Source: Escherichia coli
GTDB taxonomy: Bacteria; Pseudomonadota; Gammaproteobacteria; Enterobacterales; Enterobacteriaceae
Assembly (NCBI RefSeq): GCF_045037415.1
Contig: NZ_CP173438.1
DNA length: 64,000 nucleotides
Strand: one strand, 5' to 3'
Positions 1 through 64,000 of the stretch are shown here, piece after piece. The translations under genes were made by a program, and so were the position numbers. The first letter of the stretch is position 1, and the number at the start of each line of letters is the position of its first letter. The notes beneath the pieces are model-generated. The model made no database searches and was not told the DNA's origin. It was given only the letters and a program-made list of their open reading frames with translations.

Positions 1-28
1 GATGGATATTCAAAAAAGAGTGAGTGAC

Positions 29-1726
29 ATGGAACCAAAAACAAAAAAACAGCGTTCGCTTTATATCCCTTACGCTGGCCCTGTATTGCTGGAATTTCCG
101 TTGTTGAATAAAGGCAGCGCCTTCAGCATGGAAGAACGCCGTAACTTCAACCTGCTGGGGTTACTGCCGGAAGTGGTCGAAACCATCGAAGAACAAGCGG
201 AACGAGCATGGATCCAGTATCAGGGATTCAAAACCGAAATCGACAAACACATCTACCTGCGTAACATCCAGGACACTAACGAAACCCTCTTCTACCGTCT
301 GGTAAACAATCATCTTGATGAGATGATGCCAGTCATTTACACCCCAACCGTCGGCGCAGCCTGTGAGCGTTTTTCTGAGATCTACCGCCGTTCACGCGGT
401 GTGTTTATCTCTTACCAGAACCGCCACAATATGGACGATATTCTGCAAAACGTACCAAACCATAATATCAAAGTGATTGTGGTGACTGACGGCGAACGTA
501 TTCTGGGGCTTGGTGACCAGGGCATCGGCGGGATGGGCATTCCGATCGGTAAACTGTCGCTCTATACCGCCTGTGGCGGCATCAGTCCGGCCTATACCCT
601 TCCGGTGGTGCTGGATGTCGGCACCAACAACCAACAGCTGCTTAACGATCCGCTGTATATGGGCTGGCGTAATCCGCGTATCACTGACGATGAATACTAT
701 GAATTCGTTGATGAATTTATCCAGGCTGTGAAACAACGCTGGCCGGACGTACTGTTGCAGTTTGAAGACTTCGCACAAAAAAATGCGATGCCGTTACTTA
801 ACCGCTATCGCAATGAAATTTGTTCTTTTAACGATGACATTCAGGGCACCGCGGCGGTAACAGTCGGCACACTGATCGCAGCCAGCCGCGCGGCAGGCGG
901 TCAGTTAAGCGAGAAAAAAATCGTCTTCCTTGGCGCAGGTTCAGCGGGATGCGGCATTGCCGAAATGATCATCGCCCAGACCCAGCGCGAAGGATTAAGC
1001 GAGGAAGCGGCGCGGCAGAAAGTCTTTATGGTCGATCGCTTTGGCCTGCTGACCGACAAGATGCCGAACCTGCTGCCTTTCCAGACCAAACTGGTGCAGA
1101 AGCGCGAAAATCTCAGTGACTGGGATACCGACAGCGATGTGTTGTCACTGCTGGATGTGGTGCGTAATGTAAAACCAGATATTCTGATTGGCGTCTCAGG
1201 ACAGACCGGGCTGTTTACGGAAGAGATCATCCGTGAGATGCATAAACACTGTCCGCGTCCGATCGTGATGCCGCTGTCTAACCCGACTTCACGCGTGGAA
1301 GCCACACCGCAGGACATTATCGCCTGGACTGAAGGTAACGCGCTGGTCGCCACTGGCAGTCCGTTTAATCCAGTGGTATGGAAAGATAAAATCTACCCTA
1401 TCGCCCAGTGTAACAACGCCTTTATTTTCCCGGGCATCGGGCTGGGTGTTATTGCTTCCGGCGCGTCACGTATCACCGATGAGATGCTGATGTCGGCAAG
1501 TGAAACACTTGCTCAGTATTCGCCGCTGGTCCTGAACGGCGAAGGTCTGGTACTACCGGAACTGAAAGATATTCAGAAAGTCTCCCGCGCAATTGCCTTT
1601 GCGGTTGGCAAAATGGCGCAGCAGCAAGGCGTGGCGGTGAAAACGTCTGCCGAAGCTCTGCAACAGGCCATTGATGATAATTTCTGGCACGCCGAATACC
1701 GCGACTACCGCCGTACCTCCATCTAA
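29..1726 (+). CDS. maeA: NAD-dependent malic enzyme (565 aa); 5' end close to window start, in-frame alternative start at 2
   Basis: ORF 2..1726; translation from [19 protein letters not shown] recognised as E. coli MaeA/SfcA; length fits 565 aa. Confidence 0.93.
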
Positions 1727-1733
1727 GCCTGCG

Positions 1734-1762
1734 CCCGGTAGTGAGGGCTACCGGGCAATTTT
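1734..1762 (+). terminator. Intrinsic terminator downstream of maeA
   Basis: 8-bp stem cccggtag/ctaccggg with 6-nt loop, followed by caattttcctctcccttttt. Confidence 0.55.
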
Positions 1763-1859
1763 CCTCTCCCTTTTTCAGATCTCATCCATACTGGGTAGTG
1801 GCGAATAAATCTCATTTGCCTCACCTGCTATGCAGAACATCATCCGAAAAGGAGGAACT

Positions 1860-2870
1860 ATGAAGGCTGCAGTTGTTACGAAGGATCATCATGTTGACGT
1901 TACGGATAAAACACTGCGCTCACTGAAACATGGCGAAGCCCTGCTGAAAATGGAGTGTTGTGGTGTATGTCATACCGATCTTCATGTTAAGAATGGCGAT
2001 TTTGGTGACAAAACCGGCGTGATTCTGGGACACGAAGGTATTGGTGTGGTGGCAGAAGTTGGCCCTGGTGTTACTTCATTAAAACCAGGCGATCGTGCCA
2101 GCGTGGCGTGGTTCTATGAAGGATGCGGTCATTGCGAATACTGTAACAGTGGTAACGAAACGCTCTGCCGTTCAGTTAAAAATGCCGGATACAGCGTTGA
2201 TGGCGGGATGGCGGAAGAGTGCATCGTGGTCGCCGATTACGCGGTAAAAGTGCCAGATGGTCTGGACTCGGCGGCGGCCAGCAGCATTACCTGTGCGGGG
2301 GTCACTACCTACAAAGCCGTTAAGCTGTCAAAAATTCGTCCAGGACAGTGGATTGCTATCTACGGTCTTGGCGGTCTGGGTAACCTCGCCCTGCAATACG
2401 CGAAGAATGTCTTTAACGCCAAAGTGATCGCCATTGATGTCAATGATGAACAGTTAAAACTGGCAACCAAAATGGGTGCAGATTTAGCGATTAACTCACG
2501 CACCGAAGACGCCGCCAAAATTGTGCAGGAGAAAGCCGGTGGCGCTCACGCAGCGGTGGTGACAGCGGTAGCTAAAGCTGCGTTTAACTCGGCGGTGGAT
2601 GCTGTCCGTGCAGGTGGTCGTGTCGTGGCTGTCGGTCTGCCGCCGGAGTCTATGAGCCTGGACATCCCACGGCTGGTGCTGGATGGTATTGAAGTGGTCG
2701 GTTCGCTGGTCGGCACGCGTCAGGATCTAACCGAAGCCTTCCAGTTTGCCGCCGAAGGCAAAGTGGTGCCGAAAGTCGCCCTGCGTCCGTTAGAGGACAT
2801 CAACACCATCTTTACCGAGATGGAAGAAGGCAAAATCCGTGGCCGTATGGTGATTGATTTCCGTCGCTAA
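1860..2870 (+). CDS. adhP: Zn-dependent alcohol dehydrogenase, propanol-preferring (336 aa)
   Basis: ORF 1830..2870; start taken at ATG 1860 ([11 protein letters not shown]) preceded by aaaaggagg SD; GHEGIG and CGHCEYC zinc-ADH motifs. Confidence 0.93.
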
Positions 2871-2879
2871 GAGGTCTTT

Positions 2880-2907
2880 GCTGCGACTGCCATGTTCGGG
2901 TCGCAGC
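2880..2907 (+). terminator. Possible terminator hairpin after adhP
   Basis: 8-bp stem gctgcgac/gtcgcagc with 12-nt loop, followed by ctgtttcg (weak T tract). Confidence 0.35.
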
Positions 2908-3055
2908 CTGTTTCGCGAGACGCTTTCCGTAATTTCACTCTTCTTCTTTTCCTCCCCCATATTTCCCCTCACAATTCGCGAAAACGTAGCGAAATTTGTT
3001 GCGCTGCACGGAACAATAGTGATAGTGTTCCTTTTGAGGGAACAAGGATGAAGAG

Positions 3056-3333
3056 ATGATAATGAATTTCAGACACAAGGGATTGCGTGACTTGTTTCTT
3101 CTCGGCAAAACCTCCGGCGTTATACCGACGCAAGTCAAACGATTACGCCACCACTCGCTGTGATTGATGCAGCATGCTGTCTTGCTGATATCGATATGCC
3201 CGGTTACCGACTACATCCGTTAAGCGGCGATCGCGATGGAATTTGGGCGATATCTGTCTCGGGCAACTGGCGAATCACATTTGAATTCGTCAATGGCGAT
3301 GCATACATACTGGATTACGAGGACTATCACTGA
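3056..3333 (+). pseudogene. HigB-like (RelE/ParE superfamily) toxin gene disrupted by a frameshift near 3158-3163
   Basis: Frame A 3056..3163 = MIMNFRHKGLRDLFLLGKTSGVIPTQVKRLRHHSL*; frame B 3160..3333 = [57 protein letters not shown]; stop overlaps the yddM ATG (tgATG); pattern matches plasmid-maintenance-killer HigB family as recalled. Confidence 0.6.
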
Positions 3334-3617
3334 TGAAAATGGCCAATCATCCCCGCCCGGGGGACATTATTCAGGAATCACTGGACGAACTTAATGTCAG
3401 CCTGCGCGAGTTTGCCAGAGCAATGGAAATTGCGCCCTCAACGGCAAGCCGATTGCTGACCGGAAAAGCAGCTTTGACGCCAGAAATGGCAATAAAACTT
3501 TCCGTGGTGATCGGCAGTTCGCCGCAAATGTGGCTGAATCTGCAAAATGCCTGGAGTCTGGCAGAGGCGGAAAAAACGGTGGATGTGTCGCGACTGCGCC
3601 GTCTGGTTACGCAATAA
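3333..3617 (+). CDS. yddM: HigA-like XRE-family HTH antitoxin / putative transcriptional regulator (94 aa)
   Basis: ORF 3333..3617; HTH motif [26 protein letters not shown]; positioned immediately 3' of the HigB-like frames. Confidence 0.88.
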
Positions 3618-3645
3618 AAAATGGCGCTTCTTAAAGCGCCATTTT
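3618..3645. terminator. Bidirectional intrinsic terminator between convergent yddM and fdnI
   Basis: 11-bp stem aaaatggcgct/agcgccatttt with 6-nt loop; U-runs on both strands. Confidence 0.65.
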
Positions 3646-3666
3646 CAGCTTAAAGTTCAAAAGAGA

Positions 3667-4320
3667 TTATATCCCTTCTTCACTCTCTTTTTTCGCTTCT
3701 GCCTTCTCGATTTCACGATACCAGCGCGGATGGTGTTTCTTCGCCCAGCGACGGCTCACCTTCCCTTCGATCATCCCTTTAATCGATCCTTTCACCCAGA
3801 ATGCCATATACATATGGATCAGGATGGCGTGGATCAGGATGATACCCGCAGCCGCATGGATCAGCAGGCTATAACGGACAACCTGTATCGGGAAGTACTG
3901 CGCAAAGTACGGACGCCAGATAATCACTCCGGTCACCAGCAGCACGAAAATCATGCTCATGATTGACCAGAACATCATCTTTTGCCCGGCGTTGTACTTA
4001 CCGACATCCGCCACTTTGTGCTCATTGCCTTTTAATACTTCGACAATGTTCAACAGCCACGGAATATCTTTCTTATCCGGGATGTTGTGATGCACAAAAC
4101 GCACAAACATAAACATCAGCGCGACGAAAATCGCAATGCCGAAGAACGGGTGCAAAATGCGTCCCATCTGCGGCGTACCGAAGGTTTGCGTCAGCCATTG
4201 CAGCGTCGGGAAGAAGAACGAAATCCCGGACAGCGCCACCAGGAAGAAGCAAATCACCACGGTCCAGTGACAGGCGCGATCAATAAATTTGGTGCGCACA
4301 ATCATTTTCGACTTACTCAT
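3667..4320 (-). CDS. fdnI: Formate dehydrogenase-N gamma subunit, cytochrome b556 (217 aa)
   Basis: ORF 3667..4362 trimmed to the [12 protein letters not shown] start; membrane protein; start overlaps end of fdnH. Confidence 0.92.
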
Positions 4321-5197
4321 GATTTCCCTCCTCCTCATCGTCCACTTCCTTATTCGGGCCAATACCGATGTAGTGGAAAATCAACCCGGCAAAAGTGGCA
4401 ATAAAGCCAGCCGCTGCCAGCGGTTTCAACGCGCCTTTCCACAGGCTTACCGAGGTATCGATCTTCGGATCTTTCGGCAGACCATGATACAGCTCCGGCT
4501 GATCGGCGTGATGCAGCACGTACATAACGTGCGTACCACCGACCCCTTCCGGGTTGTAGACGCCAGCATGTTCGTAACCACGCGCTTTCAGTTTCGCCAC
4601 GCGCTGTTCCGCCAGCTCCAGCATCTCCTTCTTGGTGCCGAAGTGGATAGCCCCGGTCGGACAGGTTTTCACACAAGCCGGTTCCTGGCCGACGCTGACG
4701 CGATCGACACAGAGCGTGCATTTATATACCCGGTTATCCTCTTTGTTGAGGCGCGGAATATTAAACGGACACCCGGCAATGCAGTAACCACAGCCGATGC
4801 AGTTTTCCGACTGGAAATCGACAATCCCGTTAGCGTACTGAATGATTGCACCAGCAGACGGGCATGCCTTCAGGCAGCCCGGATCTTCACAGTGCATACA
4901 GCCGTCTTTACGGATCAGCCACTCCAGCTTGCCGTTCTGTTCGGTTTCGCTAAAGCGCATCACCGTCCAGGACTTGGCGCTCAGATCGGCGGGGTTATCG
5001 TAAACCCCGACGCAGTGCCCCACTTCATCACGGATGTCGTTCCACTCCGAACACGCCACCTGACAGGCTTTACAGCCGATACAAGTGGAAACGTCGATAA
5101 GTTTCGCGACTTCTGCTTTGTAATCACGCACCTGAGAAGGCGGCGTGATGGAGTTAGTTGCGGACCTTTTGATAATGTCCTGCGTTTCCATAGCCAT
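4313..5197 (-). CDS. fdnH: Formate dehydrogenase-N beta subunit, 4Fe-4S ferredoxin-type (294 aa)
   Basis: ORF 4313..5197; multiple CxxCxxCxxxCP iron-sulfur motifs ([23 protein letters not shown]). Confidence 0.93.
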
Positions 5198-5209
5198 CTG
5201 TTCGCCCCC

Positions 5210-8200
5210 TTACGCCTTCTCGATGTTTACTAAGAACGCTTTATATTCCGGCGTTTGCGAGTTTGCATCACCGACATTCGGCGTCAGAGTGTTAGCGATA
5301 TAACCTTTACGCGCGACACCTTCAAAGCCCCAGTGGATTGGAATACCCACCGTTTCAACCTGCTGACCGTTTACATTCAGCGGTTTCAGACGGCGCGTTA
5401 CCACAGCCACCGCGCGGATAAAGCCACGCTTGCTGGAGACAGTGACACGATCGCCATTGGCAATGCCTTTCGCCGCCGCCAGCGTTTCGCTGATTTCCAC
5501 AAACTGTTCCGGCTGAGCAATTGCGTTGAGCAATGCGTGCTTGGTCCAGGTGTGGAAGTGCTCCGTCAGACGATAGGTCGTACCCACATACGGGAACTGC
5601 TCTTTTTTACCCATCCGCAGCGCGTCTTGTTCATACAGACGAACAACCGGGTTAGACACCACGTTCGGATGCAACGGGTTAGTGCCCAGCGGCGTTTCAA
5701 TTGGCTCGTAGTGTTCCGGGAACGGACCTTCCGCCATTTTGTTGATGGCAAACAGGCGTCCCATCCCTTCCGGTTGCATGATAAACGGCCCGGTTGGCGT
5801 ACCCGGCGCGGCATTGCCGAAGTCCGGAATATCGTTACCCGTCCACTTGCTACCGTTCCACTGGATCAGCATCCGTTTCGGATCCCACGGTTTACCGTTG
5901 ATATCCGCCGAAGCACGGTTGTAGAGTACGCGACGGTTGAGCGGCCACGCCCAGGCCCATCCCAGCGTATTCCCCAGACCGGACGGGTCGGAGTTATCGC
6001 GGTTAGCCATCTGGTTGCCCTGCTCGGTCCAGCTACCGGTGTAGATCCAGCAAGAAGATGCGGTTGTACCGTCATCACGCAGATGTGCAAAGCTACTCAG
6101 CAACTGACCTTTCTTCGCAATCAGCACGCCATTAGCGTCATAGAGATCTTCCAGCGCATAGCCGTTATTCTCTTTCGCCACTTCATCAGACTGCGGTTCG
6201 TGCGGCTGCTTGTAGTTCCAGCTCATCTTCATCAGCGGTTCTACGCCTTTACCACCTTCGGCCTGGTACAGCTCGCGCAGATGATGGTAGATACCCGCCA
6301 GAATTTCGCCGTCGTTACGTGCTTCGCCCGGCGCGTCCTGACCTTTCCAGTGCCACTGCAACCAGCGACCGGAGTTAGCGATAGAACCATCTTCTTCAGC
6401 AAAGCAGGTCGAAGGCAGACGGAATACTTCAGTCTGAATAGATGCCGGATCGACATCGTTCGACTCGCCGTGGTTCTGCCAGAAGGTAGAGGTTTCAGTC
6501 ACCAGCGGATCGATAACCACCATGTACTTCAGCTTGCTCAGGCAGCTCACCACTTTGTTTTTGTCCGGGAAGGACGCAACCGGGTTAAAGCCCTGGCAGA
6601 AATAACCGGTGACTTTACCTTCATCCATCATGTTGAAATACTTGATGACGTCGTAGGTCTGGTCCCACTTCGGCAGCCAGTCGTAGCCCCAGTTGTTCTC
6701 TTTCTGCGCGGCATCGCCGTAGAAAGATTTCATCAGGCTAACGAAAAACTTCGGATAGTTGCTCCAGTAGTTCACCTGATCAGCCAGCGTCGCTTTCGGC
6801 GTGTTCGCTTCCAGATACGACTGCAAATCAACCTGTTTTTCTGACGGCAGCGTCAGATAACCTGGCAGGCTGGTAGAGAGCAGGCCTAAGTCAGTCAGGC
6901 CCTGAATGTTGGAGTGACCACGCAATGCGTTCACGCCGCCACCGGCCATACCCATGTTACCGAGCAGCAACTGGATCATCGCCATCGTACGGATGTTCTG
7001 CGCACCCACGGTGTGCTGCGTCCAGCCCAGCGCGTACAGGAAGGTGGTTGTGCGATCCGGTGCGCTGGTGGAGGCCAGCACTTCACACACTTTCAGGAAG
7101 TCGGCTTTTGGCGTACCGCAAATGTTTTCTACTACGTCCGGCGTGTAGCGGGAAACGTGCGCTTTCAGCAGATTCCATACACAGCGCGGATGAGTCAGCG
7201 TGTCATCGCGTTTCGCATAGCCGTTTTCATCGAACTGATAGTTCCAGGACGACTTATCGTATTGACGTTTTTCAGCGTCGTAGCCGCTGAACAGACCGTC
7301 TTCGAAAGCAAAATCATCACGCACCAGCAGGCTGGCGTTGGTGTAATGCTTAACGTATTCGGCGTTGATTTTGTTGTTTTCGATCAGGTAGCGCAAAACG
7401 CCAGACAGGAACGTAATGTCCGTACCGGAACGAATAGGTGCGTAAATATCCGCCACAGAAGCGGTACGCGTAAAACGGGGATCGACAACGATCAAGGTTG
7501 CATCGTTGTTGTTTTTCGCTTCCATCGCCCAGCGGAAACCGACGGGATGCGCTTCAGCAGCGTTACCGCCCATCACCATTACGACGTTAGCGTTTTTGAT
7601 ATCCACCCAGTGGTTGGTCATCGCACCGCGACCAAATGTTGGAGCAAGACTTGCTACCGTTGGTCCGTGTCAGACGCGCGCCTGGTTGTCTACCGCCAGC
7701 ATCCCGAGGGAGCGGGCAAATTTTTGAGTCAGCATCCCGGTTTCGTTGCTGGCACCGGAAGCACACAGCATACCGGTAGAAAGCCAACGGTTTACCGTTA
7801 CGCCCTGCTCGTTCTTTTCAATAAAGTTAGCGTCACGGTCGGCTTTCATCAGCTTCGCAATACGGGAGAATGCTTCTTCCCAGCTAATGCGCTGCCATTT
7901 GTCAGAACCTGGCGCACGATATTCCGGGTAGCGCAGACGGTTTTCGCTGTTGACATAATCCAGCAAACCGGCCCCTTTCGGGCACAGCGCACCACGACTT
8001 ACCGGATGATCCGGGTCACCTTCAATGTGATAAATCGCTTCTCTGGCGTTTTTCGCGCCATCACCCAGGCTATACATCAATAGCCCGCAACCTACGGAAC
8101 AGTATGTGCAGGTGTTACGGATCTCTTTCGCGCGTAATAATTTGTAGTTTCGCGCCTGAGCCAGTGCTTGCTTCGGGGCAAAGCCCAATGCTGCTACTGT

Positions 8201-8257
8201 TGTTCCCGCCATACCGCCCGCGCAGATTTTAAAAAATTGTCTGCGACTGACGTCCAT
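5210..8257 (-). CDS. fdnG: Formate dehydrogenase-N alpha subunit, selenoprotein (1015 aa) with in-frame UGA at 7670..7672 read as selenocysteine; Tat signal peptide
   Basis: Two in-frame ORFs 7670..8257 (ends ...VDNQARV then TGA) and 5210..7621; intervening codons translate HGPTVASLAPTFGRGA with no other stop; N-terminus MDVSRRQFFK is a twin-arginine motif. Confidence 0.93.
7625..7669 (-). promoter_or_regulatory. SECIS-like region immediately 3' of the fdnG UGA codon
   Basis: mRNA segment CACGGACCAACGGUAGCAAGUCUUGCUCCAACAUUUGGUCGC contains complementary GACCAA/UUGGUC and GCAAG/CUUGC arms; bacterial SECIS elements sit directly downstream of the UGA. Confidence 0.55.
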
Positions 8258-8488
8258 TGCTTTCCTCTTTTTTCAGGGGTATTACTGCGCGAGGAAACTA
8301 ACAGTAAAATTCTGAATCTTTTTGCGCGAAATCAAAAAGAACACGTGTTTGCCACAAAATAATCCGCCTGCGCAAATTGACCTACCTCAATAGCGGTAGA
8401 AAAACGCACCACTGCCTGACAGGCCAGTTAAAAAAATGCTATAAAATTCAGCTTAATTTTTAACGGCAAGAGAGACAAAACAGCGAGC
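8258..8488. promoter_or_regulatory. Divergent fdnG / yddG promoter region with FNR-like site (8322..8335) and NarL-like 7-2-7 heptamer pair (8383..8398)
   Basis: ttgcgcgaaatcaa resembles TTGAT-N4-ATCAA; tacctca-at-agcggta resembles inverted TACYYMT heptamers. Confidence 0.45.
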
Positions 8489-9370
8489 ATGACACGTCAA
8501 AAAGCAACGCTCATAGGGCTAATAGCGATCGTCCTGTGGAGCACGATGGTAGGATTGATTCGCGGTGTCAGTGAGGGACTCGGCCCGGTCGGCGGCGCAG
8601 CTGCTATCTATTCATTAAGCGGGCTGCTGTTAATCTTCACGGTTGGATTTCCGCGTATTCGGCAGATCCCGAAAGGCTATTTACTCGCCGGGAGTCTGTT
8701 ATTCGTCAGCTATGAAATCTGTCTGGCGCTTTCCTTAGGGTATGCGGCGACCCGTCATCAGGCGATTGAAGTGGGGATGGTGAACTATCTATGGCCCAGC
8801 CTGACAATTCTCTTTGCCATTCTGTTTAATGGTCAGAAAACCAACTGGCTGATTGTACCAGGATTATTATTAGCCCTGGTCGGCGTCTGCTGGGTGTTAG
8901 GCGGTGACAATGGGTTACATTATGATGAAATTATCAATAATATCACCACCAGCCCATTGAGTTATTTCCTGGCGTTCATTGGGGCGTTTATCTGGGCAGT
9001 CTACTGCACAGTAACGAATAAATACGCACGCGGATTTAACGGAATTACCGTTTTTGTCCTGCTAACGGGAGCAAGTCTGTGGGTTTACTATTTTCTTACG
9101 CCACAACCAGAAATGGTATTTAGCACGCCCGTCATGATTAAACTCATCTCTGCGGCATTTACCTTAGGATTTGCTTATGCTGCATGGAATGTCGGTATAT
9201 TACATGGCAACGTCACCATAATGGCGGTAGGTTCGTATTTTACGCCCGTCCTTTCCTCAGCGCTTGCAGCCGTGCTGCTCAGCGCCCCGCTGTCGTTCTC
9301 GTTCTGGCAAGGCGCGCTAATGGTCTGCGGCGGTTCCCTGCTCTGCTGGCTGGCGACACGTCGTGGCTAA
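8489..9370 (+). CDS. yddG: Aromatic amino acid exporter, DMT family (293 aa)
   Basis: ORF 8489..9370; MTRQKATLIGLIAIVLWSTMVGL recognised as YddG; polytopic membrane protein. Confidence 0.88.
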   Translation: MTRQKATLIGLIAIVLWSTMVGLIRGVSEGLGPVGGAAAIYSLSGLLLIFTVGFPRIRQIPKGYLLAGSLLFVSYEICLALSLGYAATRHQAIEVGMVNYLWPSLTILFAILFNGQKTNWLIVPGLLLALVGVCWVLGGDNGLHYDEIINNITTSPLSYFLAFIGAFIWAVYCTVTNKYARGFNGITVFVLLTGASLWVYYFLTPQPEMVFSTPVMIKLISAAFTLGFAYAAWNVGILHGNVTIMAVGSYFTPVLSSALAAVLLSAPLSFSFWQGALMVCGGSLLCWLATRRG

Positions 9371-9642
9371 AATAATTGTCGGGTCTACGGCCCGGCAGTT
9401 AATCAGATAAATTCTGACAATATTAAAAAATAAATTTCAAATACCAGAAAGTCATTTTAGTTACATTTAGTAACACATATCTGTCTGTTTAATCCACATT
9501 CTGCCCCCGCAGTTACGCTTTCTTATCTATTCTTCTAATCAGCACTTCACCTGATTCATCCTTAATTCTAATAACTGGCTATTGCGCCTTACCTCCTGTT
9601 TTGTCTTTTTTTCATTACCAATGTGTGCATGTGAGGAACAAT

Positions 9643-11031
9643 ATGGCACTGCAAAATGAGAAAAATAGTCGTTATCTTTTACGCGACTGGAAACCAGAAA
9701 ATCCGGCCTTCTGGGAAAATAAAGGAAAGCATATTGCACGAAGAAACCTCTGGATATCAGTCAGTTGTCTACTTCTTGCCTTCTGTGTCTGGATGCTATT
9801 TAGCGCAGTTACTGTTAATCTCAATAAAATCGGTTTTAATTTTACTACCGATCAACTCTTTTTATTAACCGCATTACCCTCCATTTCTGGCGCATTATTG
9901 CGTGTCCCCTACTCCTTTATGGTGCCTATATTCGGTGGACGCCGATGGACGGTTTTTAGTACTGCAATCCTGATTATTCCTTGCGTCTGGCTCGGAATTG
10001 CCGTGCAGAATCCGAATACTCCTTTTGGGATATTTATCGTTATCGCTTTGCTATGCGGTTTTGCAGGTGCGAACTTTGCTTCGAGCATGGGCAATATCAG
10101 TTTCTTCTTTCCAAAAGCCAAACAAGGGAGCGCTCTTGGGATTAATGGCGGATTAGGAAACTTAGGTGTAAGTGTAATGCAGCTGGTTGCACCGCTGGTC
10201 ATTTTTGTCCCCGTATTTGCCTTTCTCGGCGTCAATGGCGTACCGCAGGCCGACGGTTCGGTGATGTCGCTGGCGAATGCCGCATGGATTTGGGTGCCAT
10301 TACTGGCGATTGCCACGATCGCCGCCTGGTCAGGGATGAATGATATCGCCAGTTCACGCGCCTCAATTGCCGACCAGCTCCCTGTCTTACAACGCCTGCA
10401 TCTCTGGCTGCTGAGCCTGCTTTACCTTGCCACCTTCGGTTCGTTTATCGGTTTTTCTGCGGGTTTTGCCATGCTGGCAAAAACCCAGTTCCCGGATGTG
10501 AATATTCTGCGCCTGGCGTTCTTTGGCCCATTTATCGGTGCCATCGCGCGATCGGTTGGTGGTGCTATTTCCGATAAATTCGGCGGCGTGCGGGTGACGT
10601 TGATCAACTTCATTTTTATGGCGATTTTCAGCGCCCTGCTGTTCCTTACCTTACCGGGCACAGGCTCCGGTAATTTCATCGCATTTTACGCCGTATTTAT
10701 GGGGCTGTTTCTGACCGCGGGTCTGGGAAGTGGTTCTACTTTCCAGATGATCGCCGTCATCTTTCGCCAGATAACAATTTATCGGGTGAAGATGAAAGGC
10801 GGTAGTGATGAGCAAGCTCAAAGAGAAGCCGTCACCGAAACGGCAGCCGCTCTGGGCTTTATCTCAGCCATTGGCGCAGTGGGCGGCTTTTTTATTCCGC
10901 AGGCGTTTGGCATGTCGCTCAATATGACCGGCTCTCCGGTGGGCGCGATGAAAGTGTTTTTAATCTTCTACATCGTTTGTGTGCTACTGACCTGGCTGGT
11001 TTATGGTCGGCGGAAGTTCAGCCAAAAATAA
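9643..11031 (+). CDS. narU: Nitrate/nitrite transporter, MFS (462 aa)
   Basis: ORF 9601..11031 trimmed to ATG 9643 (MALQNEKNSRYLLRDW); multi-TM MFS protein. Confidence 0.88.
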   Translation: MALQNEKNSRYLLRDWKPENPAFWENKGKHIARRNLWISVSCLLLAFCVWMLFSAVTVNLNKIGFNFTTDQLFLLTALPSISGALLRVPYSFMVPIFGGRRWTVFSTAILIIPCVWLGIAVQNPNTPFGIFIVIALLCGFAGANFASSMGNISFFFPKAKQGSALGINGGLGNLGVSVMQLVAPLVIFVPVFAFLGVNGVPQADGSVMSLANAAWIWVPLLAIATIAAWSGMNDIASSRASIADQLPVLQRLHLWLLSLLYLATFGSFIGFSAGFAMLAKTQFPDVNILRLAFFGPFIGAIARSVGGAISDKFGGVRVTLINFIFMAIFSALLFLTLPGTGSGNFIAFYAVFMGLFLTAGLGSGSTFQMIAVIFRQITIYRVKMKGGSDEQAQREAVTETAAALGFISAIGAVGGFFIPQAFGMSLNMTGSPVGAMKVFLIFYIVCVLLTWLVYGRRKFSQK

Positions 11032-11125
11032 GAGATCGATGCCTGACACGTCTTATCAGGCTACAACCGTGTCGCATCCGACAAGGCATCAGATCCCAAT
11101 TCATTCCTGGAGCAGGAGTTATGTC

Positions 11126-14100
11126 ATGAGTAAACTTTTGGATCGCTTTCGCTACTTCAAACAAAAGGGCGAAATCTTTGCCGATGGTCACGGACAGGTG
11201 ATGCATAGCAACCGCGACTGGGAGGACAGCTATCGCCAGCGTTGGCAGTTCGACAAAATCGTGCGTTCCACCCACGGTGTTAACTGTACAGGCTCCTGTA
11301 GCTGGAAAATCTACGTTAAAAATGGTCTGGTGACCTGGGAAATCCAACAGACCGATTACCCGCGCACTCGCCCTGACCTGCCGAATCACGAACCTCGCGG
11401 CTGCCCGCGTGGCGCAAGTTACTCCTGGTATCTCTACAGCGCGAACCGCCTGAAATACCCGCTCATTCGTAAACGACTGATTGAACTGTGGCGCGAAGCC
11501 CTCAAGCAACACAGCGATCCGGTACTGGCGTGGGCATCGATTATGAACGATCCGCAAAAGTGCCTGAGCTACAAACAAGTGCGTGGACGCGGTGGTTTTA
11601 TCCGCTCCAACTGGCAGGAGCTAAATCAGCTGATTGCCGCCGCTAACGTCTGGACCATCAAAACTTACGGCCCGGATCGCGTTGCCGGTTTCTCGCCGAT
11701 TCCGGCGATGTCGATGGTTTCTTACGCTGCCGGAACACGCTATCTGTCGCTGTTAGGTGGCACCTGTTTAAGCTTCTACGACTGGTATTGCGACCTGCCG
11801 CCCGCCTCGCCGATGACCTGGGGCGAGCAAACCGACGTACCGGAATCTGCCGACTGGTATAACTCCAGTTACATCATCGCCTGGGGGTCTAACGTACCGC
11901 AGACACGTACGCCGGACGCCCATTTCTTTACCGAAGTACGCTACAAAGGCACTAAAACCATCGCCATTACCCCTGACTACTCTGAAGTGGCCAAATTGTG
12001 CGACCAGTGGCTGGCACCGAAACAAGGCACTGATAGTGCCCTGGCAATGGCAATGGGCCATGTCATTTTAAAAGAGTTTCATCTCGATAATCCCAGCGAT
12101 TATTTTATCAACTACTGCCGCCGCTACAGCGACATGCCGATGCTGGTAATGCTGGAACCTCGCGACGACGGCAGCTACGTTCCCGGGCGCATGGTCCGCG
12201 CATCTGACCTGGTGGATGGACTGGGCGAAAGCAATAATCCGCAGTGGAAAACCGTGGCAGTTAATACCGCAGGTGAATTGGTAGTGCCGAACGGTTCGAT
12301 TGGTTTTCGTTGGGGAGAAAAAGGCAAATGGAACCTGGAATCCATTGCCGCCGGTACGGAAACCGAATTGTCGTTAACCCTGCTCGGTCAACATGACGCC
12401 GTTGCAGGCGTGGCCTTCCCCTACTTTGGAGGCATTGAAAATCCGCATTTTCGCAGCGTAAAACACAATCCTGTCCTGGTGCGCCAATTGCCCGTTAAAA
12501 ATCTGACATTAGCCGATGGTAGCACCTGTCCGGTGGTCAGCGTTTATGATCTGGTACTGGCAAATTACGGCCTCGATCGCGGGCTGGAAGATGAAAACAG
12601 CGCGAAAGATTACGCTGAAATCAAACCTTACACCCCTGCCTGGGGCGAGCAAATTACCGGCGTACCGCGCCAGTATATTGAAACCATCGCCCGTGAATTT
12701 GCCGATACCGCTCATAAAACGCATGGGCGCTCGATGATTATTCTCGGCGCAGGTGTTAACCACTGGTATCACATGGACATGAACTACCGCGGGATGATCA
12801 ATATGCTGATCTTCTGCGGTTGTGTCGGGCAAAGCGGCGGCGGCTGGGCGCACTATGTCGGTCAGGAAAAACTGCGCCCACAAACCGGCTGGTTGCCGCT
12901 GGCCTTTGCGTTCGACTGGAACCGTCCACCGCGCCAGATGAACAGCACCTCGTTTTTCTACAATCACTCCAGCCAGTGGCGCTATGAAAAAGTCACCGCG
13001 CAGGAATTGCTCTCACCGCTCGCCGATGCCAGTAAATACAGCGGTCACCTGATTGATTTCAACGTTCGCGCCGAACGTATGGGCTGGCTCCCTTCTGCGC
13101 CGCAGCTGGGGCGTAACCCGCTCTCCCTGAAAGCTGAAGCCGACAAGGCCGGATTATCCCCCACAGAATTTACCGCCCAGGCGCTGAAATCGGGCGATTT
13201 ACGTATGGCCTGCGAACAACCAGATAGCGGCAGCAATCATCCGCGTAATTTGTTTGTCTGGCGTTCTAACCTGCTTGGCTCCTCCGGCAAAGGCCACGAG
13301 TATATGCAGAAGTATCTGCTGGGGACCGAAAGCGGGATTCAGGGAGAGGAACTCGGTGCCAGCGACGGGATCAAACCAGAAGAAGTCGAGTGGCAAACTG
13401 CGGCGATTGAAGGCAAGCTCGACCTGCTGGTGACGCTCGATTTCCGCATGTCCAGTACCTGCCTGTTCTCCGATATCGTTCTGCCCACCGCCACCTGGTA
13501 CGAAAAAGACGATATGAATACCTCGGATATGCATCCGTTTATTCATCCGCTTTCTGCGGCGGTCGATCCGGCGTGGGAATCACGCAGCGACTGGGAAATC
13601 TACAAAGGTATCGCTAAAGCCTTTTCGCAAGTGTGCGTGGGGCATCTCGGCAAAGAAACCGACGTGGTATTACAACCACTGCTGCATGACTCCCCGGCAG
13701 AGCTTTCACAGCCGTGTGAAGTGCTCGACTGGCGCAAAGGCGAGTGCGATCTGATTCCAGGCAAAACCGCGCCGAATATTGTGGCGGTGGAGCGCGACTA
13801 CCCTGCTACCTATGAACGCTTTACCTCGCTCGGGCCATTGATGGACAAACTTGGCAACGGAGGTAAAGGGATTTCGTGGAATACCCAGGATGAAATTGAT
13901 TTCCTCGGTAAACTCAATTACACCAAGCGTGATGGCCCGGCACAGGGGCGTCCGCTGATTGATACCGCGATTGATGCCTCAGAAGTGATTCTGGCGCTGG
14001 CACCGGAAACCAACGGCCATGTTGCAGTCAAAGCGTGGCAAGCGCTGGGCGAGATCACCGGACGCGAACATACCCATCTGGCGCTGCACAAAGAGGACGA

Positions 14101-14866
14101 GAAGATTCGCTTTCGCGATATTCAGGCGCAGCCGCGTAAAATTATCTCCAGCCCCACATGGTCTGGTCTGGAAAGCGATCACGTCTCCTATAATGCGGGA
14201 TACACCAACGTTCATGAGCTAATTCCGTGGCGCACACTGTCGGGCCGTCAACAGCTTTATCAGGATCATCCGTGGATGCGTGCCTTTGGTGAAAGCCTGG
14301 TGGCTTATCGCCCGCCTATCGACACCCGCAGTGTCAGTGAAATGCGCCAAATCCCGCCAAACGGCTTCCCGGAAAAAGCCCTTAACTTCCTGACACCGCA
14401 CCAGAAATGGGGCATTCACTCAACCTACAGTGAAAACCTGCTAATGCTGACGCTCTCTCGCGGTGGACCGATTGTCTGGATCAGCGAAACCGATGCCCGT
14501 GAACTGACCATTGTCGATAACGACTGGGTGGAAGTGTTTAACGCCAATGGCGCGCTGACGGCCCGCGCGGTGGTCAGCCAGCGTGTACCGCCGGGCATGA
14601 CCATGATGTATCACGCTCAGGAACGCATTATGAATATTCCTGGTTCGGAAGTAACCGGCATGCGCGGCGGCATTCATAACTCGGTCACCCGCGTTTGTCC
14701 GAAACCAACACATATGATTGGCGGTTACGCGCAGCTGGCCTGGGGCTTTAACTACTACGGCACTGTCGGCTCTAACCGCGACGAATTCATCATGATCCGC
14801 AAGATGAAGAACGTTAACTGGCTGGATGATGAAGGTCGCGATCAGGTTCAGGAGGCGAAAAAATGA
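11126..14866 (+). CDS. narZ: Respiratory nitrate reductase Z alpha subunit (1246 aa)
   Basis: ORF 11003..14866 trimmed to MSKLLDRFRYFKQKGE; molybdopterin oxidoreductase motifs; stop overlaps narY start (ATGA). Confidence 0.93.
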   Translation: MSKLLDRFRYFKQKGEIFADGHGQVMHSNRDWEDSYRQRWQFDKIVRSTHGVNCTGSCSWKIYVKNGLVTWEIQQTDYPRTRPDLPNHEPRGCPRGASYSWYLYSANRLKYPLIRKRLIELWREALKQHSDPVLAWASIMNDPQKCLSYKQVRGRGGFIRSNWQELNQLIAAANVWTIKTYGPDRVAGFSPIPAMSMVSYAAGTRYLSLLGGTCLSFYDWYCDLPPASPMTWGEQTDVPESADWYNSSYIIAWGSNVPQTRTPDAHFFTEVRYKGTKTIAITPDYSEVAKLCDQWLAPKQGTDSALAMAMGHVILKEFHLDNPSDYFINYCRRYSDMPMLVMLEPRDDGSYVPGRMVRASDLVDGLGESNNPQWKTVAVNTAGELVVPNGSIGFRWGEKGKWNLESIAAGTETELSLTLLGQHDAVAGVAFPYFGGIENPHFRSVKHNPVLVRQLPVKNLTLADGSTCPVVSVYDLVLANYGLDRGLEDENSAKDYAEIKPYTPAWGEQITGVPRQYIETIAREFADTAHKTHGRSMIILGAGVNHWYHMDMNYRGMINMLIFCGCVGQSGGGWAHYVGQEKLRPQTGWLPLAFAFDWNRPPRQMNSTSFFYNHSSQWRYEKVTAQELLSPLADASKYSGHLIDFNVRAERMGWLPSAPQLGRNPLSLKAEADKAGLSPTEFTAQALKSGDLRMACEQPDSGSNHPRNLFVWRSNLLGSSGKGHEYMQKYLLGTESGIQGEELGASDGIKPEEVEWQTAAIEGKLDLLVTLDFRMSSTCLFSDIVLPTATWYEKDDMNTSDMHPFIHPLSAAVDPAWESRSDWEIYKGIAKAFSQVCVGHLGKETDVVLQPLLHDSPAELSQPCEVLDWRKGECDLIPGKTAPNIVAVERDYPATYERFTSLGPLMDKLGNGGKGISWNTQDEIDFLGKLNYTKRDGPAQGRPLIDTAIDASEVILALAPETNGHVAVKAWQALGEITGREHTHLALHKEDEKIRFRDIQAQPRKIISSPTWSGLESDHVSYNAGYTNVHELIPWRTLSGRQQLYQDHPWMRAFGESLVAYRPPIDTRSVSEMRQIPPNGFPEKALNFLTPHQKWGIHSTYSENLLMLTLSRGGPIVWISETDARELTIVDNDWVEVFNANGALTARAVVSQRVPPGMTMMYHAQERIMNIPGSEVTGMRGGIHNSVTRVCPKPTHMIGGYAQLAWGFNYYGTVGSNRDEFIMIRKMKNVNWLDDEGRDQVQEAKK

Positions 14867-16407
14867 AAATACGTTCGCAAGTCGGCATGGTGCTTAACCT
14901 CGATAAATGTATCGGCTGCCATACCTGTTCGGTGACCTGTAAAAACGTCTGGACCGGTCGCGAAGGCATGGAGTACGCATGGTTTAACAACGTCGAAACC
15001 AAACCGGGCATTGGTTATCCGAAAAACTGGGAAGATCAGGATGAGTGGCAAGGTGGCTGGGTGCGTGATGTGAATGGCAAGATACGCCCGCGTCTGGGCA
15101 GCAAGATGGGCGTAATAACCAAAATTTTCGCCAACCCGGTAGTGCCGCAGATTGACGATTACTACGAACCTTTCACCTTCGACTACGAACATTTGCATAG
15201 CGCGCCGGAAGGCAAACATATTCCCACCGCCCGTCCGCGTTCACTGATTGACGGCAAACGGATGGACAAAGTGATCTGGGGCCCAAACTGGGAAGAACTG
15301 CTGGGCGGCGAATTTGAAAAACGAGCCCGCGACCGCAACTTCGAGGCCATGCAAAAGGAGATGTACGGGCAGTTTGAAAACACCTTCATGATGTACCTGC
15401 CGCGCCTGTGCGAACACTGCCTCAATCCCAGCTGCGTGGCGACCTGCCCCAGCGGCGCTATCTACAAACGCGAAGAAGACGGCATTGTGCTGATTGATCA
15501 GGATAAATGCCGTGGCTGGCGTTTGTGCATTAGCGGTTGTCCGTACAAAAAAATCTACTTCAACTGGAAAAGCGGCAAGTCAGAAAAATGTATCTTCTGT
15601 TATCCGCGAATTGAGTCCGGTCAGCCAACAGTCTGCTCCGAAACCTGCGTGGGTCGCATCCGGTATCTGGGCGTGCTGCTCTACGACGCCGACCGCATCG
15701 AAGAAGCAGCGAGTACCGAACGAGAGGTCGATCTCTATGAACGCCAGTGCGAAGTGTTCCTCGATCCGCACGATCCCTCAGTGATCGAAGAAGCCCTGAA
15801 ACAAGGTATTCCACAAAACGTGATTGACGCTGCCCAGCGTTCGCCTGTCTACAAAATGGCGATGGACTGGAAACTGGCGCTACCGCTGCACCCTGAATAC
15901 CGCACCCTGCCGATGGTCTGGTACGTTCCTCCGCTGTCACCGATTCAGTCCTACGCTGATGCGGGAGGTTTGCCGAAAAGCGAAGGCGTGCTGCCCGCCA
16001 TCGAAAGCCTGCGTATTCCGGTGCAATATCTCGCCAATATGTTGAGTGCCGGTGATACCGGTCCGGTACTGCGGGCGCTGAAACGGATGATGGCGATGCG
16101 CCACTATATGCGTTCACAAACCGTGGAAGGCGTTACTGATACTCGTGCCATCGACGAAGTAGGTCTGAGCGTCGCCCAGGTCGAAGAGATGTATCGTTAC
16201 CTCGCCATTGCCAACTATGAAGATCGTTTCGTCATCCCGACAAGCCATCGGGAAATGGCGGGCGATGCCTTCGCAGAACGCAACGGCTGCGGTTTTACCT
16301 TTGGCGACGGTTGCCACGGTTCGGACAGCAAATTCAACCTGTTCAACAGTAGCCGTATCGATGCCATCAACATCACCGAAGTGCGCGACAAAGCGGAGGG
16401 CGAATAA
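14863..16407 (+). CDS. narY: Respiratory nitrate reductase Z beta subunit, Fe-S (514 aa)
   Basis: ORF 14863..16407; CIGCHTCSVTCK and further Cys clusters. Confidence 0.93.
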   Translation: MKIRSQVGMVLNLDKCIGCHTCSVTCKNVWTGREGMEYAWFNNVETKPGIGYPKNWEDQDEWQGGWVRDVNGKIRPRLGSKMGVITKIFANPVVPQIDDYYEPFTFDYEHLHSAPEGKHIPTARPRSLIDGKRMDKVIWGPNWEELLGGEFEKRARDRNFEAMQKEMYGQFENTFMMYLPRLCEHCLNPSCVATCPSGAIYKREEDGIVLIDQDKCRGWRLCISGCPYKKIYFNWKSGKSEKCIFCYPRIESGQPTVCSETCVGRIRYLGVLLYDADRIEEAASTEREVDLYERQCEVFLDPHDPSVIEEALKQGIPQNVIDAAQRSPVYKMAMDWKLALPLHPEYRTLPMVWYVPPLSPIQSYADAGGLPKSEGVLPAIESLRIPVQYLANMLSAGDTGPVLRALKRMMAMRHYMRSQTVEGVTDTRAIDEVGLSVAQVEEMYRYLAIANYEDRFVIPTSHREMAGDAFAERNGCGFTFGDGCHGSDSKFNLFNSSRIDAINITEVRDKAEGE

Positions 16408-17102
16408 TGCAGATCCTCAAAGTGCTCGGCCTGTTGATGGAGTACCCAGACGAGTTGTTGTGGGAGTGTAAGGACGACGCGCTGGCGCTTATCCGCCGCG
16501 ACGCGCCGATGCTCACCGATTTTGCACTCGACCTGCTCAACGCCCCGCTGCTGGATAAACAGGCCGAATGGTGTGAAGTGTTTGACCGCGGGCGCACCAC
16601 GTCGCTGCTGCTGTTTGAACATGTTCATGCCGAGTCCCGCGATCGCGGCCAGGCAATGGTGGACCTGCTGGCGGAGTATGAAAAGGTCGGTCTGCAACTG
16701 AATTGTAGGGAACTGCCCGATTATCTACCGCTGTATCTGGAGTATTTAAGCGTACTTCCGGACGATCAGGCGAAAGAAGGATTACTCAACGTTGCGCCGA
16801 TCCTCACCCTGCTTGGCGGACGCTTAAAACAACGCGAGGCACCGTGGTACGCGTTATTTGACGCCCTGTTGCAACTGGCAGGAAGCCCTCTGTCAAGTGA
16901 CAGTGTCACAAAACAGATTCGCAGTGAAGAGCGTGACGACACCCGCCAGGCGCTGGATGCGGTGTGGGAAGAAGAACAGGTGAAGTTTATTGAAGATAAC
17001 GCCACGGCGTGTGACAGCTCGCCGCTTAATCAATATCAGCGACGCTTTAGCCAGGATGTCGCGCCGCAGTATGTCGACATCAGTGCGGGAGGTGGGAAAT
17101 GA
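16407..17102 (+). CDS. narW: Nitrate reductase Z assembly chaperone (231 aa)
   Basis: ORF 16407..17102; start overlaps narY stop. Confidence 0.88.
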
Positions 17103-17779
17103 TTCAGTATCTGAACGTCTTTTTTTACGATATCTACCCGTACTTGTGTGGCACGGTTTTTATCCTTGGAAGCTGGCTGCGCTACGACTACGGGCAGTAC
17201 ACCTGGCGCGCCGCCTCCAGCCAGATGCTGGATAAACGCGGGATGGTGCTGTGGTCAAACTTGTTCCATATCGGCATTTTGGGGATTTTCTTCGGGCACC
17301 TGTTCGGCATGTTAACGCCACACTGGATGTACGCGTGGTTTCTGCCGGTGGCGGTAAAACAGCAGATGGCGATGATCCTCGGCGGAATATGCGGGGTATT
17401 GACGCTGATTGGCGGTGCGGGGCTACTGGTGCGTCGTTTAACAAATCCGCGTATCAGGGCGACGTCTTCTGGTGCGGATATCCTGATCCTCGCCATTTTG
17501 TTAATTCAGTGCATTCTCGGGTTAACCACCATTCCTTTTTCAGCACAACATCCGGACGGCAGTGAAATGATGAAGCTGGTGGGCTGGGCGCAAAGCATTG
17601 TCACTTTCCAGGGCGGTGCATCTACGCATCTTGATGGTGTCGCCTTTATATTCCGCGTTCATCTGGTGCTTGGAATGACCATCTTCCTGCTCTTCCCGTT
17701 CACCCGACTGGTGCATGTCTGGAGCGCGCCGTTTGAGTACTTTACTCGTCGGTATCAGATTGTGCGTTCGCGGCGTTAA
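17099..17779 (+). CDS. narV: Respiratory nitrate reductase Z gamma subunit, cytochrome b (226 aa)
   Basis: ORF 17099..17779; membrane heme protein, overlaps narW stop. Confidence 0.9.
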
Positions 17780-17858
17780 TTCTCACGCGGGCCGGATAGC
17801 CCTTCGCTCTCCGGCCACTTGCAGGCTATGATAGTTCTCCAGCCACAGGAGAACGTTA

Positions 17859-18752
17859 ATGAAACCGCAAGTGTACCACGTCGATGCTTTTACCTCTCAA
17901 CCGTTTCGCGGCAATTCTGCCGGTGTTGTTTTCCCCGCCGATAATCTCAGTGAAGCGCAAATGCAGCTTATCGCCCGCGAGTTAGGTCATTCGGAAACTG
18001 CTTTTCTGCTGCACAGCGACGACAGCGATGTGCGCATCCGCTACTTTACGCCAACGGTTGAAGTGCCAATTTGCGGTCACGCGACGGTGGCTGCGCACTA
18101 TGTACGTTCAAAGGTATTAGGTTTGGGAAATTGCACGGTCTGGCAAACGTCGCTGGCAGGAAAACATCGTGTGACTATCGAAAAGCAAAATGATGATTAT
18201 CGTATTTCGCTGGAACAAGGTACGCCAGGCTTTGAGCCACCACTGACAGGTGAAACACGTGCAGCGATTATCAACGCGCTTCATCTCACTGAGGACGATA
18301 TTCTGCCAGGCTTGCCAATTCAGGTGGCAACAACAGGACACTCAAAAGTGATGATCCCGTTGAAACCAGAAGTGGATATCGACGCCCTTTCGCCTGATCT
18401 TGCTGCGTTGACCGCTATCAGCAAACAGATTGGCTGCAATGGTTTCTTCCCGTTCCAGATCCGCCCAGGCAAAAGCGAAACCGACGGTCGCATGTTCTCG
18501 CCTGCGATTGGTATTGTGGAAGATCCGGTGACCGGGAATGCCAATGGTCCGATGGGCGCATGGTTAGTACATCACAACGTATTGCCCCACGATGGCAACG
18601 TGTTGCGTGTTAAAGGCCATCAGGGGCGCGCATTGGGGCGTGATGGTGTAATTGATGTGACGGTGACAATTCGCGATAACCAACCGGAGAAAGTTACCAT
18701 TTCCGGCACGGCGGTGATTCTATTCCATGCTGAATGGGCCATTGATTTTTGA
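17859..18752 (+). CDS. yddE: PhzF-family isomerase-like protein (297 aa)
   Basis: ORF 17859..18752; recognised as YddE. Confidence 0.85.
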   Translation: MKPQVYHVDAFTSQPFRGNSAGVVFPADNLSEAQMQLIARELGHSETAFLLHSDDSDVRIRYFTPTVEVPICGHATVAAHYVRSKVLGLGNCTVWQTSLAGKHRVTIEKQNDDYRISLEQGTPGFEPPLTGETRAAIINALHLTEDDILPGLPIQVATTGHSKVMIPLKPEVDIDALSPDLAALTAISKQIGCNGFFPFQIRPGKSETDGRMFSPAIGIVEDPVTGNANGPMGAWLVHHNVLPHDGNVLRVKGHQGRALGRDGVIDVTVTIRDNQPEKVTISGTAVILFHAEWAIDF

Positions 18753-18753
18753 T

Positions 18754-18837
18754 GCCGTTGCCTGATGCGCTTCGCTTATCAGGCCTACAACCGGACTAAT
18801 GTAGGCCGGATAAGGCATTTACGCCACATCCGGCAAC
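18754..18837. repeat. REP/BIME-type extragenic palindromic repeats (two units)
   Basis: gccgttgcctgatgcgcttcgcttatcaggcctac and tgtaggccggataaggcatttacgccacatccggca match the E. coli REP consensus family. Confidence 0.6.
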
Positions 18838-18847
18838 CTGACATAAA

Positions 18848-19693
18848 TTATTTTCCCGCCTCCGGGTGCGTATCAAACGCCGCCATCACCAGCGCTAACT
18901 CATCCACAGTAAAGCCATGTTTCGCATCATCTACGCCCAGACCAAACTGTTCCTGCATCACGGCATATAACGACGCCACATCTGGTAGATTTCGCTGCTC
19001 AACTGCGTGCCCATTTTCATAATGGGTAAAATGAAAATTGGTCAGCGTTAGCTTGCCACCGTCCGGCAAATGGCGACACATCAGCAAATGATGGCGAAAA
19101 TGCGACTGCGGCCAGTGCGCCGACCAGAAATTGCCTATCACATAATCGCTTTGTTGCTGCTCGCAGAGATCAAAACGGTACATCGACTGCCAGTGCTGAT
19201 GATGATTAAACTGCAATACCCAATCATCACCCTCTTGCAACAACCGATACTCTCCGTGTGGCGTGGTTTGCATGATATCCGGCATTAAACGAATCGGCGC
19301 GGTTAGCGTCTGCCCACCGAAACCGACATCAGCAATCCATTTTTCCCCTTCCAGTTCCACCAACAGCAAACGATGGGTGCGCGGCGGTAATGCTGGCGGA
19401 TTTGATAACACTACGCGACCTAACAAGCTGCGAACGTTAAACCCCAGCTCGCGTAACACCCGCTCAAACACGCCATTCTGCTCAAAACAGTAACCGCCAC
19501 GACGGGCTATCACCAGTTTCTCTTCCAGCGATTGATCATCAAGCTGTATTTCCCTCGGCAGCAAAACGTCGAGATTTTCAAACGGAATGGTGCAATTGTG
19601 TTTCAGGTGCAATGCACGCAGCGTATCAATATTGGCCGCAGCAGCTCCCAACCAGTTAATACGGGCAAAATAATGATTCAGAATGGGCGTCAT
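18848..19693 (-). CDS. nhoA: Arylamine N-acetyltransferase (281 aa)
   Basis: ORF 18848..19693; MTPILNHYFARINW..., NAT family with catalytic Cys region GGYCFEQN. Confidence 0.9.
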   Translation of the reverse strand: MTPILNHYFARINWLGAAAANIDTLRALHLKHNCTIPFENLDVLLPREIQLDDQSLEEKLVIARRGGYCFEQNGVFERVLRELGFNVRSLLGRVVLSNPPALPPRTHRLLLVELEGEKWIADVGFGGQTLTAPIRLMPDIMQTTPHGEYRLLQEGDDWVLQFNHHQHWQSMYRFDLCEQQQSDYVIGNFWSAHWPQSHFRHHLLMCRHLPDGGKLTLTNFHFTHYENGHAVEQRNLPDVASLYAVMQEQFGLGVDDAKHGFTVDELALVMAAFDTHPEAGK

Positions 19694-19867
19694 CAGGCGT
19701 TTCCCTTAGTGGTTTTCTCAACTTATAACCTGGAATAGACGCCGCACTGGCTATTTTGTGCGATCGCGGACATGCATCACGTTCGCAAATCGCCAATCCC
19801 GTTAATTTCGTTACTTATTGCGTTACGAGCTACGCTTTTAAAACACCCTTCATAGCGAGGCGATATC

Positions 19868-20437
19868 GTGAGCCAATTCATTCCCGTCGAATTACACCAT
19901 GCCAGCTGTCTGTTAAATCATGGCCCAACTGTCATGATCACCAGTTTCGATGAGCAATCCCAGCGGCGTAACATTATGGCAGCAGCCTGGTCGATGCCCG
20001 TAGAGTTTGAACCGCCACGCGTGGCGATTGTGGTAGATAAATCGACATGGACCAGGGAGTTGATTGAAGGTAACGGTAAATTTGGCATCGTTATCCCGGG
20101 CGTTGCGGCGACTAACTGGACGTGGGCGGTGGGAAGTGTGTCGGGTCGTGAAGAAGATAAGTTTAATTGCTACGGCATTCCGGTAGTGAGAGGCCCGGTG
20201 CTTGGTTTGCCGCTGGTCGAGGAAAAATGTCTGGCGTGGATGGAGTGTCGCCTGCTACCTGCGACTTCCGCGCAAGAAAAATACGATACGCTATTTGGCG
20301 AAGTGGTATCTGCAGCGGCAGACGCACGAGTATTTGTCGAAGGCCGCTGGCAGTTTGATGATGATAAGCTCAATACGTTGCATCATTTAGGTGCTGGCAT
20401 GTTTGTTACCAGTGGTAAGCGAGTTACGGCAGGTTAA
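19868..20437 (+). CDS. yddH: Flavin reductase-like protein (189 aa), probable GTG start
   Basis: ORF 19868..20437; first codon is gtg; recognised as YddH. Confidence 0.8.
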   Translation: MSQFIPVELHHASCLLNHGPTVMITSFDEQSQRRNIMAAAWSMPVEFEPPRVAIVVDKSTWTRELIEGNGKFGIVIPGVAATNWTWAVGSVSGREEDKFNCYGIPVVRGPVLGLPLVEEKCLAWMECRLLPATSAQEKYDTLFGEVVSAAADARVFVEGRWQFDDDKLNTLHHLGAGMFVTSGKRVTAG

Positions 20438-20507
20438 GCATTACATGCTGTAACCGGGTTTCTTTATCAAAGCCTCCATTTGGGGCGCGATTTCGGCCAG
20501 GGCAAGA

Positions 20508-21644
20508 TTACGAAAGCCCGCTCCCCGCAAGGACTGACGCGAGATAGTTTCTGTCCATGGCTGCTTTTCGCATCTTACGTCTTAACCCTGCCTTGAATAC
20601 CTTATCATTCGTTAAAATATTAATAGCGATGTGCCGTATCCCTGAAAATAATTCTGCGGCGTTTCCTCTTCTTATTTTGCAGTCGTCTTCATTCATTACC
20701 ACGTCCAGACGCCAGTGCAGCTTATTCTCCACGTGCCAGTGGTTTCGGATTGCTGTGGCGAACTTCTCTGCGGTTAAATCAGCAGAACTGATATAATATC
20801 TGACCGTCATTTCTGGCTCTTTCTTTTGTTCTGCTATTATGGACCGAAAGGAGACTGCCACGCATAATTTCTTCAGTCCTTTCCATTCGAACGTGAAATC
20901 AATAAGTTCATCAGGGACATCGCAAACAATATGAAGACGGATTTCTTCTCTGCCGTGACTCTTTTCACTAATGGCGTAACTGTCATGTTCTGGATTATTT
21001 AATTCTTTCAGTGGAAATTTTTCCTCAAAGGCTTTATTAAGCCGCCCCTGATTTCCTTTTACAGCGAATAAATAATCACCGCCCTGTTTTTGTATCTTCT
21101 CTGCAATATCTTTCTGGCAACCCATCGCATCAGTTGTGATGATTTTTCCTTTAATATCCAGCATGTTAAGAAGTTCAGGGATAGGTGTAATTTCATTGGA
21201 TTTCTCATCCGTCCTGATCTGTCCGATGACCAGACTGTGCATTGTTGAGAACGCACTAATGACATGAATCGCTCCCTTGCGGCGACTCTTGTCATAAGAA
21301 TGCCGGAGTGTTTTTCCATCAATTGCGATGACGTCTTTATCATCTGAAGAATGGCAGTCACGCATCCAGTTAATAAAGCACTCGTGAAATTTTGCAGGAC
21401 TGATACAGGATACAACTCTGGCAATGGTATCGTGAACAGGAATACCATTATCAAAATCACCATATTGCTTCAAAAAATCGAGATGTGTTTCCCCAAAATC
21501 CTCTATATCTTCCCAGCCTTCTGCACCCGAAATAACGGCACAAATAGTCAACAGTAGAATATCCGATAATTTATGTTCCACTTTCCAGGCTTGTCTGTAA
21601 TCGGGGATAATAGAAATATGTTCCATCAATTTTTTAAGTTCCAT
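20508..21644 (-). mobile_element. H-repeat-associated protein / ISAs1-family transposase gene (378 aa), AT-rich; element ends not defined
   Basis: ORF 20508..21644; [52 protein letters not shown]... recognised as the YdcC/YhhI/YbfD H-rpt protein family. Confidence 0.82.
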
Positions 21645-22455
21645 TTTGTTCTCCTTAATTATGTAAGGAGTATTTGATCATGTATAAGCAATAAAAAACA
21701 GCTTCAGGTAATGAGGAATATCTCAATTTTTAAACATAAAATGCGAATTATTTAGTACAAAAAAGCAGCGTTACGTGATCTTTCCCTGATATCTTAATCT
21801 GCACATAGCCATCTTAACGTTATGCCCCATACATTAGTAATGTAAATTAAGAATTCGGAATATATTAAATTCACTTCATAAATTAATATTGAGAATGATA
21901 TACACATTAATTATATTGAAGTAATGTTTTAAGAGTTGTAATGCCCATGGAACAGGACTAATTCCAGAAACTCCTGTTGGGCAATAGCGCGTTTATCACC
22001 CTACATGCCTCTTACATTTTTTAGCCTTTTCTGTAATGTCGGCAATTGGCTCATTTAATCAGCAATTGTATTGGTATTTGGCGTATTACCCCTGAAACCC
22101 ATCATGTGCTAGCCCCTCACTATTCATTGAGCCAACCACGCCAGTGTCCACTGCAACCACTGGCGTTCAGAGCGACGAACGAGTGGCGCAAGAGTAGGAC
22201 TGCAGTCAGGTATCATCAAACCAATAGTGGTTGTTTCCGTCATAATTTCATCAGGTTGCTATTTTGTCGCCAGCCGACTTTATCCCCACATATTTATAGC
22301 GGGATTATTTTGCATCGTTACATGATAAAAGGTAGGATTCTGCGCCGACAGTTATACCCATAAAGAATAATGGTGAATCTTGTCATCGCCAGGATGAATA
22401 AACATTGTTCATGGCAACTTATATGACTTTTTCATTAAAGCAATCAGGGAGAGCA

Positions 22456-23955
22456 ATGAGTAAACACAACACCGACACTTCAGATCAACACGCCGCGAAA
22501 CGCCGCTGGCTTAATGCCCACGAAGAGGGGTATCACAAAGCGATGGGCAATCGCCAGGTACAGATGATCGCCATTGGCGGCGCGATTGGTACGGGTTTGT
22601 TTTTAGGCGCGGGGGCGCGACTGCAAATGGCGGGGCCCGCACTGGCACTGGTCTATTTGATCTGCGGCCTGTTTTCGTTTTTTATTTTGCGTGCATTGGG
22701 TGAGCTGGTGTTACACCGCCCTTCCAGTGGCAGTTTTGTCTCTTATGCCCGTGAGTTTTTGGGTGAGAAGGCCGCTTATGTTGCTGGCTGGATGTACTTC
22801 ATCAACTGGGCGATGACGGGGATTGTTGATATTACCGCCGTCGCTCTGTATATGCATTACTGGGGCGCGTTTGGCGGCGTGCCGCAGTGGGTCTTTGCGC
22901 TCGCTGCACTGACCATCGTTGGCACCATGAATATGATCGGTGTGAAATGGTTTGCGGAGATGGAGTTCTGGTTTGCGCTTATTAAAGTGCTCGCCATTGT
23001 AACCTTTTTGGTCGTGGGTACAGTGTTCCTCGGTAGCGGTCAGCCGCTGGATGGCAACACCACTGGCTTTCATTTAATCACCGATAATGGCGGCTTCTTC
23101 CCCCACGGTTTGCTGCCTGCGCTGGTGTTGATTCAGGGCGTAGTGTTTGCTTTTGCCTCCATTGAAATGGTGGGTACAGCGGCCGGAGAATGTAAAGATC
23201 CGCAGACCATGGTACCTAAAGCGATTAACAGTGTGATTTGGCGTATTGGTCTGTTTTACGTCGGCTCCGTGGTGTTGCTGGTTATGTTATTGCCGTGGAG
23301 CGCATATCAGGCGGGGCAAAGTCCGTTCGTGACGTTTTTCTCTAAACTGGGTGTGCCATATATAGGCAGCATTATGAACATTGTGGTGCTGACCGCTGCC
23401 CTCTCCAGCCTGAATTCAGGTCTGTACTGCACCGGGCGTATTCTGCGCTCGATGGCGATGGGCGGTTCCGCACCGAGTTTTATGGCGAAAATGAGTCGTC
23501 AGCATGTGCCGTATGCCGGGATTCTGGCGACACTGGTTGTGTATGTCGTCGGCGTATTCCTCAACTATCTGGTGCCGTCACGCGTATTTGAGATTGTGTT
23601 GAACTTCGCGTCGCTGGGAATCATCGCTTCATGGGCGTTTATCATCGTTTGCCAGATGCGCCTGCGTAAAGCGATTAAAGAAGGCAAAGCAGCGGATGTC
23701 AGTTTTAAACTGCCTGGCGCGCCCTTCACTTCCTGGCTGACATTACTGTTTTTACTGAGTGTCCTGGTGCTGATGGCGTTCGATTACCCGAACGGGACTT
23801 ATACCATCGCGGCGCTGCCGATTATCGGTATTCTGCTGGTTATAGGCTGGTTTGGTGTGCGCAAACGCGTTGCTGAAATTCACAGCACTGCGCCAGTCGT
23901 CGAGGAAGATGAAGAAAAACAGGACATTGTGTTTAAGCCTGAAACGGCGAGTTAA
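22456..23955 (+). CDS. ansP: L-asparagine permease, APC family (499 aa)
   Basis: ORF 22405..23955 trimmed to ATG 22456 (MSKHNTDTSDQHAAKRRW) with gggagag SD. Confidence 0.88.
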   Translation: MSKHNTDTSDQHAAKRRWLNAHEEGYHKAMGNRQVQMIAIGGAIGTGLFLGAGARLQMAGPALALVYLICGLFSFFILRALGELVLHRPSSGSFVSYAREFLGEKAAYVAGWMYFINWAMTGIVDITAVALYMHYWGAFGGVPQWVFALAALTIVGTMNMIGVKWFAEMEFWFALIKVLAIVTFLVVGTVFLGSGQPLDGNTTGFHLITDNGGFFPHGLLPALVLIQGVVFAFASIEMVGTAAGECKDPQTMVPKAINSVIWRIGLFYVGSVVLLVMLLPWSAYQAGQSPFVTFFSKLGVPYIGSIMNIVVLTAALSSLNSGLYCTGRILRSMAMGGSAPSFMAKMSRQHVPYAGILATLVVYVVGVFLNYLVPSRVFEIVLNFASLGIIASWAFIIVCQMRLRKAIKEGKAADVSFKLPGAPFTSWLTLLFLLSVLVLMAFDYPNGTYTIAALPIIGILLVIGWFGVRKRVAEIHSTAPVVEEDEEKQDIVFKPETAS

Positions 23956-23960
23956 TTGCA

Positions 23961-23989
23961 AAATTGCCCGGCTACGTGCCGGGCAAATT
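23961..23989. terminator. Hairpin between convergent ansP and yncE (likely bidirectional terminator)
   Basis: 9-bp stem ttgcccggc/gccgggcaa with 5-nt loop; U-run follows on the minus strand. Confidence 0.5.
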
Positions 23990-24067
23990 CAGACTACTGA
24001 CGAAGGTGCCGGATGCGGCGTGATAAAAGTCAGGCAATTCTTTCCGTTTTCACCCTCGCCATATCTA

Positions 24068-25129
24068 TTACAGCGCAATACGAATCACATCGTCCGGCTG
24101 GGTAGCTTCCTGCTGTTTAGTGGATTTTTGTTTCACACTGACATACAGCGTTTTGCCATCGGCAGACAGCGCCAGACTGTTCGGATGAGTCGGCGTATCG
24201 AACGTTTTCACCACTTTATAGCTTTTCGCGTCAATCACACTGACTTTACCTGCCTGACGATGCGTCACGTAGGCTTCATTACGCGCTGGGTTAAACAGCA
24301 CAGCCAGTGATTCCGGTGCCGCAACCTTCGCCAGAATATTGCCATTACGGGTATCGACCACTAACACTTCTGCCGCTTTAGAATCGGTGATAAATGCACG
24401 CTGATTGGTGGTATCAAGGCTGATGTTGATAAAGAAGTGCTCTTTGCCGTCATCCAGCAGCTTTTTACGGCTGAGGATTTTATTGTCGGTGGTGTCGATG
24501 GTAATCAATTCGCCGTCAGCGTTAGTGGTGTAAAGACGTTTGCCTTTGCTATCCAGCGCCAGACCGGTACTCATTTTACCGGTGTTCTGGATGGCGGTTT
24601 TCAGTTTGATATTCTCGCCATCAACGACCCAAATCACGCTCTCTTTACCAATACCACTGATGTAAACGGTGTTCGTGGTATCGTCAGCTACCAGCTCACG
24701 TGGTTGCAACGGGCGTACCTCTTCCGTGCGCTTACGATCATCCAGCACCAGACGTCCTTTCACTTCGCCCGTTTTGGCATCTATCGCCGTGACCGCACTA
24801 TTTACGGTGTTACCAAACCACAACGTCTGAGTCGTGTTATTGATGGTGGCACCAAACGGCTTGAGATCGTTATGGATCGCCTGCGTCACTTCCAGAGTAA
24901 CCGGATCAAGACGATAAACCACGCCGCCTTTATCCAGTTTGCGGCTTTGCGAAGTGGCAATCCACAGCGCGTTTTCTTGCTGGCTATAAGCCATTTCGTA
25001 GGCACCTTTACCTACCGCTTTACGCAGCATTTCTTCTGCGGCCTGCGTACTGAATGATGAAGCAACGAGCAATGAACCTAACAGTAATGAACCACGCAGG
25101 CGCGATGAAAACAGATGACGTAAATGCAT
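24068..25129 (-). CDS. yncE: Secreted beta-propeller protein YncE (353 aa)
   Basis: ORF 24068..25129; N-terminal signal peptide; recognised as YncE. Confidence 0.88.
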   Translation of the reverse strand: MHLRHLFSSRLRGSLLLGSLLVASSFSTQAAEEMLRKAVGKGAYEMAYSQQENALWIATSQSRKLDKGGVVYRLDPVTLEVTQAIHNDLKPFGATINNTTQTLWFGNTVNSAVTAIDAKTGEVKGRLVLDDRKRTEEVRPLQPRELVADDTTNTVYISGIGKESVIWVVDGENIKLKTAIQNTGKMSTGLALDSKGKRLYTTNADGELITIDTTDNKILSRKKLLDDGKEHFFINISLDTTNQRAFITDSKAAEVLVVDTRNGNILAKVAAPESLAVLFNPARNEAYVTHRQAGKVSVIDAKSYKVVKTFDTPTHPNSLALSADGKTLYVSVKQKSTKQQEATQPDDVIRIAL

Positions 25130-25213
25130 GACGACTCCCTTTGATGAACCGATATTTTTGCTGCTTCACAATGCTTCGCTAAGCGTAATCATCGTTACGC
25201 CCTTGTTATAAAT

Positions 25214-25232
25214 GGGAATGGTAATCATTATT
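25214..25232. promoter_or_regulatory. Fur-box-like site in the yncE / yncD divergent promoter region
   Basis: gggaatggtaatcattatt matches 15 of 19 positions of GATAATGATAATCATTATC (core AATGGTAATCATTAT has one mismatch). Confidence 0.5.
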
Positions 25233-25370
25233 TTCTCAAATGTGGAGCATTTCTTACCGTTATGACTACAATTTTCTCAATTACTTAACGTATTGTGCCG
25301 TTTTGTTTTCCATAAATTTACAATTTTATTACCATGACGGTGTTTTCCCATTCTTAACCTGGCTTTTTTC

Positions 25371-27473
25371 ATGAAGATTTTTTCCGTCCGACAGACCGTT
25401 TTGCCCGCACTGCTTGTCCTTTCCCCCGTTGTTTTTGCCGCTGATGAACAGACCATGATTGTCAGTGCCGCACCGCAGGTGGTTTCAGAACTGGATACCC
25501 CAGCAGCCGTGAGCGTGGTGGATGGCGAGGAGATGCGCCTGGCAACACCGCGCATTAACTTGTCTGAATCACTGACCGGAGTGCCTGGTTTACAGGTACA
25601 AAACCGACAGAACTATGCGCAAGATTTACAGCTGTCGATTCGCGGATTTGGCTCCCGCTCCACTTACGGAATTCGCGGTATTCGCCTGTATGTGGACGGT
25701 ATTCCCGCTACCATGCCCGACGGACAAGGGCAGACATCTAACATCGATTTAAGCAGTGTGCAAAATGTGGAAGTGCTGCGTGGCCCCTTCTCTGCTCTGT
25801 ATGGCAACGCGTCTGGCGGTGTAATGAATGTCACCACCCAGACCGGACAACAGCCACCAACCATTGAAGCCAGTAGTTACTACGGCAGTTTTGGCAGCTG
25901 GCGCTATGGGCTGAAAGCAACGGGCGCAACGGGCGACGGCACACAACCCGGCGATGTCGATTACACCGTCGCAACCACACGTTTTACGACCCACGGCTAT
26001 CGTGACCATAGTGGCGCACAGAAAAATTTAGCCAATGCCAAACTGGGCGTACGCATTGATGACGCCAGCAAATTAAGCCTGATTTTCAATAGTGTGGATA
26101 TCAAAGCAGATGACCCAGGTGGGCTAACCGAAGCAGAATGGAAGGCGAATCCACAACAAGCGCCTCGTGCAGAACAGTACGACATGCGAAAAACCATCAA
26201 GCAAACTCAGGCTGGGTTGCGCTATGAGCGTAGCCTGAGCGCACAAGATGATATGAGTGTGATGATGTATGCCGGAGAGCGAGAAACGACCCAGTACCAG
26301 TCAATCCCCATGGCCCCGCAACTTAACCCGTCACATGCGGGCGGCGTGATTACCCTGCAACGCCATTACCAGGGGATAGACAGCCGCTGGACACACCGTG
26401 GTGAACTGGGCGTTCCAGTCACGTTCACAACCGGCCTGAACTACGAAAACATGAGTGAAAACCGCAAGGGTTACAATAACTTCCGCCTGAATCGCGGCGT
26501 GCCGGAATACGGGCAAAAAGGTGAGTTGCGCCGCGACGAACGCAATTTGATGTGGAACGTCGATCCCTATTTACAAACCCAGTGGCAACTGACCGACAAA
26601 CTTTCGCTGGATGCTGGCGTGCGCTACAGCTCCGTGTGGTTTGATTCCAACGATCATTACGTTACTCCGGGTAACGGCGATGACAGCGGTGATGCCAGTT
26701 ATCACAAATGGCTACCTGCCGGATCGTTAAAATATGCAATGACCGATGCCTGGAATGTCTATCTGGCAGCCGGGCGCGGTTTTGAAACGCCGACGATTAA
26801 TGAACTGTCTTATCGCGCTGATGGACAAAGCGGTATGAACTTTGGTTTAAAACCCTCCACCAACGATACAATTGAGATCGGCAGTAAAACGCGTATTGGT
26901 GATGGACTGCTTAGTCTCGCATTGTTCCAGACCGACACCGATGATGAAATTGTTGTCGATAGCAGTAGCGGTGGGCGTACGACTTACAAAAATGCCGGAA
27001 AGACCCGTCGTCAAGGCGCTGAACTGGCATGGGATCAACGTTTCGCGGGAGATTTTCGCGTAAAAGCGTCCTGGACCTGGCTTGATGCGACCTATCGCAG
27101 CAATGTCTGCAATGAACAGGATTGTAACGGTAACCGGATGCCAGGGATCGCCCGTAATATGGGCTTTGCGTCGATAGGTTATATACCGGAAGATGGTTGG
27201 TATGCAGGCACGGAAGCGCGTTATATGGGCGATATTATGGCAGATGATGAAAATACGGCCAAAGCGCCTTCTTATACACTCGTCGGCTTATTCACCGGGT
27301 ATAAATACAATTACCACAATTTAACCGTGGATTTATTTGGTCGTGTCGATAATTTATTCGATAAAGAATACGTTGGTTCTGTCATTGTCAATGAGTCAAA
27401 CGGGCGATATTACGAACCTGCGCCCGGACGAAATTATGGTGTCGGCATAAATATTGCGTGGCGATTTGAGTAA
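25371..27473 (+). CDS. yncD: TonB-dependent outer membrane receptor (700 aa)
   Basis: ORF 25371..27473; signal peptide, TonB-box-like N-terminus, C-terminal ...INIAWRFE ending in aromatic residue. Confidence 0.88.
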   Translation: MKIFSVRQTVLPALLVLSPVVFAADEQTMIVSAAPQVVSELDTPAAVSVVDGEEMRLATPRINLSESLTGVPGLQVQNRQNYAQDLQLSIRGFGSRSTYGIRGIRLYVDGIPATMPDGQGQTSNIDLSSVQNVEVLRGPFSALYGNASGGVMNVTTQTGQQPPTIEASSYYGSFGSWRYGLKATGATGDGTQPGDVDYTVATTRFTTHGYRDHSGAQKNLANAKLGVRIDDASKLSLIFNSVDIKADDPGGLTEAEWKANPQQAPRAEQYDMRKTIKQTQAGLRYERSLSAQDDMSVMMYAGERETTQYQSIPMAPQLNPSHAGGVITLQRHYQGIDSRWTHRGELGVPVTFTTGLNYENMSENRKGYNNFRLNRGVPEYGQKGELRRDERNLMWNVDPYLQTQWQLTDKLSLDAGVRYSSVWFDSNDHYVTPGNGDDSGDASYHKWLPAGSLKYAMTDAWNVYLAAGRGFETPTINELSYRADGQSGMNFGLKPSTNDTIEIGSKTRIGDGLLSLALFQTDTDDEIVVDSSSGGRTTYKNAGKTRRQGAELAWDQRFAGDFRVKASWTWLDATYRSNVCNEQDCNGNRMPGIARNMGFASIGYIPEDGWYAGTEARYMGDIMADDENTAKAPSYTLVGLFTGYKYNYHNLTVDLFGRVDNLFDKEYVGSVIVNESNGRYYEPAPGRNYGVGINIAWRFE

Positions 27474-27483
27474 TTATCTTTAA

Positions 27484-27515
27484 GCCCGGTATTTGCCGGG
27501 CGTATTTTATTTATC
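27484..27515 (+). terminator. Intrinsic terminator after yncD
   Basis: stem gcccgg/ccgggc with 6-nt loop followed by gtattttatttatc. Confidence 0.6.
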
Positions 27516-27747
27516 GGCTGTATTGCTGGCACAACATAGCAACGTTTTTTTGCATAGTGAGGTTTTCGACAGCCAGAGCAACTGCCATTAACTCCAGTTC
27601 GTAGCGGATCCGATTGATTTCATTTAATTGACGTTTTCCCACTTCCGGAACTGTAAATGCTTGCGCTGGTGCGACAAAGAGCGCATTTACCGAAACCAGA
27701 CGTAAGGAACCGGCGCGCCATGCGGACGCGAGGACAGAACCCAACAT
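27511..27747 (-). pseudogene. Short ORF (78 aa), possible remnant of a transcriptional regulator (mcbR-like) gene
   Basis: ORF 27511..27747 with in-frame stop two codons upstream of its start; lies where K-12 (from memory) has curA and mcbR between yncA and yncD; assignment is inference. Confidence 0.3.
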
Positions 27748-27953
27748 CGGTTACGCTGCGTTTGTTGCCCCATAATGCTCTCCTGTGCTTTTGGCATGAA
27801 TCCATCAATAGTAGCAGGCTCACAGGATTGGTTTTGTTTGCAGCCGTCACATCCCCTCTGCAACACGCAATAATTTCATAGAGGAATCCGTTGCTTCGGG
27901 CTGTTTTCGATAGTATTGATAACATCATCATCATTATTTTATCGAGGCCAGAC

Positions 27954-28472
27954 ATGTCCATCCGTTTTGCCCGCAAAGCCGACTGTGCTGCAATTGCGGA
28001 AATTTATAACCACGCCGTGTTGTATACGGCGGCTATCTGGAATGACCAAACGGTGGATGCGGATAACCGCATTGCCTGGTTTGAAGCGCGGACCATAGCA
28101 GGTTATCCGGTGCTGGTGAGTGAAGAAGATGGCGTAGTGACGGGATATGCCTCGTTTGGCGACTGGCGTAGTTTTGATGGTTTTCGCCATACCGTGGAAC
28201 ATTCGGTTTATGTCCATCCCGATCATCAGGGGAAAGGTCTGGGGCGTAAATTGTTAAGCCGATTAATTGATGAAGCGCGGGATTGCGGGAAGCATGTCAT
28301 GGTCGCCGGGATCGAATCGCAAAATCAGGCCTCGCTGCATCTGCACCAGTCGCTGGGATTTGTCGTCACCGCGCAAATGCCGCAGGTAGGCACTAAATTT
28401 GGGCGCTGGCTGGATCTGACATTTATGCAGTTGCAACTCGACGAGCGCACTGAACCGGACGCGATTGGATGA
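27954..28472 (+). CDS. mnaT: GNAT-family L-amino acid N-acyltransferase (172 aa)
   Basis: ORF 27891..28472 trimmed to ATG 27954 (MSIRFARKADCAAIAEIYNH); GNAT motif QGKGLGRKLL. Confidence 0.85.
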   Translation: MSIRFARKADCAAIAEIYNHAVLYTAAIWNDQTVDADNRIAWFEARTIAGYPVLVSEEDGVVTGYASFGDWRSFDGFRHTVEHSVYVHPDHQGKGLGRKLLSRLIDEARDCGKHVMVAGIESQNQASLHLHQSLGFVVTAQMPQVGTKFGRWLDLTFMQLQLDERTEPDAIG

Positions 28473-28918
28473 ATCAGTCACTTACCCTTGCCTTTTTGAT
28501 TGCAGCCGGGATTGGTCTGGTAGTCCAGAACACGCTGATGGTGCGCATCACCCAGACCTCCTCTACCATTCTCATCGCCATGTTGCTGAACTCACTGGTG
28601 GGGATTGTGCTCTTTGTTTCTATTTTATGGTTTAAACAAGGCATGGCGGGGTTTGGCGAACTGGTGTCCAGCGTGCGCTGGTGGACACTTATACCTGGCT
28701 TGCTGGGATCGTTTTTTGTCTTCGCCAGTATCAGCGGATATCAGAATGTGGGAGCGGCGACAACTATTGCAGTACTGGTCGCCAGCCAGCTGATTGGCGG
28801 TCTGGTGCTGGATATCTTCCGCAGCCATGGCGTACCACTTCGGGCGTTGATCGGCCCAATTTGTGGCGCAATTTTACTTGTGGTTGGCGCCTGGCTGGTG
28901 GCCAGACGCTCATTTTAA
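28469..28918 (+). CDS. ydcZ: Inner membrane protein, DMT superfamily (149 aa)
   Basis: ORF 28469..28918; hydrophobic, four predicted TM segments. Confidence 0.82.
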   Translation: MNQSLTLAFLIAAGIGLVVQNTLMVRITQTSSTILIAMLLNSLVGIVLFVSILWFKQGMAGFGELVSSVRWWTLIPGLLGSFFVFASISGYQNVGAATTIAVLVASQLIGGLVLDIFRSHGVPLRALIGPICGAILLVVGAWLVARRSF

Positions 28919-29152
28919 TCAGAGGATGGTACCGCCTTTGGTTAACTGTTCGTGGCGCGCTTCCATATCTTCTTTATGTTTGCGACCGTGATGAGCAATA
29001 GCGGTGCGCAAACGCTGCTGCAGGGTGTAGCGATCTTCCCGACTTAACTCCGCGTCATCGCTCAGGGCGATTAATAATTCGTTCATATGGGCAATGACGC
29101 TCTCTTCAATCGCGGCATCCACGCGCGCGATGACTTCATCCAGATGCGACAT
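28919..29152 (-). CDS. ydcY: Small conserved protein YdcY (77 aa)
   Basis: ORF 28919..29152. Confidence 0.78.
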   Translation of the reverse strand: MSHLDEVIARVDAAIEESVIAHMNELLIALSDDAELSREDRYTLQQRLRTAIAHHGRKHKEDMEARHEQLTKGGTIL

Positions 29153-29237
29153 ACTTTCTCCTTAGCCACTTGTGAAATTTATCGATTCATCCAAATGATA
29201 TAAGTCTGCGTGGTGCCGTCAAGCCAGTGCATAAGAT

Positions 29238-29411
29238 TTAAAACAGAGAAAACAACAGCGCCACCGGGAAACTCATCGGCCATGTTGCCCCCACCAGAAA
29301 GGCGCTTAAGAGACGGATGCGTTTCTTATCATGAGAAAGAAACCAGGTGATAAGAAATGCGATTGCTGCCATAACCGCATAGAAAACAAGCATGTGTTGA
29401 TAGAGAGACAT
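29238..29411 (-). CDS. ortT: Orphan membrane toxin OrtT (57 aa)
   Basis: ORF 29238..29459 trimmed to MSLYQHMLVFYAVMAAIAFLITWFLSHDKKRIRLLSAFLVGATWPMSFPVALLFSLF; single-TM small toxin. Confidence 0.78.
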   Translation of the reverse strand: MSLYQHMLVFYAVMAAIAFLITWFLSHDKKRIRLLSAFLVGATWPMSFPVALLFSLF

Positions 29412-29606
29412 GTACGGGCGTCCAGCCAGATGAATAAAACGCGCGCAAATATGCGTCATTTTTTGACGTGCATCAAGTTTTTTTCACCAGTTTGAGAAAA
29501 AATCATCAAACAGCAACTTGCCCTTATCCATCTTCAGAATGAGTATTATTGCGGATTTTCTTAACCCGTACTATACACATAGGGGCAATGATAAAAGGTG
29601 GCAAAA

Positions 29607-29702
29607 ATGAATGTTTCCAGTAGAACTGTAGTACTGATAAATGTCTTTGCTGCTGTTGGTTTGTTTACTCTTATCTCTATGAGATTTGGCTGGTTTATTT
29701 GA
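29607..29702 (+). CDS. yncL: Small membrane protein YncL (31 aa), not in ORF track (under 60 aa)
   Basis: ATG 29607 preceded by aaggtgg SD; translation MNVSSRTVVLINVFAAVGLFTLISMRFGWFI*. Confidence 0.7.
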   Translation: MNVSSRTVVLINVFAAVGLFTLISMRFGWFI

Positions 29703-29724
29703 TGTAGTGATTTTGCACGCAGCA

Positions 29725-29759
29725 CGTACTGTCAGAGAAATCAGTGCTCTGACAGTACG
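29725..29759. terminator. Perfect 13-bp inverted-repeat hairpin between convergent yncL and patD
   Basis: cgtactgtcagag-aaatcagtg-ctctgacagtacg; no strong U tract on either side, so function as terminator is tentative. Confidence 0.4.
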
Positions 29760-29798
29760 CAAGATCATCTCATACTCTTACGATCTGCAATATTATCC

Positions 29799-31223
29799 TT
29801 AATGTTTAACCATGACGTGGCGGACGACGGTGTAATCCTCCAGCCCATAAAGTGACATATCCTTGCCGTAACCAGAAAGTTTCTGCCCACCGTGCGGCAT
29901 TTCACTTACCAGCATGAAATGGGTATTGACCCAGGTACAACCATATTGCAGCCGCGCGCTGACGCGATGCGCCCTGCCCACATCTTTCGTCCATACCGAA
30001 GATGCAAGTCCGTACTGACTGTCATTCGCCCAGTTCACCACCTGTTCTTCGCTGTCGAAGAGCGTAACACTCACTACCGGACCAAATACCTCTTTTTGCA
30101 CGATGGCATCATCCTGTAATGCGCCAGCCAGCAGCGTCGGCGCATAGTAATAGCCATTACCCTTGCGCTTTTCACCGCCAGTGATCACTTTGATGTGCCC
30201 TGTCGCTTTCGCCTCTTCTACCGCCTTGCTGACGCGTTCGAGATGCGCCAGCGAGCTTAAAGGTCCAAGCTCCGTAGACTCGTCATCCGGCGAACCCGAT
30301 TTTAACGTTGCCACCGCAGCACCGAGTTTTTCCACCAGCGTATCGTAAATGCCTTTTTGCGCGTAGATCCGACAAGCCGCAGTACAATCCTGTCCGGCAT
30401 TGTAATAGCCAAAAGTACGTACACCTTCGACCACAGCTTCAATATCCGCATCATCAAAAACAATCACTGGCGCTTTGCCACCAAGTTCCATATGAGTACG
30501 CTTAATGGACGGCGCGGTATGGCTGATGATGTGTTCCCCAGTGGCGATAGAACCCGTCAGCGACACCATCCGCACTTTGGGATGTCCGGTCAGCGGATCG
30601 CCCACCGTTTTGCCTCTGCCAAACAGCACGTTAATCACGCCAGCCGGGAAGATATCTTTCGCCAGCTCTGCCAACTTCAACGCGGTCAGCGGGGTAATTT
30701 CTGATGGTTTAAGCACTACGCAGTTCCCTGCCGCCAGCGCCGGAGCCAGTTTCCACGCAGCCATCATCAGCGGATAATTCCACGGTGCGATAGAAGCCAC
30801 GACCCCCAACGGATCGCGACGGATCATCGAAGTATGACCTTCAAGATATTCACCTGCCGCCAGACCATTCAGGCAGCGCGCCGCACCGGCGAAAAAGCGA
30901 AAGACATCGACAATCGCCGGAATTTCATCATTGAACGCACTATGCAGCGGTTTGCCACAATTACGGGACTCCAGTTCGGCAAAAACCTGACCATTTTCTT
31001 CGATAACATCAGCCAGTTTCAGCAGGCATTCCGCACGCGCTTTTGGCGTGGTTTGCCCCCATTCGGCAAATGCTGCATCTGCCGCGCGCACAGCAGCATT
31101 GACCTGCTCTGCGGATGCCTCGGCAATCTCCAGTAAAACGTCCCCCGTTGCCGGATTATAGACAGGCTGTTTTTCCCCTTCGCCGCTAACCAGTTCTCCG
31201 TTAATCAGTAACTTATGTTGCAT
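29799..31223 (-). CDS. patD: Gamma-aminobutyraldehyde dehydrogenase (474 aa)
   Basis: ORF 29799..31223; aldehyde dehydrogenase catalytic motifs (ELGGKAP, GQDCTAA). Confidence 0.92.
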
Positions 31224-31244
31224 AGCATATTCCTGTATCAGTGG

Positions 31245-32039
31245 TTATTGACCATTGTCGCCTTCGCGGGTTAGCCACCAGGCCCCCAGGATCGGCAAGG
31301 TTGTTACCAACATAACCAGCAGTGCCACCACGTTGGTTACCGGTACATCACGCGGTCGCCCAAGCTGATTGAGCAACCACAACGGTAACGTTCGTTCATG
31401 ACCTGCCGTAAAAGTCGTCACGATGATTTCATCGAACGACAAGGCAAACGCCAGCATTCCTCCAGCCAGTAACGCCGAACTGAGATTCGGCAACACTACG
31501 TAGCGGAAGGTTTGCCAGCCATTGGCCCCAAGATCCATTGACGCCTCAACCAGACTCCACGAGGTGCGGCGAAAACGGGCGATGACATTGTTAAACACCA
31601 CCACTACGCAAAAAGTCGCATGACCGACCACGATGGTGAAAAATCCTGGCTCCAGATTGATGGTTTTAAAGGCGGTTAATAGCGCCAGACCAGTGACAAT
31701 GCCCGGCAGCGCAATGGGCAGCAACAGTAACAGCGAAATGGCGTTTTTGCCGAAAAAGTCTCGTCGCCACAGCGCGGCAGCTGCCAGCGTCCCTAACACC
31801 AGCGCGATTAATGTCGCCAGCGCCGCCACTTTAAGTGACAGTGTCACGGCATCAAGGATATCACTACGCTGTGCTGCCACGCTAAACCAGCGCAGCGTCA
31901 GGCCTTGCGGTGGAAAACTAAACGCCGCATCTTCAGTGTTAAACGCATAGGCAGCGATAATCAGGATGGGAAAATGTAGGAAAACCACGCCGCCCCAGGC
32001 CGCCAGTTTGAGGAAAAACGGTGCGCGTTCAGAGTGCAT
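31245..32039 (-). CDS. ydcV: ABC transporter permease (264 aa)
   Basis: ORF 31245..32039; membrane permease, operon with ydcSTU. Confidence 0.85.
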
Positions 32040-32970
32040 CGAACGCTCCCAGACGTTTCACGAACGCCAGGTAAAGTGCGATGAGAACAATCGGCACCAG
32101 GGTGAATGCCGCCGCCATCGGCATATTGCCAATCGCCCCCTGCTGGGAATAAACCATATTGCCGATAAAATATCCTGGAGGGCCAACCAGCTGCGGGACA
32201 ATAAAATCGCCCAGCGTGAGTGAGAAGGTAAAGATAGAGCCAGCGGCAATACCCGGGATTGCCAGCGGCAGCACCACATAGCGAAAGGTTTGTCGTGGAC
32301 GTGCGCCAAGATCAGCCGACGCCTGCAACAATGACGGCGGCAAACGCTCAAGCGCCGCCTGCACCGGGAGGATCATGAACGGCAACCAGATATAGAGAAA
32401 CACCAGAAAGCGCCCCAGCCCGGAAGTTGACAGCGTATTACCTCCCACCGCCGGTAGCGTGAGGAACGCAGTCAGCAGTGGTTCCAGCCCCAGATGTTGT
32501 AAAAACCACTGCGCCACGCCATCTTTTGCCAGCAATAACGTCCAGGCATAGGCTTTAACAATGTAGCTCGCCCACATCGGCAACATTACCGCGATATAAA
32601 AAAACGCTTTCATTTTCCCGCTGGTATAGCGCGCCATATACCACGCCATTGGAAAAGCCAGAATGGCGCTGGCGATAGTGACTGCCACAGCCATGGTCAG
32701 CGTGCGGACAATGATGTCGTAATTCGCCGGATTAAACAGCGCGCGGATATTCGCCAGCGTCAGTTCCGGCGTTACCGACATGGTGAAATCGTCAAAGGTA
32801 TAAAAGCCCTGCCATAACAGCGTCAGCAGCGAGCCGAAATAGACAATGCCAAACCACATTAGCGGGCCAAGCAGCAGCAAAAACAGCCCCAGCCCCGGAT
32901 TACGCCAGAAGAAACCGGACACCTTACCCAGACCTGGACGTGAAGGTGATTGCAATACGTTCATCGCCAT
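32029..32970 (-). CDS. ydcU: ABC transporter permease (313 aa)
   Basis: ORF 32029..32970. Confidence 0.85.
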
Positions 32971-33984
32971 TCACCTCTCCTCAACCAGCGCCACCATCAC
33001 ATCACGTGACCAGGAAACCATCACCTGTTGTCCGGGCGTGAGCGTGGCAGGTAGCTCTTCGCCTGTCATATTGGCCTGACTCACCAGCAGTTTTTCACCG
33101 CCGTTCAATTTCAGTTCAAAACGGGTCGCTGCGCCCTGATATTGCACCGCCTGGATCGTGCCATTAGCCTGCATTTCGCCATGGGTGTTGAGGCGGATAT
33201 GTTCCGGTCGTAGTGCGAAGCTTCCCGTCATGCCACAAAGTTTCTCGGCCATTAGCGGATCAAAAACGTTGGATGTCCCGACGAATCCCGCAACAAACGG
33301 CGTGCGCGGGCGCATATAGAGATCGCGCGGAGAATCGACCTGTTCAATGCGTCCATTATTGAAAACCGCCACCCGATCGGACATCGATAACGCTTCGCCC
33401 TGATCGTGGGTAACGAAGATAAAAGTGATACCGAGAGACTGTTGCAGCTTTTTCAGCTCAAGCTGCATTTGCTCTCGCAATTTGAGATCCAGCGCGCCGA
33501 GCGGTTCATCCAGCAACAACACACGCGGTTCGTTCACCAGTGCTCTGGCGATAGCAACCCGCTGGCGCTGACCACCAGAAAGTTGTGACGGTTTACGTTG
33601 CTGTACAAACCCCAACGCCACTTTCTCAAGCGCCTCTTGCGCCATTGCATGCCGCTGCTTTTTATTCACGCCTTTGACCATCAGCCCGTAGGCTACGTTG
33701 TCAAGAATCGACATATGCGGAAATAGCGCGTAGTCCTGGAAGACAGTATTCACGTCCCGCTCCCACGGTGGCAGATTGCTGGCGGGCGTACCAAAAATAG
33801 AGATAGCCCCGCCGGAAAGCTGTTCGAATCCAGCAATCAGGCGCAGGCAAGTGGTTTTGCCGGAGCCGGACGGCCCCAGCATAGAGAAGAACTCACCATC
33901 TTTTATCGCAATACTGACGCCATCTACTGCGCGCACGTCACCGTACAACCGTGAGACGTTGTCAAACTCCACTGCGTACGTCAT
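32971..33984 (-). CDS. ydcT: ABC transporter ATP-binding protein (337 aa)
   Basis: ORF 32971..33984; Walker A GPSGSGKTT, signature LSGGQRQR. Confidence 0.9.
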   Translation of the reverse strand: MTYAVEFDNVSRLYGDVRAVDGVSIAIKDGEFFSMLGPSGSGKTTCLRLIAGFEQLSGGAISIFGTPASNLPPWERDVNTVFQDYALFPHMSILDNVAYGLMVKGVNKKQRHAMAQEALEKVALGFVQQRKPSQLSGGQRQRVAIARALVNEPRVLLLDEPLGALDLKLREQMQLELKKLQQSLGITFIFVTHDQGEALSMSDRVAVFNNGRIEQVDSPRDLYMRPRTPFVAGFVGTSNVFDPLMAEKLCGMTGSFALRPEHIRLNTHGEMQANGTIQAVQYQGAATRFELKLNGGEKLLVSQANMTGEELPATLTPGQQVMVSWSRDVMVALVEER

Positions 33985-34001
33985 AAAACACCCCAGCGAA
34001 G

Positions 34002-35147
34002 TTAGCGACCGCCCATAATGGCAATGTAATCCTGCGTCCAGCGACTGTAGGGAACAAACTTGCCCCCTTCTGCTACAGGCGTTTTCCAGAAGGCGATTTT
34101 ATCGAAATAGTTAAAACCGTTTGTTTCACAACCTTTCTCGCCTAATAACGGACTGGCTTTACACCCTTGCGGCACTACTGGTAACGAGCCAAACCAGGCC
34201 GCCACATCGCCCTGCACTTTTGGGGTTAATGACCAGTTCATCCATTTGTAGGCGCAAACCGGATGTTTCGCTTCGCTATGTAGCATGGTGGTGTCAGCCC
34301 AACCGGTAACGCCCTCCTTCGGGAAAACGGTAGCGACAGGCTGGCCTTCGGCTTTCAGGGCGTTGGCCTGATAGGGCCATGCACTGGAAGCAACCACACC
34401 CTCGTTTTTGAAATCGCTCATTTGCACGGTAGTGTCATGCCAGTAGCGATGGATCAAACTATGTTGATCGCGCAGCACTTTCAGCACCGCCTGGTACTGT
34501 TCTTCGGTGAGTTGATACGGATCACTGATGCCCAACTGCGGCTGAGTGGCTTTAACGAACAACGCAGCGTCCGCAATGTAGATAGGGCCATCATAAGCCT
34601 GAACGCGGCCTTTATTGCTCTTGCCGTCCGGCAGATTCTGCTCAACAAAAACCACTTGCCAGCTATCCGGCGGCGTCGGGAAGGTTTTAGTGTTGTACAT
34701 CAACAGGTTCGGACCCCATTGGTAAGGTGTGCCATAAACTTTGCCACTAACGTTAAACCAGTCGCCTTTAACCACGCGCGGATCGAGCGTTTTCCAGTTG
34801 GGAATCAAGGCGGTATTAATTGGCTGCACGCGTTTGCCCATAATCAAACGCAGCGAGGCATCGCCGGATGCCGTAACCAGATCGTAACCCCCTTTGGCCA
34901 TCAGACTGACCATTTCATCGGAAGTCGCGGCGGTTTTAACATTCACCGCGCAGCCTGTCTCTTTTTCGAATTGCGTTACCCAGTCGTACTGTTTATCAGT
35001 TTGTCCGCGTTCGATGTATCCCGGCCAGGCGATAATATCCAGTCGCCCTTCCGGATTCTCTAAATTGGTAGGCGGTTCGGCGGCGTGAGCGGTCATTATT
35101 GTCATGCTGAGCGCACACAGGCTGCTGCGGGCAAATGTCTTGCTCAT
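34002..35147 (-). CDS. ydcS: Periplasmic polyamine-type substrate-binding protein (381 aa)
   Basis: ORF 34002..35147; signal peptide; aggag SD. Confidence 0.85.
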   Translation of the reverse strand: MSKTFARSSLCALSMTIMTAHAAEPPTNLENPEGRLDIIAWPGYIERGQTDKQYDWVTQFEKETGCAVNVKTAATSDEMVSLMAKGGYDLVTASGDASLRLIMGKRVQPINTALIPNWKTLDPRVVKGDWFNVSGKVYGTPYQWGPNLLMYNTKTFPTPPDSWQVVFVEQNLPDGKSNKGRVQAYDGPIYIADAALFVKATQPQLGISDPYQLTEEQYQAVLKVLRDQHSLIHRYWHDTTVQMSDFKNEGVVASSAWPYQANALKAEGQPVATVFPKEGVTGWADTTMLHSEAKHPVCAYKWMNWSLTPKVQGDVAAWFGSLPVVPQGCKASPLLGEKGCETNGFNYFDKIAFWKTPVAEGGKFVPYSRWTQDYIAIMGGR

Positions 35148-35391
35148 AAGGTCTTACTCCTGTCGTAATTAATTGTTCAGCCGCCGTGCCGTAAAAATAT
35201 CTCCTTGTTTAACCATAGACGGCGGCTTGCAGGCACACCTTCGGCCCTGAGAAAATTTAATCAGGTTGTGAGCTACCGCGCATTATGCCGTCTGTAAGGT
35301 TATCTTCTGGAGTATAGACAAGGAGTTAGGATATATGACTGCTATTCGAAATTCATATTACCCAACCTGAGAGGAATTAAATTAAACGCTA

Positions 35392-36798
35392 TTACAGCCG
35401 TTCTTGAATAAGTTTGCCTAATTGTTTTACCGCCTGTTCTTCACGTTCTCCCCACTGCCACGCGGTATTAAAACGAAAAAAACGTGACCAGTTTTCACCG
35501 GTAGAAAACATATTACCCGGCGCAATACTGATATGATGCGTCAGTGCCACCAGGCTTAATTCTCCTGCATCTAACGGCTCGGGGAGCTCCAGCCAGAGAA
35601 AATAACCGCTGTCATTGTGATGAATTTTGACTTCCGCAGGCAGATAACGCAGCAAAGCCTGCCAGGCGCGTTGTTTACGTTCCGCAAGCTGGCGACGCAG
35701 GCGACGAAGATGAGCATCGTATCGGCGAGTAGAAAGGTAATCCACCAGCGCAAGCTGCATCGGTGAGCTGGTGGAAAGCGTACTCATCAACTGCAAGCGT
35801 TGAATTTTACGTGCATGTTTTCCGGCGGCGACCCAACCAATACGAAAACCAGGCACCAGACATTTCGAAAACGAAGAGCAATGCAAAACACCATCGTGGC
35901 GATCCCACGCTTTCGCAGGCAGCGGTTTTTCCCGTCCAAAATAAAGTTCGCTATAAACGTCATCTTCAATCAGCGTTACGTTGTACTGATTGAGCAACGC
36001 TACCAGCCGCACTTTTTTCTGCGGCGTTAAGGTAAATCCAAGTGGGTTCTGGCTATTAGTCATCAGCCAGCACGCTTTCACCGGATACTCCTGCAACGCC
36101 AGTTCCAGCGCCTGAAGATCGATCCCTTCTTTAATATCCGTCGCTACCGATAACGCCTTCAGCCGTAACCGCTCCAGCGCCTGCAACGCGCCGTAGAAAC
36201 AAGGATTCTCTACTATCACCCAATCGCCCGGTTCAGTTACCGCTTGCAAACTGAGGTTTAATGCCTCTAACGCCCCGGCGGTAATGACAATTTCATCAGG
36301 AGAAATGGTGATGCCCTGTAAGGCATAGCGACGAGCAATAGCCTGACGCAGTTCTGCGTTTCCTGGCGGTAAGTTTTCAATCACGCTCATCGCCGTGGCG
36401 GTTTTGCTTACCTGCGCCAGCGAGCGGTTTAGTTGTTGGAGGGGGAAAAGTCGCGGGTCGGGAAAGGCCGAGGCAAACGGAACTACCGACGGATCGCGAC
36501 TGGCCTGCAACATATCAAAAATATAGGTGTTGATATCGACTGCTTCATCTCGTGTGACTGGAATGACTGTCGCTTTCGGCATTTTTATTGCCTGTGGCGC
36601 AACGTAATAACCCGATTGCGGTCGCGCGATAATATATCCCTGACTTTCGAGCAACTGATAGGCATGGCTGACAGTCATAAAGCTCATGCCAGAAAGCGCC
36701 ACCTGGTCACGCAACGAAGGCAAACGATCGCCGGGTTGCCAGATACCCGACGCAATCTGCTCGCGTAATTGTTCTGCAAGCTGCTGGTATTTTTTCAT
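35392..36798 (-). CDS. ydcR: MocR/GntR-family regulator fused to aminotransferase-like domain (468 aa)
   Basis: ORF 35392..36798; N-terminal HTH, C-terminal PLP-fold domain. Confidence 0.85.
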   Translation of the reverse strand: MKKYQQLAEQLREQIASGIWQPGDRLPSLRDQVALSGMSFMTVSHAYQLLESQGYIIARPQSGYYVAPQAIKMPKATVIPVTRDEAVDINTYIFDMLQASRDPSVVPFASAFPDPRLFPLQQLNRSLAQVSKTATAMSVIENLPPGNAELRQAIARRYALQGITISPDEIVITAGALEALNLSLQAVTEPGDWVIVENPCFYGALQALERLRLKALSVATDIKEGIDLQALELALQEYPVKACWLMTNSQNPLGFTLTPQKKVRLVALLNQYNVTLIEDDVYSELYFGREKPLPAKAWDRHDGVLHCSSFSKCLVPGFRIGWVAAGKHARKIQRLQLMSTLSTSSPMQLALVDYLSTRRYDAHLRRLRRQLAERKQRAWQALLRYLPAEVKIHHNDSGYFLWLELPEPLDAGELSLVALTHHISIAPGNMFSTGENWSRFFRFNTAWQWGEREEQAVKQLGKLIQERL

Positions 36799-36876
36799 TA
36801 TCGAATCGTAATTATGTGCAGATGATTCGGCAGTCTATATCAGTTGTTAAAAATGACAACTTTTCGTTAACTGTAA

Positions 36877-37116
<240 letters not shown>

Positions 37117-37291
37117 TTACCTCCGTGTGTAATGTGCTCGAAAATAGCACTAAATCGCCGCAACGGCAGAATTCAATGCAAAATCAGGAAGGAAGATTCC
37201 AGAATTTCTTTGCTCTAATTTGCAAAACTGAATAATAACCTCAAGAAACGATCGGCATCATAGCGGCAAAAGGTTAGAAAAAGGTGGCGGG

Positions 37292-37522
37292 ATGTTTTCG
37301 AAGGCGTTATCGGTTGTCTTATTAACGTGTGCACTGTTCTCAGGACAACTCATGGCAGGGCACAAAGGACATGAATTTATGTGGGTAAAGAATGTGGATC
37401 ATCAGCTGCGTCATGAAGCGGACAGCGATGAATTGCGTGCTGTGGCGGAAGAGTCGGCGGAAGGTTTGCGCGAGCATTTTTACTGGCAAAAATCGCGCAA
37501 ACCAGAAGCGGGACAGCGTTGA
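37292..37522 (+). CDS. yncJ: Small secreted protein YncJ (76 aa)
   Basis: ORF 37292..37522; signal peptide MFSKALSVVLLTCALFSGQLMA. Confidence 0.8.
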   Translation: MFSKALSVVLLTCALFSGQLMAGHKGHEFMWVKNVDHQLRHEADSDELRAVAEESAEGLREHFYWQKSRKPEAGQR

Positions 37523-37534
37523 GTCATTTGTTGC

Positions 37535-37565
37535 CGGATGCGGCATGACGCCTTACCCGGCAGGC
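37535..37565. repeat. REP-like palindromic element between yncJ and ydcP
   Basis: ttgccggatgcggcatgacgccttacccggcagg resembles the REP consensus. Confidence 0.4.
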
Positions 37566-37613
37566 AATATCATGCAGATTTGATGAGTGGTGAGTAACCC
37601 GAAAACTGGCGTT

Positions 37614-39575
37614 TTACCCTTTTCGCTTCGGCAATGTTTTCAGCAGATCATCCGGACTTACGGATGCCACTACGCTTCCCGGTAACGGCATTTTCAGTAT
37701 GTGATTTTTGATTTTGCCAATGACGTGCATCTCGCATGGGCGGCAATCAAACTTTAGCGTTAATACTTCATCGCCGTTAACCAGTTGCATTGGCGTCGCC
37801 TTCCAGCTTTTGATATTGCCTTTCGCCTGTTTCGGGCACAGATTGAAGGCAAAGCGCAGACAATGCTTGGTGATCATCACCGGGACTTCGCCCTTCTCTT
37901 CATGTGCCTCATACGCCGCGTCAATCAGTTGCACACCATAGCGATGATAAAATTCACGCGCTTTCTGGTTGTATACGTTCGCGAGGAAACTCAGATGCGT
38001 TTGCGGATAAACCGGCGCAGGATCAGCAACCGGTTTACGGCTGCCGCGCTGGTAACTGGCAAGACGCGCAGCATCAAGCATATCGGCGGCTTCACGGCGG
38101 AACTGGTTTAACAGACTGTTTGGTACAAACAGCGCCCCCGGCAAATTAATTTGCACATTGCGGGCGTAATAGATGGTTTGCCCCAGTTTTGTCAGACCAT
38201 CCTTCAGATTGTTCATTGCTTTTTCGGCGTTATTGGCTTCGTCGAACTGCCCGTCCAGCGTATGCGTGACGCTGACGCCCTCTTCACTGGTCAGGGTCAG
38301 AATCAGTTGTTCCTGCCAGCCGCCCAGTTCAATGTCTACCGCCACCCGACGTTCGCTGGAGGTTTTTGTCAGTGCCTGGTGCCAGTTATGATCAAGATTA
38401 CGGTTTAGTGGGTGATGCGGGCGAATTTTGTGCAAATCTGCTGGCATTTCATTTGGCCAGACGCGGTACTGATTTTCTCCGGTTTTCTCTACCGTATTGG
38501 CACGAAAACCGACGACTTCACGTTTAATCATCACGTTCAGGCCATCGCCATTTGCCAGTGGCTCGGTAACGGCAACATCAATATGATCTTTCGCTACTTT
38601 CAATACTTCGCCCACCGGCAGGCCGATAAATTTCGGCGAATCGAACGCGCCAATATCGCCTTTACGGGCATTCACAAAATAATCTGTGCTACCACGGTGG
38701 AAAGTCTTTTCCGTCGATGGAACAAAGAAATGTTCAGTACGACCTGATGAAGCGCGCGCCAGATCGCCACGTTCTTCAATAATGGCATCCAGCATCTGGC
38801 GATAATGGGCGGTGATATTCTTCACGTAGCTCATATCTTTGTAACGCCCTTCAATCTTGAAGGAGCGTACGCCAGCATCAATCAGCGCGCCGAGGTTGGC
38901 AGTCTGATCGTTATCTTTCATCGACAGCAGATGTTTTTCATAGGAAACCACCCGCCCCTGATCGTCTTTCAATGTGTATGGCAAACGGCACGCCTGCGAG
39001 CAATCGCCACGGTTGGCGCTACGCCCTGTTTGCGCATGAGAAATGTAGCACTGACCCGAATAGGCCACGCACAATGCGCCATGAATAAAGAATTCAATGG
39101 TCGCGTTCGTGGCCTGGTGAATCGCGCGGATCTGCTCAAGATTCAGTTCTCGCGCCAGCACAATCTGCGTGAAGCCAACATCAGAGAGGAACTTCGCTTT
39201 TTCTACTGTACGAATATCGCACTGCGTACTGGCGTGCAGTTCAATCGGCGGAATATCAAGTTCCAGAATCCCCATATCCTGAACAATCAGCGCATCGACA
39301 CCGGTCTGGTAGAGGTCAGTAATCAGCCGTTGCGCGGGTTCCAGCTCATCATCATGCAAAATGGTGTTAAGCGTGACGAAAATTTTTGCACCATAACGAT
39401 GGGCAAACGGCACCAACTCGGCAATATCTTTCAGGCTATTACTGGCATTATGACGGGCACCAAAACCAGGGCCGCCGATATAAACAGCATCGGCACCGTG
39501 CAAAATAGCTTCGCGGGCAATGGCGGCATCGCGTGCCGGGCTTAACAGTTCAAGACGATGAGAAGATACGGTCAC
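37614..39575 (-). CDS. rlhA: U32-family peptidase-like protein / 23S rRNA 5-hydroxycytidine synthase (653 aa from internal GTG; ORF extends to 39617)
   Basis: ORF 37614..39617 (667 codons, GTG start); start at GTG 39575 gives the 653-aa length I recall for YdcP/RlhA. Confidence 0.8.
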   Translation of the reverse strand: MTVSSHRLELLSPARDAAIAREAILHGADAVYIGGPGFGARHNASNSLKDIAELVPFAHRYGAKIFVTLNTILHDDELEPAQRLITDLYQTGVDALIVQDMGILELDIPPIELHASTQCDIRTVEKAKFLSDVGFTQIVLARELNLEQIRAIHQATNATIEFFIHGALCVAYSGQCYISHAQTGRSANRGDCSQACRLPYTLKDDQGRVVSYEKHLLSMKDNDQTANLGALIDAGVRSFKIEGRYKDMSYVKNITAHYRQMLDAIIEERGDLARASSGRTEHFFVPSTEKTFHRGSTDYFVNARKGDIGAFDSPKFIGLPVGEVLKVAKDHIDVAVTEPLANGDGLNVMIKREVVGFRANTVEKTGENQYRVWPNEMPADLHKIRPHHPLNRNLDHNWHQALTKTSSERRVAVDIELGGWQEQLILTLTSEEGVSVTHTLDGQFDEANNAEKAMNNLKDGLTKLGQTIYYARNVQINLPGALFVPNSLLNQFRREAADMLDAARLASYQRGSRKPVADPAPVYPQTHLSFLANVYNQKAREFYHRYGVQLIDAAYEAHEEKGEVPVMITKHCLRFAFNLCPKQAKGNIKSWKATPMQLVNGDEVLTLKFDCRPCEMHVIGKIKNHILKMPLPGSVVASVSPDDLLKTLPKRKG

Positions 39576-39647
39576 TTTCTTATCCAGTAGCTGAAAAATG
39601 GCGGCTATTTTAGCCACAAGCGCGACGTTGCGAAATAGTTTTCCCGC

Positions 39648-40184
39648 TTAACTGCGCGGGTAATGGATGAGGGAATGAAAATGTACGGTTTGCTCCCCAC
39701 CATTACGATAGACATGCGTGACGTCTGCAGCAAATCGAACGCCTTCCCCACAATTAAGGCTCTGCCATTCACCATCAACACACAGATCAAGTTGTCCATC
39801 AATGACGACGACATGTTCGATTACCCCCTTTTCATGGGGCATCGATTCGCTTATTGCACCGGGTGCCATCTGAATCGAGAAGTGTTCAAAGCAGAGTTGT
39901 GGATCATAAGGAAACAGCGAAGTGATCACCATCGCCTGCCGTTGTGGATCATAAACTGAAGGCGTAGCGGACTGCGGCGGAGAAATAAATGTTGAAAATG
40001 GCACGTTCAACCCGGTGGCAATTTTCCATAATGTCGCGACCGTCGGGCTGGATTCATTACGCTCAATCTGCCCTAACATCGCTTTAGAAACGCCCGTCGC
40101 TTCTGCCAGTCGCGAAAGACTCCAGCCGCGCTGCTGACGTAGTTGTTTAAGTGTGGTGGATAAAAAACGAGCGAGATTTTCCAT
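39648..40184 (-). CDS. ydcN: XRE-HTH plus cupin-domain regulator (178 aa)
   Basis: ORF 39648..40184; N-terminal HTH (LSRLAEATGVSKAMLGQIER). Confidence 0.85.
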   Translation of the reverse strand: MENLARFLSTTLKQLRQQRGWSLSRLAEATGVSKAMLGQIERNESSPTVATLWKIATGLNVPFSTFISPPQSATPSVYDPQRQAMVITSLFPYDPQLCFEHFSIQMAPGAISESMPHEKGVIEHVVVIDGQLDLCVDGEWQSLNCGEGVRFAADVTHVYRNGGEQTVHFHSLIHYPRS

Positions 40185-40275
40185 GCGACTCCTCCGGCAA
40201 AACGGAAGTTTATCACTTGTGCGTTATAACGGACAAATGCTACGGTACCTGTACGTTATAACGCACGAGGTGACT

Positions 40276-41448
40276 ATGCGTCTGTTTTCTATTCCTCCAC
40301 CCACGCTACTGGCGGGGTTTCTGGCGGTATTAATTGGCTACGCCAGTTCAGCGGCAATAATCTGGCAAGCAGCGATTGTCGCCGGAGCCACCACTGCACA
40401 AATCTCTGGCTGGATGACGGCGCTGGGGCTGGCAATGGGCGTCAGTACGCTGACTCTGACATTATGGTATCGCGTACCTGTTCTCACCGCATGGTCAACG
40501 CCTGGCGCGGCTTTGTTGGTCACCGGATTGCAGGAACTAACACTTAACGAAGCCATCGGCGTTTTTATTGTCACCAACGCGTTAATAGTCCTCTGCGGCA
40601 TAACGGGACTCTTTGCTCGTCTGATGCGCATTATTCCGCACTCGCTTGCGGCGGCAATGCTTGCCGGGATTTTATTACGTTTTGGTTTACAGGCGTTTGC
40701 CAGTCTGGATGGTCAATTTACGTTGTGTGGCAGTATGTTGCTGGCATGGCTGGCAGCCAAGGCCGTTGCGCCGCGCTATGCGGTAATTGCCGCGATGATT
40801 ATTGGGATCGTCATCGTTACCGCGCAAGGTGACGTTGTTACAACTGATATTGTCTTTAAACCCGTTCTCCCCACTTATATTACCCCTGATTTTTCGTTTG
40901 CTCACAGTCTGAGCGTTGCACTCCCCCTTTTTCTGGTGACGATGGCATCGCAAAACGCACCGGGTATCGCAGCAATGAAAGCAGCCGGGTATTCGGCTCC
41001 TGTTTCGCCGTTGATTGTGTTTACTGGATTGCTGGCACTGTTTTTTTCCCCTTTCGGCGTTTATTCCGTCGGTATTGCGGCAATCACCGCGGCTATTTGC
41101 CAAAGCCCGGAAGCGCATCCGGATAAAGATCAACGTTGGCTGGCCGCTGCCGTTGCCGGCATTTTTTATTTGATCGCAGGTCTGTTTGGTAGTGCCATTA
41201 CCGGGATGATGGCTGCCCTGCCCGTAAGTTGGATCCAGATGCTGGCAGGTCTTGCGCTGTTGAGTACCATTGGCGGCAGTTTGTATCAGGCGCTGCATAA
41301 TGAGCGTGAGCGCGACGCGGCGGTGGTGGCATTTCTGGTAACGGCAAGTGGATTGACGCTGTTCGGGATTGGTTCTGCGTTTTGGGGATTAATTGCCGGA
41401 GGCGTTTGTTACGTGGTGTTGAATTTAATCGCTAACAGAAACCGATAA
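40276..41448 (+). CDS. ydcO: BenE-family inner membrane transporter (390 aa)
   Basis: ORF 40153..41448 trimmed to ATG 40276 (MRLFSIPPPTLLAGFLAVLIGY). Confidence 0.83.
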   Translation: MRLFSIPPPTLLAGFLAVLIGYASSAAIIWQAAIVAGATTAQISGWMTALGLAMGVSTLTLTLWYRVPVLTAWSTPGAALLVTGLQELTLNEAIGVFIVTNALIVLCGITGLFARLMRIIPHSLAAAMLAGILLRFGLQAFASLDGQFTLCGSMLLAWLAAKAVAPRYAVIAAMIIGIVIVTAQGDVVTTDIVFKPVLPTYITPDFSFAHSLSVALPLFLVTMASQNAPGIAAMKAAGYSAPVSPLIVFTGLLALFFSPFGVYSVGIAAITAAICQSPEAHPDKDQRWLAAAVAGIFYLIAGLFGSAITGMMAALPVSWIQMLAGLALLSTIGGSLYQALHNERERDAAVVAFLVTASGLTLFGIGSAFWGLIAGGVCYVVLNLIANRNR

Positions 41449-41455
41449 TAAAAAG

Positions 41456-41475
41456 CGCCATCTAACGATGGCGCG
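41456..41475. terminator. Bidirectional terminator between convergent ydcO and ydcL
   Basis: stem gcgccatc/gatggcgc with taac loop; minus-strand U-run (ttttatt). Confidence 0.6.
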
Positions 41476-41482
41476 TCTGGAA

Positions 41483-42151
41483 CTACTTTTTGTTAACGTC
41501 AAACATGGTGGCATCGGTCGCCATGTCATCAATAACTTGTTTAATATTTTCGAAAGCCATTGGCGTACTTTCGTTATTCAGGTCTTTACCTTCGCCCTGA
41601 CGAACGACTTTGATAACCGGTTTATTAGTCGCTGCATCAATCAGCTCACCTTCAAAATACAAGCGAGTATCCATGGTACGGTGGCCTGTAGCCATTTGCG
41701 TCCCCGCAACCACTAATGCAACAGGAACCACTTCATAGAATTGCAGCCCTTCTTTGCTGGTATCTACACCGGTAATGGCCCCACGGAAAATCAGACTACG
41801 CGGCCCAGCGGTGGTAACCAGTGGTTTACGCTGCGCTATCGCTTCTTTCATTTCGGTGTTGGTATAGTTCAAAATTTTATCCAGAACTTTCTGCCCTACC
41901 TGGGTAGAAGGTTTCGGTACCGGATAATAAGTGATTGGGTTCCAGACGATGCTGTCATATTTGCTTTGATCAAAACTCGGGTCTACCCAACGTAAAACAG
42001 GTTTACCTGTTGCCGAGGTTGTTTCTTTTAAATCAGAGTAATTGTTTAAAAAACCAGAATATTTATCTGGCTGGGTGATTTTAGAGGCACAACCAGACAG
42101 AGCCAACAAGCCGCATAAAGCTGCAACTTTCGCAAATGATGTGGTACGCAT
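41483..42151 (-). CDS. ydcL: Lipoprotein YdcL (222 aa)
   Basis: ORF 41483..42151; signal peptide with lipobox LSGC. Confidence 0.85.
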   Translation of the reverse strand: MRTTSFAKVAALCGLLALSGCASKITQPDKYSGFLNNYSDLKETTSATGKPVLRWVDPSFDQSKYDSIVWNPITYYPVPKPSTQVGQKVLDKILNYTNTEMKEAIAQRKPLVTTAGPRSLIFRGAITGVDTSKEGLQFYEVVPVALVVAGTQMATGHRTMDTRLYFEGELIDAATNKPVIKVVRQGEGKDLNNESTPMAFENIKQVIDDMATDATMFDVNKK

Positions 42152-42453
42152 GAATAGTTTCCTGAGATGATTATATTACTTTTTAAGTTATAGCAAAAAG
42201 CGCCGCTTCGTGTTGTGGCAAAAAAAGTGTTGGTGAAAATAAATTTTTTAGCCCCTTTTCAGACGACATAGTCAATGCCGAAAAAGGGGCTAAGTCAATC
42301 ATCAGTAGTTAAATTTCAGTACGTTAAGCGGCTAAAAAACTTCGACTACTGTGATTAATTTCACATCCCTTCGATAAAAAATATGCTTACCGAAAAGAAG
42401 AACAGTAAACCATCTCAGCGTGGGGAATTTTCACGCGCTTTGTTCTTACCGGA

Positions 42454-43047
42454 TCATTTTTTACGTGCCAGCATCGTGGCGAAACGCAGTTTAATACGAT
42501 TACCGTTGGCGTCGGTGCGGTGCAGCTCGCCGACGTCTTCATTGTATTTCACCATCTCCCAGCCTTCGTAATATCGACGTAATTCCCCCTCTTTGAAGGC
42601 AAACGGGAAGCCGACGGTACATGGATAATCAGCGGTATCCATCGCCGCCACAATCAGGTTGTAACCGCCAGGTTTAGCGCAACGTTGCATATTGGCAATC
42701 AGCCCTGGGATGGTTTTAGCCTCAAGGAACATCAGCACCACAGTCGAAAGAATAAAATCGTACTGTCCATCAAATGTGAGGTTATTCAGATCAACGACCC
42801 GGGTGTGTAAATTATCCAGATTTTCAATGGACTTAATGCGCTCGACGTTGGCGATACTCATGGCATTTTTATCCCATGCGTCAACATCATAACCATTGGC
42901 TGCCAGGTAAAGACTGTTACGACCATTGCCACAGCCCAGATCCAGCGTTTTACCCGGTTTAACCACTTTCACCGCTTCCAGCACTTCAGAGTGTGTGCGG
43001 GTTAATTCATATTTATCAGTAAAATAGTTTTCATCACGAATGATCAT
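42454..43047 (-). CDS. tehB: Tellurite methyltransferase (197 aa)
   Basis: ORF 42454..43047; SAM-binding motif [11 protein letters not shown]. Confidence 0.9.
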
Positions 43048-44036
43048 TCTTTGTCCTCTGCTTTCATTAAAACGGCGCGCTCGGTTCTGACTAACAATTT
43101 TCCCTGCATCAGAAGCGCAAAAGTACGGATGAGCAGTATTGCAATAATAAAATTGGTAAAGATAAACAGCGGCACCGCCAGCGTATGGAAAAATCCATTA
43201 TCGCTGCCACTCCCCAGATGCAAACCGGTGGTTGCCAGTGCAGATACGCCGAACGAGAAACTCCAGAATGAAGCATTAAATGGCTGGGAGAGATACCATG
43301 GCATCAGACATAGCATAAACAGCAGTTGCAGCAGTCCATAACCGAAAAGCATTTTCGCCAGCGTGTCACCCTCGCCGCCGTTGACGCTCAGCCAGGCACT
43401 ACAGGCCACCAGCGCAGGAGCGAGCTGAATGCCGAGTGATGTCCTCAGTGCCGTGGGTAATTCTCCCGAACTGCGCAGACGCTGCAAGATCACCGGTTCC
43501 AGGCTTAGCCATGAGAAAACGCCTGCGCCTAAAAACACCAGACCGGCGTCGGTGTAGCCCAACGCACCACAGGCCATTGCGCTGATAAAGTTGTTGGCAA
43601 CTGTCGGCAGATACAGTCCAGGCGTGGTAGCTTCTTCAGGGTGAGATCCACGCCATAATCCCGCAGTTTGCCAGGCGGCATAAGCCAACTGAACCACGAC
43701 ACCAAAACTGAACAGGCACACCGCCAGTGGGCGAAACCACGGAACAAAACCAATCGCCACCAGCATCGTCGTTGCCGGAAACAAACTCACAAAACTGCTC
43801 AGCACTGGATGGCGCACTTCTGCCAGCACGCTATGCGGAAAGCGTATGAGTCGGGTAATAAATGCGCCAGTCAATAATCCCCAGATGATCATCGCCAGAA
43901 TCACCAGCCCATCCCCCAACCAGTGGCTGACCTGCCAAACCTGGCTGGCATAGCGCCAGGCAAATCCCATCCCTATCGTCCCCAACACAATACCAAAGTA
44001 GCCTGCCGGCAAATTGAGCACTTTATCGTTCTGCAT
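43044..44036 (-). CDS. tehA: Tellurite resistance / dicarboxylate transporter family membrane protein (330 aa)
   Basis: ORF 43044..44144 trimmed to [30 protein letters not shown]; stop overlaps tehB start. Confidence 0.88.
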
Positions 44037-44159
44037 CTTCTTACTCATTTTGTTTAATTTATAAAGTATATTTGAAATGCATTTTATGGAATTTTCTCGA
44101 GCATAGCCAGAGCCGCAGAATTTGCTACGGTTATAGTAAGTCACCTGTGGGAAAACGCT

Positions 44160-45140
44160 ATGCGTAAATATCGTCTAAGTGAAGAACAGCGAGCCTTTAG
44201 TTATCAGGAAGATGGCACTAAAAAAAGTGTGTTATTACGGCAAATTATCGCCATGAGCGATTTTAACGATGTGATAGCAGGAAGCGCTGGCGGCTGGATC
44301 GATCGCGAAACGGTGTTAGCACAGGAAGGAAATTGCTGGATTTACGACCAGAATGCTATTGCGTTCGGCGGAACGGTGATTTCCGGGAATACGCGTATCA
44401 CCGGCACCAGCGTGCTGTGGGGAGAGGTTTACGCAACGGATAATGTCTGGATCGATAATAGTGAAATCAGCCAGGGTGCATATATAAGTGACAGTGTCAC
44501 CATTAGTGACTCATTAGTTTGCGGTCAATGTAGAATATTTGGTCACGCCTTAATTGATCAACATTCTATGATCGTCGCCGCACAAGGCTTAACGCCCGAC
44601 CATCAACTCCTGCTACAAATTTATGATCGCGCAAAGGTTAGCGCCTCGCGTATTGTCCACCAGGCACAAATTTATGGCGATGCCGTCGTCCGGTATGCTT
44701 TTATTGAACATCGCGCCGAAGTTTTTGATTTTGCCAGTATTGAAGGTAATGAAGAGAACAACGTCTGGCTATGCGATTGCGCTAAAGTTTACGGTCACGC
44801 GCAGGTGAAAGCTGGCATAGAAGAAGATGCCATTCCGACGATTCATTACAGTTCACAGGTGGCGGAATATGCCATTGTGGAAGGTAATTGTGTGTTAAAA
44901 CATCATGTCTTGATTGGCGGAAATGCCGTGGTACGTGGCGGACCGATTCTGCTCGACGAGCACGTTGTAATACAAGGTGAGAGCCGTATTACAGGTGCGG
45001 TGATAATTGAAAACCATGTGGAGTTAACTGACCACGCCGTCGTTGAAGCCTTTGATGGCGACACGATTCATGTCCGTGGTCCAAAAGTCATTAACGGCGA
45101 GGAGCGCATTACGCGAACGCTGCTGGCAGGGTTATTGTGA
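44160..45140 (+). CDS. ydcK: Beta-helix repeat protein YdcK (326 aa)
   Basis: ORF 44160..45140. Confidence 0.83.
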
Positions 45141-45671
45141 ATCGATAATACGCGCGTATAAGTTCACATCATCATAGGCATCATTCAGAAACTCAGCCTG
45201 TTTCAGGCAACCTTCAAGGATAAAACCATTGCGCAACGCTACCTGGTTGCTTTGCGGATTGTCCACCCGACATTTGATCACGAAGCGTCTAAGTTCACCA
45301 GACTGAGCGTAATGATGAATCAATGCCTGCAGCGCCTGAGAAATGATCCCCTGCCCCTGATGAGGTTCGTCCAGCCAGTAGCCGATTTCAGCGGTTTTAT
45401 TCAGTGGTTCAATACGATTAAAAGAGATAACGCCGATAAGTTCATCTTCTTTGAAAATCATGAACATTTTGGCATAGCCGCGTTGATGCAACATCACATT
45501 ACCCTGCACCGTTTTTCGCGTGTCCTCTTCACTTTGAACAAACTGCGGCCAGTTTAGCGACTGCTGTAACCAGGTTTTATTTTTACAGATTAACTGATAA
45601 AGAAGTGTGACATGACTTTCCGCAACAGCATGTAATTCAAGTGATTCGCTTACTTTTATCGTTTCAGTCAT
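45132..45671 (-). CDS. rimL: Ribosomal protein L7/L12-serine N-acetyltransferase (179 aa)
   Basis: ORF 45132..45686 trimmed to ATG 45671 ([16 protein letters not shown]); GNAT motif [10 protein letters not shown]. Confidence 0.85.
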
Positions 45672-45733
45672 CTTATCTCCAGTCAATCCATGCAGCTGTT
45701 AAAAAAGCCGCCTGGCTGGCGGCTTAGGAAAGT

Positions 45734-45958
45734 TTACACCTCTTTGACGCTCACCTGCTGCAGGATTTTGAGCATCTCATCTTTTAACTGTAGCTTTTGT
45801 TTTTTCATGCGGACCACTTCCGCATTGTACCCTCGACCGTCGGAACCTTCCTTTCTGGCAATTTCATGATCAAGTTTATTGTGTTTATCGAACAAGGACA
45901 TAAAGCGAGGATTTTCGTTTTTCAGACGGGATATTAAATCTCGGTATTCTGGAAACAT
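45734..45958 (-). CDS. ydcH: DUF465-family small protein (74 aa)
   Basis: ORF 45734..45964 trimmed to ATG 45958 (MFPEYRDLISRLKNENPRF). Confidence 0.8.
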   Translation of the reverse strand: MFPEYRDLISRLKNENPRFMSLFDKHNKLDHEIARKEGSDGRGYNAEVVRMKKQKLQLKDEMLKILQQVSVKEV

Positions 45959-46097
45959 ACGCACTCCCTGTTAGTGGCTGACAAGGTGTATCTGAAATAC
46001 ACACCAGCAGATTACTCATTTAACTTAGGAAAAAATGCGAGCGGGATCGTGTTTAACCAGACGGCACCTCCCGAAGAAGATGCCGAAGAAAAAACGA

Positions 46098-47753
46098 TTA
46101 ACTCATCACGCGGTCATCAACATACTGACGTTTATCCGGCGCTGGCGGGAAATACTGATATAACCATGTTTCACTGATAGCGTCGCCCTGACAACGCAGA
46201 TACATCCGCATATCGACCGGATCAGTGGAGTCCGAAGTCGGATACCAGTCAAACTGAATACGATAACCATCAATGGGTTCAATATAGAGAATTTCGATTT
46301 GCTTCGCTTCCCCACTGGAAAGCGTAATCACCGGCTCAATGCCTTTTGGCGCGGCAGCTTTCAGATCGCCACCAACGAAATCGACGGCAAAACGTCGCGC
46401 CCATTTTTCGGGATAGTGTTCACCTGGCGCCCAACCTTCCGGGAAACCGCCCATGCCGGTACGCGTCGCCATAACGCGCGCTAATGGGCAATGAACAGGC
46501 GGTTGCGCACTCCAGTACAGACGATACTGGAATGCAAACTCATCACCCGCTTTTACAGCTTTTTCTGGCTGCCAGAAGCAAACAATGTTATCCAGCGTTT
46601 CCCCCGTAGTTGGGATTTCCATCAGGCCGATGGTGCCCTTACCCCACTTGTTACGCGGTTCCACCCACAGACTTGGGCGTTTGTTATACCAGCCCATAAT
46701 GTCCTGATAATGGGAGAAATCACGATCCAGTTGCAATAAACCAAACCCTTTCGGGTTGTTGTCGGTGTAAGCATTGAACTGCAATTTTTGCGGATTGTTC
46801 AGCGGACGGCAAATCCACTCGCCGTTGCCCCGCCACATGGACAGACGATCAGAGTCATGGATTTGCGGATGAATGGTGTCGCACATCCGACGTTCATTAG
46901 TACCGCAGCTGAACATACTGGTCATCGGTGCAATGCCCAGCTGTTTAATGTCTTTGCGCGCATACAGGTGATTTTCCACATCCATAATCACCTGATTTTT
47001 CTCACAATGGATAGTGAACTTATAGGCACCAGTAATGCTGGCGCTATCGAGCAACGCATAAACGGTAAAGGTGGTTGCCCCTGGTTTTACCGTATCAAAC
47101 CAGAAGGCGGTAAAGTCGGGGAACTCTTCTTTGCTGTCGGTGTAAGTGTCGATCGCCAGGCCGCGGGCCGACAAACCGTATTGATATGTGTCATCAACGG
47201 CGCGGAAATAACTCGCGCCGAGGAATGATACTACATCACGGCGCGCCAGTTCGGGGGCTTTAAACACGCGAAAACCGGCAAAACCGAGATCGCTTTGCCC
47301 TTCTAATTGTTTGGTATCCACACCCGCATCGTTGTATTTGAACAACTCCGGGCGAAAGTGAATTTCACGCGCCAGATGTGTTGCTGGATCTACAGAAAAC
47401 ATACGAACGCGGCGACGGAATCCCATTCCCATATGGAAAAACTGAGCGTCCAGTTGACGGTTCTCAACGTTATGCCAGAGCGATTTTTCGGCGTCGTATT
47501 GAATACTGTTATAAGCCTGCGGCGTCATTGTCGCCAGAGTATCAGGTAACGGACGTGGTGCACCACGCCATGCTGTTTGCGCTAAGTCGTGCGCCATTGA
47601 CTGTAGAATGGAGAAGTCAAAACGCTGGGTTTGCCCGTCGGCAATATCAGAATCGGCCGCGAATGCCGCCTGAGAAAAAAGAGAAGCAATGCCGCTGGTA
47701 CCGCACACGGCGGCCATAGCCATTGAACCTTTAATAAATCGTCTACGATCCAT
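46098..47753 (-). CDS. mdoD: Glucans biosynthesis protein D, periplasmic, Tat-exported (551 aa)
   Basis: ORF 46098..47753; twin-arginine signal [16 protein letters not shown]... Confidence 0.9.
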
Positions 47754-47977
47754 ACCTGAAAGTGAGTCCTTCTGGTGTTGTGAATGGTCCCGCGCTGGTC
47801 ATTTTCAGCGGCAAGAAAGTGCTTATTTATGACCGCTCACTCTAGACAATATTTATTAATAATCCAATTGTTGAAATCAGAGAATATGCATAAATTGGCA
47901 TTTTTTTTATGTCGATGGGATGAGCCTGATTCGTTTGTAAAATCAGGCAAATTTTTGCAAAGGCGGATGGTCAGAAT

Positions 47978-49321
47978 TTAAAGCAAACCACAGCGACGTT
48001 TACTGCGTTCTTCCGCTTCCTGATAAAGCTGGAACTCATCCAAAACCGGACACCCCAACGCCTGCTCAAATGCTTCGCGACTGGCATCACCGTGATTGCA
48101 TGCCTGCGTTTCATTACCCAGATTTGACTGGAAGATCCCCGCCGCGCTAACGGGCAAGAAATCTTCATAGGTAATGGGTTGCGCCACTACCCAACCACGT
48201 TCTATTAAGGGCTGTGGATCGTCTCCGGGATGAATCGCCTGACGATGCGCCTCACCCGAAGGCGTCAGACGGTACCGGAACCATCCCAGCCCTTGCTGAC
48301 GCATTAAAAACTCACTGTCAGGAAAAGTGCGGAAGGTTTCCTGTAAATGCATTTGGTGAGTGAGATTATCCTGCCCGGTTCCAGCGTTCCGCAGAAGATC
48401 ATCATACAGTTGTCGCCCTTTCGGCGTTAATGCCACACCACGCTGCTCAATTTCACCAAAGCGCGCGGTATGTGTGCCCTGTTTCTGCCCCGCAAACAAC
48501 ACCGTCTCTTCCAGTGCTTTAAAGCTGGTCTGGCGTAGTAAAATCGGCACCTCGCGGCGCGGCGGCCCTTCGATCAGAATTTTGGGTTCAATTCCGCATT
48601 CAGGCATCATCGACTGCACCCGGTCAATATCCAGCGTGCGTGGCGTCAGGTGGTTGATATGGCATCCAGGAAAACAGACCACATCAGCAATCAACCGATG
48701 TTCTTTGTGCAAGGCGCGATAGGTTTTTTCATCTACCGTTGCTGACTGGTGCCAGCGAAACGTTTCCAGGGCTTCCTGCACAAACTCCTGTGCCTGTGTT
48801 TCGTTAAAACCGCCCCGCTGCTCATATTCCTGTAACAGTTGTCGACAACGTGGGGTGAAGATATCGCGCTGACGCAGAATCTCCGCCGCTTTCTGGCGTA
48901 ATAATTCGTTCTCGATAAGCTCAAGGCGGAGTAATGAGGTAAAAACGCGGAAGGGATTACGCGCCAGAGAAGCAGCATCAATGGGCCGAAATGCTGTCGA
49001 ATGTACCGGCACCCCTGCCTGCGAGAGATCGTAATAGCTCACCGGGTACATCCCCATAATGGCAAACATCCGCCGAAGAGTAGCAAGCTCTTGTGCAGTC
49101 CCAACGCGAATCGCCCCATGACGTTCAACATTCAGTCGCGCCAGTTCGTCTGCATTTACCATTTTTTCGTGCAGTTGAGGATTGTTTTCCAGCACCGCCA
49201 GATTTACATCAGCTACCAGTTCCAGCAGCGTGCCGTACTGCGGAACTTCTTGCTGGTACATGGCTGACATTGCCTGCGAAAACTGTTCCCGAATCTCATC
49301 CGCCGTGATGCTGTTCGCCAT
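47978..49321 (-). CDS. ydcJ: DUF1338-family metalloenzyme-like protein (447 aa)
   Basis: ORF 47978..49321. Confidence 0.85.
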   Translation of the reverse strand: MANSITADEIREQFSQAMSAMYQQEVPQYGTLLELVADVNLAVLENNPQLHEKMVNADELARLNVERHGAIRVGTAQELATLRRMFAIMGMYPVSYYDLSQAGVPVHSTAFRPIDAASLARNPFRVFTSLLRLELIENELLRQKAAEILRQRDIFTPRCRQLLQEYEQRGGFNETQAQEFVQEALETFRWHQSATVDEKTYRALHKEHRLIADVVCFPGCHINHLTPRTLDIDRVQSMMPECGIEPKILIEGPPRREVPILLRQTSFKALEETVLFAGQKQGTHTARFGEIEQRGVALTPKGRQLYDDLLRNAGTGQDNLTHQMHLQETFRTFPDSEFLMRQQGLGWFRYRLTPSGEAHRQAIHPGDDPQPLIERGWVVAQPITYEDFLPVSAAGIFQSNLGNETQACNHGDASREAFEQALGCPVLDEFQLYQEAEERSKRRCGLL

Positions 49322-49537
49322 AGTGTCTGCCTCCAGTGGTCAGTAATCTGGAGTGTAGGTAACCGCATTCACTCCGGCTGGAAGAATTTACAAACTGTGA
49401 TCTCGCCGCGAAAACATCAATATTATCCATTTTGCTGTAACATAGTTGCTTTAATTGTTAATAATATTTTGCAATCAAGTTATCATAATAAAACAACTTC
49501 ACTTGTCAGCGACACCGCTTCGTTTTTAACATCGCTT

Positions 49538-50461
49538 ATGGAAAAAAATAGTCTGTTTAGTCAGCGCATCCGTTTGCGCCACCTTCATACATTCGTAGCT
49601 GTCGCACAACAAGGAACTTTGGGGCGCGCGGCTGAAACCCTTAATTTGAGTCAACCTGCGCTCTCTAAGACATTGAATGAACTGGAGCAGCTGACGGGCG
49701 CTCGCTTGTTTGAGCGTGGTCGTCAGGGGGCGCAACTTACCTTACCCGGCGAACAATTTTTAACGCATGCAGTCAGAGTTCTTGACGCCATCAACACTGC
49801 CGGACAGTCGCTTCATCGTAAAGAAGGTCTTAATAATGATGTCGTCAGGGTTGGTGCGCTACCTACTGCGGCACTAGGGATATTACCTTCGGTTATAGGT
49901 CAGTTTCATCAGCAACAAAAAGAGACGACCTTGCAAGTTGCGACAATGAGTAACCCTATGATTCTGGCGGGTTTAAAAACCGGGGAAATCGATATCGGCA
50001 TTGGTCGGATGTCAGATCCTGAACTGATGAACGGGCTTAATTACGAACTACTGTTTCTTGAATCGCTGAAGCTGGTTGTCCGCCCTAATCACCCGCTACT
50101 TCAGGAGAACGTAACGCTAAGCCGGGTGCTGGAATGGCCGGTCGTTGTATCACCAGAAGGCACTGCGCCACGCCAGCATTCAGATGCATTAGTGCAGAGC
50201 CAGGGATGTAAAATTCCTTCGGGTTGTATCGAAACGCTGTCTGCTTCGCTATCTCGTCAACTTACGGTTGAATACGATTACGTGTGGTTTGTCCCTTCTG
50301 GCGCTGTAAAAGACGACCTGCGTCATGCCACGCTGGTAGCCCTGCCTGTTCCGGGACATGGTGCAGGCGAACCGATTGGAATACTGACCCGCGTAGATGC
50401 GACGTTCTCTTCTGGTTGCCAGTTGATGATTAACGCTATTCGAAAATCAATGCCGTTCTGA
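49538..50461 (+). CDS. ydcI: LysR-family transcriptional regulator (307 aa)
   Basis: ORF 49397..50461 trimmed to ATG 49538 (MEKNSLFSQRIRLRHLHTFVAVAQQGTLGRAAETLNLSQPALSKTL), LysR HTH. Confidence 0.85.
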   Translation: MEKNSLFSQRIRLRHLHTFVAVAQQGTLGRAAETLNLSQPALSKTLNELEQLTGARLFERGRQGAQLTLPGEQFLTHAVRVLDAINTAGQSLHRKEGLNNDVVRVGALPTAALGILPSVIGQFHQQQKETTLQVATMSNPMILAGLKTGEIDIGIGRMSDPELMNGLNYELLFLESLKLVVRPNHPLLQENVTLSRVLEWPVVVSPEGTAPRQHSDALVQSQGCKIPSGCIETLSASLSRQLTVEYDYVWFVPSGAVKDDLRHATLVALPVPGHGAGEPIGILTRVDATFSSGCQLMINAIRKSMPF

Positions 50462-50498
50462 AAGGTGAAGGGATCTGTCGATCCCTCCTTTAACATTT

Positions 50499-51020
50499 TC
50501 ACACCGTAGCAAAACTAACTGGTTCACCCGCTCCTCGTGGTTCTGCCGACACAGAATGTTTGTTCAGACGGAATACGTCCACCGCCTCAGTTAGTCGTGC
50601 CGCCTGTTCTTCAAGGGACACCGCCGCCGTTGAGGCCTCTTCTACCAGAGAAGCATTCTGTTGCGTCACCTTATCCATTTCAGAAATCGCCTGGCTAACC
50701 TGCGTTATGCCTCGACTTTGTTCACCCGAGGCGGTGGCGATTTCCTGCATGATATGTGTGACACTCGCGACGGCATCAACAATAGTGCACATGGTTTTCC
50801 CTGCCGTTGCCACCTCATCCGATCCCAGGTCAATTAACCTGACTGATTCACTGATCAAGCCTTCAATCTCTTTCGCCGCCTGGGCGCTGCGGCTTGCGAG
50901 TGTCCGTACTTCGCTGGCGACAACGGCAAATCCACGGCCTTGCGAGAGTAACGAATGATTAAACTGGCTAAACCGAATGACGAAAAATTCTGGAAAGCAG
51001 CACGCGATTTCGTCAGGTGA
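50499..51020 (-). pseudogene. 5'-truncated methyl-accepting chemotaxis protein (trg-like) remnant: C-terminal signalling domain only
   Basis: In-frame translation ...[34 protein letters not shown]...VSFATV*; MCP homology starts near 50942; upstream in-frame segment (to stop at 51021..51023) is unrelated and has no ATG/GTG/TTG; no TM, periplasmic or HAMP region. Confidence 0.6.
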
Positions 51021-51099
51021 TTATTTTCGTCCCTAAGGAAACCACATAGGATGCTCACGGGTGCCTGAGACTTTCTGTTTTCAGGCTAACCTGGAATCA

Positions 51100-51145
51100 G
51101 AAAGACGAAGGCCCCGACCGATATTTCTATCAACCGAGGCCAACG

Positions 51146-51175
<30 letters not shown>
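51100..51175 (-). ncRNA. sokB: Expected position of the SokB antisense RNA (approximate)
   Basis: Placement by analogy with hok/sok loci where the antisense RNA overlaps the mok translation-initiation region; exact ends not determinable from sequence. Confidence 0.3.
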
Positions 51176-51354
<179 letters not shown>

Positions 51355-51425
51355 GGGCAAGCGCGGGGGTTTTCCCCGCGCATCTGACTAGCGGATTCAT
51401 TTTCTCATGGCCCCCCTTTTACACT

Positions 51426-51599
51426 TCAGTTAGTGCATGTTTTTTTCGATGCACTAATAGAACCATCATTACAGACAAATTTGCCGCCTGCCGTACAGTG
51501 TGAGATCCCCCCTTTCGAACCAGAACAGGGTTTGCGCCCGGCATCGGCATAAAAGGAAACAAGCGTTCCCATAACCAGGATAAGTGCCAGTTTTTTCAT
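51426..51599 (-). CDS. ydcA: Small secreted protein YdcA (57 aa), not in ORF track
   Basis: Translation MKKLALILVMGTLVSFYADAGRKPCSGSKGGISHCTAGGKFVCNDGSISASKKTCTN*; ggagg SD; signal peptide. Confidence 0.75.
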   Translation of the reverse strand: MKKLALILVMGTLVSFYADAGRKPCSGSKGGISHCTAGGKFVCNDGSISASKKTCTN

Positions 51600-51769
51600 A
51601 TAACCTCCATGATTTATCGAATCTTATGTTCGATTTGAACGTTATACGCTGGTTTATTTTGATACCGTTGATGAGATCAAAGATCGGGTGAATTGATTAA
51701 AGATAAGCCAGATGGACGTATAGACAAGGATTATGGTTTTATTTGTCATACAAATAAATATAATAGGCG

Positions 51770-51833
51770 CTTCCGATGTAGGCCCGTATTCTTCGCCTGT
51801 ACCACGGGTCGGTTTTAGTACAGGCGTTTTCTT
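51770..51833 (+). ncRNA. rydC: RydC small regulatory RNA
   Basis: cttccgatgtaggcccgtattcttcgcctgtaccacgggtcggttttagtacaggcgttttctt matches the RydC sequence as recalled; terminal hairpin cgcctgtac/gtacaggcg plus U tract; sits between ydcA and cybB. Confidence 0.7.
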
Positions 51834-51843
51834 TAAATATCCT

Positions 51844-52374
51844 TCAGGAACGTTTACGTGGCATCATGCGTAGAAGTGTGTTGTCCTTCCAGAAATAGTG
51901 GTGTGCCAGTGCAGCCGCAGCGTGCAACCCGATGACAAAATATCCCAGATTCGCCAGCGTTTCATGCCACGACTTTAAGCTATCAACCCGCTCGAAATTG
52001 GCCTCTGAAGCGTAAGGCATCGTCAAACCAAACGCAAACCACGGGTTGCCCCGGTTATACATCATCACCAAACCAATCACCGGCAGCGCAATAAACAGGA
52101 GATAAATCACCAAATGGCCCAAATGCGCCAGTCCCGTCATCATCGGTTTTGGCTTAGGTATAATCGGCGGGGTTGGGTATTTCAGCCTTAACAAAAGACG
52201 AACCACCATCAGTACGAGAATTGAGATGCCACAGGAAACATGAATCATGTTGATGAGGGGCCGATCGCTACGTGGGAAGAAACCACGAAACTCCATTGCG
52301 CAATACGCTACGATAACCAGCAAAAAGACCAGCCAGTGAATGCTGATTTGTAACCTTGAGTATTTATTTCCCAT
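51844..52374 (-). CDS. cybB: Cytochrome b561 (176 aa)
   Basis: ORF 51844..52410 trimmed to ATG 52374 (MGNKYSRLQISIHWLVFLLV); heme-ligand histidines in TM helices. Confidence 0.88.
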   Translation of the reverse strand: MGNKYSRLQISIHWLVFLLVIVAYCAMEFRGFFPRSDRPLINMIHVSCGISILVLMVVRLLLRLKYPTPPIIPKPKPMMTGLAHLGHLVIYLLFIALPVIGLVMMYNRGNPWFAFGLTMPYASEANFERVDSLKSWHETLANLGYFVIGLHAAAALAHHYFWKDNTLLRMMPRKRS

Positions 52375-52562
52375 AACATTTCCTGCTTTAACATAATTTG
52401 CCGTTAACATAACGGGCTTTTCTTAAAATTTCATTAAATATTGTTCACCCGTTTTCAGTACGTTACGTTTCACTGCAAGAATGTAGATTGCCCATCCCGC
52501 CATCCTGGTCTAAGCCTGGAAAGGATCAATTTTCATCCGAACGTTCCTGACAGGAGAAGACC

Positions 52563-53564
52563 ATGAGTAAAGTTGGTATTAATGGTTTTGGTCGTATCGG
52601 TCGACTGGTGTTGCGTCGATTACTTGAAGTCAAAAGCAACATAGACGTTGTCGCTATTAATGATCTCACTTCCCCAAAAATTCTCGCCTACCTGCTGAAA
52701 CATGATTCAAACTACGGACCGTTCCCCTGGAGCGTTGATTATACGGAAGATTCACTTATCGTTGATGGGAAAAGTATCGCGGTTTACGCCGAAAAAGAGG
52801 CTAAAAATATTCCGTGGAAAGCGAAAGGCGCAGAAATCATTGTCGAATGTACAGGCTTTTATACCTCCGCCGAGAAATCGCAGGCGCATCTTGATGCTGG
52901 CGCGAAGAAGGTGTTGATTTCCGCCCCTGCCGGTGAAATGAAAACCATCGTTTATAACGTCAATGACGACACTCTGGATGGCAACGACACCATTGTTTCC
53001 GTGGCGTCATGCACCACTAACTGCCTTGCGCCGATGGCCAAAGCCTTGCATGACAGTTTCGGGATAGAAGTCGGCACGATGACGACCATTCATGCCTATA
53101 CCGGCACCCAGTCACTGGTGGATGGCCCGCGTGGTAAAGATTTACGTGCTTCACGCGCAGCGGCAGAAAATATCATTCCCCACACTACGGGGGCGGCAAA
53201 AGCCATTGGCCTGGTGATCCCGGAACTGAGCGGCAAACTGAAAGGTCATGCGCAACGCGTGCCGGTGAAAACAGGTTCGGTCACTGAACTGGTGTCGATT
53301 CTCGGAAAAAAAGTGACTGCCGAAGAGGTGAACAACGCGCTTAAAAAGGCGACAAACAATAACGAGTCATTTGGTTATACCGATGAAGAAATAGTCTCTT
53401 CCGATATCATTGGCAGCCATTTCGGTTCGGTGTTTGATGCCACGCAAACGGAAATTACCGCCGTGGGCGATTTACAACTGGTGAAAACGGTCGCCTGGTA
53501 CGATAACGAATATGGCTTCGTCACGCAGCTTATTCGCACCCTCGAAAAATTCGCTAAACTCTGA
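52563..53564 (+). CDS. gapC: Glyceraldehyde-3-phosphate dehydrogenase paralog, intact (333 aa)
   Basis: ORF 52563..53564 uninterrupted; NAD-binding [10 protein letters not shown] and catalytic [10 protein letters not shown]. Confidence 0.88.
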
Positions 53565-53571
53565 CGCGCAC

Positions 53572-53595
53572 AGGCGGAGGAAAAAACCTCCGCCT
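53572..53595. terminator. Hairpin between convergent gapC and aldA
   Basis: stem aggcggagg/cctccgcct with aaaaaa loop, followed by ctttc. Confidence 0.5.
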
Positions 53596-53605
53596 CTTTC
53601 ACTCA

Positions 53606-55045
53606 CTACGACTGTAAATAAACCACCTGGGTCTGCAGATATTCATGCAAGCCATGTTTACCATCTGCGCCGCCAATACCGGATTTACGCCATCCAGCGT
53701 GGAAGCCTTGCATAGCTTCGAAGTTTTCACGGTTGATGTAAGTTTCACCAAACTTCAGCCCTTTAATGGCTTTCATCGCGACGTTCAGATTTTGGGTATA
53801 GATTGATGAGGTCAGGCCGTAATCACTGTCATTAGCCATTGAGATAGCCTCTTCCAGCGTGTCAAATGCGACCACCGGCAGAACCGGACCAAAGGTTTCC
53901 TCATGCATAATCGACATTTCCTGGCGAACATCCAGCAGCAATGTCGGCGGATAATAATATCCTTTCCCCTCTACCGCTTTGCCACCCAACGCCACTCTCG
54001 CCCCTTCTTCTACTGCGCGCGCCACTTTTTGCTCAACCCTTTCCAGCGCCGCGGCGTTAATCAACGGTCCCATCGCAATGTCGTTGCGTTCAGCAGGGTT
54101 ACCAAATTGAACCGCCTGCATCGCTTCACCCAGCCGATTGACGAACTGATCATAAATGCTTTTCTGTACATAAACACGTTCTGCACAGTTACACACTTGC
54201 CCACTATTAATGACGCGTGAATCAACGATGGCTTTGACTGCCAGTTCAATATCGGCATCGTCCATTACGATAGCCGGTGCTTTACCCCCCAATTCCAGGC
54301 ACACTTTGGTGATGTTTTTCGCCGCAGTCGCCATAATCTTTTCACCTGCAGAGACGCTGCCTGTCATACTGACCATTGCAACCTTTGGGTTACCCGCCAG
54401 TTCTTGCCCAACGTTTTCACCACGCCCGAGTACAAGGTTAAACACGCCGCGCGGAAGGCCTATTTCATCAACGATTTTGGCGAATGCAATCGCATTGTTT
54501 GGCGTAAATTCACTGGGTTTAATGACGATGGTATTACCGGTCAAAAGAGCGGGAGCCATTTTGCGGGCAATGAGGAAGAACGGAAAGTTCCACGGCAGAA
54601 TGCCGGTAGTCACGCCAAGCGCACGTTTAAACAGAAGGATATTTTCTCCTGGACGATCGCTTTGAATAATCTCGCCCTCGTAACGCCGTGCCCACTCCGC
54701 CATATAATCGATATAGTCCGCAGTAAAAGCCACTTCGACTTCAGCCAACTGCTGGATCTTGCCCCCTTCTTCGACAATCAGCGCACTGATTTCACTGGCA
54801 CGTTCCCGGATCCCGGCGGAGATTTTGCGCAACCAACTGGCGCGTTCAATAGCAGGCAACGCTTCCCATTCTGGTTGTGCACGTTCTGCTGCATCGATTG
54901 CCTTACGGGCATCCTCGGCCTGACCATCGGGAATGCGGGAAATGACAGCCTCTGTAGCAGGGTTAACCACATCAATCCATGCGTCTCCACGCCAGGTAAC
55001 AAACTGTCCATCGATATACATAGGATGTTGAACGGGTACTGACAT
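53606..55045 (-). CDS. aldA: Lactaldehyde/aldehyde dehydrogenase A (479 aa)
   Basis: ORF 53606..55045; ALDH motifs (ELGGKAP, GQVCNCAER). Confidence 0.92.
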   Translation of the reverse strand: MSVPVQHPMYIDGQFVTWRGDAWIDVVNPATEAVISRIPDGQAEDARKAIDAAERAQPEWEALPAIERASWLRKISAGIRERASEISALIVEEGGKIQQLAEVEVAFTADYIDYMAEWARRYEGEIIQSDRPGENILLFKRALGVTTGILPWNFPFFLIARKMAPALLTGNTIVIKPSEFTPNNAIAFAKIVDEIGLPRGVFNLVLGRGENVGQELAGNPKVAMVSMTGSVSAGEKIMATAAKNITKVCLELGGKAPAIVMDDADIELAVKAIVDSRVINSGQVCNCAERVYVQKSIYDQFVNRLGEAMQAVQFGNPAERNDIAMGPLINAAALERVEQKVARAVEEGARVALGGKAVEGKGYYYPPTLLLDVRQEMSIMHEETFGPVLPVVAFDTLEEAISMANDSDYGLTSSIYTQNLNVAMKAIKGLKFGETYINRENFEAMQGFHAGWRKSGIGGADGKHGLHEYLQTQVVYLQS

Positions 55046-55254
55046 GGGCGACTCCTGTGATTTGCATGTTTGTTTTTGGTAAATTTATTGTTAATTAACA
55101 TCAATCATCAGAGAGACGGCATCGTGAAAGGACAATTCTGTGAAGGGCTTCATAAAAACAAGTGTAAAAGGAATTAAAGGCAGAAATAAAAGGCAGAAAT
55201 AAAAGTCAGAAATCATGCCCGTTTGCAAACAAGTGGTTCACAAACGGGCAATTT

Positions 55255-56055
55255 TTAACGTAACGAGCGACTTTCCATCGCCTCGATGAGCACCGCATCA
55301 TGTTTCAGCGTTTGCCATGCCTGAATGACTTCTGCCGGAAAATCAACGTGAACGATAAAATCTCGCCCGCGGGGGCCGTAGCCATCGCTATCATCGCGTA
55401 AACGCGGCAGCTCGCCAGTGAGTAGCGATAGATAACGCTCAACCGGCCATAATCCTTGCAACGGATTAACAAAGATTACACTCTCTGCGTTATTTCCTAA
55501 CTGAGGAACGAATCCGGGATAACTTAACCAGCGTGGTGCATCGGGATTATCCCCGGTTATACGGCGGAACGTCGCCATCGTGCGCCGCTGCATGGTGGGG
55601 TCCTGAACAACGATAGCCGTATGAACTCGTTCTACAGCCTGATTCAATAACGCGATGCTAAAGCGTGCGTTTTCACCGCAGTTTGTTGACTGGTCTTCAA
55701 TCCAGATTTTTTCATGCGGAATATGCCAGAACTGATGAGCGATATCCGCCAGAATGGTAGCTTCTGCTCTGCCAGTGGTGCGGATAGTGTTGTAGTGCGG
55801 ATGCTGTGCGATGGCGCTATACAAAAAAGTTGTCGAGTGACCGATACCACCACTAATCAGTAAAGGAATTTGCTGATCGCGGGCAATCTTACATGCCGCA
55901 TCGATAGTCGGCATAACCGCATTGCCTGCAAGGATCACGCAATCGGCCTGATACGGCACCTCACCGGAGAAATCATCCTGCGCCAGCCACTGTCCGATAA
56001 CATTTATGGCATCTATGGTTGCCGGCGAAAGCGTCGGAAACGGGGTAATATTCAT
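55255..56055 (-). CDS. ydcF: DUF218-domain protein YdcF (266 aa)
   Basis: ORF 55255..56055. Confidence 0.85.
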
Positions 56056-56327
56056 GGTTCCTCCTTATCGTTCCCTTAAGAATACTGCGTGAGATAATAG
56101 TGAGAAGCGGAGCACTCTGAAAGGAGGAAGTCGTATTTCCTGAACTGCCACTCCGCAAGCCTGACATATCTTTTAAGGAAATGCTGTAGATAAACATTAT
56201 TCATCTTGCAGCAGAGAATTGTATTTTTCTGAACTCCTGAATTTTTTCCCTTATCGTTTTTAGAATTAATAAAAAACCCGGCGCTAAATGCTTACCGGGT
56301 TTTAGATTTATCAGGCAAATAGCAGTG

Positions 56328-59300
56328 TTAACCGCTAATCTGCTCCATCGCCTGCAAAATACGCTTATCCGAAATCGGATAAGGCGTGCCAAGTTGTTGA
56401 GCGAAGTAACTAACGCGCAGCTCTTCTATCATCCAGCGGACCTCTTTCACGTCTTCATCCTCACGACGTGCAGGCGGTAGTTTGTTGATCCATTGCTGCC
56501 ACGCCTGCTGGACGTTTTCGACTTTCAGCATCTGAGCACGGTCGCGATGTGGATCGACCGCCAGTTTTTCCAGTCGTTTTTCAATTGCCTGCAAATATCG
56601 CAGCGTGTCGCCCAGTCGTTTGAAGCCGTTACCAGTGACAAAACCGCGATACACCAGCCCGCCCATCTGCGCTTTAATGTCAGAAAGCCCCAGCGCCATG
56701 GTCATATCCACCCGCCCTTTCAGACGTTTGTTGATATTGAACACCGCAGTGAGGATTTGCTCGACCTGCTTCGCAATATCCACCACCGTGTCGTTCAGTT
56801 CAGCACGGACTTTTTCATGCAGCGCAGCAAAGCCTTCTTCCGTCCAGACCGGGCCACCATTGGCGTCGATCAGTTGATCCACACCGCAGGAGATACAGTC
56901 ATCGATCAGCTCCAGCACTTTGCCATACGGGTTAAAGTACAGCCCCAGCTTGGCTTTGTTTGGCAGCTTTTCGTGCAAGTACTTGATCGGCGATGGAATA
57001 TTTAGCAGCAGTAAACGGCGAAGACCGTTCCACATTGCCTGCTTCTGTTCCAGCGGGTTATCAAACAGTTTGATCGCTACGCTGTCACGCTCATCCACCA
57101 GCGCCGGCCAAGCCTTCACTTTGTAGTTGCCGCGCTTCTGCTCGTAGCTTTCCGGCAGTTGACCAAAACTCCAGATATGTAAACCGCTCTGCTCGATACC
57201 GTCATCCGCCACGGCAGACAGCGTTTCCTGCACTTTGCCTTTCAGGGCGTCTTTCAGATCCTGTAATGAGCGCCCTTCTTTTAGCTTCTTGTTTTTGTCA
57301 TCCACCACGCGGAAGGTGATTTTCAGGTGATCGGGCACCTGATCCCAGTGCCAGTCTTCGCGGTCAACGGTGACGCCAGTCATCCGCCGAAGCTCTCGTT
57401 CAAGGCTGTCGAGCAACGGCAATTCCAGCGGTGTGACGCGGCCTAAAAACGCTTCGGCATAGTTTGGCGCAGGTACAAAATTACGGCGTACCGGCTTCGG
57501 CAACGATTTAATCAGGGCGATGATCAGCTCACGGCGCAGGCCGGGGATCTGCCACTCAAACCCGCTCTCCTCAACCTGGTTAAGCAGCGGCAGCGGAATA
57601 TGTACGGTCACGCCGTCAGCATCTGCCCCCGGCTCAAACTGATAACTCAAACGCAGCTTGAGATTGCCCTGATGCCAGAAGTTCGGGTAATCCAGCTTGC
57701 TGATTTTTTCCGCCCCTTCTTTGATCAACATGCTCTTTTCAAAGTTGAGCAAATCAGGCGTTTCGCGGCTGACTTTTTTCCACCAACTGTCGAAATGGCG
57801 TGCAGAGATCACATCGTGACTGATGCGCTGGTCGTAGAACTCAAACAACGTTTCGTCATCCACCAGAATATCGCGGCGACGAGTTTTGTGTTCCAGCTCT
57901 TCTACTTCCGCCCGTAGTTTCAGGTTTTCGCGGAAGAATGCGTGACGCGTCTGCCAGTCACCTTCCACCAGCGCGTGGCGAATAAAGAGTTCACGACATA
58001 ACGCCGGATCGATCTGGCTGTAGTTGACCTTGCGCGCGGCAACAATCGGCAAACCATAAACAGTGACTTTTTCCGTTGCCATCACCGCGCCCTGCGCCCG
58101 TTCCCAGTGCGGTTCGCTGTAGGTGCGTTTAATCAAATGCTGAGCAACTGGCTCCACCCATTCCGGGTCGATCCGCGCAGCAATGCGCCCCCACAGGCGG
58201 CTGGTTTCTACCAGTTCCGCCACCATTACCCATTTCGGCGGCTTTTTGAATAAACCAGAACCGGGGAAGATGGAGAAACGCGCGTTACGTGCGCCGGTAT
58301 ATTCTTGTTTATCGGCATCTTTCATGCCGATATGCGAAAGCAAACCGGTCAGCAACGCAATGTGAATTTCGCGATAATCCGCCGGTTCGCTGTTAACCGG
58401 AATGCCAAGTTCTTTCACCACCTGGCGCAACTGGGTGTAGATATCCTGCCATTCGCGCACGCGCAGATAGTTGAGATAATCGGTACGACACAGGCGACGG
58501 AAGGCGTTTGAAGAAAGCGCCTTTTGCTGCTCGCCAAGATAATTCCACAGATTCACAAATGCCAGGAAGTCAGACTCTTTGTCGTGGAAGCGACGATGTT
58601 TTTCGTCAGCTGCCTGCTGTTTATCCATCGGACGCTCGCGCGGATCCTGAATGGAGAGCGCGGACGTGATAATCATCGCCTCACGCACGCAGCCATGTTT
58701 TTGCGCTTCCAGCACCATACGCGCCAGACGTGGGTCGACAGGCAACTGCGAGAGCTGACGACCGAGCGGCGTCAGTTTATAAGCACTTTGCTGTTCATCA
58801 GTGGTGATCGCGCCCAGTTCTTCGAGCAGACGCACGCCATCCTGGATATTGCGTTTATCCGGTGCTTCGACAAACGGGAATGCGGCGATATCGCCCAAGC
58901 CCAGTGCGGTCATCTGCAAAATAACCGAGGCCAGGTTGGTACGCAGAATCTCCGGATCGGTAAACTCCGGGCGCGAAAGGAAATCGTCTTCGGAATAGAG
59001 ACGAATACAGATCCCTTCGGACACACGACCACAGCGGCCTTTACGCTGATTAGCTGAAGCCTGCGAAATTGGCTCAATCGGCAAACGCTGCACTTTGGTG
59101 CGATAGCTGTAGCGGCTGATACGCGCTGTACCTGGGTCGATAACGTATTTAATACCCGGTACGGTCAGCGAGGTTTCCGCGACGTTGGTCGCCAGTACAA
59201 TGCGTCGCCCGCTGTGCGACTGGAACACGCGGTTCTGTTCGCTGTTGGAAAGCCGTGCATAAAGCGGCAAGATTTCGGTATGGCGTAAGTTCAGCTTGTT

Positions 59301-60230
59301 CAGCGCATCGGCGGTATCGCGAATTTCTCGCTCGCCGCTCATAAAGATCAGAATGTCGCCAGGGCTTTCCTGGCTCAGTTCGTCTACGGCGTCAAAAATC
59401 GCCTGCAACTGATCGCGCTCGGTATCATCGGCTTCTTCAACAATCGGGCGATAGCGCACTTCCACCGGATAGGTCCGACCGGAGACTTCGATAATCGGCG
59501 CATTATTAAAGTGGCGCGAAAAGCGTTCCGGGTCGATAGTCGCGGAAGTGATAATGATTTTTAGGTCAGGACGCCGCGGCAGCAACTCTTTCAAATAGCC
59601 GAGCAGAAAATCGATATTCAGGCTGCGTTCGTGCGCTTCGTCAATAATGATGGTGTCGTACTGCATCAGCAGGCGGTCTTGCTGGATCTCCGCCAGCAGG
59701 ATACCGTCGGTCATCAGCTTGACCATCGTGTTATCACTGACGTGATCGCTGAAACGCACTTTGTAACCGATGCAACCGCCCGGCTCCGTTTTTAGCTCTT
59801 CCGCAATACGGTTCGCCACCGTTCGCGCCGCCAGCCGACGCGGCTGGGTATGGCCGATCAGCCCTTTAATCCCGCGCCCCAGCTCCATACAGATTTTCGG
59901 TAGCTGAGTCGTTTTACCGGAACCCGTTTCCCCGGCGACGATCACCACCTGGTGGTCACGAATCGCTTCGAGAATGTCCTGCTTTTTCTGACTAACCGGC
60001 AAATTGTCCGGGTAAGTAATCTCCGGTCGTGCCGCTTCACGCAGCAGGACTTTCCCTGCCGCATGGTCAATCTCTTTCGCCATCTCCTGGAAAATGGCCT
60101 GTTGTGCATCAGGATTTTTAACCTTCTTCACACCGTGCAGACGGCGAGAAAAACGCAATCTGTCACGCAGCATCAACGAATCCAGCCGCTGCTGCAAGGC
60201 AGTAAAGGTCAATTTTTGTTGTTCTGTCAT
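56328..60230 (-). CDS. hrpA: ATP-dependent RNA helicase HrpA, DEAH-box (1300 aa)
   Basis: ORF 56328..60230; Walker A GETGSGKTTQ, DEAH box IIDEAHERS. Confidence 0.93.
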   Translation of the reverse strand: MTEQQKLTFTALQQRLDSLMLRDRLRFSRRLHGVKKVKNPDAQQAIFQEMAKEIDHAAGKVLLREAARPEITYPDNLPVSQKKQDILEAIRDHQVVIVAGETGSGKTTQLPKICMELGRGIKGLIGHTQPRRLAARTVANRIAEELKTEPGGCIGYKVRFSDHVSDNTMVKLMTDGILLAEIQQDRLLMQYDTIIIDEAHERSLNIDFLLGYLKELLPRRPDLKIIITSATIDPERFSRHFNNAPIIEVSGRTYPVEVRYRPIVEEADDTERDQLQAIFDAVDELSQESPGDILIFMSGEREIRDTADALNKLNLRHTEILPLYARLSNSEQNRVFQSHSGRRIVLATNVAETSLTVPGIKYVIDPGTARISRYSYRTKVQRLPIEPISQASANQRKGRCGRVSEGICIRLYSEDDFLSRPEFTDPEILRTNLASVILQMTALGLGDIAAFPFVEAPDKRNIQDGVRLLEELGAITTDEQQSAYKLTPLGRQLSQLPVDPRLARMVLEAQKHGCVREAMIITSALSIQDPRERPMDKQQAADEKHRRFHDKESDFLAFVNLWNYLGEQQKALSSNAFRRLCRTDYLNYLRVREWQDIYTQLRQVVKELGIPVNSEPADYREIHIALLTGLLSHIGMKDADKQEYTGARNARFSIFPGSGLFKKPPKWVMVAELVETSRLWGRIAARIDPEWVEPVAQHLIKRTYSEPHWERAQGAVMATEKVTVYGLPIVAARKVNYSQIDPALCRELFIRHALVEGDWQTRHAFFRENLKLRAEVEELEHKTRRRDILVDDETLFEFYDQRISHDVISARHFDSWWKKVSRETPDLLNFEKSMLIKEGAEKISKLDYPNFWHQGNLKLRLSYQFEPGADADGVTVHIPLPLLNQVEESGFEWQIPGLRRELIIALIKSLPKPVRRNFVPAPNYAEAFLGRVTPLELPLLDSLERELRRMTGVTVDREDWHWDQVPDHLKITFRVVDDKNKKLKEGRSLQDLKDALKGKVQETLSAVADDGIEQSGLHIWSFGQLPESYEQKRGNYKVKAWPALVDERDSVAIKLFDNPLEQKQAMWNGLRRLLLLNIPSPIKYLHEKLPNKAKLGLYFNPYGKVLELIDDCISCGVDQLIDANGGPVWTEEGFAALHEKVRAELNDTVVDIAKQVEQILTAVFNINKRLKGRVDMTMALGLSDIKAQMGGLVYRGFVTGNGFKRLGDTLRYLQAIEKRLEKLAVDPHRDRAQMLKVENVQQAWQQWINKLPPARREDEDVKEVRWMIEELRVSYFAQQLGTPYPISDKRILQAMEQISG

Positions 60231-60421
60231 AACGTTAGTGGGCAGTAGGCTGCCTGATTAATTTTCTTTTAAATGATAGATATAGAGTACCACATCGCAG
60301 CTTTCTATGCGTTGTTCAATAAATTCGAACATAGGCTTCGATTTATTGCGCTATCTCTGTGGCAGGATTGTGAATAAAGTGTCAACAAGCAACGGGGCAT
60401 TGCCCATTCAAATATCTATAA

Positions 60422-61036
<615 letters not shown>

Positions 61037-61047
61037 GATTTATGATG

Positions 61048-61077
61048 CCTCCCACGAAAGTGGGAGGTTTTTTATTT
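61048..61077 (+). terminator. Intrinsic terminator after azoR
   Basis: stem cctcccac/gtgggagg with gaaa loop followed by tttttattt. Confidence 0.7.
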
Positions 61078-61942
61078 AACCCGCCTTTTGCGCAATACTG
61101 TCCAGCGTTGCCAGCACGTCATCCGTTAGCACTAATTCATCGGACGCCATATTCTCCCGCAGATGCCCCACCGAAGAGGTGCCAGGAATCAGCAAAATAT
61201 TCGGTGAACGCTGTAACAGCCACGCCAGCGCCACCTGCATTGGTGTCGCATTAAGGCTTGTAGCAACATCGGAAAGCGTGGAGGATTGCAGCGGCGTAAA
61301 GCCCCCGAGCGGGAAGAACGGCACGTAGGCAATGCCATCACGAGCCAAAGCATCAATCATTGCGTCATCAGCACGGTGGGCAATGTTGTATTCGTTCTGC
61401 ACGCAGACGATTTCGGCAATCTTTCGCGCCTCTGCAACCTGCGTCGGTGTGACGTTACTCAGGCCAAGATGTTTTACCAGACCTTGTTGTTGCATCTCCG
61501 CCAGCACTGTCAGGCTGGCCTCAATCGATCCTTCCGCTGGGCCATGACCATCCCCCATCATAACGCGCAGGTTAACCACATCCAGTACGTCCAGGCCGAG
61601 ATTACGTAGATTATCGTGTACCGCTTTTTGCAGCTCTGCCGGAGAAAATGCGGGTAACCAGGATGCGTCCTCTCCACGCCGCGCACCAATTTTAGTGACA
61701 ATTGTCAGGTCGTCAGAGTAAGGATAAAGCGCTTCGCGGATAATCTGATTGGTGACGTGCGGACCATAAAAGTCGCTGGTATCAATATGATTGACGCCCA
61801 ATGCCAGCGCCTCGCGCAGCACGGTTATAGCGACGTGGCGATCTCTTGGGGGGCCAAAAACCCCAGGACCAGCCAGTTGCATCGCGCCATAACCAAGACG
61901 GTTAACGGATTTTGTACCGAGAGTAAATGTGTTGCTGCTCAT
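61076..61942 (-). CDS. ydbC: Aldo/keto reductase family oxidoreductase (288 aa)
   Basis: ORF 61076..61942. Confidence 0.83.
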   Translation of the reverse strand: MSSNTFTLGTKSVNRLGYGAMQLAGPGVFGPPRDRHVAITVLREALALGVNHIDTSDFYGPHVTNQIIREALYPYSDDLTIVTKIGARRGEDASWLPAFSPAELQKAVHDNLRNLGLDVLDVVNLRVMMGDGHGPAEGSIEASLTVLAEMQQQGLVKHLGLSNVTPTQVAEARKIAEIVCVQNEYNIAHRADDAMIDALARDGIAYVPFFPLGGFTPLQSSTLSDVATSLNATPMQVALAWLLQRSPNILLIPGTSSVGHLRENMASDELVLTDDVLATLDSIAQKAG

Positions 61943-62161
61943 CGCACCCTGCCCTGTAATAAAACGGATTAAGAAAAATCAGTATAGAAACGAAAAGAGA
62001 TAAATAATGCGAGGGTGTAAACAAGATTGCGGGATGAGTTGTACTGTTGCCCTGAAAGACACGAAACCCCAGGCAGGTTAAGACACGTCAAGCACCGCAT
62101 CCGGCAATAAAAAAACCGCAACCTGTATCAGCGTTGCGGTTTATGCATTACATGCTAAAAA

Positions 62162-64000
62162 TTAGAACGTTTTCTTGAAGTTTAGCATCACACCTTTATC
62201 ACTGATGCCGTCTTCTTTCCAGTGGAATGCATCTACCTGCAACGCACTTTCCTGGCTGCTGTATTTCACACCCATTGTCGCCAGGCTGTTGAAACCACCA
62301 CCATTCTGACCATCATCAATGTTGAAACGCTGGCTTCCCGCGCCCGAAACGCTCGCAGTTCGCTGGCTTTTCACATAGCTCAGGTTCGGGCCGCCTTCCA
62401 GCGTGGCGTTCGCACTCCAGCCGTCCTTACCGGCATAGTCCAGTTTCAGCCCAACAATGCTGTCCACTGCCGTTTCGCTACCGCTGTTCATGCTCAGGTT
62501 AAAGTCACCCGCATTGCGTTCCTGATAGCCACCCTCCAGTGTGTGACGCAGTTTAACCCCGGCATATGGCGTGACGTTCAGCCCTTCACGCAGCTCAAAG
62601 GTTTTCGCCCCTTCACTACGGAACTCCAGGTACTGTTGTTTCACATTAGCATCGGCTGTTTTATTGATATCGCCGTACGCTACCGAGCGGCTGCTGTCGA
62701 GCTGGTGCACATCATAACGCAGGGCGTTATTCCAGTTCATACCGTTGTCAAAGGCCATCTGGTGTTTCAGACCGAAGAACTGGCTGTAACCGCCTGTCAC
62801 TCCGTTATCGCCTGCGGTATCTGAACCATTACCCTCCAGACGCGCAATCCCGTATTCCAGACTCAGGTTCTGATGTTCAGTCAGCGTCAGAGATTTACGC
62901 AGCGCCATCATGTCGTACTGTGTGTCGTTACCCAGTTCAGCACGCGGGTCGCCTTTCGCTACCACGTTGAAGGCCAGACCGTTTGCGACTTCCGGTGCTG
63001 CATCGGACAACATGCTGAAGCGGTTACTTAACACTCGTGCTTCATTGAATACCGTTGTTGCCTGGCTGCCGCTGACCTGTTTCAGCGCACTGTTCAGTTC
63101 CGCCGTGGTGCCTACGTTCAGGCTGCTGTACAACTCGTTGTTGGTATAGCCCGCATCCAGTACCTGCGCGACGGTGTTAACAGATGAATCTGTTGCTACA
63201 TCGGTGTAGGCATTTTTAGTCATCGTGACATCAACGTTGCCGCTGGCGTCAGTAGTGCCTTGCGCGTTCCATACCACAGAGGTCGATGTAATCGTCTCTG
63301 CGTCGGTCAGATTACTGCCCTGAACGACGTTGTCGAAGGTCACGGAGGTGGAGCTGGTTCCAGCCGTAAATCCGGTGTTAACAGAAACCCCTTTCAGGCT
63401 TGCATTGTTCACTTTCAGCTTGCCGGCACTGCCGTCAGAACTGGTTCCTACAACATAACCATTCAGTTTGTTCTGGCTTCCGTCACTGGACGGGGTGCTG
63501 GCCGCAACAGAAACCGACGAGCCAGGTACATCAGGCAAAGTGTAATCAGCATAATGCACTTCGCTATTGTTACCGTTATTGCCGTTCACACCTTCAATGT
63601 TAACGCTGTCACCTTGCTTGATTAGCCCGGAACCTGTCACTCCATCGGCAATAGTCACTGTGCCGTTGTTCACGAGGTGGCCTACGGAACCCAACATGCT
63701 AAATGCAAAGGAGTTGTTGGCGTAAATGTTGATGGCGCCATTGTTCTCAATGACCGCATCAGCTGTCGTGCCGCTGTCCAGTTGCATCCCGATCATGCCC
63801 GTGTCGGTCGTGCCCGACGTTCCGAGGTTGATCGTGCCGTTGTTAACCAGTCGTGCGTTTTTATCCCCTTCCATCGCAATAGCGTTATTACCGCTAATAT
63901 TCATGGTGCCGTCATTCTGCGCAACGTAATTGCTGTGAATGAATTTCACTGCAACGCCGCTGTCTTTATCAAAATTGACGACCCCATTGCTCTGGTTCCA
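62162..64000 (-). CDS. ydbA: Autotransporter-type outer membrane protein (YdbA-like), C-terminal part; 5' end lies beyond the window
   Basis: ORF 62162..63949 stays open in frame to 64000; Gly/Thr/Asn-rich passenger repeats and C-terminal beta-domain ending ...LNFKKTF. Confidence 0.75.
   Translation of the reverse strand, partial: WNQSNGVVNFDKDSGVAVKFIHSNYVAQNDGTMNISGNNAIAMEGDKNARLVNNGTINLGTSGTTDTGMIGMQLDSGTTADAVIENNGAINIYANNSFAFSMLGSVGHLVNNGTVTIADGVTGSGLIKQGDSVNIEGVNGNNGNNSEVHYADYTLPDVPGSSVSVAASTPSSDGSQNKLNGYVVGTSSDGSAGKLKVNNASLKGVSVNTGFTAGTSSTSVTFDNVVQGSNLTDAETITSTSVVWNAQGTTDASGNVDVTMTKNAYTDVATDSSVNTVAQVLDAGYTNNELYSSLNVGTTAELNSALKQVSGSQATTVFNEARVLSNRFSMLSDAAPEVANGLAFNVVAKGDPRAELGNDTQYDMMALRKSLTLTEHQNLSLEYGIARLEGNGSDTAGDNGVTGGYSQFFGLKHQMAFDNGMNWNNALRYDVHQLDSSRSVAYGDINKTADANVKQQYLEFRSEGAKTFELREGLNVTPYAGVKLRHTLEGGYQERNAGDFNLSMNSGSETAVDSIVGLKLDYAGKDGWSANATLEGGPNLSYVKSQRTASVSGAGSQRFNIDDGQNGGGFNSLATMGVKYSSQESALQVDAFHWKEDGISDKGVMLNFKKTF

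Follow-up and report, generated by a model that had tools for sequence, protein, structure and literature searches.

The DNA between yddH and ansP in the Escherichia coli stretch studied here (64,000 nucleotides, hereafter the window) is, as read from its sequence, very probably a cassette-less, vestigial allele of the vgrG/Rhs hot spot located between yncG and pptA. A single complete copy of ISEc1 bridges the two conserved sides of the locus, its low end being joined to a 3' stub of pptA and its high end to a short border piece. Compared with related haplotypes, two small genes, vgrG, a DcrB/Eag-type chaperone gene, a PAAR-Rhs toxin gene, an immunity gene, symE and most of pptA are missing. 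The site is Rhs 'position 6', which has been placed between yncG and pptA (Jackson et al. 2009, BMC Genomics 10:584, PMC2935791) and is the RhsE site of K-12; b1455-b1461 appear as Rhs site 5 in another list (Archer et al. 2011, PMC3032704). Its flanks are those of the recognised Rhs locus, with yddH and the truncated pptA on one side and the remains of yncG and ansP on the other. The large ORF with RHS/YD repeats and an RHS core end, usually following vgrG, by which an Rhs element or a vgrG-Rhs T6SS effector island is recognised, is absent. The region is not itself an Rhs element, and its place is occupied by one in other strains. Neither an Rhs nor a vgrG gene lies between yddH and ansP or elsewhere in the 64-kb window, so the transposase found here is not part of a larger complete Rhs element, a possibility kept in view by an earlier note on this DNA. 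The same note had placed pptA, H-rpt ORFs and RhsE between yddH and ansP of K-12, which is correct according to the K-12 annotation; pptA, however, is not wholly gone from the window, where it is truncated to 18 codons.

Both genes flanking the hot spot are intact and conserved. On the left, yddH (flavin reductase family; 19868-20437, + strand) is 94% identical to its K-12 counterpart, with a dS of 0.26 and a dN/dS of 0.10. On the right, ansP (L-asparagine permease; 22456-23955, + strand) shows a dS of 0.10 and a dN/dS of 0.02 in the same comparison. Strain 4/1-1 matches 57 kb of the window with 3 mismatches, and many human isolates are 100% identical to it over the 3.2 kb that surround the feature.

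ISEc1 (H-rpt, ISAs1 family) is complete and occupies 1291 bp on the minus strand (20498-21788). Its ends were set by comparing copies: homology with those of K-12, C11 and O157 breaks off at 20497/20498 and again at 21788, and these limits agree although the contexts outside the ends all differ between the three strains. The terminal inverted repeats (20498-20521 and 21765-21788) are imperfect, matching at 18 of 24 positions, and both start with CAGGG, the motif with which ISAs1-family ends begin in the ISfinder description. A target-site duplication was not found at the ends, where the flanks read GATTTCGGC and ATATCTTAA; the K-12 and C11 copies likewise have none, and none appears when a K-12-type left flank is paired with a UTI89-type right flank. 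Of the two checks proposed earlier for the element, delimitation of the ends thus succeeded through comparison of copies, and the search for duplications yielded nothing. The missing duplication is not evidence against the nature of the element, because later rearrangement of the flanks would be expected to leave none. By its transposase, ends and size, the element is a true ISAs1-family insertion sequence.

The transposase gene (20508-21644, minus strand) is an intact ydcC ortholog of 378 codons, identified by its ORF together with Pfam and NCBIfam models, and takes up 1137 of the 1291 bp. Its product scores 413 bits against the NCBIfam model NF033564 transpos_ISAs1 (cut-off 70) over 314 of 314 model positions, and contains the Pfam domains DDE_Tnp_1_assoc and DDE_Tnp_1. 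In genomes 100% identical over the region, RefSeq labels it ydcC, 'ISAs1-like element ISEc1 family transposase'; family models and RefSeq naming thus agree with the first reading of this ORF as an H-rpt/ISAs1-type transposase. The DNA identity of the element is 96.1% with the K-12 copy and 96.7% with that of C11, and the transposase differs from K-12 YdcC by 11 amino acids (dS 0.12, dN/dS 0.10). Domestication of the transposase was considered in view of this dN/dS and rejected, as orthologs at the locus are broken in four strains (internal stop in O157, frameshift in C11, truncation in O145, fragments in UTI89) and there is no sign of host need. A hairpin over the Shine-Dalgarno sequence of the transposase gene (21651-21670) was also rejected as a translational control; its folding energy is -8 kcal/mol but its z-score only -1.08. 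Transposition of H-rpt has never been observed (Archer et al. 2011, PMC3032704). Literature retrieved under the name ISEc1 consists mostly of papers on ISEc10 and ISEc12, which are other elements.

On the yddH side, translation compared with K-12 PptA reveals what is left of pptA, its final 18 codons with the stop (20441-20497, minus strand), reading AEIAPQMEALIKKPGYSM up to the stop. The stub is cut exactly at the terminus of the IS, and homology to K-12, L725 and C11 ends at 20496/20497. On the ansP side, alignment to cassette-bearing strains delimits the border piece (21789-21888), to which no strand is assigned and which has 100 bp and 26% GC. It is 96% identical to L725 and C11. Identity falls to about 75% with K-12 and O157, in which the piece is located between yncH and, respectively, rhsE and vgrG. 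In other strains this piece is a conserved flank just outside the first gene of the resident vgrG/Rhs cassette.

What occupies the site varies widely among strains. From ansP to yddH, K-12 carries yncG, yncH, the rhsE pseudogene, ydcD, yncO, yncI (a degenerate H-rpt), ydcC and pptA, and O157:H7 carries yncG, yncH, vgrG, an RHS core, small ORFs, an ISAs1 transposase and pptA. In the same direction, L725 has the 472-bp tract that follows the IS in the window (21789-22260), two small genes, VgrG, a DcrB-type gene, a PAAR-Rhs gene (1558 aa), an immunity gene, symE and pptA, with no IS; Pfam recognises Phage_GPD/VgrG, DcrB, PAAR with RHS repeats, SymE and Tautomerase in this cassette. Set against L725, 9861 bp are missing from the window, and the IS stands where they would be. 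C11 shows the order pptA-symE-gene-ISEc1, with symE and pptA intact and the IS abutting the first cassette gene at its codon 43, and Trh52 has an IS-free deletion leaving a vgrG fragment. GPEC996 and MSHS 133 carry an L725-type cassette, then symE, then a truncated ISAs1 copy. UTI89, Nissle and O145:H28 hold PAAR-vgrG cassettes. In UTI89 and O145:H28 the remains of two directly oriented ISEc1 copies lie on both sides of the cassette; Nissle has an ansP-side ISEc1 fragment, the stretch examined extending only that far. The proposed comparison with RhsE-type loci therefore upholds the footprint of an Rhs site, but the closest cassette-bearing haplotypes carry another vgrG/Rhs cassette and not RhsE.

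The distribution of the arrangement was assessed in 5426 complete E. coli genomes. Longer joint probes (200 and 70 nt) were uninformative, their matches being joined across a 259-bp gap, and a 50-nt probe was used instead. With this probe, the joint between the pptA stub and the IS is found in 553 of the 5426 genomes, once in each, one of them being named O25b:H4-ST131. The joint between the IS and the border piece occurs in 556 genomes and the whole arrangement in 565, and no genomes with one window-type joint but not the other are evident (553 vs 556). Both joints are thus clean markers. Each of the window-type genomes listed has a single ISEc1 place. A further 1790 or so genomes (2342 minus 553) have an intact pptA with the low end of ISEc1 89 bp upstream of it in the same orientation, which implies that 259 bp, counted from the tip of the IS, have been lost in the window. 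In 693 genomes, among them IHE3034, Nissle and O145:H28, a high end of ISEc1 is found at most 26 bp from the border point seen in the window. No immediate precursor of the window allele is present in the genome collection.

Altogether, these comparisons bear on how the allele arose. ISEc1 appears to be an old resident of the locus rather than a newcomer, because its orientation is the same as in K-12, O157, O145 and C11 and its synonymous divergence is like that of the flanking core genes (transposase dS of 0.12 against K-12, compared with 0.07-0.26 for yddH, nhoA, yddE, ansP and yncE). Judging from sister haplotypes, the lineage of the window presumably once carried a cassette, and this cassette and its flanking DNA would have been removed by deletions anchored at the termini of the IS. 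The removal could have taken place through nested IS-adjacent deletions, with C11 resembling a plausible intermediate, or through recombination between two ISEc1 copies that lay as direct repeats on either side of the cassette, followed by small losses. Nested deletions are slightly preferred. The right joint falls within 5 bp of identity (CCCTG) common to the tip of the IS and L725-type sequence, for which the chance is about 1 in 1000, and this suggests that the step producing the right joint may have involved short-homology joining; the left joint has a microhomology of 1 bp only. Because neither window-type joint occurs without the other, how and in which order the deletions took place can only be inferred.

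The alternative route, which concerns the manner of loss and not the loss itself, is possible if rather doubtful. It holds that homologous recombination between two direct ISEc1 repeats around the cassette left a hybrid IS with flanks from two insertion sites, and that small deletions, one of 259 bp and one of about 26 bp, later gave the present joints. The paired remnants that bracket the PAAR-vgrG cassettes of UTI89 and O145:H28 at this very locus speak for it, as do the two tandem H-rpt copies of K-12 (yncI and ydcC), and the missing target-site duplication is consistent with it. Moreover, the subterminal sequence at the high end of the window IS matches the border-side copy of UTI89/O145 at 10 of 12 positions, compared with 3 of 12 for K-12 and C11. 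However, two complete copies at the required sites were not found in the L725/C11 haplotype among the genomes examined. Nor is there a clear mosaic, as the positions at which the window IS departs from the copies of K-12 and C11 are evenly distributed except for one 12-nt cluster, and the CCCTG overlap at the right joint is not explained by this route alone. The right flank of the window also belongs to the L725/C11 haplotype (96-97% identity), whereas the haplotype carrying the widespread IS/border joint of UTI89 is only about 75% identical. This mismatch means that derivation of the window joint as the same joint minus 26 bp is not straightforward, and the UTI89 joint is regarded as parallel rather than as a direct precursor.

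Both of these routes presuppose the loss of a cassette, and here the two readings offered by the earlier note part company. The footprint of a lost Rhs element is favoured, the two flanks of the IS being 9.86 kb apart in L725 with the cassette between them; a minimal H-rpt insertion, that is, fresh transposition of ISEc1 into a site without any past cassette in the lineage, is not. The completeness of the IS, its intact ORF and its well-defined ends would suit such an event, but it is most improbable given that no direct repeats flank the IS, that its flanks are never neighbours in the IS-free genomes examined, that pptA is truncated rather than just interrupted and its 5' part is missing from the region, that no second ISEc1 is available as a donor in the window-type genomes listed, and that the divergence of the IS from the K-12 copy at the locus equals that of the flanking genes.

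The DNA between the transposase gene and ansP (21645-22455) can be read part by part. It had been described as one AT-rich non-coding segment; it is indeed AT-rich and holds no credible gene, but it consists of four distinct parts, namely the end of the IS, the border piece, fragments of a yncG pseudogene and the core upstream region of ansP. The first 144 bp (21645-21788) belong to the 1291-bp IS. The GC content is 0.299 in these 144 bp, 0.260 in 21789-21888, 0.427 in 21889-22260 and 0.385 in 22261-22455; it is 0.404 in the IS, 0.518 in yddH, 0.525 in ansP and 0.507 in the whole window. The AT-richness ascribed to the transposase and its flank relative to their neighbours is thereby borne out (0.40 in the IS and 0.26-0.43 from the IS to ansP, against about 0.52 in the flanking genes).

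Beyond the border piece lies a decayed pseudogene of yncG (glutathione S-transferase), preserved as two fragments (22019-22252, minus strand) that were detected by tblastn with K-12 YncG as query. Residues 61-100 of YncG match 22252-22133 with 60% identity (E 8e-11), and residues 175-200 match 22096-22019 with 50% identity (E 8e-5), the latter match containing a stop in frame. As DNA, the blocks remain colinear with K-12, with three deletions between them, and codons 1-60 and 101-174 have been lost; similarity to YncG, position and orientation beside ansP, and lesions all mark it as a pseudogene. A frameshifted yncG of K-12 type occurs at the same place in UTI89 and Nissle. A remnant of yncH was sought and rejected, the sole match being 6 aa long, non-colinear and with an E value of 0.38; yncH is gone. 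The only ORF of at least 40 aa in 21645-22455 is one of 105 aa with a TTG start (22046-22363, + strand). It is spurious, as first suspected: it has no Pfam or NCBIfam match, is unannotated in the matching genomes and runs antisense to the yncG fragments.

The last part, the upstream region of ansP (22261-22455, + strand), is the sole part of the AT-rich tract that belongs to core E. coli. It is matched in 5407 of the 5426 complete genomes and is at least 80% covered in 3217, the UTI89 type covering positions 48-195; homology into it begins at 22261 in K-12 and at 22308 in UTI89 and Nissle. The ansP promoter probably lies within it. In a promoter and terminator scan of 20400-22500, counts did not exceed those in shuffled sequence (5 promoter-like sites, 5.9 expected), and no site can therefore be assigned as the promoter of ansP, of the transposase gene or of the former cassette. 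The non-IS part is far less widespread: the 472-bp tract is found close to its full length (at least 80%) in 781 of the 5426 genomes, and 1763 further genomes match only about its first 100 bp. The AT-rich tract as a whole is accordingly not conserved core sequence of all E. coli, the counter-finding named in the earlier note; only its last 150-195 bp are.

A function for 21789-22260, whether as a non-coding locus (an sRNA or a regulatory leader) or through a small protein such as that of the 105-aa ORF, is very hard to credit as an alternative to debris: it is favoured by 96-100% conservation among the 781 carriers, a + strand promoter-like site at 21889-21917 (10 of 12 matches) and an ORF that stays open in L725 with 12 of 105 residues different, but the ORF has no family match and an early stop in C11, promoter-like sites do not exceed the shuffled level, no Rfam match was found at E up to 1 in a permissive scan of 20300-22700, the tract is missing from 86% of complete E. 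coli genomes, and colinear yncG fragments with a stop and three internal deletions explain the sequence. At the Rfam gathering threshold, the only matches across the whole window are to sok, RydC and a SECIS element, and each of them lies outside the region.

The seemingly empty AT-rich DNA upstream of ansP is thus mostly pseudogene and IS debris and conceals no hidden gene; the stretch encodes the transposase only, and ansP retains its own core upstream region. Window-type genomes have no toxin/immunity cassette, PptA, YncG or YncH at the old Rhs site. The feature is of little importance beyond correct annotation. The locus does show ISEc1/H-rpt copies marking the edges of vgrG/Rhs cassette turnover, and the recurrence of ISEc1 ends at cassette boundaries weakly hints at a role of H-rpt in that turnover. 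It is conceivable, though quite unlikely, that H-rpt/ISEc1 itself drives the turnover of toxin cassettes at vgrG/Rhs hot spots, its termini serving as fixed anchors for deletion and exchange within and between loci. This idea draws on IS ends that fall exactly at cassette boundaries in several diverged haplotypes, on the two ISEc1 copies bracketing cassettes in UTI89 and O145, and on the presence of some of the same proteins beside ISAs1 remnants at the fadE-side vgrG locus of SCU-387 and at the window locus in Nissle. If it were true, the single functional ISEc1 of window-type genomes would be a relic of that activity.

The closest known counterpart of the element is H-rptE/ydcC of K-12 (b1460, in the RhsE element), with which it has in common its locus, orientation relative to pptA and yddH, length of 1291 bp, CAGGG termini and a 378-aa product. 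In K-12 the element is found 89 bp upstream of pptA, which is intact there, and before the element come a second, degenerate H-rpt (yncI), ydcD, the rhsE pseudogene, yncH and yncG. The window IS, in contrast, abuts the pptA stub at one end and the border piece at the other, without yncI, ydcD, rhsE, yncH or an intact yncG, and also differs from the K-12 copy in a 12-nt subterminal stretch at its high end. Orphan T6SS islands of the order vgrG-Eag(DcrB/DUF1795)-PAAR-Rhs-immunity are present beside the same 472-bp tract and ansP in L725, GPEC996 and MSHS 133; the window retains the outer border of such effector islands and none of their genes, and represents their site rather than a member of the class. 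Jackson et al. (2009) and Archer et al. (2011) had this very hot spot of the chromosome among their Rhs sites. Mere vestiges were reported at Rhs positions 1 and 6 for one group of pathogenic strains (Jackson et al. 2009, PMC2935791), and the window matches those at position 6. The feature is therefore an ordinary one that has already been described in outline, and its fine structure adds annotation detail and a marker to these accounts: a single intact ISEc1, the 18-codon pptA stub, the yncG fragments and the exact joints found in 553 genomes.

The yncG pseudogene fragments of the window (22019-22252, minus strand) have only about 70% DNA identity to K-12 yncG (positions 5248-5865 of the K-12 stretch, L002), against about 94% for the flanking genes. 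The yncG of UTI89 and Nissle is frameshifted and of the K-12 type, with the UTI89 copy 93% identical to that of K-12. Together, the low identity of the window fragments and the K-12-type copies in UTI89 and Nissle show that two very old yncG haplotypes segregate beside ansP.

At the high end of the ISEc1 copy, a 12-nt subterminal stretch lies at 21765-21776, corresponding to IS positions 1268-1279, and sequence comparison showed that nine of its 12 positions are unlike those of the K-12 and C11 ISEc1 copies, while the border-side ISEc1 fragments of UTI89 and O145 resemble the window stretch. Because of this difference, the inverted repeat of the window copy is better, with 15/20 matching positions compared with 13/20 in the K-12 and C11 copies.

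Cassettes appear to have moved between two old Rhs positions, as suggested by identical proteins (WP_000536612.1 and WP_001529091.1) adjoining PAAR/VgrG genes at both loci: the fadE-side vgrG locus of SCU-387 (L007, fadE/yafV), where ISAs1 remnants lie alongside, and the ansP locus of Nissle (L012).

Elsewhere in the window, narV (narV/narI, 17099-17779) has a dS of 0.71 and a dN of 0.086 relative to K-12. Since this divergence is several times greater than that of its neighbours (dS 0.07-0.26), it suggests that narV in the window is a divergent imported allele. At the far end, an 8.5-kb gene beside pdxI (62162-64000, continuing past the window end) is labelled in RefSeq as an 'EntS/YbdA MFS transporter', which is implausible given the gene size. 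This gene is probably an intact ydbA carrying the wrong name, because the same position in K-12 is occupied by the ydbA autotransporter pseudogene, interrupted by an IS.

The RelE/ParE-family toxin gene at 3056-3333, adjoining yddM (HigA-type antitoxin), is frameshifted. According to the annotation, hicB (36877-37113) is incomplete, with the N-terminal part missing, and it has no neighbouring hicA. Only a C-terminal fragment of trg is present (50499-50942), adjoining hokB and RydC; Rfam matches mark the sok antisense RNA of hokB at 51059-51210 and RydC at 51770-51833.

Between pqqU and mnaT (27550-27717 and 27705-27773), curA is missing from the window, and only a 168-bp internal fragment of mcbR (yncC) is left. 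In contrast, mcbR is intact at that place in L725 and C11, and O145:H28, GPEC996 and MSHS 133 possess both mcbR and curA, whereas UTI89 and Nissle share the mcbR truncation of the window.

Follow-up and report, generated by a model that had tools for sequence, protein, structure and literature searches.

Classical Fur boxes of Escherichia coli, such as those of fecI, fhuA, cirA, ryhB and sufA, have a 19-bp motif in common with the site upstream of yncE that is the subject of this report; AATGATAACCATTCTCATA (fecI) and TATAATAATCATTCTCGTT (fhuA) are two of the sites that the matrix described below finds in these promoters. In three cases, fepA-fes, fepD-entS and fepB-entC, the Fur box sits in a short divergent intergenic region where one of the two gene products is a TonB-dependent receptor or part of a transport system, and both divergent units of these pairs are listed as Fur targets with ChIP-exo peaks. 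Two to four such peaks each have been mapped at fhuA, fepB-entC and cirA, and cirA combines repression by Fur with activation by RyhB.

Repression of yncE by Fur is already known: citations of it go back to 2003, and ChIP-exo has mapped the site. For this repression PMC4666370 refers to McHugh et al. 2003, and other studies reported a Fur ChIP signal upstream of yncE (PMC4676285), placed yncE among Fur ChIP targets or in the Fur regulon (PMC4676285, PMC7157518), called a Fur box upstream of the gene with a PRODORIC matrix (PMC4145685) and detected overproduction of YncE protein in a fur mutant by Western blot (PMC5120174). Iron limitation has been published to induce yncE 16-fold. The Fur information-theory model of Chen et al. 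2007 leaves yncE unmentioned and, outside McHugh et al. 2003 and Baba-Dikwa et al. 2008, our literature search returned no footprint, gel-shift or operator point mutants for the site.

Here, we describe the anatomy of the region in one E. coli genome, beginning from a preliminary description that had been made from the letters alone and that proposed a Fur-box-like operator between yncE and its divergent neighbour. Throughout, the window denotes the whole 64-kb stretch of DNA that was analysed.

Locus and promoters

The part of the window spanning 24000-27500 is 100% identical to several clinical E. coli isolates and 95-99% identical to nearly all of 5,426 complete genomes, whose annotations name the two genes yncE (YncE family protein) and pqqU (TonB-dependent receptor PqqU). 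The flagged interval, 25130..25370, is exactly the divergent intergenic region of 241 bp between yncE and pqqU (formerly yncD), and the preliminary description had thus correctly placed the site between the gene of a secreted beta-propeller protein and that of a TonB-dependent receptor (Table 1). The PQQ-import function of PqqU has been described elsewhere (Hantke & Friz preprint; PMC12124388). The intergenic region has an A+T content of 64%, and K-12 shows the same gene arrangement with an identical 241-bp spacing.

Two stretches of the surrounding DNA depart from K-12. Downstream of pqqU, at about 27550..27773, the window has a mere pseudogene remnant of the GntR-family regulator gene mcbR and lacks curA, and an ISEc1-family transposase gene (20508..21644) stands between yddH and ansP.

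Transcription starts of both genes have been published for K-12 (Kim et al. 2012, supplementary table, PMC3415461). The yncE start lies at 1521251 (+) in NC_000913.2, with 489 reads and an 80-nt leader, and the sequence upstream of it is printed as ...TACCATTCCCATTTA and ...GCTCCACATTTGAGAAAATAATGATTACCATTCCCATTTA; the yncD start, supported by 11 reads, lies at 1521118 (-) and gives a leader of 29 nt. Because K-12 and the window have the same spacing, these starts map to 25209 (-) for yncE and to 25342 (+) for pqqU, 133 bp apart.

With the yncE start at 25209, the Fur operator covers positions -23 to -2 and contains the hexamer TACCAT, the sole plausible -10 element. The hexamer is conserved across genera, reading TACTAT or TATTAT in other genera, and the -35 block CTCCAC(A/T)TT is nearly invariant among the genera shown. 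Between the end of the -10 hexamer and the mapped start there are 8 nt, a distance at the upper limit of what is usual, and a simple promoter scan left the TCCACA/TACCAT pair uncalled (8/12 matches against a threshold of 9). Two alternative yncE promoters, one combining TTGAGA (25234..25239) as -35 with TATAAC (25205..25210) as -10 and the other using AATAAT as -10, were rejected because their spacings are 23 or 10 bp, their elements are not conserved and the start at 25209 fits only TCCACA-17-TACCAT. The core promoter of pqqU does not overlap the Fur operator and coincides in part with a conserved block at 25306..25325.

Table 1. Features of the yncE/pqqU region in window coordinates. Signed positions are relative to the yncE transcription start.
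Feature	Position	Strand	Description
yncE coding sequence	24068..25129	-	353 aa, secreted seven-bladed beta-propeller protein; from the open reading frame list; RefSeq "YncE family protein", 100% identity
Conserved 5'UTR block GAAGCAUUGUGAAGCAG	25161..25177	-	+33..+49; complementary to the RyhB core UGCUCACAUUGCUUC
Leader hairpin	25182..25201	-	7-bp hairpin, +9..+28 of the yncE mRNA; outside the Fur operator, inside the flagged interval, directly after the start site
yncE transcription start site	25209	-	Published start, re-mapped; 5'UTR of 80 nt
Fur operator	25211..25232	-	Union of the matrix register 25211..25229 and the classical 19-bp register 25214..25232; -23..-2
yncE -10 hexamer TACCAT	25218..25223	-	Within the Fur operator, -14..-9; predicted from spacing and conservation
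yncE -35 hexamer TCCACA	25241..25246	-	17 bp upstream of the -10, -37..-32; predicted assignment
Marbox-like 20-mer ACGGCACAATACGTTAAGTA	25282..25301	-	One mismatch to AYNGCACNNWNNRYYAAAYN
pqqU core promoter	25307..25342	+	-35 TTTCCA at 25307..25312, -10 TACCAT at 25330..25335 (predicted hexamers), start 25342; 5'UTR of 29 nt
pqqU (formerly yncD) coding sequence	25371..27473	+	700 aa, TonB-dependent PQQ importer, divergent from yncE

The Fur box by consensus and matrix

At 25214..25232 the window reads GGGAATGGTAATCATTATT, which agrees with the Fur consensus GATAATGATAATCATTATC at 15 of 19 positions (14 of 19 on the other strand). The match count given in the preliminary description is therefore right, as is its reading of the 15-bp core AATGGTAATCATTAT with a single mismatch, and no other position of the 64 kb reaches 15/19. 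Shuffling that preserves dinucleotides produced a match of this quality in 5 of 3000 versions of the AT-rich intergenic region and in 2 of 30 versions of the whole window; in view of the latter, the consensus count alone is suggestive, not decisive.

The operator also has the finer architecture expected of a 19-bp Fur box, namely two overlapping 7-1-7 motifs 6 bp apart. The motif TGATAATNATTATCA matches at 25219..25233 (3 of 14 positions mismatched) and again, at an offset of 6 bp, at 25213..25227 (4 of 14); only five positions in the window match it with at most three mismatches. Hexamers of the NAT(A/T)AT type within the operator are GAAAAT, AATAAT and AATGAT. The deviations of the E. coli yncE box from the consensus fall in its degenerate promoter-proximal half (CCATTCCC).

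A Fur matrix of width 19 was built by expectation-maximisation, with no consensus supplied and yncE excluded, from 17 K-12 intergenic regions upstream of well-known Fur targets (fepA-fes, fepD-entS, fepB-entC, fhuA, fiu, fhuE, tonB, cirA, exbB, fecI, feoA, ryhB, sufA, fhuF, yddA, bfd and nrdH). The motif that emerged was AATGATAATCATTTTCATT, which is the classical Fur box with a shift of 3 bp. The top match of this matrix in the whole window is 25211..25229 (-), which reads AATGATTACCATTCCCATT on the yncE strand and scores 20.0 bits, against 13.5 bits for the runner-up. As this register starts 3 bp to the left of the classical one, the operator is best given as 25211..25232. Comparison with genomic background, the check that had been put forward together with the initial proposal, was passed: none of the 205,334 non-training control positions in the K-12 DNA used reached 20.0 bits, the best of them scoring 16.35 bits. 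Ranked against the leave-one-out scores of the 17 true Fur promoters (8.7-26.2 bits), the yncE site comes 7th of 18. The score was equalled in 1 of 5000 intergenic shuffles and in 2 of 100 dinucleotide-shuffled versions of the whole window, and given these last two the sequence by itself is, once more, suggestive rather than conclusive.

The next-best matrix matches, at 43146..43164 and 59547..59565 (- strand; 13.5 and 12.8 bits), exceed only a single held-out true promoter and lie inside the shuffle range. An exact 10-bp direct repeat, ATTTTCTCAA, occurs at 25230..25239, where it abuts the Fur box, and 41 bp away at 25271..25280; the second copy belongs to a stretch without conservation between genera, and the repeat is probably a chance occurrence in AT-rich DNA.

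Fur occupancy and derepression of yncE

Published ChIP-exo data place Fur on this very site. Upstream of yncE, Gao et al. 2023 (PMC10164565, Dataset 2) list one Fur peak at 1524928..1524940 in W3110 and one at 1521238..1521250 in MG1655, both seen exclusively in iron-replete cells. Relative to the yncE start in W3110 (1525021) and the yncE ATG in MG1655 (1521331), both peaks fall 81-93 bp ahead of the ATG, at 25210..25222 of the window, and the MG1655 peak stops one base short of the mapped transcription start. In the MG1655 sheet of Dataset 2 the gene labels are shifted by one row against the coordinates from peak P37 on, such that the peak at the tonB promoter carries the label acnA and the one between yncD and yncE the label adhP; given this displacement, we used the peak coordinates and not the labels.

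Loss of Fur has the corresponding effect on expression. Upon deletion of fur, yncE rises by a log2 fold change of 3.1 in MG1655 and 8.1 in W3110, with six other strains giving values of 3.6-5.5 (Gao et al. 2023, PMC10164565). In these published RNA-Seq data yncE is derepressed 8- to 280-fold in eight of nine strains.

On every sequence-level and published in vivo count, the yncE site passes as a member of the E. coli Fur-box family. Taken with the earlier literature, we regard it as almost certainly the already documented Fur operator that represses yncE, of the classical, promoter-occlusion type.

The box travels with yncE

In a scan of one genome per species we collected 79 YncE-encoding loci, of which about 74 had enough upstream sequence to score. 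The best matrix match in all of these roughly 74 loci is the same element, AATGATTAC[C/T]ATTC[C/T/G]CAT[T/C], with scores of 12-27 bits, and with three exceptions its distance from the yncE ATG is 76-104 bp. The three exceptional loci, one of which is from Pseudescherichia, have shortened leaders with the box at 37-59 bp. Genera that carry the box include Escherichia, Citrobacter, Salmonella, Enterobacter, Klebsiella, Raoultella, Kluyvera, Lelliottia and others; most genera other than Escherichia have a stronger box than E. coli (24-27 bits versus 20).

Column by column, across 56 distinct intergenic regions, the box is the most conserved non-coding block, with at least 95% conservation at 25213..25230. 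It is flanked by the conserved -35 block CTCCACATT, and the sequence in between diverges. Within the species, the 60 bp comprising promoter and operator show an identity of 95% or more in 5410 out of the 5426 complete E. coli genomes.

A complete pqqU is missing beside yncE in 16 loci, in some of them because the contig ends and in several Citrobacter loci (e.g. L010 and L014) with other open reading frames in its place. In all 16 the position of the box relative to yncE is kept, indicating that the element travels with yncE and not with pqqU.

Does the box also control pqqU?

The preliminary description had left open whether iron would control one of the two genes or both. For yncE the proposal is supported throughout, by the matrix score, the overlap with the -10 element, ChIP-exo, the fur mutants and conservation; its extension to pqqU is weakly supported. 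A bidirectional operator would make pqqU iron- and Fur-responsive as well, either because Fur spreads over the AT-rich spacer or, indirectly, because strong divergent yncE transcription stimulates the weak pqqU promoter. The data of Gao et al. 2023 (PMC10164565) offer several points in its favour: deletion of fur raises yncD by a log2 fold change of 2.95 in W3110 (padj 2.7e-51; from about 4-5 to 32 normalised counts) and of 2.02 in EC042, a 4- to 8-fold rise in these two strains; the authors assign the W3110 intergenic peak to both transcription units; and MG1655 shows a second, weak Fur peak inside pqqU at 1520944..1520980 (25480..25516 of the window, codons about 37-49), again in iron-replete cells only. 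This intragenic peak is absent from the earlier list of Seo et al.

Against these observations, yncD is unchanged in the MG1655 fur deletion (log2 0.12, not significant; PMC10164565), and both Grinter & Lithgow 2020 and Hantke & Friz 2022 describe yncD/pqqU as neither Fur-regulated nor iron-induced. The operator lies at -110 to -131 from the pqqU start at 25342 and hence cannot occlude the pqqU promoter. No Fur-matrix match above 7.5 bits was found near that promoter or beneath the intragenic peak, and the scan directly under 25480..25516 returned nothing above 3 bits. In the Citrobacter loci where other genes replace pqqU, moreover, the box has retained its distance from yncE. We therefore consider a bidirectional operator unlikely, and for the most part the box probably does not control pqqU.

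The derepression of yncD in the W3110 and EC042 fur deletions is at odds with the statement of the two transporter papers that the gene is not Fur-regulated. A conditional and probably indirect effect of Fur on pqqU in some strains or conditions, for example through coupling of the divergent promoters, might account for it, and this too we consider unlikely. If true, it would tie the scavenging of the PQQ cofactor to iron status, contrary to the current view of PqqU as Fur-independent.

Other regulators and chance resemblance

Another regulator, either MarA/SoxS/Rob or a metal sensor such as Zur, might be the primary one at the conserved element, with Fur in a secondary role. MarA does appear beside Fur as a regulator of yncE in a RegulonDB-derived table (PMC4145685), and the intergenic region contains a marbox-like sequence, a match quality (one mismatch) found at only three places in the 64-kb window. 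This sequence is a separate element, 50 bp from the Fur box. The matrix that found the box had been trained on Fur promoters alone. To our knowledge, the palindromic Zur box consensus bears no resemblance to the yncE site. Altogether, primary control by one of these regulators is very unlikely. The marbox-like site lies at -60 to -41 from the pqqU start and at -92 to -73 from the yncE start, and from these distances it may serve pqqU rather than, or besides, yncE.

The least probable reading, that an AT-rich yncE core promoter resembles a Fur box by chance and that iron regulation acts elsewhere or indirectly, can draw on the base composition, the whole-window shuffles and the lack of a strong second site alongside the first in E. 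coli (the register shifted by 6 bp scores just 5.2 bits), but it is already largely refuted by ChIP-exo peaks of two strains exactly on the site, by a mid-range score among true Fur promoters with no further match above 7.5 bits in the intergenic region, and by the conservation of the 19-mer as the foremost non-coding block between genera amid divergent flanks.

A conserved leader hairpin and a candidate RyhB site

Two further elements lie in the 5'UTR of yncE, downstream of the operator. The first is the leader hairpin, for which RNAalifold on 24 enterobacterial sequences found compensatory changes at all seven pairs. Here, 92.3% of cells are paired, compared with 34-49% in slid controls, and the covariation score was reached by none of 500 shuffles. 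A search of Rfam with 24900..25600 returned no family match at E-values up to 1. The hairpin may be a 5' stabilising stem-loop. A terminator-like call at 25183..25200 (+) is the palindrome of this same hairpin read on the opposite strand and no terminator. We also rejected a short upstream open reading frame starting at the ATG of the hairpin loop (ATGATTACGCTTAGCGAAGCATTGTGA), since this ATG is missing from E. whittamii and Salmonella.

The second element is the block GAAGCAUUGUGAAGCAG. Post-transcriptional activation of yncE by RyhB, roughly 3-fold, is published (PMC4666370 and other work), and CopraRNA gave the RyhB-yncE interaction a poor rank, 834th; the literature search found neither a pairing site for RyhB on yncE nor a mechanism of activation. 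Read by eye, GAAGCAUUGUGAAGCAG and the RyhB core UGCUCACAUUGCUUC form 14 base pairs in E. coli with one mismatch and one bulge, and two central nucleotides of the block differ among genera. The duplex energy with the RyhB core is only modestly better than that of shuffles (64/2000). On this complementarity, the block is a candidate for the RyhB pairing site of yncE.

Two other approaches to RyhB were set aside. RNAduplex applied to the whole RyhB molecule gave uninformative long duplexes that were equalled by 142 of 1000 shuffles. A single-sequence fold had suggested a structure hiding the start codon that RyhB might open; RNAalifold on the 24 sequences, which extended to +45, supports the 5' hairpin only.

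Discussion

The evidence can be assembled into a simple model of yncE control. When iron is plentiful, Fur-Fe2+ sits on 25211..25232, across the spacer and the predicted -10 element of the sigma-70 promoter of yncE, and would block RNA polymerase; promoter occlusion is the physical mechanism that we infer from this overlap. The two overlapping 7-1-7 half-operators would fit two Fur dimers. When iron becomes scarce, Fur departs and yncE is strongly transcribed, and RyhB, itself repressed by Fur, adds a smaller post-transcriptional boost of roughly 3-fold.

Reading the letters alone had thus recovered a true regulatory site and added no new biology. The practical value of the present analysis lies in laying out the region between yncE and pqqU precisely, with the operator, both promoters and their starts, the 5'UTR hairpin and the candidate RyhB site, and this layout accounts for control of yncE by the box and, in MG1655, for the independence of the PQQ importer from it. 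As YncE serves as an antigen for vaccines and diagnostics in E. coli and Salmonella, exact knowledge of how it is induced in host niches poor in iron is of some applied use.

Compared with the classical Fur boxes, nothing categorical sets the E. coli yncE box apart. Fur binds it in iron-replete cells, it overlaps a core promoter and its gene is derepressed in the absence of Fur; it is a single site of middling strength (20 bits), where fhuA, fepB-entC and cirA have several peaks. The yncE/pqqU region resembles the ent/fep pairs in its layout, with a Fur box in a short divergent spacer next to a TonB-dependent receptor gene, and differs from them in that the box lies over the yncE promoter only and that pqqU imports PQQ rather than iron and is Fur-independent in MG1655. 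No RyhB pairing on yncE has been mapped in the papers found, and the complementarity at +33 to +49 is a candidate for it. In the logic of its control the gene resembles cirA: like cirA, yncE is both repressed by Fur at its promoter and raised by RyhB, and iron starvation therefore acts on it twice, in the same direction.

Follow-up and report, generated by a model that had tools for sequence, protein, structure and literature searches.

The analysed window, that is, the whole stretch of 64,000 nucleotides of Escherichia coli DNA, carries the TonB-dependent receptor gene yncD (pqqU) and mnaT (yncA) directly adjacent to each other and separated by a gap of 480 bp, as the first-pass annotation of this DNA had described (Table 1). 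Their K-12 counterparts are 2116 bp apart and enclose mcbR and curA, which agrees with the K-12 gene order given in that annotation. Over its full length the window differs from E. coli SK1144 (NZ_AP018784.2) at 7 of 64,000 positions. A sensitive BLASTN comparison of the region with K-12 (locus L001) and four other intact alleles identified three collinear blocks that are separated by gaps of 306 and 1332-1333 bp. Within the 480 bp, mcbR accounts for 195 nt and curA for 68 nt; both are about 90-97% identical to their K-12 counterparts, whose order and orientation they share. An Rfam search of positions 27300-28100 (E <= 1) matched no family.

Table 1. Features between yncD and mnaT. Positions refer to the window; L001 is the K-12 locus.
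Feature	Position	Strand	Description
yncD (pqqU), end	27473		
Gap between yncD and mnaT	27474..27953		480 bp
mnaT (yncA), start	27954		ATG
Collinear block 1	27374-27556		L001 3033-3213
Collinear block 2	27557-27705		L001 3520-3668, 93.3% identity
Collinear block 3	27706-28053		L001 5001-5348
yncD-mcbR spacer	left end of gap		37 bp, contains the hairpin
GC-rich hairpin	27484..27501		between the convergent yncD/pqqU and former mcbR stops; 7-bp stem with 6 GC pairs, then T-rich tail on plus strand
mcbR 3' remnant	27511..27556	-	last 46 nt: final base of codon 207, codons 208-221, stop
Deletion joint A	27556/27557		306 bp gone: mcbR nt 315-620, end of codon 105 to codon 207
mcbR middle remnant	27557..27705	-	codons 56-104 and two bases of codon 105
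Deletion joint B	27705/27706		1332-1333 bp gone
curA 5' stub	27706..27773	-	68 nt: ATG (27773-27771), 22 codons and 2 nt; L001 5001-5068
curA-mnaT divergent intergenic region	27774..27953		180 bp, intact; collinear with K-12, 96.8%
curA Shine-Dalgarno AGGAG	27781-27785	-	kept
Promoter-like site towards curA	27960-27933	-	10/12 matches
Promoter-like site towards mnaT	27846-27874	+	9/12 matches
78-aa ORF	27511..27747	-	
118-aa ORF	27620..27976	-	TTG start; open frame over intergenic region and both remnants
28-codon ORF	curA stub plus 27687-27705	-	stop 27687-27689
PGAP pseudogene 2	27705-27773		'hypothetical protein, incomplete, missing C-terminus'

The hairpin at the left end of the gap was found in a scan for terminator-like structures. 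Its stem is unchanged in an alignment with the five intact alleles, and positions 27474-27510 do not contain a single variable site among eight genomes carrying the short junction. The structure is probably the shared terminator of yncD/pqqU and the former mcbR, kept whole. Next to it, the 3' remnant of mcbR encodes the C-terminal peptide MQKNVAMLCQQYSR, which is identical to McbR residues 208-221 at 9 of 14 positions (BLASTP). The middle remnant encodes the C-terminal 19 residues of the winged-helix domain, followed by the linker and approximately 22 residues from the start of the FCD domain, and its translation corresponds to McbR except for S65F and D83N (48/50 identical over residues 56-105). 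On the other side of joint B, the stub of curA is identical to CurA at 20 of 23 residues (BLASTP, E = 6e-14). Read together with the adjoining positions it forms a 28-codon ORF, MGQQTQRNRCWVLSSRPHGAPVPYVWFR, that enters the mcbR remnant out of frame and soon reaches a stop codon.

Specifically, the sequence missing at joint A amounts to 102 codons, so that the reading frame is preserved across the joint, and it contains nearly the whole FCD domain. Joint B lacks mcbR codons 1-55, the 197 bp between mcbR and curA in which the mcbR promoter region lies, and nt 69-1038 of curA, which correspond to 94% of that gene (323/345 codons). Comparison with the five intact alleles revealed 0 bp of microhomology at either joint and a search for direct repeats did not find any; deletion by slipped-strand pairing or short homology is therefore not supported.

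To assess the variation of the remnants, we compared the window with seven other carriers of the junction (n=8). The coding remnants contained 9 variable sites in 263 nt, or 3.4 per 100 nt, compared to 0.96 in mnaT, 0.36 in ydcZ and 0.56 (1/180) in the curA-mnaT intergenic region. In the mcbR-derived part four of six variable sites were non-synonymous, and the residue changes encountered in the coding remnants were M/L, F/I, A/V, V/I, S/A and V/G. Since the remnant is about three times as variable as mnaT and its changes are mostly non-synonymous, it is drifting in the manner of an unconstrained sequence. The characteristics of a pseudogene or deletion remnant are thus found together at this locus, namely homology to a known gene, the loss of start codon, promoter and domains, and a diversity of 3.4 vs 0.96. 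The 149-nt middle fragment carries eight lineage-specific substitutions with respect to all intact alleles, of which six fall on third codon positions. This suggests that much of its divergence arose while mcbR was still functional, and owing to this bias the age of the deletions relative to the split of the lineage is not fixed. In the same sample of carriers, the last 800 bp of yncD/pqqU (26674-27473) showed 2.5 variable sites per 100 nt, which could result from recombination or from diversifying selection on the receptor.

The distribution of the junction was determined in a set of 5426 complete E. coli genomes. The whole junction was found in 1042 of them (about a fifth) and intact curA-mcbR in 4357. 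A 60-mer spanning joint A and a 60-mer spanning joint B each occurred in 1041/5426 genomes; these equal counts are no strict proof that the genomes are the same ones, but the whole-junction query was covered in one place in 1042 genomes. No genomes with a single joint were apparent from the 60-mer searches of the 5426 genomes. One oddly scoring match (H90) was considered as a different arrangement and proved to be the identical scar. Among the carriers are CFT073, Nissle 1917, NRG857C, ST95-32 and the ST131 strain EC958; these strains, like the lineages ST131, ST73 and ST95 in the clade, belong to phylogroup B2. Identities over the 149-nt middle fragment of mcbR were sharply bimodal, all carriers showing 95% or more identity with the window and all intact alleles 94.6% or less, and the collection did not contain any intact allele closer than this best value that could serve as a proxy for the ancestral state. 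Over the mnaT part, the best intact-allele genome among the matches listed reached 97.7% identity and most carriers at least 99%. Both joints were present together in every carrier inspected, and both deletions would therefore have occurred before the carrier clade diversified. The scar thus seems to be clade-wide, fixed and of single origin, being neither the norm of the species nor a peculiarity of one strain, and the sequences of its two joints provide a clean presence/absence marker of the carrier clade.

Taken together, the gap is almost certainly an inert gene-loss scar left by two old deletions in mcbR-curA. According to this reading, the ancestor would have had the gene order yncD - mcbR - curA - mnaT. 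One deletion without junction homology would have removed 306 bp from mcbR in frame and thereby nearly all of the FCD ligand/dimerisation domain, and the other, equally without junction homology, would have taken 1332 bp with the mcbR promoter region, 94% of curA and the first 55 codons of mcbR, where most of the winged-helix DNA-binding domain is encoded. The products would be two mcbR fragments in frame with each other, the 68-nt stub of curA, the yncD hairpin and the curA-mnaT control region, the last of which is intact and still needed by mnaT. Such a scar would yield neither a functional regulator nor a reductase, and its coding remnants would be left to drift; from the kept curA promoter and ribosome-binding site at most a junk peptide of 28 residues could be made. 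The first-pass annotation had proposed a deletion that left a fragment of a regulator, and this is borne out by the three collinear blocks, by the similarity of the 78-aa ORF to McbR (88% identity to residues 52-108) and by the stub of curA. The two observations it had named beforehand as speaking against this proposal were not made: the 78-aa translation is similar to a GntR-family regulator, and the junction is the minority state, with 1042 genomes against 4357 intact ones. To this proposal the analysis adds that there are two deletions, that a stub of curA survives as well, and that the 78-aa ORF is a chimera of three parts instead of a simply truncated gene.

The loss may have had regulatory and metabolic consequences. 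McbR was described by Zhang et al. (2008) as the repressor of mcbA/ybiM that controls colanic acid and biofilm formation, and it has also been implicated in biofilm formation and in the response to H2O2 in APEC. Of the 5426 genomes, 5420 contain mcbA together with its upstream region, which means that carriers hold the target without its repressor, i.e. an orphaned target. We infer from the gene content that carriers lack both McbR repression of mcbA and CurA activity. This would apply to the probiotic strain Nissle 1917, to the uropathogenic reference CFT073 and to the pandemic ST131, all without McbR and without the curcumin reductase CurA, and results obtained in K-12 on the control of biofilm and colanic acid by McbR or on the conversion of curcumin would accordingly not be transferable to these strains.

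It might be argued that the loss itself was adaptive, in that inactivation of McbR and/or CurA was selected in an extraintestinal B2 ancestor as a patho- or niche-adaptive change. The scar is fixed in a large and successful clade, with ST131, ST73 and ST95 among its members, although the same fixation is equally expected from one neutral event in the ancestor. The retention of mcbA would allow loss of the repressor to alter mcbA expression, and the role of McbR in APEC points in the same direction. IS elements have furthermore interrupted mcbR independently in unrelated strains, but two such cases in 5426 genomes do not represent a notable recurrence. On balance we consider an adaptive loss unlikely; such a loss bears on the reason for the scar and not on its nature, and agrees with the reading as a gene-loss scar. 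There is, in addition, a slim chance that the locus reflects either a selected rewiring in the B2 ancestor, with McbR and CurA lost and mcbA kept, or a curA promoter that now expresses an active chimeric peptide. If true, the rewiring would derepress mcbA constitutively and change colanic acid and biofilm behaviour.

Outside the deletion clade, mcbR is broken by an IS5-like ISKpn26 in strain A10 (L017 2649-4513) and by IS1 in strain 162.2. These independent interruptions in unrelated strains are consistent with mcbR being dispensable.

The open reading frames across the gap raise the question of a product. The 78-aa ORF on the minus strand had been noted in the first-pass annotation with its frame closed two codons before the start, and this is indeed what precedes it (stop-Pro-Met). 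Its first 14 residues are read from the curA stub in an alternative frame and are followed by McbR residues 56-105 and 207-221; as the length of deletion A is divisible by three, the ORF runs on into the true C-terminus of McbR. In BLASTP searches it was identical to K-12 McbR at 50 of 57 residues (88%, residues 52-108; E = 1e-31). A length of 78 codons alone is within what chance would give, and the similarity to McbR is beyond it. Pfam did not detect any domain in the 78-aa ORF (E <= 1) or in the 118-aa ORF, which is uninformative given the shortness of the fragment, and we therefore relied on pairwise BLASTP and NCBIfam for the ORFs. Against the McbR equivalog NF008504 the 78-aa ORF scored 86.1 bits (E = 2.7e-24), covering profile positions 52-110 of 221 only, which is below the cut-off of 225 bits; K-12 McbR scores 453 bits. 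Intact McbR, for which a structure has been solved (PDB 4P9F), contains a GntR domain (PF00392) at residues 13-74 and an FCD domain (PF07729) at residues 84-209. From the GntR winged helix-turn-helix only residues 56-74 survive in the ORF, and the FCD domain is reduced to residues 84-105 and 207-209. Its descent from mcbR by orthology is indicated by the collinear blocks, by the position between yncD and curA/mnaT and by the BLASTP match. Sequence comparison thus presents the 78-aa ORF as a chance chimera of three pieces and not as a gene.

The 118-aa ORF that overlaps it, also reported in the first-pass annotation and found again here, has no Pfam or NCBIfam match and is absent from the PGAP annotation in all genomes inspected. 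Its frame contains stop codons in three of five strains with intact alleles (L004, L005 and L006), and the ORF is therefore spurious. Neither ORF should be annotated as a gene.

One may nevertheless ask whether the 78-aa chimera, or the 28-aa CurA' peptide made from the curA promoter and ribosome-binding site, has become a new functional small protein, for example as a piece of the McbR dimer interface. All eight carriers have the 78-aa frame open, with zero indels. Given so few substitutions, however, this is expected by chance and is no sign of selection. The curA Shine-Dalgarno sequence, ATG and promoter-like site are kept, which would serve the shorter peptide; the 78-aa ORF, on the other hand, has no visible Shine-Dalgarno sequence in the 12 nt preceding its ATG and takes its first 14 residues from a frame not used by curA. 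Residues 1-55 and 106-206 of McbR are gone, leaving neither a complete winged helix nor a complete FCD domain, and no McbR partner remains in carriers with which a fragment could interact. Variation among carriers is raised and mostly non-synonymous, and the 28-aa peptide varies as well, with SS, SL or AS at positions 14-15. We therefore regard a functional small protein as very improbable. Finally, the alternative offered in the first-pass annotation, that both genes had always been absent from the lineage and the short junction is ancestral, has nothing in its favour beyond the short gap itself and is virtually untenable, since non-acquisition cannot leave gene fragments. The pieces of mcbR (195 nt) and curA (68 nt) are arranged here as in K-12, and these remnants already settle the polarity of the change as a loss.

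Compared to McbR/YncC of K-12, a GntR-family regulator of the FadR/FCD subfamily, the gene-loss scar in the window represents orthologous DNA at the orthologous position with 48/50 identical residues over 56-105, but has lost the promoter, the start codon and the codons for residues 1-55 and 106-206. Neither GntR nor FCD is detectable in it, and functionally it is a pseudogene fragment rather than a member of the family. In comparison with CurA/YncB, an NADPH-dependent curcumin/dihydrocurcumin reductase of the MDR type, the locus keeps the promoter region, the Shine-Dalgarno sequence, the ATG and 22 codons, but not the part of ADH_N_2 past residue 23 nor any of the Rossmann domain. Intact CurA carries PF16884 (ADH_N_2) at residues 9-116 and PF00107 at residues 161-297, and of this combination of ADH_N_2 with a zinc-independent, NADPH-binding Rossmann domain only codons 1-23 are left.

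In every carrier inspected PGAP, the source of the RefSeq annotation, marks two incomplete pseudogenes, the first a GntR family regulator with both termini missing and the second corresponding to the curA stub (Table 1); the annotation of the scar is the same in SK1144, CFT073, NRG857C, ST95-32, EC958 and others. The scar is ordinary in this respect and already annotated as pseudogene fragments. It is of the same kind as other lineage-fixed E. coli scars that PGAP annotates as 'incomplete; partial in the middle of a contig', from which it differs in minor peculiarities, namely two separate blunt joints for which no intermediates are seen, and three pieces that happen to be fused into a single ORF. 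A literature search did not find a paper on the mcbR-curA deletion as such, the candidate PMC10881479 containing neither term.

Several further features were observed elsewhere in the window. A fragment of trg, encoding a methyl-accepting chemotaxis protein, lies at 44818-45261 (-) with its N-terminus missing; it is annotated as a pseudogene in SK1144 and in the same way in EC958, and represents another deletion scar in the window that is shared by the lineage. A fragment of the hicB antitoxin gene at 31196-31432 (-) likewise lacks the N-terminus, without an annotated hicA beside it, and EC958 is alike. At 3056-3617 (+) a RelE/ParE-family toxin gene is annotated as frameshifted and adjoins the intact HigA-family antitoxin gene yddM. 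The region 20508-22455 begins with 'ydcC' (20508-21644), the transposase of the ISAs1-like ISEc1, followed by approximately 810 bp without an annotated feature up to ansP; K-12 presumably has more genes in this neighbourhood. At the position of gapC, a pseudogene in K-12, a type I glyceraldehyde-3-phosphate dehydrogenase gene ('gap', 46882-47883, +) is annotated as intact. The 3' part of a BigA/YdbA-type autotransporter-like gene of approximately 8.6 kb (record 2556481-2565084) occupies 56481-64000 (-) and crosses the end of the window.

Follow-up and report, generated by a model that had tools for sequence, protein, structure and literature searches.

The perfect 13-bp palindrome downstream of yncL in Escherichia coli is probably the protective 3' stem-loop of a yncL mRNA that is terminated mostly by Rho, an arrangement described for a class of transcripts by Dar & Sorek (PMC6061677). 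We read the palindrome in this way because the features of the locus, together with a C/G bias in the downstream sequence, are those reported by these authors in 2018. According to this prediction, the palindrome would act as RNA, on the yncL strand, as the terminal stem-loop of a yncL mRNA of ~180 nt that is induced in stationary phase. RNAP would run through the hairpin, because there is no U tract to release it, and Rho would then load on the untranslated, C-rich RNA past the hairpin and halt transcription within a few hundred nt, antisense to the end of patD. The tail would be trimmed by 3'-to-5' exonucleases back to the base of the hairpin, where the structure would block them, so that the message would be stabilised and its mature end would lie 3 nt beyond the stem.

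The locus comes from a 64-kb window, i.e. the whole stretch of E. coli DNA that was analysed. The 701 bases around the palindrome match E. coli chromosomes with 100% identity and occur in 5415 of the 5426 complete E. coli genomes, and the RefSeq genes on the identical DNA are ydcY, ortT, yncL and patD. The orientation of MG1655 is opposite to that of the window, such that the K-12 position equals 1546801 minus the window position, which was verified at both ends of yncL. The features discussed below are collected in Table 1.

Table 1. Features of the ortT-yncL-patD region, in window coordinates
Feature	Position	Strand	Description and source
ortT (ydcX) CDS	29238..29411	-	57-aa GhoT/OrtT-family membrane toxin; ORF list, RefSeq, Pfam
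Predicted yncL promoter	29549..29577	+	-35 TTGCGG 29549-29554, 17-nt spacer, -10 TATACA 29572-29577
yncL Shine-Dalgarno sequence AAGGTGG	29595..29601	+	5 nt 5' of the ATG; sequence
yncL CDS	29607..29702	+	31-aa stress-response membrane protein; ORF list, RefSeq, NCBIfam
yncL 3'-UTR terminal hairpin	29725..29759	+	13-bp perfect stem 29725-29737 / 29747-29759, 9-nt loop 29738-29746
C-rich, G-poor tract, candidate rut region	29760..29806	+	Contains the conserved GATC..TC.CACTC block; putative rut role
yncL RNA 3' end, steady state	29762	+	MG1655 1517039 (-); Adams 2021 Term-seq (PMC7815308, Supplementary file 1)
patD (ydcW) CDS	29799..31223	-	Gamma-aminobutyraldehyde dehydrogenase, convergent neighbour; ORF list, RefSeq
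Bicyclomycin-sensitive (Rho) termination region, peak coordinate	30048	+	Antisense in patD; MG1655 1516753 (-); Adams 2021 Supplementary file 2

An earlier, sequence-only reading of this DNA had described ortT and yncL as a divergent pair of genes for proteins of 57 aa and 31 aa, the latter with a strong aaggtgg Shine-Dalgarno sequence, and the coordinates, the RefSeq annotation and the profile matches all agree with this description. OrtT matches the Pfam family PF10753 GhoT/OrtT with an E-value of 6e-28 (97.4 bits, cut-off 22.1), and YncL matches the NCBIfam equivalog NF000537 with an E-value of 2e-20 (72.5 bits, cut-off 35). It was also correctly noted that the ORF list holds ortT only as a longer artefact: the 73-aa version is an in-frame extension that begins at the upstream ATG 29459. 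Both YncL and OrtT have been reported as membrane-depolarising or membrane-damaging proteins (PMC4344625, PMC12542507). The sequence AAAGGTGG at the Shine-Dalgarno site is conserved in all orthologous yncL loci except that of Superficieibacter. Inside the ortT CDS we observed a second 13-nt inverted repeat (window 29319-29360, GCGTTTCTTATCA / TGATAAGAAATGC, 92% complementary) and a terminator-like call on the - strand (29380-29357), both of which could be due to chance.

The hairpin lies inside the 96-bp spacer between the convergent genes yncL and patD. Its arms, CGTACTGTCAGAG and CTCTGACAGTACG, are complementary in 13/13 nt, and the entire window contains no other perfect inverted repeat with arms of 13 bp or more and a loop of 3–20 nt; the chance expectation is 0.01 (mean of 100 dinucleotide-preserving shuffles). 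This bears out the repeat reported by the sequence-only reading. Folding of both strands, one of three checks proposed there along with 3'-end mapping and conservation of the palindrome, gave a stable structure on each, with -21.6 kcal/mol for the + strand and -22.5 for the - strand (z about -5.5 and -5.8, respectively; 0/200 shuffles as stable), and the hairpin is retained in both the MFE and the centroid folds of the predicted 180-nt yncL transcript. In the yncL-sense tail, CAAGAUCA, U makes up 1 of 8 nt, and the U-tract score is 0.11 compared to 5.1 for a run of T8; counted on the two strands, the first 8 nt past the hairpin contain 1 and 3 T, and a scan for consensus terminators made no call at the palindrome. 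The earlier remark that a strong U tract is missing was therefore right for both strands. The combination of a G+C-rich hairpin and a U tract, which defines the canonical intrinsic terminator, is found on neither strand, and a U tract is present only in the Salmonella orthologue. A search of window positions 29150-29900 on both strands with Rfam covariance models yielded 0 matches at E <= 1.

A precise RNA end maps to this hairpin. In the Term-seq data of Adams 2021 (PMC7815308), the yncL-sense 3' end is located 3 nt past the last base of the stem, so that the RNA reads ...CAGUACGCAA-3', and the flanking sequence printed for MG1655 1517039 is exactly the yncL hairpin. The mean number of reads at this end is 75,265 in LB at OD 0.4 and 536,300 in LB at OD 2.0, i.e. 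7-fold higher. The table contains the coordinate once more, and we take this third occurrence to be the entry for M63, the only remaining sheet. In the published table this end is labelled just "antisense patD" (PMC7815308); the label results from the classification, which has a limit of 50 bp between peak and gene end that is exceeded by the 60 nt between this peak and the yncL stop. No other 3' end is listed in the same study on either strand between MG1655 1517000 and 1517199 in the three conditions, in which patD may be poorly expressed, and nothing in the data for these conditions thus points to a patD-sense end at the hairpin. The 3'-end mapping proposed earlier is in this way answered by published data for one strand, with the yncL-sense end 3 nt past the stem, and fails to reveal the patD-sense counterpart. 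We also considered an outer helix GUGAUUUUGC/GCAAGAUCAU on the + strand, and rejected it as lying outside the mature RNA: it is absent from one other Escherichia locus (L003), and most of its 3' strand lies beyond the RNA end at 29762. As a separate observation, RIL-seq and TRIC-seq papers pair the yncL mRNA (29583-29762) with the sRNAs RprA and KilS.

Transcription of the yncL strand continues beyond the hairpin and is sensitive to inhibition of Rho. For the region that peaks 286 nt past the hairpin, Adams 2021 (PMC7815308) reports upstream/downstream reads of 220/9 in untreated cells and 106/72 with BCM, giving a Rho score of 16.6 (p 5e-21); the score is calculated from 800-nt windows and its position is accordingly coarse. 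It indicates Rho-dependent termination on the yncL strand and gives neither the fraction of RNAP that passes the hairpin nor the promoter from which this RNAP started, which we infer to be that of yncL. According to ExcludonFinder, the convergent transcripts of patD and yncL overlap in at least half of 58 transcriptomes of MG1655. The supplements of TERMITe contain no entry at the locus of the yncL hairpin, and a literature search linking ydcW to bicyclomycin found nothing. The composition of the RNA past the stem is compatible with a role as a rut site: C/G is 2.4 in the first 50 nt (12 C and 5 G in 29757-29806) and 1.1–2.0 over the following 450 nt, antisense to patD, compared to 0.45–0.85 in yncL through the hairpin. 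The tract may be regarded as a candidate rut region, with the reservation that its excess of C over G is modest and that coding sequence of patD extends into the region.

Dar & Sorek 2018 (PMC6061677) described Rho-dependent transcripts with precise 3' ends just past stable stem-loops that lack U tracts, with a mild excess of C over G downstream, for which termination by Rho is diffuse and is followed by trimming to the stem-loop by PNPase and RNase II. The yncL transcript resembles members of this class in having a stable stem-loop immediately before a precise 3' end, no U tract, a mild excess of C over G downstream of the hairpin, and bicyclomycin-sensitive read-through into a convergent gene. 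It differs from them in that trimming by PNPase and RNase II was demonstrated for the class, whereas at yncL it is a prediction drawn from this resemblance.

If the palindrome belongs to the yncL transcript, it should be of interest with which of the neighbouring genes it has been inherited. Loci from many Enterobacterales were gathered by a patD-based scan, with one genome per species, and by OrtT-based contig look-ups; as YncL is shorter than 40 aa, OrtT homologs served as the anchor for the locus search. Genes for yncL were found in clades of Escherichia and in Salmonella, Citrobacter, Intestinirhabdus and Superficieibacter, divergent from ortT wherever the flank was long enough, and the divergent pair is thus kept in these genera (window 29238-29702; L021, L083-L090). 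Beside ortT of Enterobacter, Kosakonia, Buttiauxella and Dryocola, yncL was undetected in the loci examined. The hairpin is located 25–35 nt past the yncL stop in every locus from Escherichia, Citrobacter and Salmonella, regardless of the gene that follows, and it adjoins yncL even though patD is 1.3–2.3 kb away in an E. coli locus with a CatB-like gene (L002) and in four loci from Citrobacter (L005, L007, L008, L089). Where patD does not adjoin yncL, it has downstream hairpins of its own, unrelated to that of yncL. In the representative of Escherichia albertii (L004 3925-4981), a canonical terminator belonging to patD itself, AGCTGGAATAT...ATTCCAGCTATTTTT, lies past this gene, and neither yncL nor ortT was found in about 1 kb of flank. 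Tandem paralogs of ortT were observed in Enterobacter sp. Bisph1 (L006 5611-6048), a soil MAG (L012 5597-6015) and Kosakonia oryzendophytica (L091 1501-1943).

Comparison of the homologous stems reveals paired substitutions. Relative to CGTACTGTCAGAG of E. coli, the Escherichia locus L003 has CGCACTGTCAGAGA, with a U-A pair changed to C-G, Citrobacter has CTGGCAGAGAGA, with U-A changed to G-C, and Salmonella has TGTTGGCGGGGAGG. In an alignment of 11 sequences (A1), 85% of the cells form pairs, as compared to 34–49% in slid controls, changes on both sides are found in 8/16 pairs, and the covariation score was reached by 0/500 shuffles. The loop varies among the genera in both length and sequence. 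Counts of G-U pairs, used as a test of the strand on which the structure operates (9 for + and 8 for -), are uninformative overall; the only informative ones are the two G-U pairs found within the helix on the yncL-sense strand in two sequences from Salmonella. Thus, conservation of the palindrome extends well past strains of one species: it is kept with yncL across three genera by compensatory changes. Different structures follow yncL in the remaining two genera, namely one with a subsequent U run in Intestinirhabdus, and a GC-rich hairpin with a C-rich tail lacking a U run in Superficieibacter.

The Salmonella yncL transcript was first catalogued as the sRNA STnc1110, a discrete, sigmaS-dependent species of 195 nt (PMC4014581, PMC5437024). 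It resembles the yncL RNA of E. coli as an orthologous short sigmaS-dependent transcript that encodes YncL and ends at the homologous hairpin, and differs from it in the GC-richer stem (TGTTGGCGGGGAGG / CCTCTCCGCCGACA), the 4-nt loop and the U tract behind. The hairpin is extended by outer GCG/CGC bases, which are followed by CUAUUUUUUCA containing the U tract, and in the locus L083 the 93 nt of the ORF, 79 nt of 3' UTR and a leader of about 22 nt fit the length of 195 nt. These lengths agree with an end at the hairpin and U tract, and the Salmonella hairpin thus has the appearance of an intrinsic terminator and probably works as one. Judging from the sequences, the mode of termination appears to have drifted between genera while the 3' hairpin stayed. 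In view of the U tract in Salmonella, some partial intrinsic activity may also exist in E. coli.

Within E. coli, the exact 41-nt hairpin allele of the window was found in 4284 records and a second allele in 1026, together 98% of 5412. The two have identical arms and differ in three adjacent loop bases, a change of GTG to ACT by which one A-U pair is gained; the loop reads AAATCAGTG in the former, which includes K-12 and the window, and AAATCAACT in the latter. The form AAATCAACT is probably ancestral, as it matches other clades of Escherichia (L087, L088). Two rarer variants were sampled, one with a loop change and one with changes at the base of the stem. An origin as a REP or other dispersed repeat was considered and rejected, as the palindrome occurs in a median of 1 place per genome and in two at most (5411 genomes).

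In about 1/5 of the complete E. coli genomes, the yncL hairpin and patD are separated by an AT-rich insert of ~1.3 kb, a fraction estimated from 827 + 212 records that are 80–95% identical in the spacer, together with partial matches. This insert contains a gene for a CatB-related O-acetyltransferase (L002 3640-4975), its junction corresponds to window positions of about 29780-29800, and its flanks are imperfect direct repeats CTTAAT(A/G)TTTA(C/A) that include the region of the patD stop. In Citrobacter (L005, L007, L008, L089) other genes are found at this junction, in L089/L090 a gene for an AraC-type HTH_18 protein and an MFS gene, and these loci retain the same short remnant, ATTATCCTTAAT, beside yncL. 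The junction between yncL and patD has the look of a site of repeated insertion. In the conserved ATTATCCTTAAT block, a GATAAT on the - strand that resembles a -10 element was considered as a possible antisense promoter and rejected; the block is more simply explained as the patD stop region or its remnant.

The region upstream of yncL is consistent with the behaviour of the transcript in stationary phase. The -10 hexamer of the predicted promoter is preceded by C and thus forms the sigmaS-like CTATACA; from this promoter the transcription start site would be expected near 29582-29585. The block TATTGCGGAT-N-CCGTACTATAC(A/C)CATAGGGG (29549-29585) is almost invariant in Escherichia, Citrobacter, Salmonella and Intestinirhabdus. 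A -10 element of the CTATAC type fits both the 7-fold higher Term-seq signal at OD 2.0 and the sigmaS dependence of the orthologue from Salmonella (PMC5437024, PMC4014581).

On the other side of the intergenic region, the leader of ortT contains a small GC hairpin, ACGCAUAUUUGCGCGCGU, at 29439-29456, between an A run and a U run, with the ATG 29459 of the 73-aa ORF at its foot. Adams 2021 (PMC7815308) lists a 3' end on the - strand at window position 29444 (MG1655 1517357, +), 32 nt 5' of the ortT start, with a Rho score of 0.52 ("No") and an intrinsic-terminator score of 3.18, values that point to attenuation or early termination of the toxin mRNA. Our terminator scan called this palindrome on the opposite strand. 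A block AACTTGATG..GTCAAAAAA..GAGCATATTGCGCGCGTTTT upstream of ortT (about 29462-29490, -) is conserved from Escherichia to Kosakonia and decays in Buttiauxella, Dryocola and Intestinirhabdus (loci L083-L093 compared); it reads as TTGATG-N17-CATATT, a putative sigma70-like promoter that overlaps the leader hairpin. Promoters for sigmaE and sigmaH were predicted in PMC4344625.

It is possible, if rather unlikely, that the hairpin is the terminator itself: a non-canonical, U-tract-less or factor-assisted one, perhaps bidirectional and shared by yncL and patD, as the sequence-only reading had suggested, or a site at which convergent RNAPs collide. This would suit its position in a 96-bp convergent spacer, its equal folding on both strands, the lack of any other strong structure past the stop codon of patD in E. 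coli, the sharpness of the yncL 3' end and the U tract of the orthologue from Salmonella. The yncL hairpin also resembles canonical intrinsic terminators in its size and energy and in ending a short transcript; those of E. coli, other Escherichia and Citrobacter, however, have no U tract, and read-through of the yncL strand in E. coli is sensitive to Rho. In intrinsic termination, release is expected about 7–9 nt past the stem, as opposed to the 3 nt found here. Nevertheless, a 13-bp hairpin may pause or partly terminate RNAP, and the yncL 3' end could in part be a direct product of termination. Bidirectional terminators between convergent genes were reportedly described by Ju et al. in 2019. 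A preprint by Wang et al. 2022 (bioRxiv 10.1101/2022.10.23.513370) reports that stem-loops determine where RNAPs from convergent genes collide, and a single hairpin in a short convergent spacer is common to such sites and to yncL, but here the 3' end at the hairpin is mapped on one strand only and there is no symmetry of A-tract and U-tract. The reported overlap of convergent transcription argues against termination at the hairpin as well. Furthermore, the hairpin segregates with yncL and not with the gene pair, remaining beside yncL in the loci where patD has been displaced. The earlier suggestion of a bidirectional terminator is supported insofar as the hairpin is a transcript-end element for yncL; for patD, no sense end is listed at the hairpin in the three conditions, in which patD may be poorly expressed.

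We consider it very improbable that the 3' end is made by endonucleolytic processing of a longer transcript by RNase E or RNase III, with the hairpin acting solely as a determinant of processing or stability. Such processing would accord with the altered abundance of the yncL mRNA in RNase E and/or RNase III mutants reported in PMC3082872, and with an extra STnc1110 species of 120 nt in late stationary phase of Salmonella (PMC4014581). The convergent overlap with patD could also form double-stranded RNA. A stem of 13 bp, however, counts as short for RNase III, and this explanation is largely compatible with a protective stem-loop on a Rho-terminated mRNA, from which it differs in the first cut only. 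The least credible proposal, to which we assign hardly any weight, is that yncL, patD or both are controlled through the palindrome as DNA, either by a dimeric regulator that binds there or by a cruciform. The perfect dyad symmetry of the palindrome would agree with this, and the outer half-sites TACTGT / ACAGTA resemble those of LexA, but the spacing from CTGT to ACAG is 19 nt and not the 8 nt of LexA, and the half-sites are not kept in Citrobacter (CTGGCAGAGAG) or Salmonella (TTGGCGGGGAGG), and so a LexA box (CTGT-N8-ACAG) was rejected. More generally, pairing is maintained by double substitutions while the loop varies in length and sequence, the site is located at the 3' ends of both genes, and an RNA 3' end maps to it; the cross-genus comparison of stems, loops and half-sites contradicts the "protein-binding site" offered as an option by the sequence-only reading. 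Like REP/BIME elements, the hairpin is an extragenic palindrome that follows a gene and could protect mRNA from exonucleases; it is distinguished from them by its single copy per genome. To our knowledge, there is no similarity between the yncL palindrome and the REP consensus.

A further, rather doubtful extension of the protective stem-loop is that the hairpin and the Rho-controlled read-through together constitute a regulated excludon, or, in a variant of this idea, that the hairpin positions head-on collisions between RNAPs transcribing yncL and patD. If true, a fall in Rho activity or strong, sigmaS-linked induction of yncL in stationary phase would give rise to transcripts antisense over at least the last 250 nt of patD and lower the expression of this gene of putrescine catabolism, and the hairpin would set the share of transcripts that is kept as stable yncL mRNA.

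The importance of the finding is modest: the hairpin is an ordinary transcript-end structure rather than a new regulatory device, it belongs to a class that has been described well, and a published table already contains its 3' end without comment. Nonetheless, our analysis offers a function for a highly conserved palindrome that had no annotation, and identifies the end of the yncL mRNA as the source of a very strong Term-seq peak labelled "antisense patD". It also provides an example of a 3' hairpin that has been retained by compensatory evolution, with a U tract in Salmonella and none in Escherichia and Citrobacter. For research on YncL and OrtT, it implies that the yncL transcription unit is ~180 nt long and that read-through from yncL is to be expected antisense into patD.

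Follow-up and report, generated by a model that had tools for sequence, protein, structure and literature searches.

A truncated trg allele beside an intact hokB locus in Escherichia coli and its relation to the Tls-type allele

The trg remnant and its neighborhood

The DNA examined here is a 64-kb stretch of Escherichia coli contig NZ_CP173438.1 (hereafter the window, from whose first nucleotide all positions are counted), in which the genes follow the K-12 order, hglS-ydcI-[trg]-hokB-ydcA-cybB-gap-aldA. As in K-12, trg lies between ydcI and hokB, and this synteny identifies it as the ortholog of K-12 trg; residues 1–399 of the K-12 protein and a further 137 bp are, however, missing from the window. 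The genes and features of the locus are as follows.

47978..49321, minus strand: hglS/ydcJ
49538..50461, plus strand: ydcI (annotated)
50499..50943, minus strand: trg remnant, comprising the third base of codon 399, codons 400–546 and the stop codon at 50499..50501 (alignment to K-12 trg)
50944..51020, minus strand: 26 non-Trg in-frame codons, former trg-hokB intergenic DNA, with the frame closed by the stop codon at 51021..51023
51059..51210, plus strand: hokB mRNA leader/Sok target, intact (Rfam RF01794 'sok', full-length model, 108.4 bits against a gathering score of 59)
51147..51314, plus strand: mokB, 55 aa, intact (open reading frame list)
51205..51354, plus strand: hokB, 49 aa, intact (open reading frame list; Pfam HOK_GEF, E = 1e-23)
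51426..51599, minus strand: ydcA
51844..52374, minus strand: cybB
52563..53564, plus strand: gap/gapC, intact

The minus-strand frame translated from 51020 to 50499 ends in EPVSFATV followed by a stop codon, and its other limit is the stop codon immediately upstream at 51021..51023. Nucleotide alignment to K-12 trg (97.2% identity) showed that the remnant retains 147 codons and the stop, equivalent to residues 400–546 of the 546-aa K-12 Trg, from which it differs at five amino-acid positions (97% identity over the 147 residues). In the window frame, Pfam matched only positions 66–172 of the 172-position MCPsignal model (E = 4e-28); K-12 Trg carries TarH (residues 11–178), HAMP (221–271), and a complete MCPsignal domain (335–492). 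Neither TarH nor any other transmembrane-flanked ligand domain was found in the remnant by Pfam or by nucleotide alignment, codons 1–399 being deleted, and Pfam found no HAMP domain in the window frame. The first-pass annotation, which had described a 5'-truncated trg remnant encoding a C-terminal signaling tail of about 150 aa and devoid of transmembrane, ligand-binding, and HAMP regions, was therefore sound on these points. In the near-identical genome of strain SK1144, PGAP labels the same gene 'trg, incomplete, missing N-terminus'.

Homology to solved Tsr structures begins at Tsr residue 391/392 and extends over Tsr residues 391–520; residue 391/392 we take to lie beside or at the hairpin tip of the Tsr cytoplasmic domain. 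The signaling hairpin of the remnant is incomplete, since the Pfam match and the Tsr alignment do not cover both MCPsignal arms. Judged from these alignments, what has been retained is the C-terminal hairpin arm alone, beginning just beyond the tip and ending at the C-terminus. Such a fragment would be non-functional as a receptor, and Trg-dependent taxis toward ribose and galactose would be absent.

The segment that precedes the Trg-derived codons in the same frame had been described as a non-homologous stretch of 54 codons. A non-Trg segment does exist, but it comprises only 26 codons: 54 is the number of codons that precede the first in-frame ATG, GTG, or TTG (the TTG at 50858), and 28 of these are genuine Trg codons. 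The 26 codons are homologous to the K-12 locus (L002, from position 5978 onward), where the corresponding sequence is found upstream of the trg ATG at a distance of more than 137 bp. By this homology they are not foreign DNA; they are intergenic sequence of the K-12 type that is accidentally in frame with what is left of trg.

On the other side of the intergenic region, the locus contains a Hok/Gef open reading frame, an overlapping mok frame, and a conserved leader with its Sok target, the features by which a type I toxin-antitoxin system of the hok/sok kind is recognized. The HokB protein of SK1144 and that of K-12 share one accession (WP_001320773.1).

Deletion junctions and named alleles

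The breakpoint was mapped by blastn of window positions 50300..51700 against the corresponding locus of K-12 MG1655 (L002). Window 50300..50943 aligned with L002 4001..4644 and window 50944..51700 with L002 5978..6734, each at approximately 97% identity. The alignment to full-length trg that the first-pass annotation had proposed thus places the breakpoint exactly at 50943|50944. The sequence missing from the window relative to K-12 (L002 4645..5977) amounts to 1,333 bp and consists of 1,196 bp of trg coding sequence (codons 1–399) together with the 137 bp directly upstream of the ATG, the break in trg falling between the second and third bases of codon 399. The share of the coding sequence removed is 73%, in agreement with the earlier estimate of three-quarters. 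The features needed for the following comparison are these.

50943..50944, no strand: deletion junction 1 (blastn against the K-12 locus)
50953..51249, no strand: 297-bp segment deleted in the Tls type and present in the window (blastn against ST95 locus L003)
51168..51266, minus strand: 32-aa open reading frame antisense to hokB/mokB, starting GTG-MNVRIV (open reading frame list)

From junction 1, the match to the hokB leader (51059) is 116 bp away, the ATG of mokB (51147) 204 bp, and that of hokB (51205) 262 bp, so that the distance of about 200 bp to mokB/hokB given previously was accurate. The accompanying suggestion of a deletion extending from the hok/sok region has to be abandoned, as hok/sok is intact and the loss is confined to the 5' coding part of trg and the 137 bp upstream of it. 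Since the leader, mokB, and hokB all persist undamaged beyond the junction, hok/sok was neither the origin nor the target of this first deletion. No microhomology or repeats were found at the deletion ends of either junction, and at junction 1 the ends do not share a single base, indicating that microhomology played no part in guiding this deletion.

The 137 bp that are deleted relative to K-12 contain, in the K-12 sequence, a sigma-28-like motif (TAAGTAAT-N11-GCCGATGA) approximately 45–75 nt before the trg ATG. This motif was read by eye from the printed K-12 sequence against the known consensus; a regular-expression search for sigma-28 sites returned no match at the mismatch limits used. The trg promoter, of the sigma-28 (class 3 flagellar) type, probably lay in the deleted segment.

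Loss of Trg, and of Tap, from uropathogenic strains has been described before, that of Trg as a common trait (Lane et al., 2006, J Bacteriol, cited in PMC3559539 and PMC12623472), as has a truncated trg in the B2 phylogroup (Borziak et al., 2013, as cited in PMC3559539 and PMC12623472). On the descriptions given by these later papers, the truncated trg of B2 and uropathogenic strains shares its locus, junction, and retained cytoplasmic fragment with the window and shows no substantive difference from it, the window holding the ST131 copy of that allele. The single-deletion trg allele is accordingly a lineage-wide character of the B2 phylogroup that was already published, and not a strain-specific accident. 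Strains ECOR65 and 536 have a full-length trg.

The truncated Trg of B2 strains, once regarded as a pseudogene, has since been presented as Tls, the Trg-like signaling protein (Lee et al., 2025, EMBO J, PMC12623472). [quoted passage not shown] The main determinant of its activity is TlsN (MNVRIVLLS), notably the essential Arg4, while Trg residues 400–546, the fragment used in the Tls constructs, enhance activity, probably by dimerizing (PMC12623472). Strains deleted for tls show altered adherence to host cells and altered gut colonization, which in mice was improved (PMC12623472). In the accessible text of that paper the rearrangement figures as one deletion, and ST131 is not discussed; a literature search on trg in ST131 likewise gave no specific result. 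PGAP labels functional tls, too, as a pseudogene.

Comparison with the Tls-type loci (UTI89, S13 = DSM 10719, Nissle 1917, and LF82) showed that these share with the window the first deletion and the fragment Trg 400–546; the junction in the window is that of UTI89, Nissle, and LF82. They differ from it by the loss of a further 297 bp, a segment that in the window holds the hokB mRNA leader, sokB, the start of mokB, and hokB codons 1–15, and whose removal destroys sokB and the starts of both mokB and hokB. In the Tls type, junction 1 and this second junction are still separated by an island of 10 bp (GAGAGTAAC and one further base) that codes for LLS. The second deletion is absent from the window, where 50953..51249 is present and hokB, mokB, and the leader with the Sok target are intact.

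When 50953..51249 was removed from the window in silico, the result was an open reading frame with a GTG start that encodes (M)NVRIVLLS followed by Trg 400–546, and the loci of UTI89, Nissle, and LF82 indeed read GTG AAT GTC AGA ATC GTG TTA CTC TCG. The source of TlsN can be located in this way: its six MNVRIV codons correspond to window 51266..51249, antisense to hokB codons 15–21. In the window the same codons lie 306 bp further upstream on the minus strand and are not joined to the remnant. Translation of the window remnant accordingly revealed no TlsN, that is, no MNVRIVLLS with a positive residue at position 4, and the remnant lacks Arg4 and a canonical start. From these differences the window allele is predicted to be devoid of Tls activity.

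Because junction 1 is common to both allele types and shows no microhomology, it is most simply explained as a single historical event. Conversion of the Tls type into the window type by recombination would need a crossover inside the 10-bp island; together with the shared junction 1, this makes the window type the ancestral intermediate, from which the Tls type arose through the second deletion.

Enteropathogenic strain E2348/69 carries an allele that PMC12623472 calls a 'Tls variant', TlsN* (Fig. 1C, Fig. 5, Appendix Fig. S2). Its locus (L005) reads GTC ATT CGG TTT AGT CAG TTT AAT CAT TCG TTA CTC TCG CAA, with junction 1, the ATT codon, and the upstream codons as in the window and without the second deletion; the window sequence at the ATT matches TlsN* as given in Appendix Fig. 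S2. Since E2348/69 has the junction and the codons of the window, the 'M' of TlsN* is the ATT codon, as in the window. The form seen in the window is thus carried by ST131 and by a few other B2 lineages, of which E2348/69 is an example. The remnants of E2348/69 and the window differ at three amino-acid positions. E2348/69 alone has an insertion sequence cluster of approximately 5.6 kb in the hokB leader (at approximately window 51132–51134) and a shorter annotated Hok, the window being uninterrupted there.

A codon comparison over the 147 retained codons in eight alleles gave 11 synonymous and five non-synonymous codon differences between the window and K-12, two synonymous and one non-synonymous between the window and LF82, of the Tls type, and six synonymous and three non-synonymous between the window and UTI89. 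The most conserved receptor motif, which the window retains as QGRGF, is changed to QGPGF in the Tls of UTI89 and of Nissle, a change that can also be seen in the alignment of PMC12623472. Variable sites are shared mosaically across the allele types, which suggests recombination within B2. No frameshift or stop codon was found within the 147 Trg codons in any of the eight alleles read. An open frame free of frameshift and nonsense mutations counts against a reading as decay; it counts for little, since the majority of window-type genomes come from a single recent clone.

Start codons and expression signals

Three further features bear on whether the remnant can be expressed.

50976..50978, minus strand: ATT (Ile) codon, used as a start in some annotations and the start of 'TlsN*' (codon listing)
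50790..50858, minus strand: internal start-type codons inside the Trg-derived sequence (open reading frame list, codon listing)
51110..51141, minus strand: terminator-like hairpin of 14 pairs with a T-rich tail, between the sok region and the remnant (consensus scan)

Neither the open reading frame list nor the codon listing contains an ATG, GTG, or TTG between the stop codon at 51021..51023 and the Trg-derived part, which bears out the earlier statement that the upstream segment is closed by that stop and has no start codon. The first canonical start-type codon in frame after this stop is TTG 50858..50856, which opens a 119-aa reading frame; ATG 50792..50790 opens one of 97 aa and has AGGGAA 6 nt upstream. 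The ATT at 50978 is preceded by GCTTTCCAGAATTTTTCGTC, in which no Shine-Dalgarno-like element was found. No genome has an ATG at 50976..50978, a query carrying the ATG variant having given no 100% match. Gene models deposited for the DNA of the remnant reflect this ambiguity: the 97-aa version is found in at least 1000 contigs, the 119-aa version in 57, and the 159-aa version, with the ATT start, in 32.

A consensus scan of the minus strand from 50400 to 51700 detected no sigma-70-like site. The terminator-like hairpin found in the same scan probably belongs to sokB, to judge from its position, and read from 51141 to 51110 it would stop minus-strand transcripts arriving from upstream. Low-level initiation at ATT 50978, TTG 50858, or ATG 50792 is possible, although translation of the remnant to any useful level would not be expected.

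These observations bear on two alternatives in which the remnant would still act. According to the first, a Tls-like regulator of the TlsN* kind, initiated at ATT 50978, modulates FlhDC or motility in ST131. The frame is open, a 159-aa protein has been deposited, and the product would contain the same Trg 400–546 fragment that enhances the activity of Tls, besides being called a 'Tls variant' by its describers (PMC12623472). Against this stand the ATT start without a Shine-Dalgarno sequence, which is replaced by ATG in no genome, the lack of a promoter-like site upstream within the scanned region, and the hairpin that separates the remnant from the nearest transcript on the same strand. Furthermore, an mCherry fusion of TlsN*, the only form of it tested, displayed neither polar localization nor repression and is without the essential Arg4 (PMC12623472). 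We consider such a regulator in ST131 very unlikely.

According to the second, a fragment initiated internally, of 119 aa if translation starts at TTG 50858 or of 97 aa if it starts at ATG 50792, disturbs chemoreceptor arrays or adaptation enzymes. Over-expressed soluble receptor fragments can perturb CheA signaling; the 97-aa and 119-aa versions are also the most frequent automatic gene calls, and the AGGGAA before ATG 50792 is a point in favor of the shorter one. Yet the same codons are present in intact trg, where they are not known as starts, and the trg promoter region is deleted, with no promoter-like site found in its stead. The product would moreover be a single helix arm without the partner arm needed for a four-helix bundle, and even over-expressed Tls left chemotactic bias unchanged (PMC12623472). 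An interfering fragment of this kind appears most improbable. The reading that we favor, and regard as highly probable, is that the remnant is a pseudogene, either not expressed or without effect, and a surviving intermediate from the path to tls, with no taxis mediated by Trg.

Distribution of the alleles and a possible origin of tls

Junction-specific searches were performed in a sample of 5,426 complete E. coli genomes. In 4,500 of these, trg is uninterrupted across the left breakpoint. The junction of the window, followed by intergenic sequence, was present in 602 of the 5,426, and junction 1 with the second junction 10 bp further on, the arrangement of the Tls type, in 308. Among complete genomes the single-deletion allele without Tls is therefore the commoner of the two. 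Among the 602 are EC958, JJ1886, JJ1887, SE15, and many genomes labeled O25b:H4-ST131, and ST131 makes up their large majority; the double-junction set includes UTI89, IHE3034, Nissle 1917, clone D i14, ATCC 25922, LF82, and the type strain ATCC 11775. A genome deposited as 'strain S13' (NZ_CP107117.1), which is ST131-like, is not the S13 of the Tls paper (DSM 10719), which is UTI89-like.

The window itself is 100.0% identical over 24 kb (40000..64000) to O25b:H4-ST131 genomes, and over its whole 64 kb it has seven mismatches to strain SK1144. On this sequence identity, it belongs to the ST131 lineage or to something indistinguishable from ST131 here. A sequencing or assembly error had been named at the outset as something that could overturn the finding, and comparison of the locus in other strains was among the checks proposed. 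An artefact of this kind, or a lesion private to one isolate, would mean that the real genome has a full-length trg, a view for which no support was found. The comparison speaks plainly against it: the identical junction is found in 602 complete genomes, sequenced by many laboratories, and in another 308 with the added deletion, and the 24-kb identity to many ST131 genomes points the same way. We give the artefact practically no credence.

The two allele types may be arranged in a two-step scheme. In the first step, a deletion of 1,333 bp removed the sensor, both transmembrane helices, the HAMP domain, the N-terminal hairpin arm, and the probable promoter region of trg, leaving a start-less and presumably promoterless half-hairpin of Trg fused in frame to 26 intergenic codons. 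In the second, confined to sister B2 lineages, a deletion of 297 bp joined this stump to six codons from the strand antisense to hokB, including a GTG start, and so gave rise to Tls at the cost of hokB/sokB. Under this scheme the ST131 allele would represent an intermediate, still extant, in the origin of tls by two steps, and ST131 a natural tls-null with a working HokB, a proposal that we hold with evenly balanced confidence.

What this analysis adds beyond the accessible literature is modest: the coordinates of two nested deletions, the origin of TlsN in sequence antisense to hokB, the ATT start, and the census. The published picture of Trg loss in B2 strains is unchanged. For annotation, the locus is best called a trg pseudogene of the TlsN* or pre-Tls type, being neither a chemoreceptor nor Tls. 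ST131 is predicted to differ from ST95, ST73, and UTI89-like strains in two linked traits of one locus, having no flagellar repression by Tls and an intact HokB, whose gene is destroyed in ST95 and ST73; if this is true, ST131 would lack the liquid-specific repression of flagellar genes that UTI89-like strains possess. The two allele types would constitute a natural before-and-after pair for the emergence of a new regulator from a gene fragment and antisense toxin codons. Given that deletion of tls improved colonization in mice (PMC12623472), the tls-null state, if confirmed, could also bear on the standing of ST131 as a good colonizer of the gut.

The antisense frame behind TlsN and the ends of the trg remnant

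A short open reading frame runs antisense to hokB/mokB and accounts for the start of TlsN, the N-terminal peptide of Tls, the FlhDC-sequestering regulator of UTI89-type strains.

51168..51266, minus strand: 32-aa ORF antisense to hokB/mokB, beginning GTG-MNVRIV
50462..50498: 37 bp separating the stop codons of ydcI and the trg remnant, which run toward each other

The MNVRIV of TlsN in UTI89-type Tls corresponds to exactly these six antisense codons, joined to the trg stump by the second deletion, which the window lacks. The accessible text of PMC12623472 gives the rearrangement as one deletion, with mokB removed by it. At the other end of the remnant, the gap to ydcI holds a short perfect hairpin (GGGATC-TGTC-GATCCC) that is likely to be a terminator shared by both genes, untouched by the truncation.

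E2348/69 differs in that an insertion sequence (IS) cluster lies within its hokB leader and separates hok from the trg remnant; the insertion point corresponds to window 51132-51134. Its Hok ORF is annotated as 135 nt, as against 150 nt.

E2348/69 locus, ~640..6200 (NC_011601.1 1605539..1611095): IS cluster of ~5.6 kb with IS3-family fragments, ISEc21 and ISEc13

Neighboring genes and other degraded loci

51770..51833, plus strand: RydC small RNA, between ydcA and cybB
52563..53564, plus strand: gap (gapC), intact ORF for a 333-aa glyceraldehyde-3-phosphate dehydrogenase
62162..64000, minus strand: very large BigA/YdbA-type autotransporter gene, start only
36877..37113, minus strand: hicB, annotated as a partial pseudogene with its N-terminus missing
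3056..3333, plus strand: RelE/ParE-family toxin gene, annotated as frameshifted in SK1144, a near-identical genome
27550..27773, minus strand: two small gene fragments between pqqU and mnaT (SK1144 annotation)

Downstream of hokB, RydC matches Rfam RF00505 over the full model (90.5 bits; gathering score 48), and gap is intact; the K-12 MG1655 annotation lists the same gene as a pseudogene carrying both a frameshift and an internal stop. The SK1144 annotation shows the autotransporter gene as intact (record 2556481..2565084, ~8.6 kb); ydbA in K-12 is IS-disrupted.

hicB is another truncated toxin-antitoxin locus within the window, with no hicA listed beside it in the SK1144 annotation. The RelE/ParE-family toxin gene adjoins yddM, a HigA-family antitoxin. 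The two pqqU-mnaT fragments probably mark another deletion scar: one is a GntR-family regulator lacking both ends, the other a hypothetical protein lacking its C-terminus.

tls in sister strains and codon 402

UTI89 (L007), Nissle 1917 (L008) and LF82 (L009), each 1082..1525: tls, pseudogene in RefSeq/PGAP
50934..50936, minus strand: equivalent of Trg codon 402

Although experimentally characterized, tls is still a pseudogene in RefSeq/PGAP in all three strains ('incomplete; missing N-terminus'), and the adjoining hokB stump is labeled partial Hok/Gef. Functional and non-functional alleles are therefore not separable by annotation alone. Within the near-invariant receptor motif QGRGF, Arg402 is kept in the window, E2348/69 and LF82 and is replaced by Pro in Tls of UTI89, ST95-32 and Nissle 1917. 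This substitution suggests that Tls is no longer under the constraint imposed by CheA/CheW contacts.

What the first reader, a model, noticed from the sequence alone, without database searches (positions are those of the whole stretch)
51770..51833. RydC sRNA between ydcA and cybB
A 64-nt sequence matching RydC as I recall it, with its terminator hairpin and U tract, lies on the plus strand between the small secreted protein gene ydcA and cybB. It is an Hfq-dependent regulator and is not represented in the ORF track.
Basis: partly seen in the sequence, partly recalled or inferred. Interest (0 to 1): 0.3.

Follow-up and report, generated by a model that had tools for sequence, protein, structure and literature searches.

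The report
RydC small RNA gene, confirmed
The 64-base stretch is the well-known E. coli small regulatory RNA gene rydC, in its usual place next to cybB and one base different from the laboratory strain, so the finding is correct but ordinary.

Summary
The observation and the interpretation both hold. Rfam's RydC model (RF00505) matches window 51770-51833 (+) end to end at 90.5 bits (gathering score 48, E 1.6e-16). The annotated rydC of E. coli K-12 MG1655 (b4597) maps to 51770-51834 with one difference, A13G at window 51782. Gene order is that of K-12: ydcA (51426-51599, -), rydC (+), cybB (51844-52374, -). The two pseudoknot helices, the free 5' seed, the U-U steps and the terminator U tail are all present. 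A13G turns an A-U pair into a G-U wobble. In eight distinct homologues 99.2% of cells pair, and Escherichia and Salmonella differ by compensatory changes in helix 2. The seed pairs with the cfa 5'UTR at -108 to -99. The promoter has a perfect TATAAT and no -35. A 21-bp perfect palindrome abuts the -10, and its core matches the published YieP motif 15 of 15; YieP is the known repressor of rydC. The likely mechanism is an Hfq-dependent, YieP-repressed sRNA that activates cfa. Expression and Hfq dependence rest on the literature, not on tests here. This is already known. RefSeq pipeline records, as seen for Nissle 1917, do not annotate the gene. Interest is low.

The parts
51770..51833 (+). rydC, the RydC sRNA. 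The K-12 annotation extends one more T, to 51834.
   Evidence: Rfam RF00505 at 90.5 bits, full length. 98.5% to K-12 b4597 with the same 5' end.
51770..51781 (+). Single-stranded 5' seed CUUCCGAUGUAG
   Evidence: Invariant in all 8 distinct homologues, although the search pattern fixed nt 1-10. Nt 3-12 pair with the K-12 cfa 5'UTR at -108 to -99, -15.2 kcal/mol; 4 of 1000 shuffled seeds do as well.
51781..51810 (+). Pseudoknot helix S1: nt 12-18 (51781-51787) pair with nt 35-41 (51804-51810). It contains the A13G difference at 51782.
   Evidence: This is the helix in the Rfam model. 100% of cells pair in 8 homologues; the only changes are A-U to G-U and U-A to U-G. Energy -9.9 kcal/mol against -10.5 for the K-12 allele.
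51794..51826 (+). Pseudoknot helix S2, which is also the terminator stem: nt 25-33 (51794-51802) pair with nt 49-57 (51818-51826).
   Evidence: 9-nt perfect inverted repeat, -13.8 kcal/mol. Two pairs counted as compensatory between Escherichia and Salmonella, plus a third seen by eye at the apical pair.
51827..51833 (+). 3' tail UUUUCUU: terminator U tract and Hfq proximal-face binding site
   Evidence: Read directly from the sequence. Its role comes from the Hfq-RydC crystal structure paper PMC4337610.
51759..51764 (+). -10 hexamer TATAAT of the rydC promoter, at -11 to -6. There is no -35.
   Evidence: Invariant in Escherichia, E. albertii and Salmonella-like loci. No two-hexamer promoter was found by the scan, which agrees with PMC11340327.
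51738..51758 (.). 21-bp perfect palindrome TTTATTTGT-cat-ACAAATAAA. Its core, 51741-51755, is the probable YieP operator and spans -29 to -15.
   Evidence: Inverted repeat with 9-nt arms, 100% complementary. The minus-strand reading ATTTGTATGACAAAT matches the published YieP motif 15 of 15 and is the only match with fewer than 3 mismatches in the window. The block is conserved into Salmonella-like loci while sequence further upstream diverges. Assigning it to YieP is an inference.

Best explanation
This is the chromosomal rydC gene of an E. coli strain. Transcription would start at 51770 from a sigma-70 promoter that has a perfect -10 and no -35. It would normally be held off by the GntR-family repressor YieP, probably bound to the palindrome at 51741-51755, which lies across the promoter spacer. 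The roughly 64-nt transcript folds into a compact pseudoknot of two helices (nt 12-18 with 35-41, and nt 25-33 with 49-57). The second helix plus the U tail is the intrinsic terminator. Hfq binds the U tail and the loop U-U steps and protects the RNA. The free 5' end (nt 1-12) pairs with the long 5'UTR of cfa mRNA at about -108 to -99. That pairing stabilises the mRNA, counteracts Rho termination and raises cyclopropane fatty acid synthase. Weaker repressive targets are reported as well. Shown here: identity, position, structural compatibility, seed-target complementarity and the operator-like site. Taken from the literature or inferred: expression, Hfq dependence, YieP binding at this exact site and the regulatory outcome.
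For: Rfam RydC match at 90.5 bits, full length. One-base difference from the curated K-12 rydC, with the same start. K-12 synteny runs from ydcI to aldA. cybB lies convergently downstream in E. albertii, a cryptic Escherichia and Salmonella-like loci as well. The sequence is present once in 5410 of 5426 complete E. coli genomes, and the exact allele is in 1241 of them. The pseudoknot is compatible with 99.2% of cells and has compensatory changes in S2; slid controls pair in 28-43% of cells. Seed-cfa duplex of -15.2 kcal/mol at -108 to -99. That cfa site is identical in 5346 of 5426 genomes, including a strain identical to the window around rydC. The YieP consensus is matched 15 of 15 next to the -10. 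Literature: Hfq-RydC structure and the pseudoknot requirement (PMC4337610); YieP repression, promoter description and cfa activation (PMC11340327); rydC and ydcA among the YieP ChIP-exo targets (PMC7642389).
Against: Nothing contradicts it. Nested-only folding of the 64 nt is unremarkable (z = -0.98). That is expected for a pseudoknot, but it means thermodynamic prediction alone gives no support. The covariation sample is small: 8 distinct sequences from 2 genera. S1 shows no double-sided change, and the search pattern fixed part of S1's 5' arm and the last three S2 bases. No expression data exist for this strain. RydC is reported as barely detectable under standard conditions (PMC11340327).
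Confidence: 0.97

Rival explanations
1. The sequence is a decayed or inactive copy of rydC, in which the A13G change in pseudoknot helix 1 destabilises the fold so the RNA is no longer functional.
For: Point mutations in helix 1 (G37C/G39C) are reported to make RydC unstable (PMC4337610). The window differs from K-12 inside that helix.
Against: A13G gives a G-U wobble opposite U40, and the helix energy changes only from -10.5 to -9.9 kcal/mol. The same allele occurs in 1241 complete E. coli genomes, in E. albertii and in a cryptic Escherichia, so it is a common, maintained variant. The promoter, seed and terminator are intact.
Confidence: 0.02
2. The hairpin is just the transcription terminator or 3'UTR of the convergent cybB gene, or the stretch is part of a small protein-coding ORF (51693-51818 or 51733-51873, +), rather than an independent sRNA gene.
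For: The cybB stop codon is only 10 nt from the 3' end of the element. Two short + strand ORFs overlap it.
Against: The T tract follows the hairpin only on the + strand. On the cybB strand the stem is followed by AAGAATACGG. A conserved TATAAT sits 5 nt upstream of the RNA start on the + strand. Salmonella-like homologues carry two separate 1-nt insertions that would break any reading frame, and their substitutions preserve base pairs rather than codons. The overlapping ORFs start upstream of the mapped RNA 5' end.
Confidence: 0.01

Closest known systems
RydC sRNA of E. coli K-12 MG1655 (b4597; Rfam RF00505)
   Same: Same locus, strand relation to ydcA and cybB, 5' end, length, seed, both pseudoknot helices, U-U steps, terminator tail and -10 hexamer. 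63 of 64 bases are identical.
   Different: A13G at window 51782 changes A-U to G-U in helix 1. In the promoter, the window has G at 51745, which makes the palindrome perfect and gives a 15 of 15 YieP consensus; K-12 has A there (14 of 15).
RydC of Salmonella (represented here by S. enterica subsp. arizonae, L005, and the metagenomic locus L035)
   Same: Identical seed and helix 1 core, the same palindrome and TATAAT upstream, and cybB convergent downstream.
   Different: Two 1-nt insertions in the loops. Three apical helix-2 pairs are swapped by compensatory changes (UAC/GUA to CGU/ACG). The upstream neighbour differs, and ydcA was not found in those loci.

Membership tests
RydC (Rfam RF00505) | Covariance-model score at or above the curated gathering score | tested here: met
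   90.5 bits against 48, E 1.6e-16, model positions 1-64 of 64, no truncation.
RydC (Rfam RF00505) | Orthologous position: convergent with cybB and, in E. coli/Shigella, downstream of the divergent ydcA | tested here: met
   ydcA at 51426-51599 (-), rydC at 51770-51833 (+), cybB at 51844-52374 (-). The K-12 features map one to one. cybB is also downstream in the E. albertii and Salmonella-like loci. The literature description agrees (PMC11340327).
RydC (Rfam RF00505) | Pseudoknot fold: helix S1 (nt 12-18/35-41) interleaved with helix S2 (nt 25-33/49-57) | tested here: met
   All 16 pairs can form in the window sequence. 99.2% of cells pair across 8 distinct homologues, against 28-43% for slid partners. 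S2 has 2 counted compensatory pairs and S1 has wobble-only changes. The sample is small and the search pattern partly constrained it. The physical fold is known from PMC4337610.
RydC (Rfam RF00505) | Conserved single-stranded 5' seed complementary to the cfa long 5'UTR | tested here: met
   The seed is identical to K-12. It forms a 10-bp duplex with cfa at -108 to -99, -15.2 kcal/mol; 4 of 1000 shuffled seeds are as good. The target site is identical in 5346 of 5426 E. coli genomes. cfa itself lies outside the window.
RydC (Rfam RF00505) | Rho-independent terminator with a U-rich 3' tail, and loop U-U steps used for Hfq binding | tested here: met
   The stem at 51794-51802 / 51818-51826 is followed by UUUUCUU. 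U23U24 and U46U47 are present. Their role is from PMC4337610.
RydC (Rfam RF00505) | Hfq-dependent stability and regulatory activity in vivo | not testable with these tools
   Known for the K-12 and Salmonella alleles from the literature only (PMC4337610). Not measured for the G13 allele.
YieP regulon promoter | A YieP binding motif (atTTGTaTGAcaAAT) placed so as to block the promoter | tested here: met
   15 of 15 match at 51741-51755 (minus-strand reading), which is -29 to -15, and the only match with fewer than 3 mismatches in 64 kb. Binding at this exact site was not shown here. ChIP-exo lists rydC and ydcA as YieP targets (PMC7642389), and genetics show repression (PMC11340327).

The most novel reading that the evidence does not exclude
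The window's lineage combines a perfect 15 of 15 YieP operator (K-12 has a G-to-A change in a high-information position) with the G13 wobble allele of RydC. If the perfect operator binds YieP more tightly, rydC would be repressed more strongly in most natural E. coli than in K-12, so the threshold for inducing cfa would be higher. K-12, the strain in which all the regulation was measured, would then be the atypical, leakier allele.
Probability: 0.2. Interest if true: 0.2.

Novelty: already known. Interest (0 to 1): 0.08.

Why it matters
It matters little beyond correct annotation. RydC is a characterised Hfq-dependent sRNA that raises cyclopropane fatty acid synthesis and so affects membrane properties and acid resistance. 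Automated RefSeq annotation, as seen for Nissle 1917, does not mark the gene, so an ORF-only view leaves the ydcA-cybB gap looking empty. The one useful detail is natural variation. The RNA carries a structure-neutral A13G change found in about 23% of complete E. coli genomes. About three quarters of genomes carry a perfect YieP consensus site in the promoter, whereas K-12 has an imperfect one.

Tried and rejected
Nested minimum-free-energy folding of the 64 nt gave a non-native structure with an unremarkable z-score of -0.98. It was rejected as uninformative because it cannot represent a pseudoknot. The simple promoter scan found no two-hexamer promoter upstream of rydC, consistent with the reported lack of a -35. 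Its 'terminator' hit at 51795-51809 pairs the wrong segments. The pattern scan of genome contigs returned only 3 true homologues and 4 chance matches (Actinotignum, Firmicutes, Thermotogae). It did not return the E. coli or S. enterica representative genomes, although the pattern fits their RydC. The metagenome scan gave 110 loci, dominated by E. coli alleles, plus unrelated chance matches that were discarded because they lack both helices. No Klebsiella, Citrobacter or Enterobacter homologue was recovered with this strict pattern, so the covariation test stayed small. The duplex of full-length RydC with the cfa UTR (-39.2 kcal/mol) was disregarded because it unfolds the pseudoknot. The ideas that the element is a cybB terminator or a small ORF were considered and rejected (see rivals).

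Full report
**Observation**

Window 51770-51833 (+) reads CUUCCGAUGUAGGCCCGUAUUCUUCGCCUGUACCACGGGUCGGUUUUAGUACAGGCGUUUUCUU. A scan of the whole window against Rfam 15 at gathering thresholds gave three hits. One is RF00505 RydC at exactly these coordinates and on this strand. It covers model positions 1-64 of 64 at 90.5 bits, against a gathering score of 48, with E 1.6e-16.

**Identity and context**

A 301-nt query around the element matches 5415 of 5426 complete E. coli genomes and is 100% identical to several strains, including SK1144 and Nissle 1917.

- In K-12 MG1655 the curated record annotates the ncRNA rydC (b4597) at 1491442-1491506, between cybB and ydcA.
- Each K-12 feature was mapped back onto the window by BLAST. 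This gave rydC at 51770-51834 (98.5%, no gaps), ydcA at 51599-51426, cybB at 52374-51844, hokB at 51205-51354, sokB at 51157-51101, gapC at 52563-53564 and ydcI at 49538-50461.
- NCBIfam confirms the two neighbours: YdcA matches equivalog NF007462 at 146 bits and cytochrome b561 matches NF008566 at 379 bits.
- The window is therefore the K-12 aldA-ydcI region in reverse orientation, from a non-K-12 E. coli.
- The PGAP annotation of Nissle 1917 lists no feature for rydC, and none of the sampled RefSeq matches to the 64 nt carries an annotated feature.

**Difference from K-12**

The only change inside the RNA is A13G, at window 51782. The exact 64-nt allele is present in 1241 of 5410 matching genomes, and nearly all the others differ by one base. 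The same G is found in E. albertii and in a cryptic Escherichia genome.

**Structure**

The literature describes RydC as a pseudoknot of two helices with a free 5' seed. It was seen in a crystal structure with Hfq and is required for stability in vivo (PMC4337610).

- In the window sequence, nt 12-18 pair with nt 35-41 (GC, GU, CG, CG, CG, GC, UA; -9.9 kcal/mol, against -10.5 for the K-12 allele).
- Nt 25-33 pair with nt 49-57 in nine Watson-Crick pairs at -13.8 kcal/mol. This second helix is a perfect 9-nt inverted repeat.
- A13G therefore replaces an A-U pair with a G-U wobble.
- Ordinary nested folding cannot represent this fold and gave an unremarkable result, z = -0.98.

For a comparative test I scanned the genome and metagenome collections with a seed-plus-terminator pattern. 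After chance matches were discarded, eight distinct RydC sequences remained, from Escherichia, E. albertii and Salmonella-like loci.

- On their alignment the pseudoknot pairs in 99.2% of cells, against 28-43% when the partners are slid by 1 to 3 columns.
- Helix 2 has two counted pairs with changes on both sides (U-A to C-G and A-U to G-C). A third, the apical pair (C-G to U-A), is visible by eye.
- Helix 1 varies only through wobble-compatible changes.
- The sample is small, and the search pattern fixed nt 1-10, nt 14-17 and the last three bases of helix 2. This counts as support, not an independent proof.

The U-U steps (U23U24 and U46U47) and the UUUUCUU tail, which the crystal structure paper links to Hfq contacts, are all present.

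**Target pairing**

The seed (nt 1-12) is identical to K-12. Against the 212-nt K-12 cfa 5'UTR, its best duplex is RydC nt 3-12 with CUACGUCGGA at -108 to -99, at -15.2 kcal/mol. Only 4 of 1000 shuffled seeds do as well. A 51-nt segment around that site is identical in 5346 of 5426 complete E. coli genomes. These include SK1144, which is identical to the window around rydC. RydC activation of cfa, through mRNA stabilisation and relief of Rho termination, is reported in PMC11340327.

**Promoter and regulation**

- TATAAT lies at 51759-51764, which is -11 to -6.
- No -35 is detectable. This matches the published description of a perfect -10 with no obvious -35 (PMC11340327).
- Directly upstream is a 21-bp perfect palindrome, TTTATTTGT-cat-ACAAATAAA, at 51738-51758.
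- Read on the minus strand, its core (51741-51755) is ATTTGTATGACAAAT. This matches all 15 positions of the YieP motif atTTGTaTGAcaAAT derived from ChIP-exo (PMC7642389).
- It is the only match with fewer than three mismatches in the 64-kb window.
- The palindrome and the -10 are conserved into Salmonella-like loci, while sequence further upstream is unrelated.
- K-12 has A instead of G at 51745, giving a 14 of 15 match. The exact 35-mer with the perfect site is in 3991 of 5426 complete genomes.
- YieP represses rydC about 20-fold in E. coli (PMC11340327). rydC and ydcA were already among the YieP ChIP-exo targets chosen for study (PMC7642389).

Assigning YieP to this exact palindrome is my inference. 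It fits the published data, and the regulation itself is not new.

**Rivals**

- An inactive copy is unlikely. The only change is a wobble-compatible one that is common in nature.
- A cybB terminator is unlikely. The T tract follows the stem only on the + strand, and a conserved -10 drives the + strand.
- A small ORF is unlikely. The Salmonella-like homologues carry two separate 1-nt insertions, and their substitutions preserve base pairs rather than codons.

**Verdict**

It is the known rydC gene, in its known place, carrying a common natural allele. Novelty: already known. Interest: low. The only reading with any novelty is that the perfect YieP operator in this and most other E. coli lineages represses rydC more tightly than the K-12 allele does. 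That would need binding and reporter assays to test.

Noticed in passing
window 51738-51758: A 21-bp perfect palindrome abuts the rydC -10 hexamer. Its core (51741-51755) matches the published YieP ChIP-exo motif 15 of 15. K-12 has a G-to-A change at 51745. The perfect version is in 3991 of 5426 complete E. coli genomes.
   Followed up: yes
window 51059-51210 (+) and 51101-51157 (-): The Rfam 'sok' (RF01794) hit at 108 bits lies on the same strand as mokB/hokB and runs up to the hokB start codon. The K-12-annotated SokB antisense RNA maps to the opposite strand, at 51157..51101, with 100% identity. The Rfam hit therefore marks the locus but not the strand of the antitoxin RNA.
   Followed up: partly
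window 50499-50943 (-), junction at 50943/50944: Only nt 1197-1641 of the chemoreceptor gene trg remain. 1333 bp, comprising the promoter and the 5' 1196 nt, are missing relative to K-12. Nissle 1917 has the same truncation plus a further 297-bp loss (window 50953-51249) that removes sokB and the 5' part of hokB, both of which are intact here.
   Followed up: partly
window 52563-53564 (+): gapC is an intact 333-aa type I glyceraldehyde-3-phosphate dehydrogenase here (TIGR01534, 448 bits). It is a frameshifted pseudogene in K-12, with a 1-nt gap in the alignment.
   Followed up: partly
window 7617-7675 (-): Full-length Rfam SECIS_3 hit at 84.3 bits against a gathering score of 63, implying a selenoprotein gene at that position. 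The host gene was not examined.
   Followed up: no
Genome-contig collection: The pattern scan of the species-representative genomes did not return the E. coli or S. enterica representatives, although their RydC sequences fit the pattern. It returned only E. albertii, a cryptic Escherichia and S. arizonae, plus chance matches. Absence from that collection scan should not be read as absence of the gene.
   Followed up: no
L015:5492-5555, L051:4498-4561 (-), L035:231-296 (-): Rare metagenomic RydC variants. A35G turns the closing U18-A35 pair of helix 1 into U-G (L015). A53U breaks one helix-2 pair (L051, a singleton, possibly an assembly error). A Salmonella-like variant has C in place of the first of the two U's that follow G17 (L035).
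   Followed up: partly
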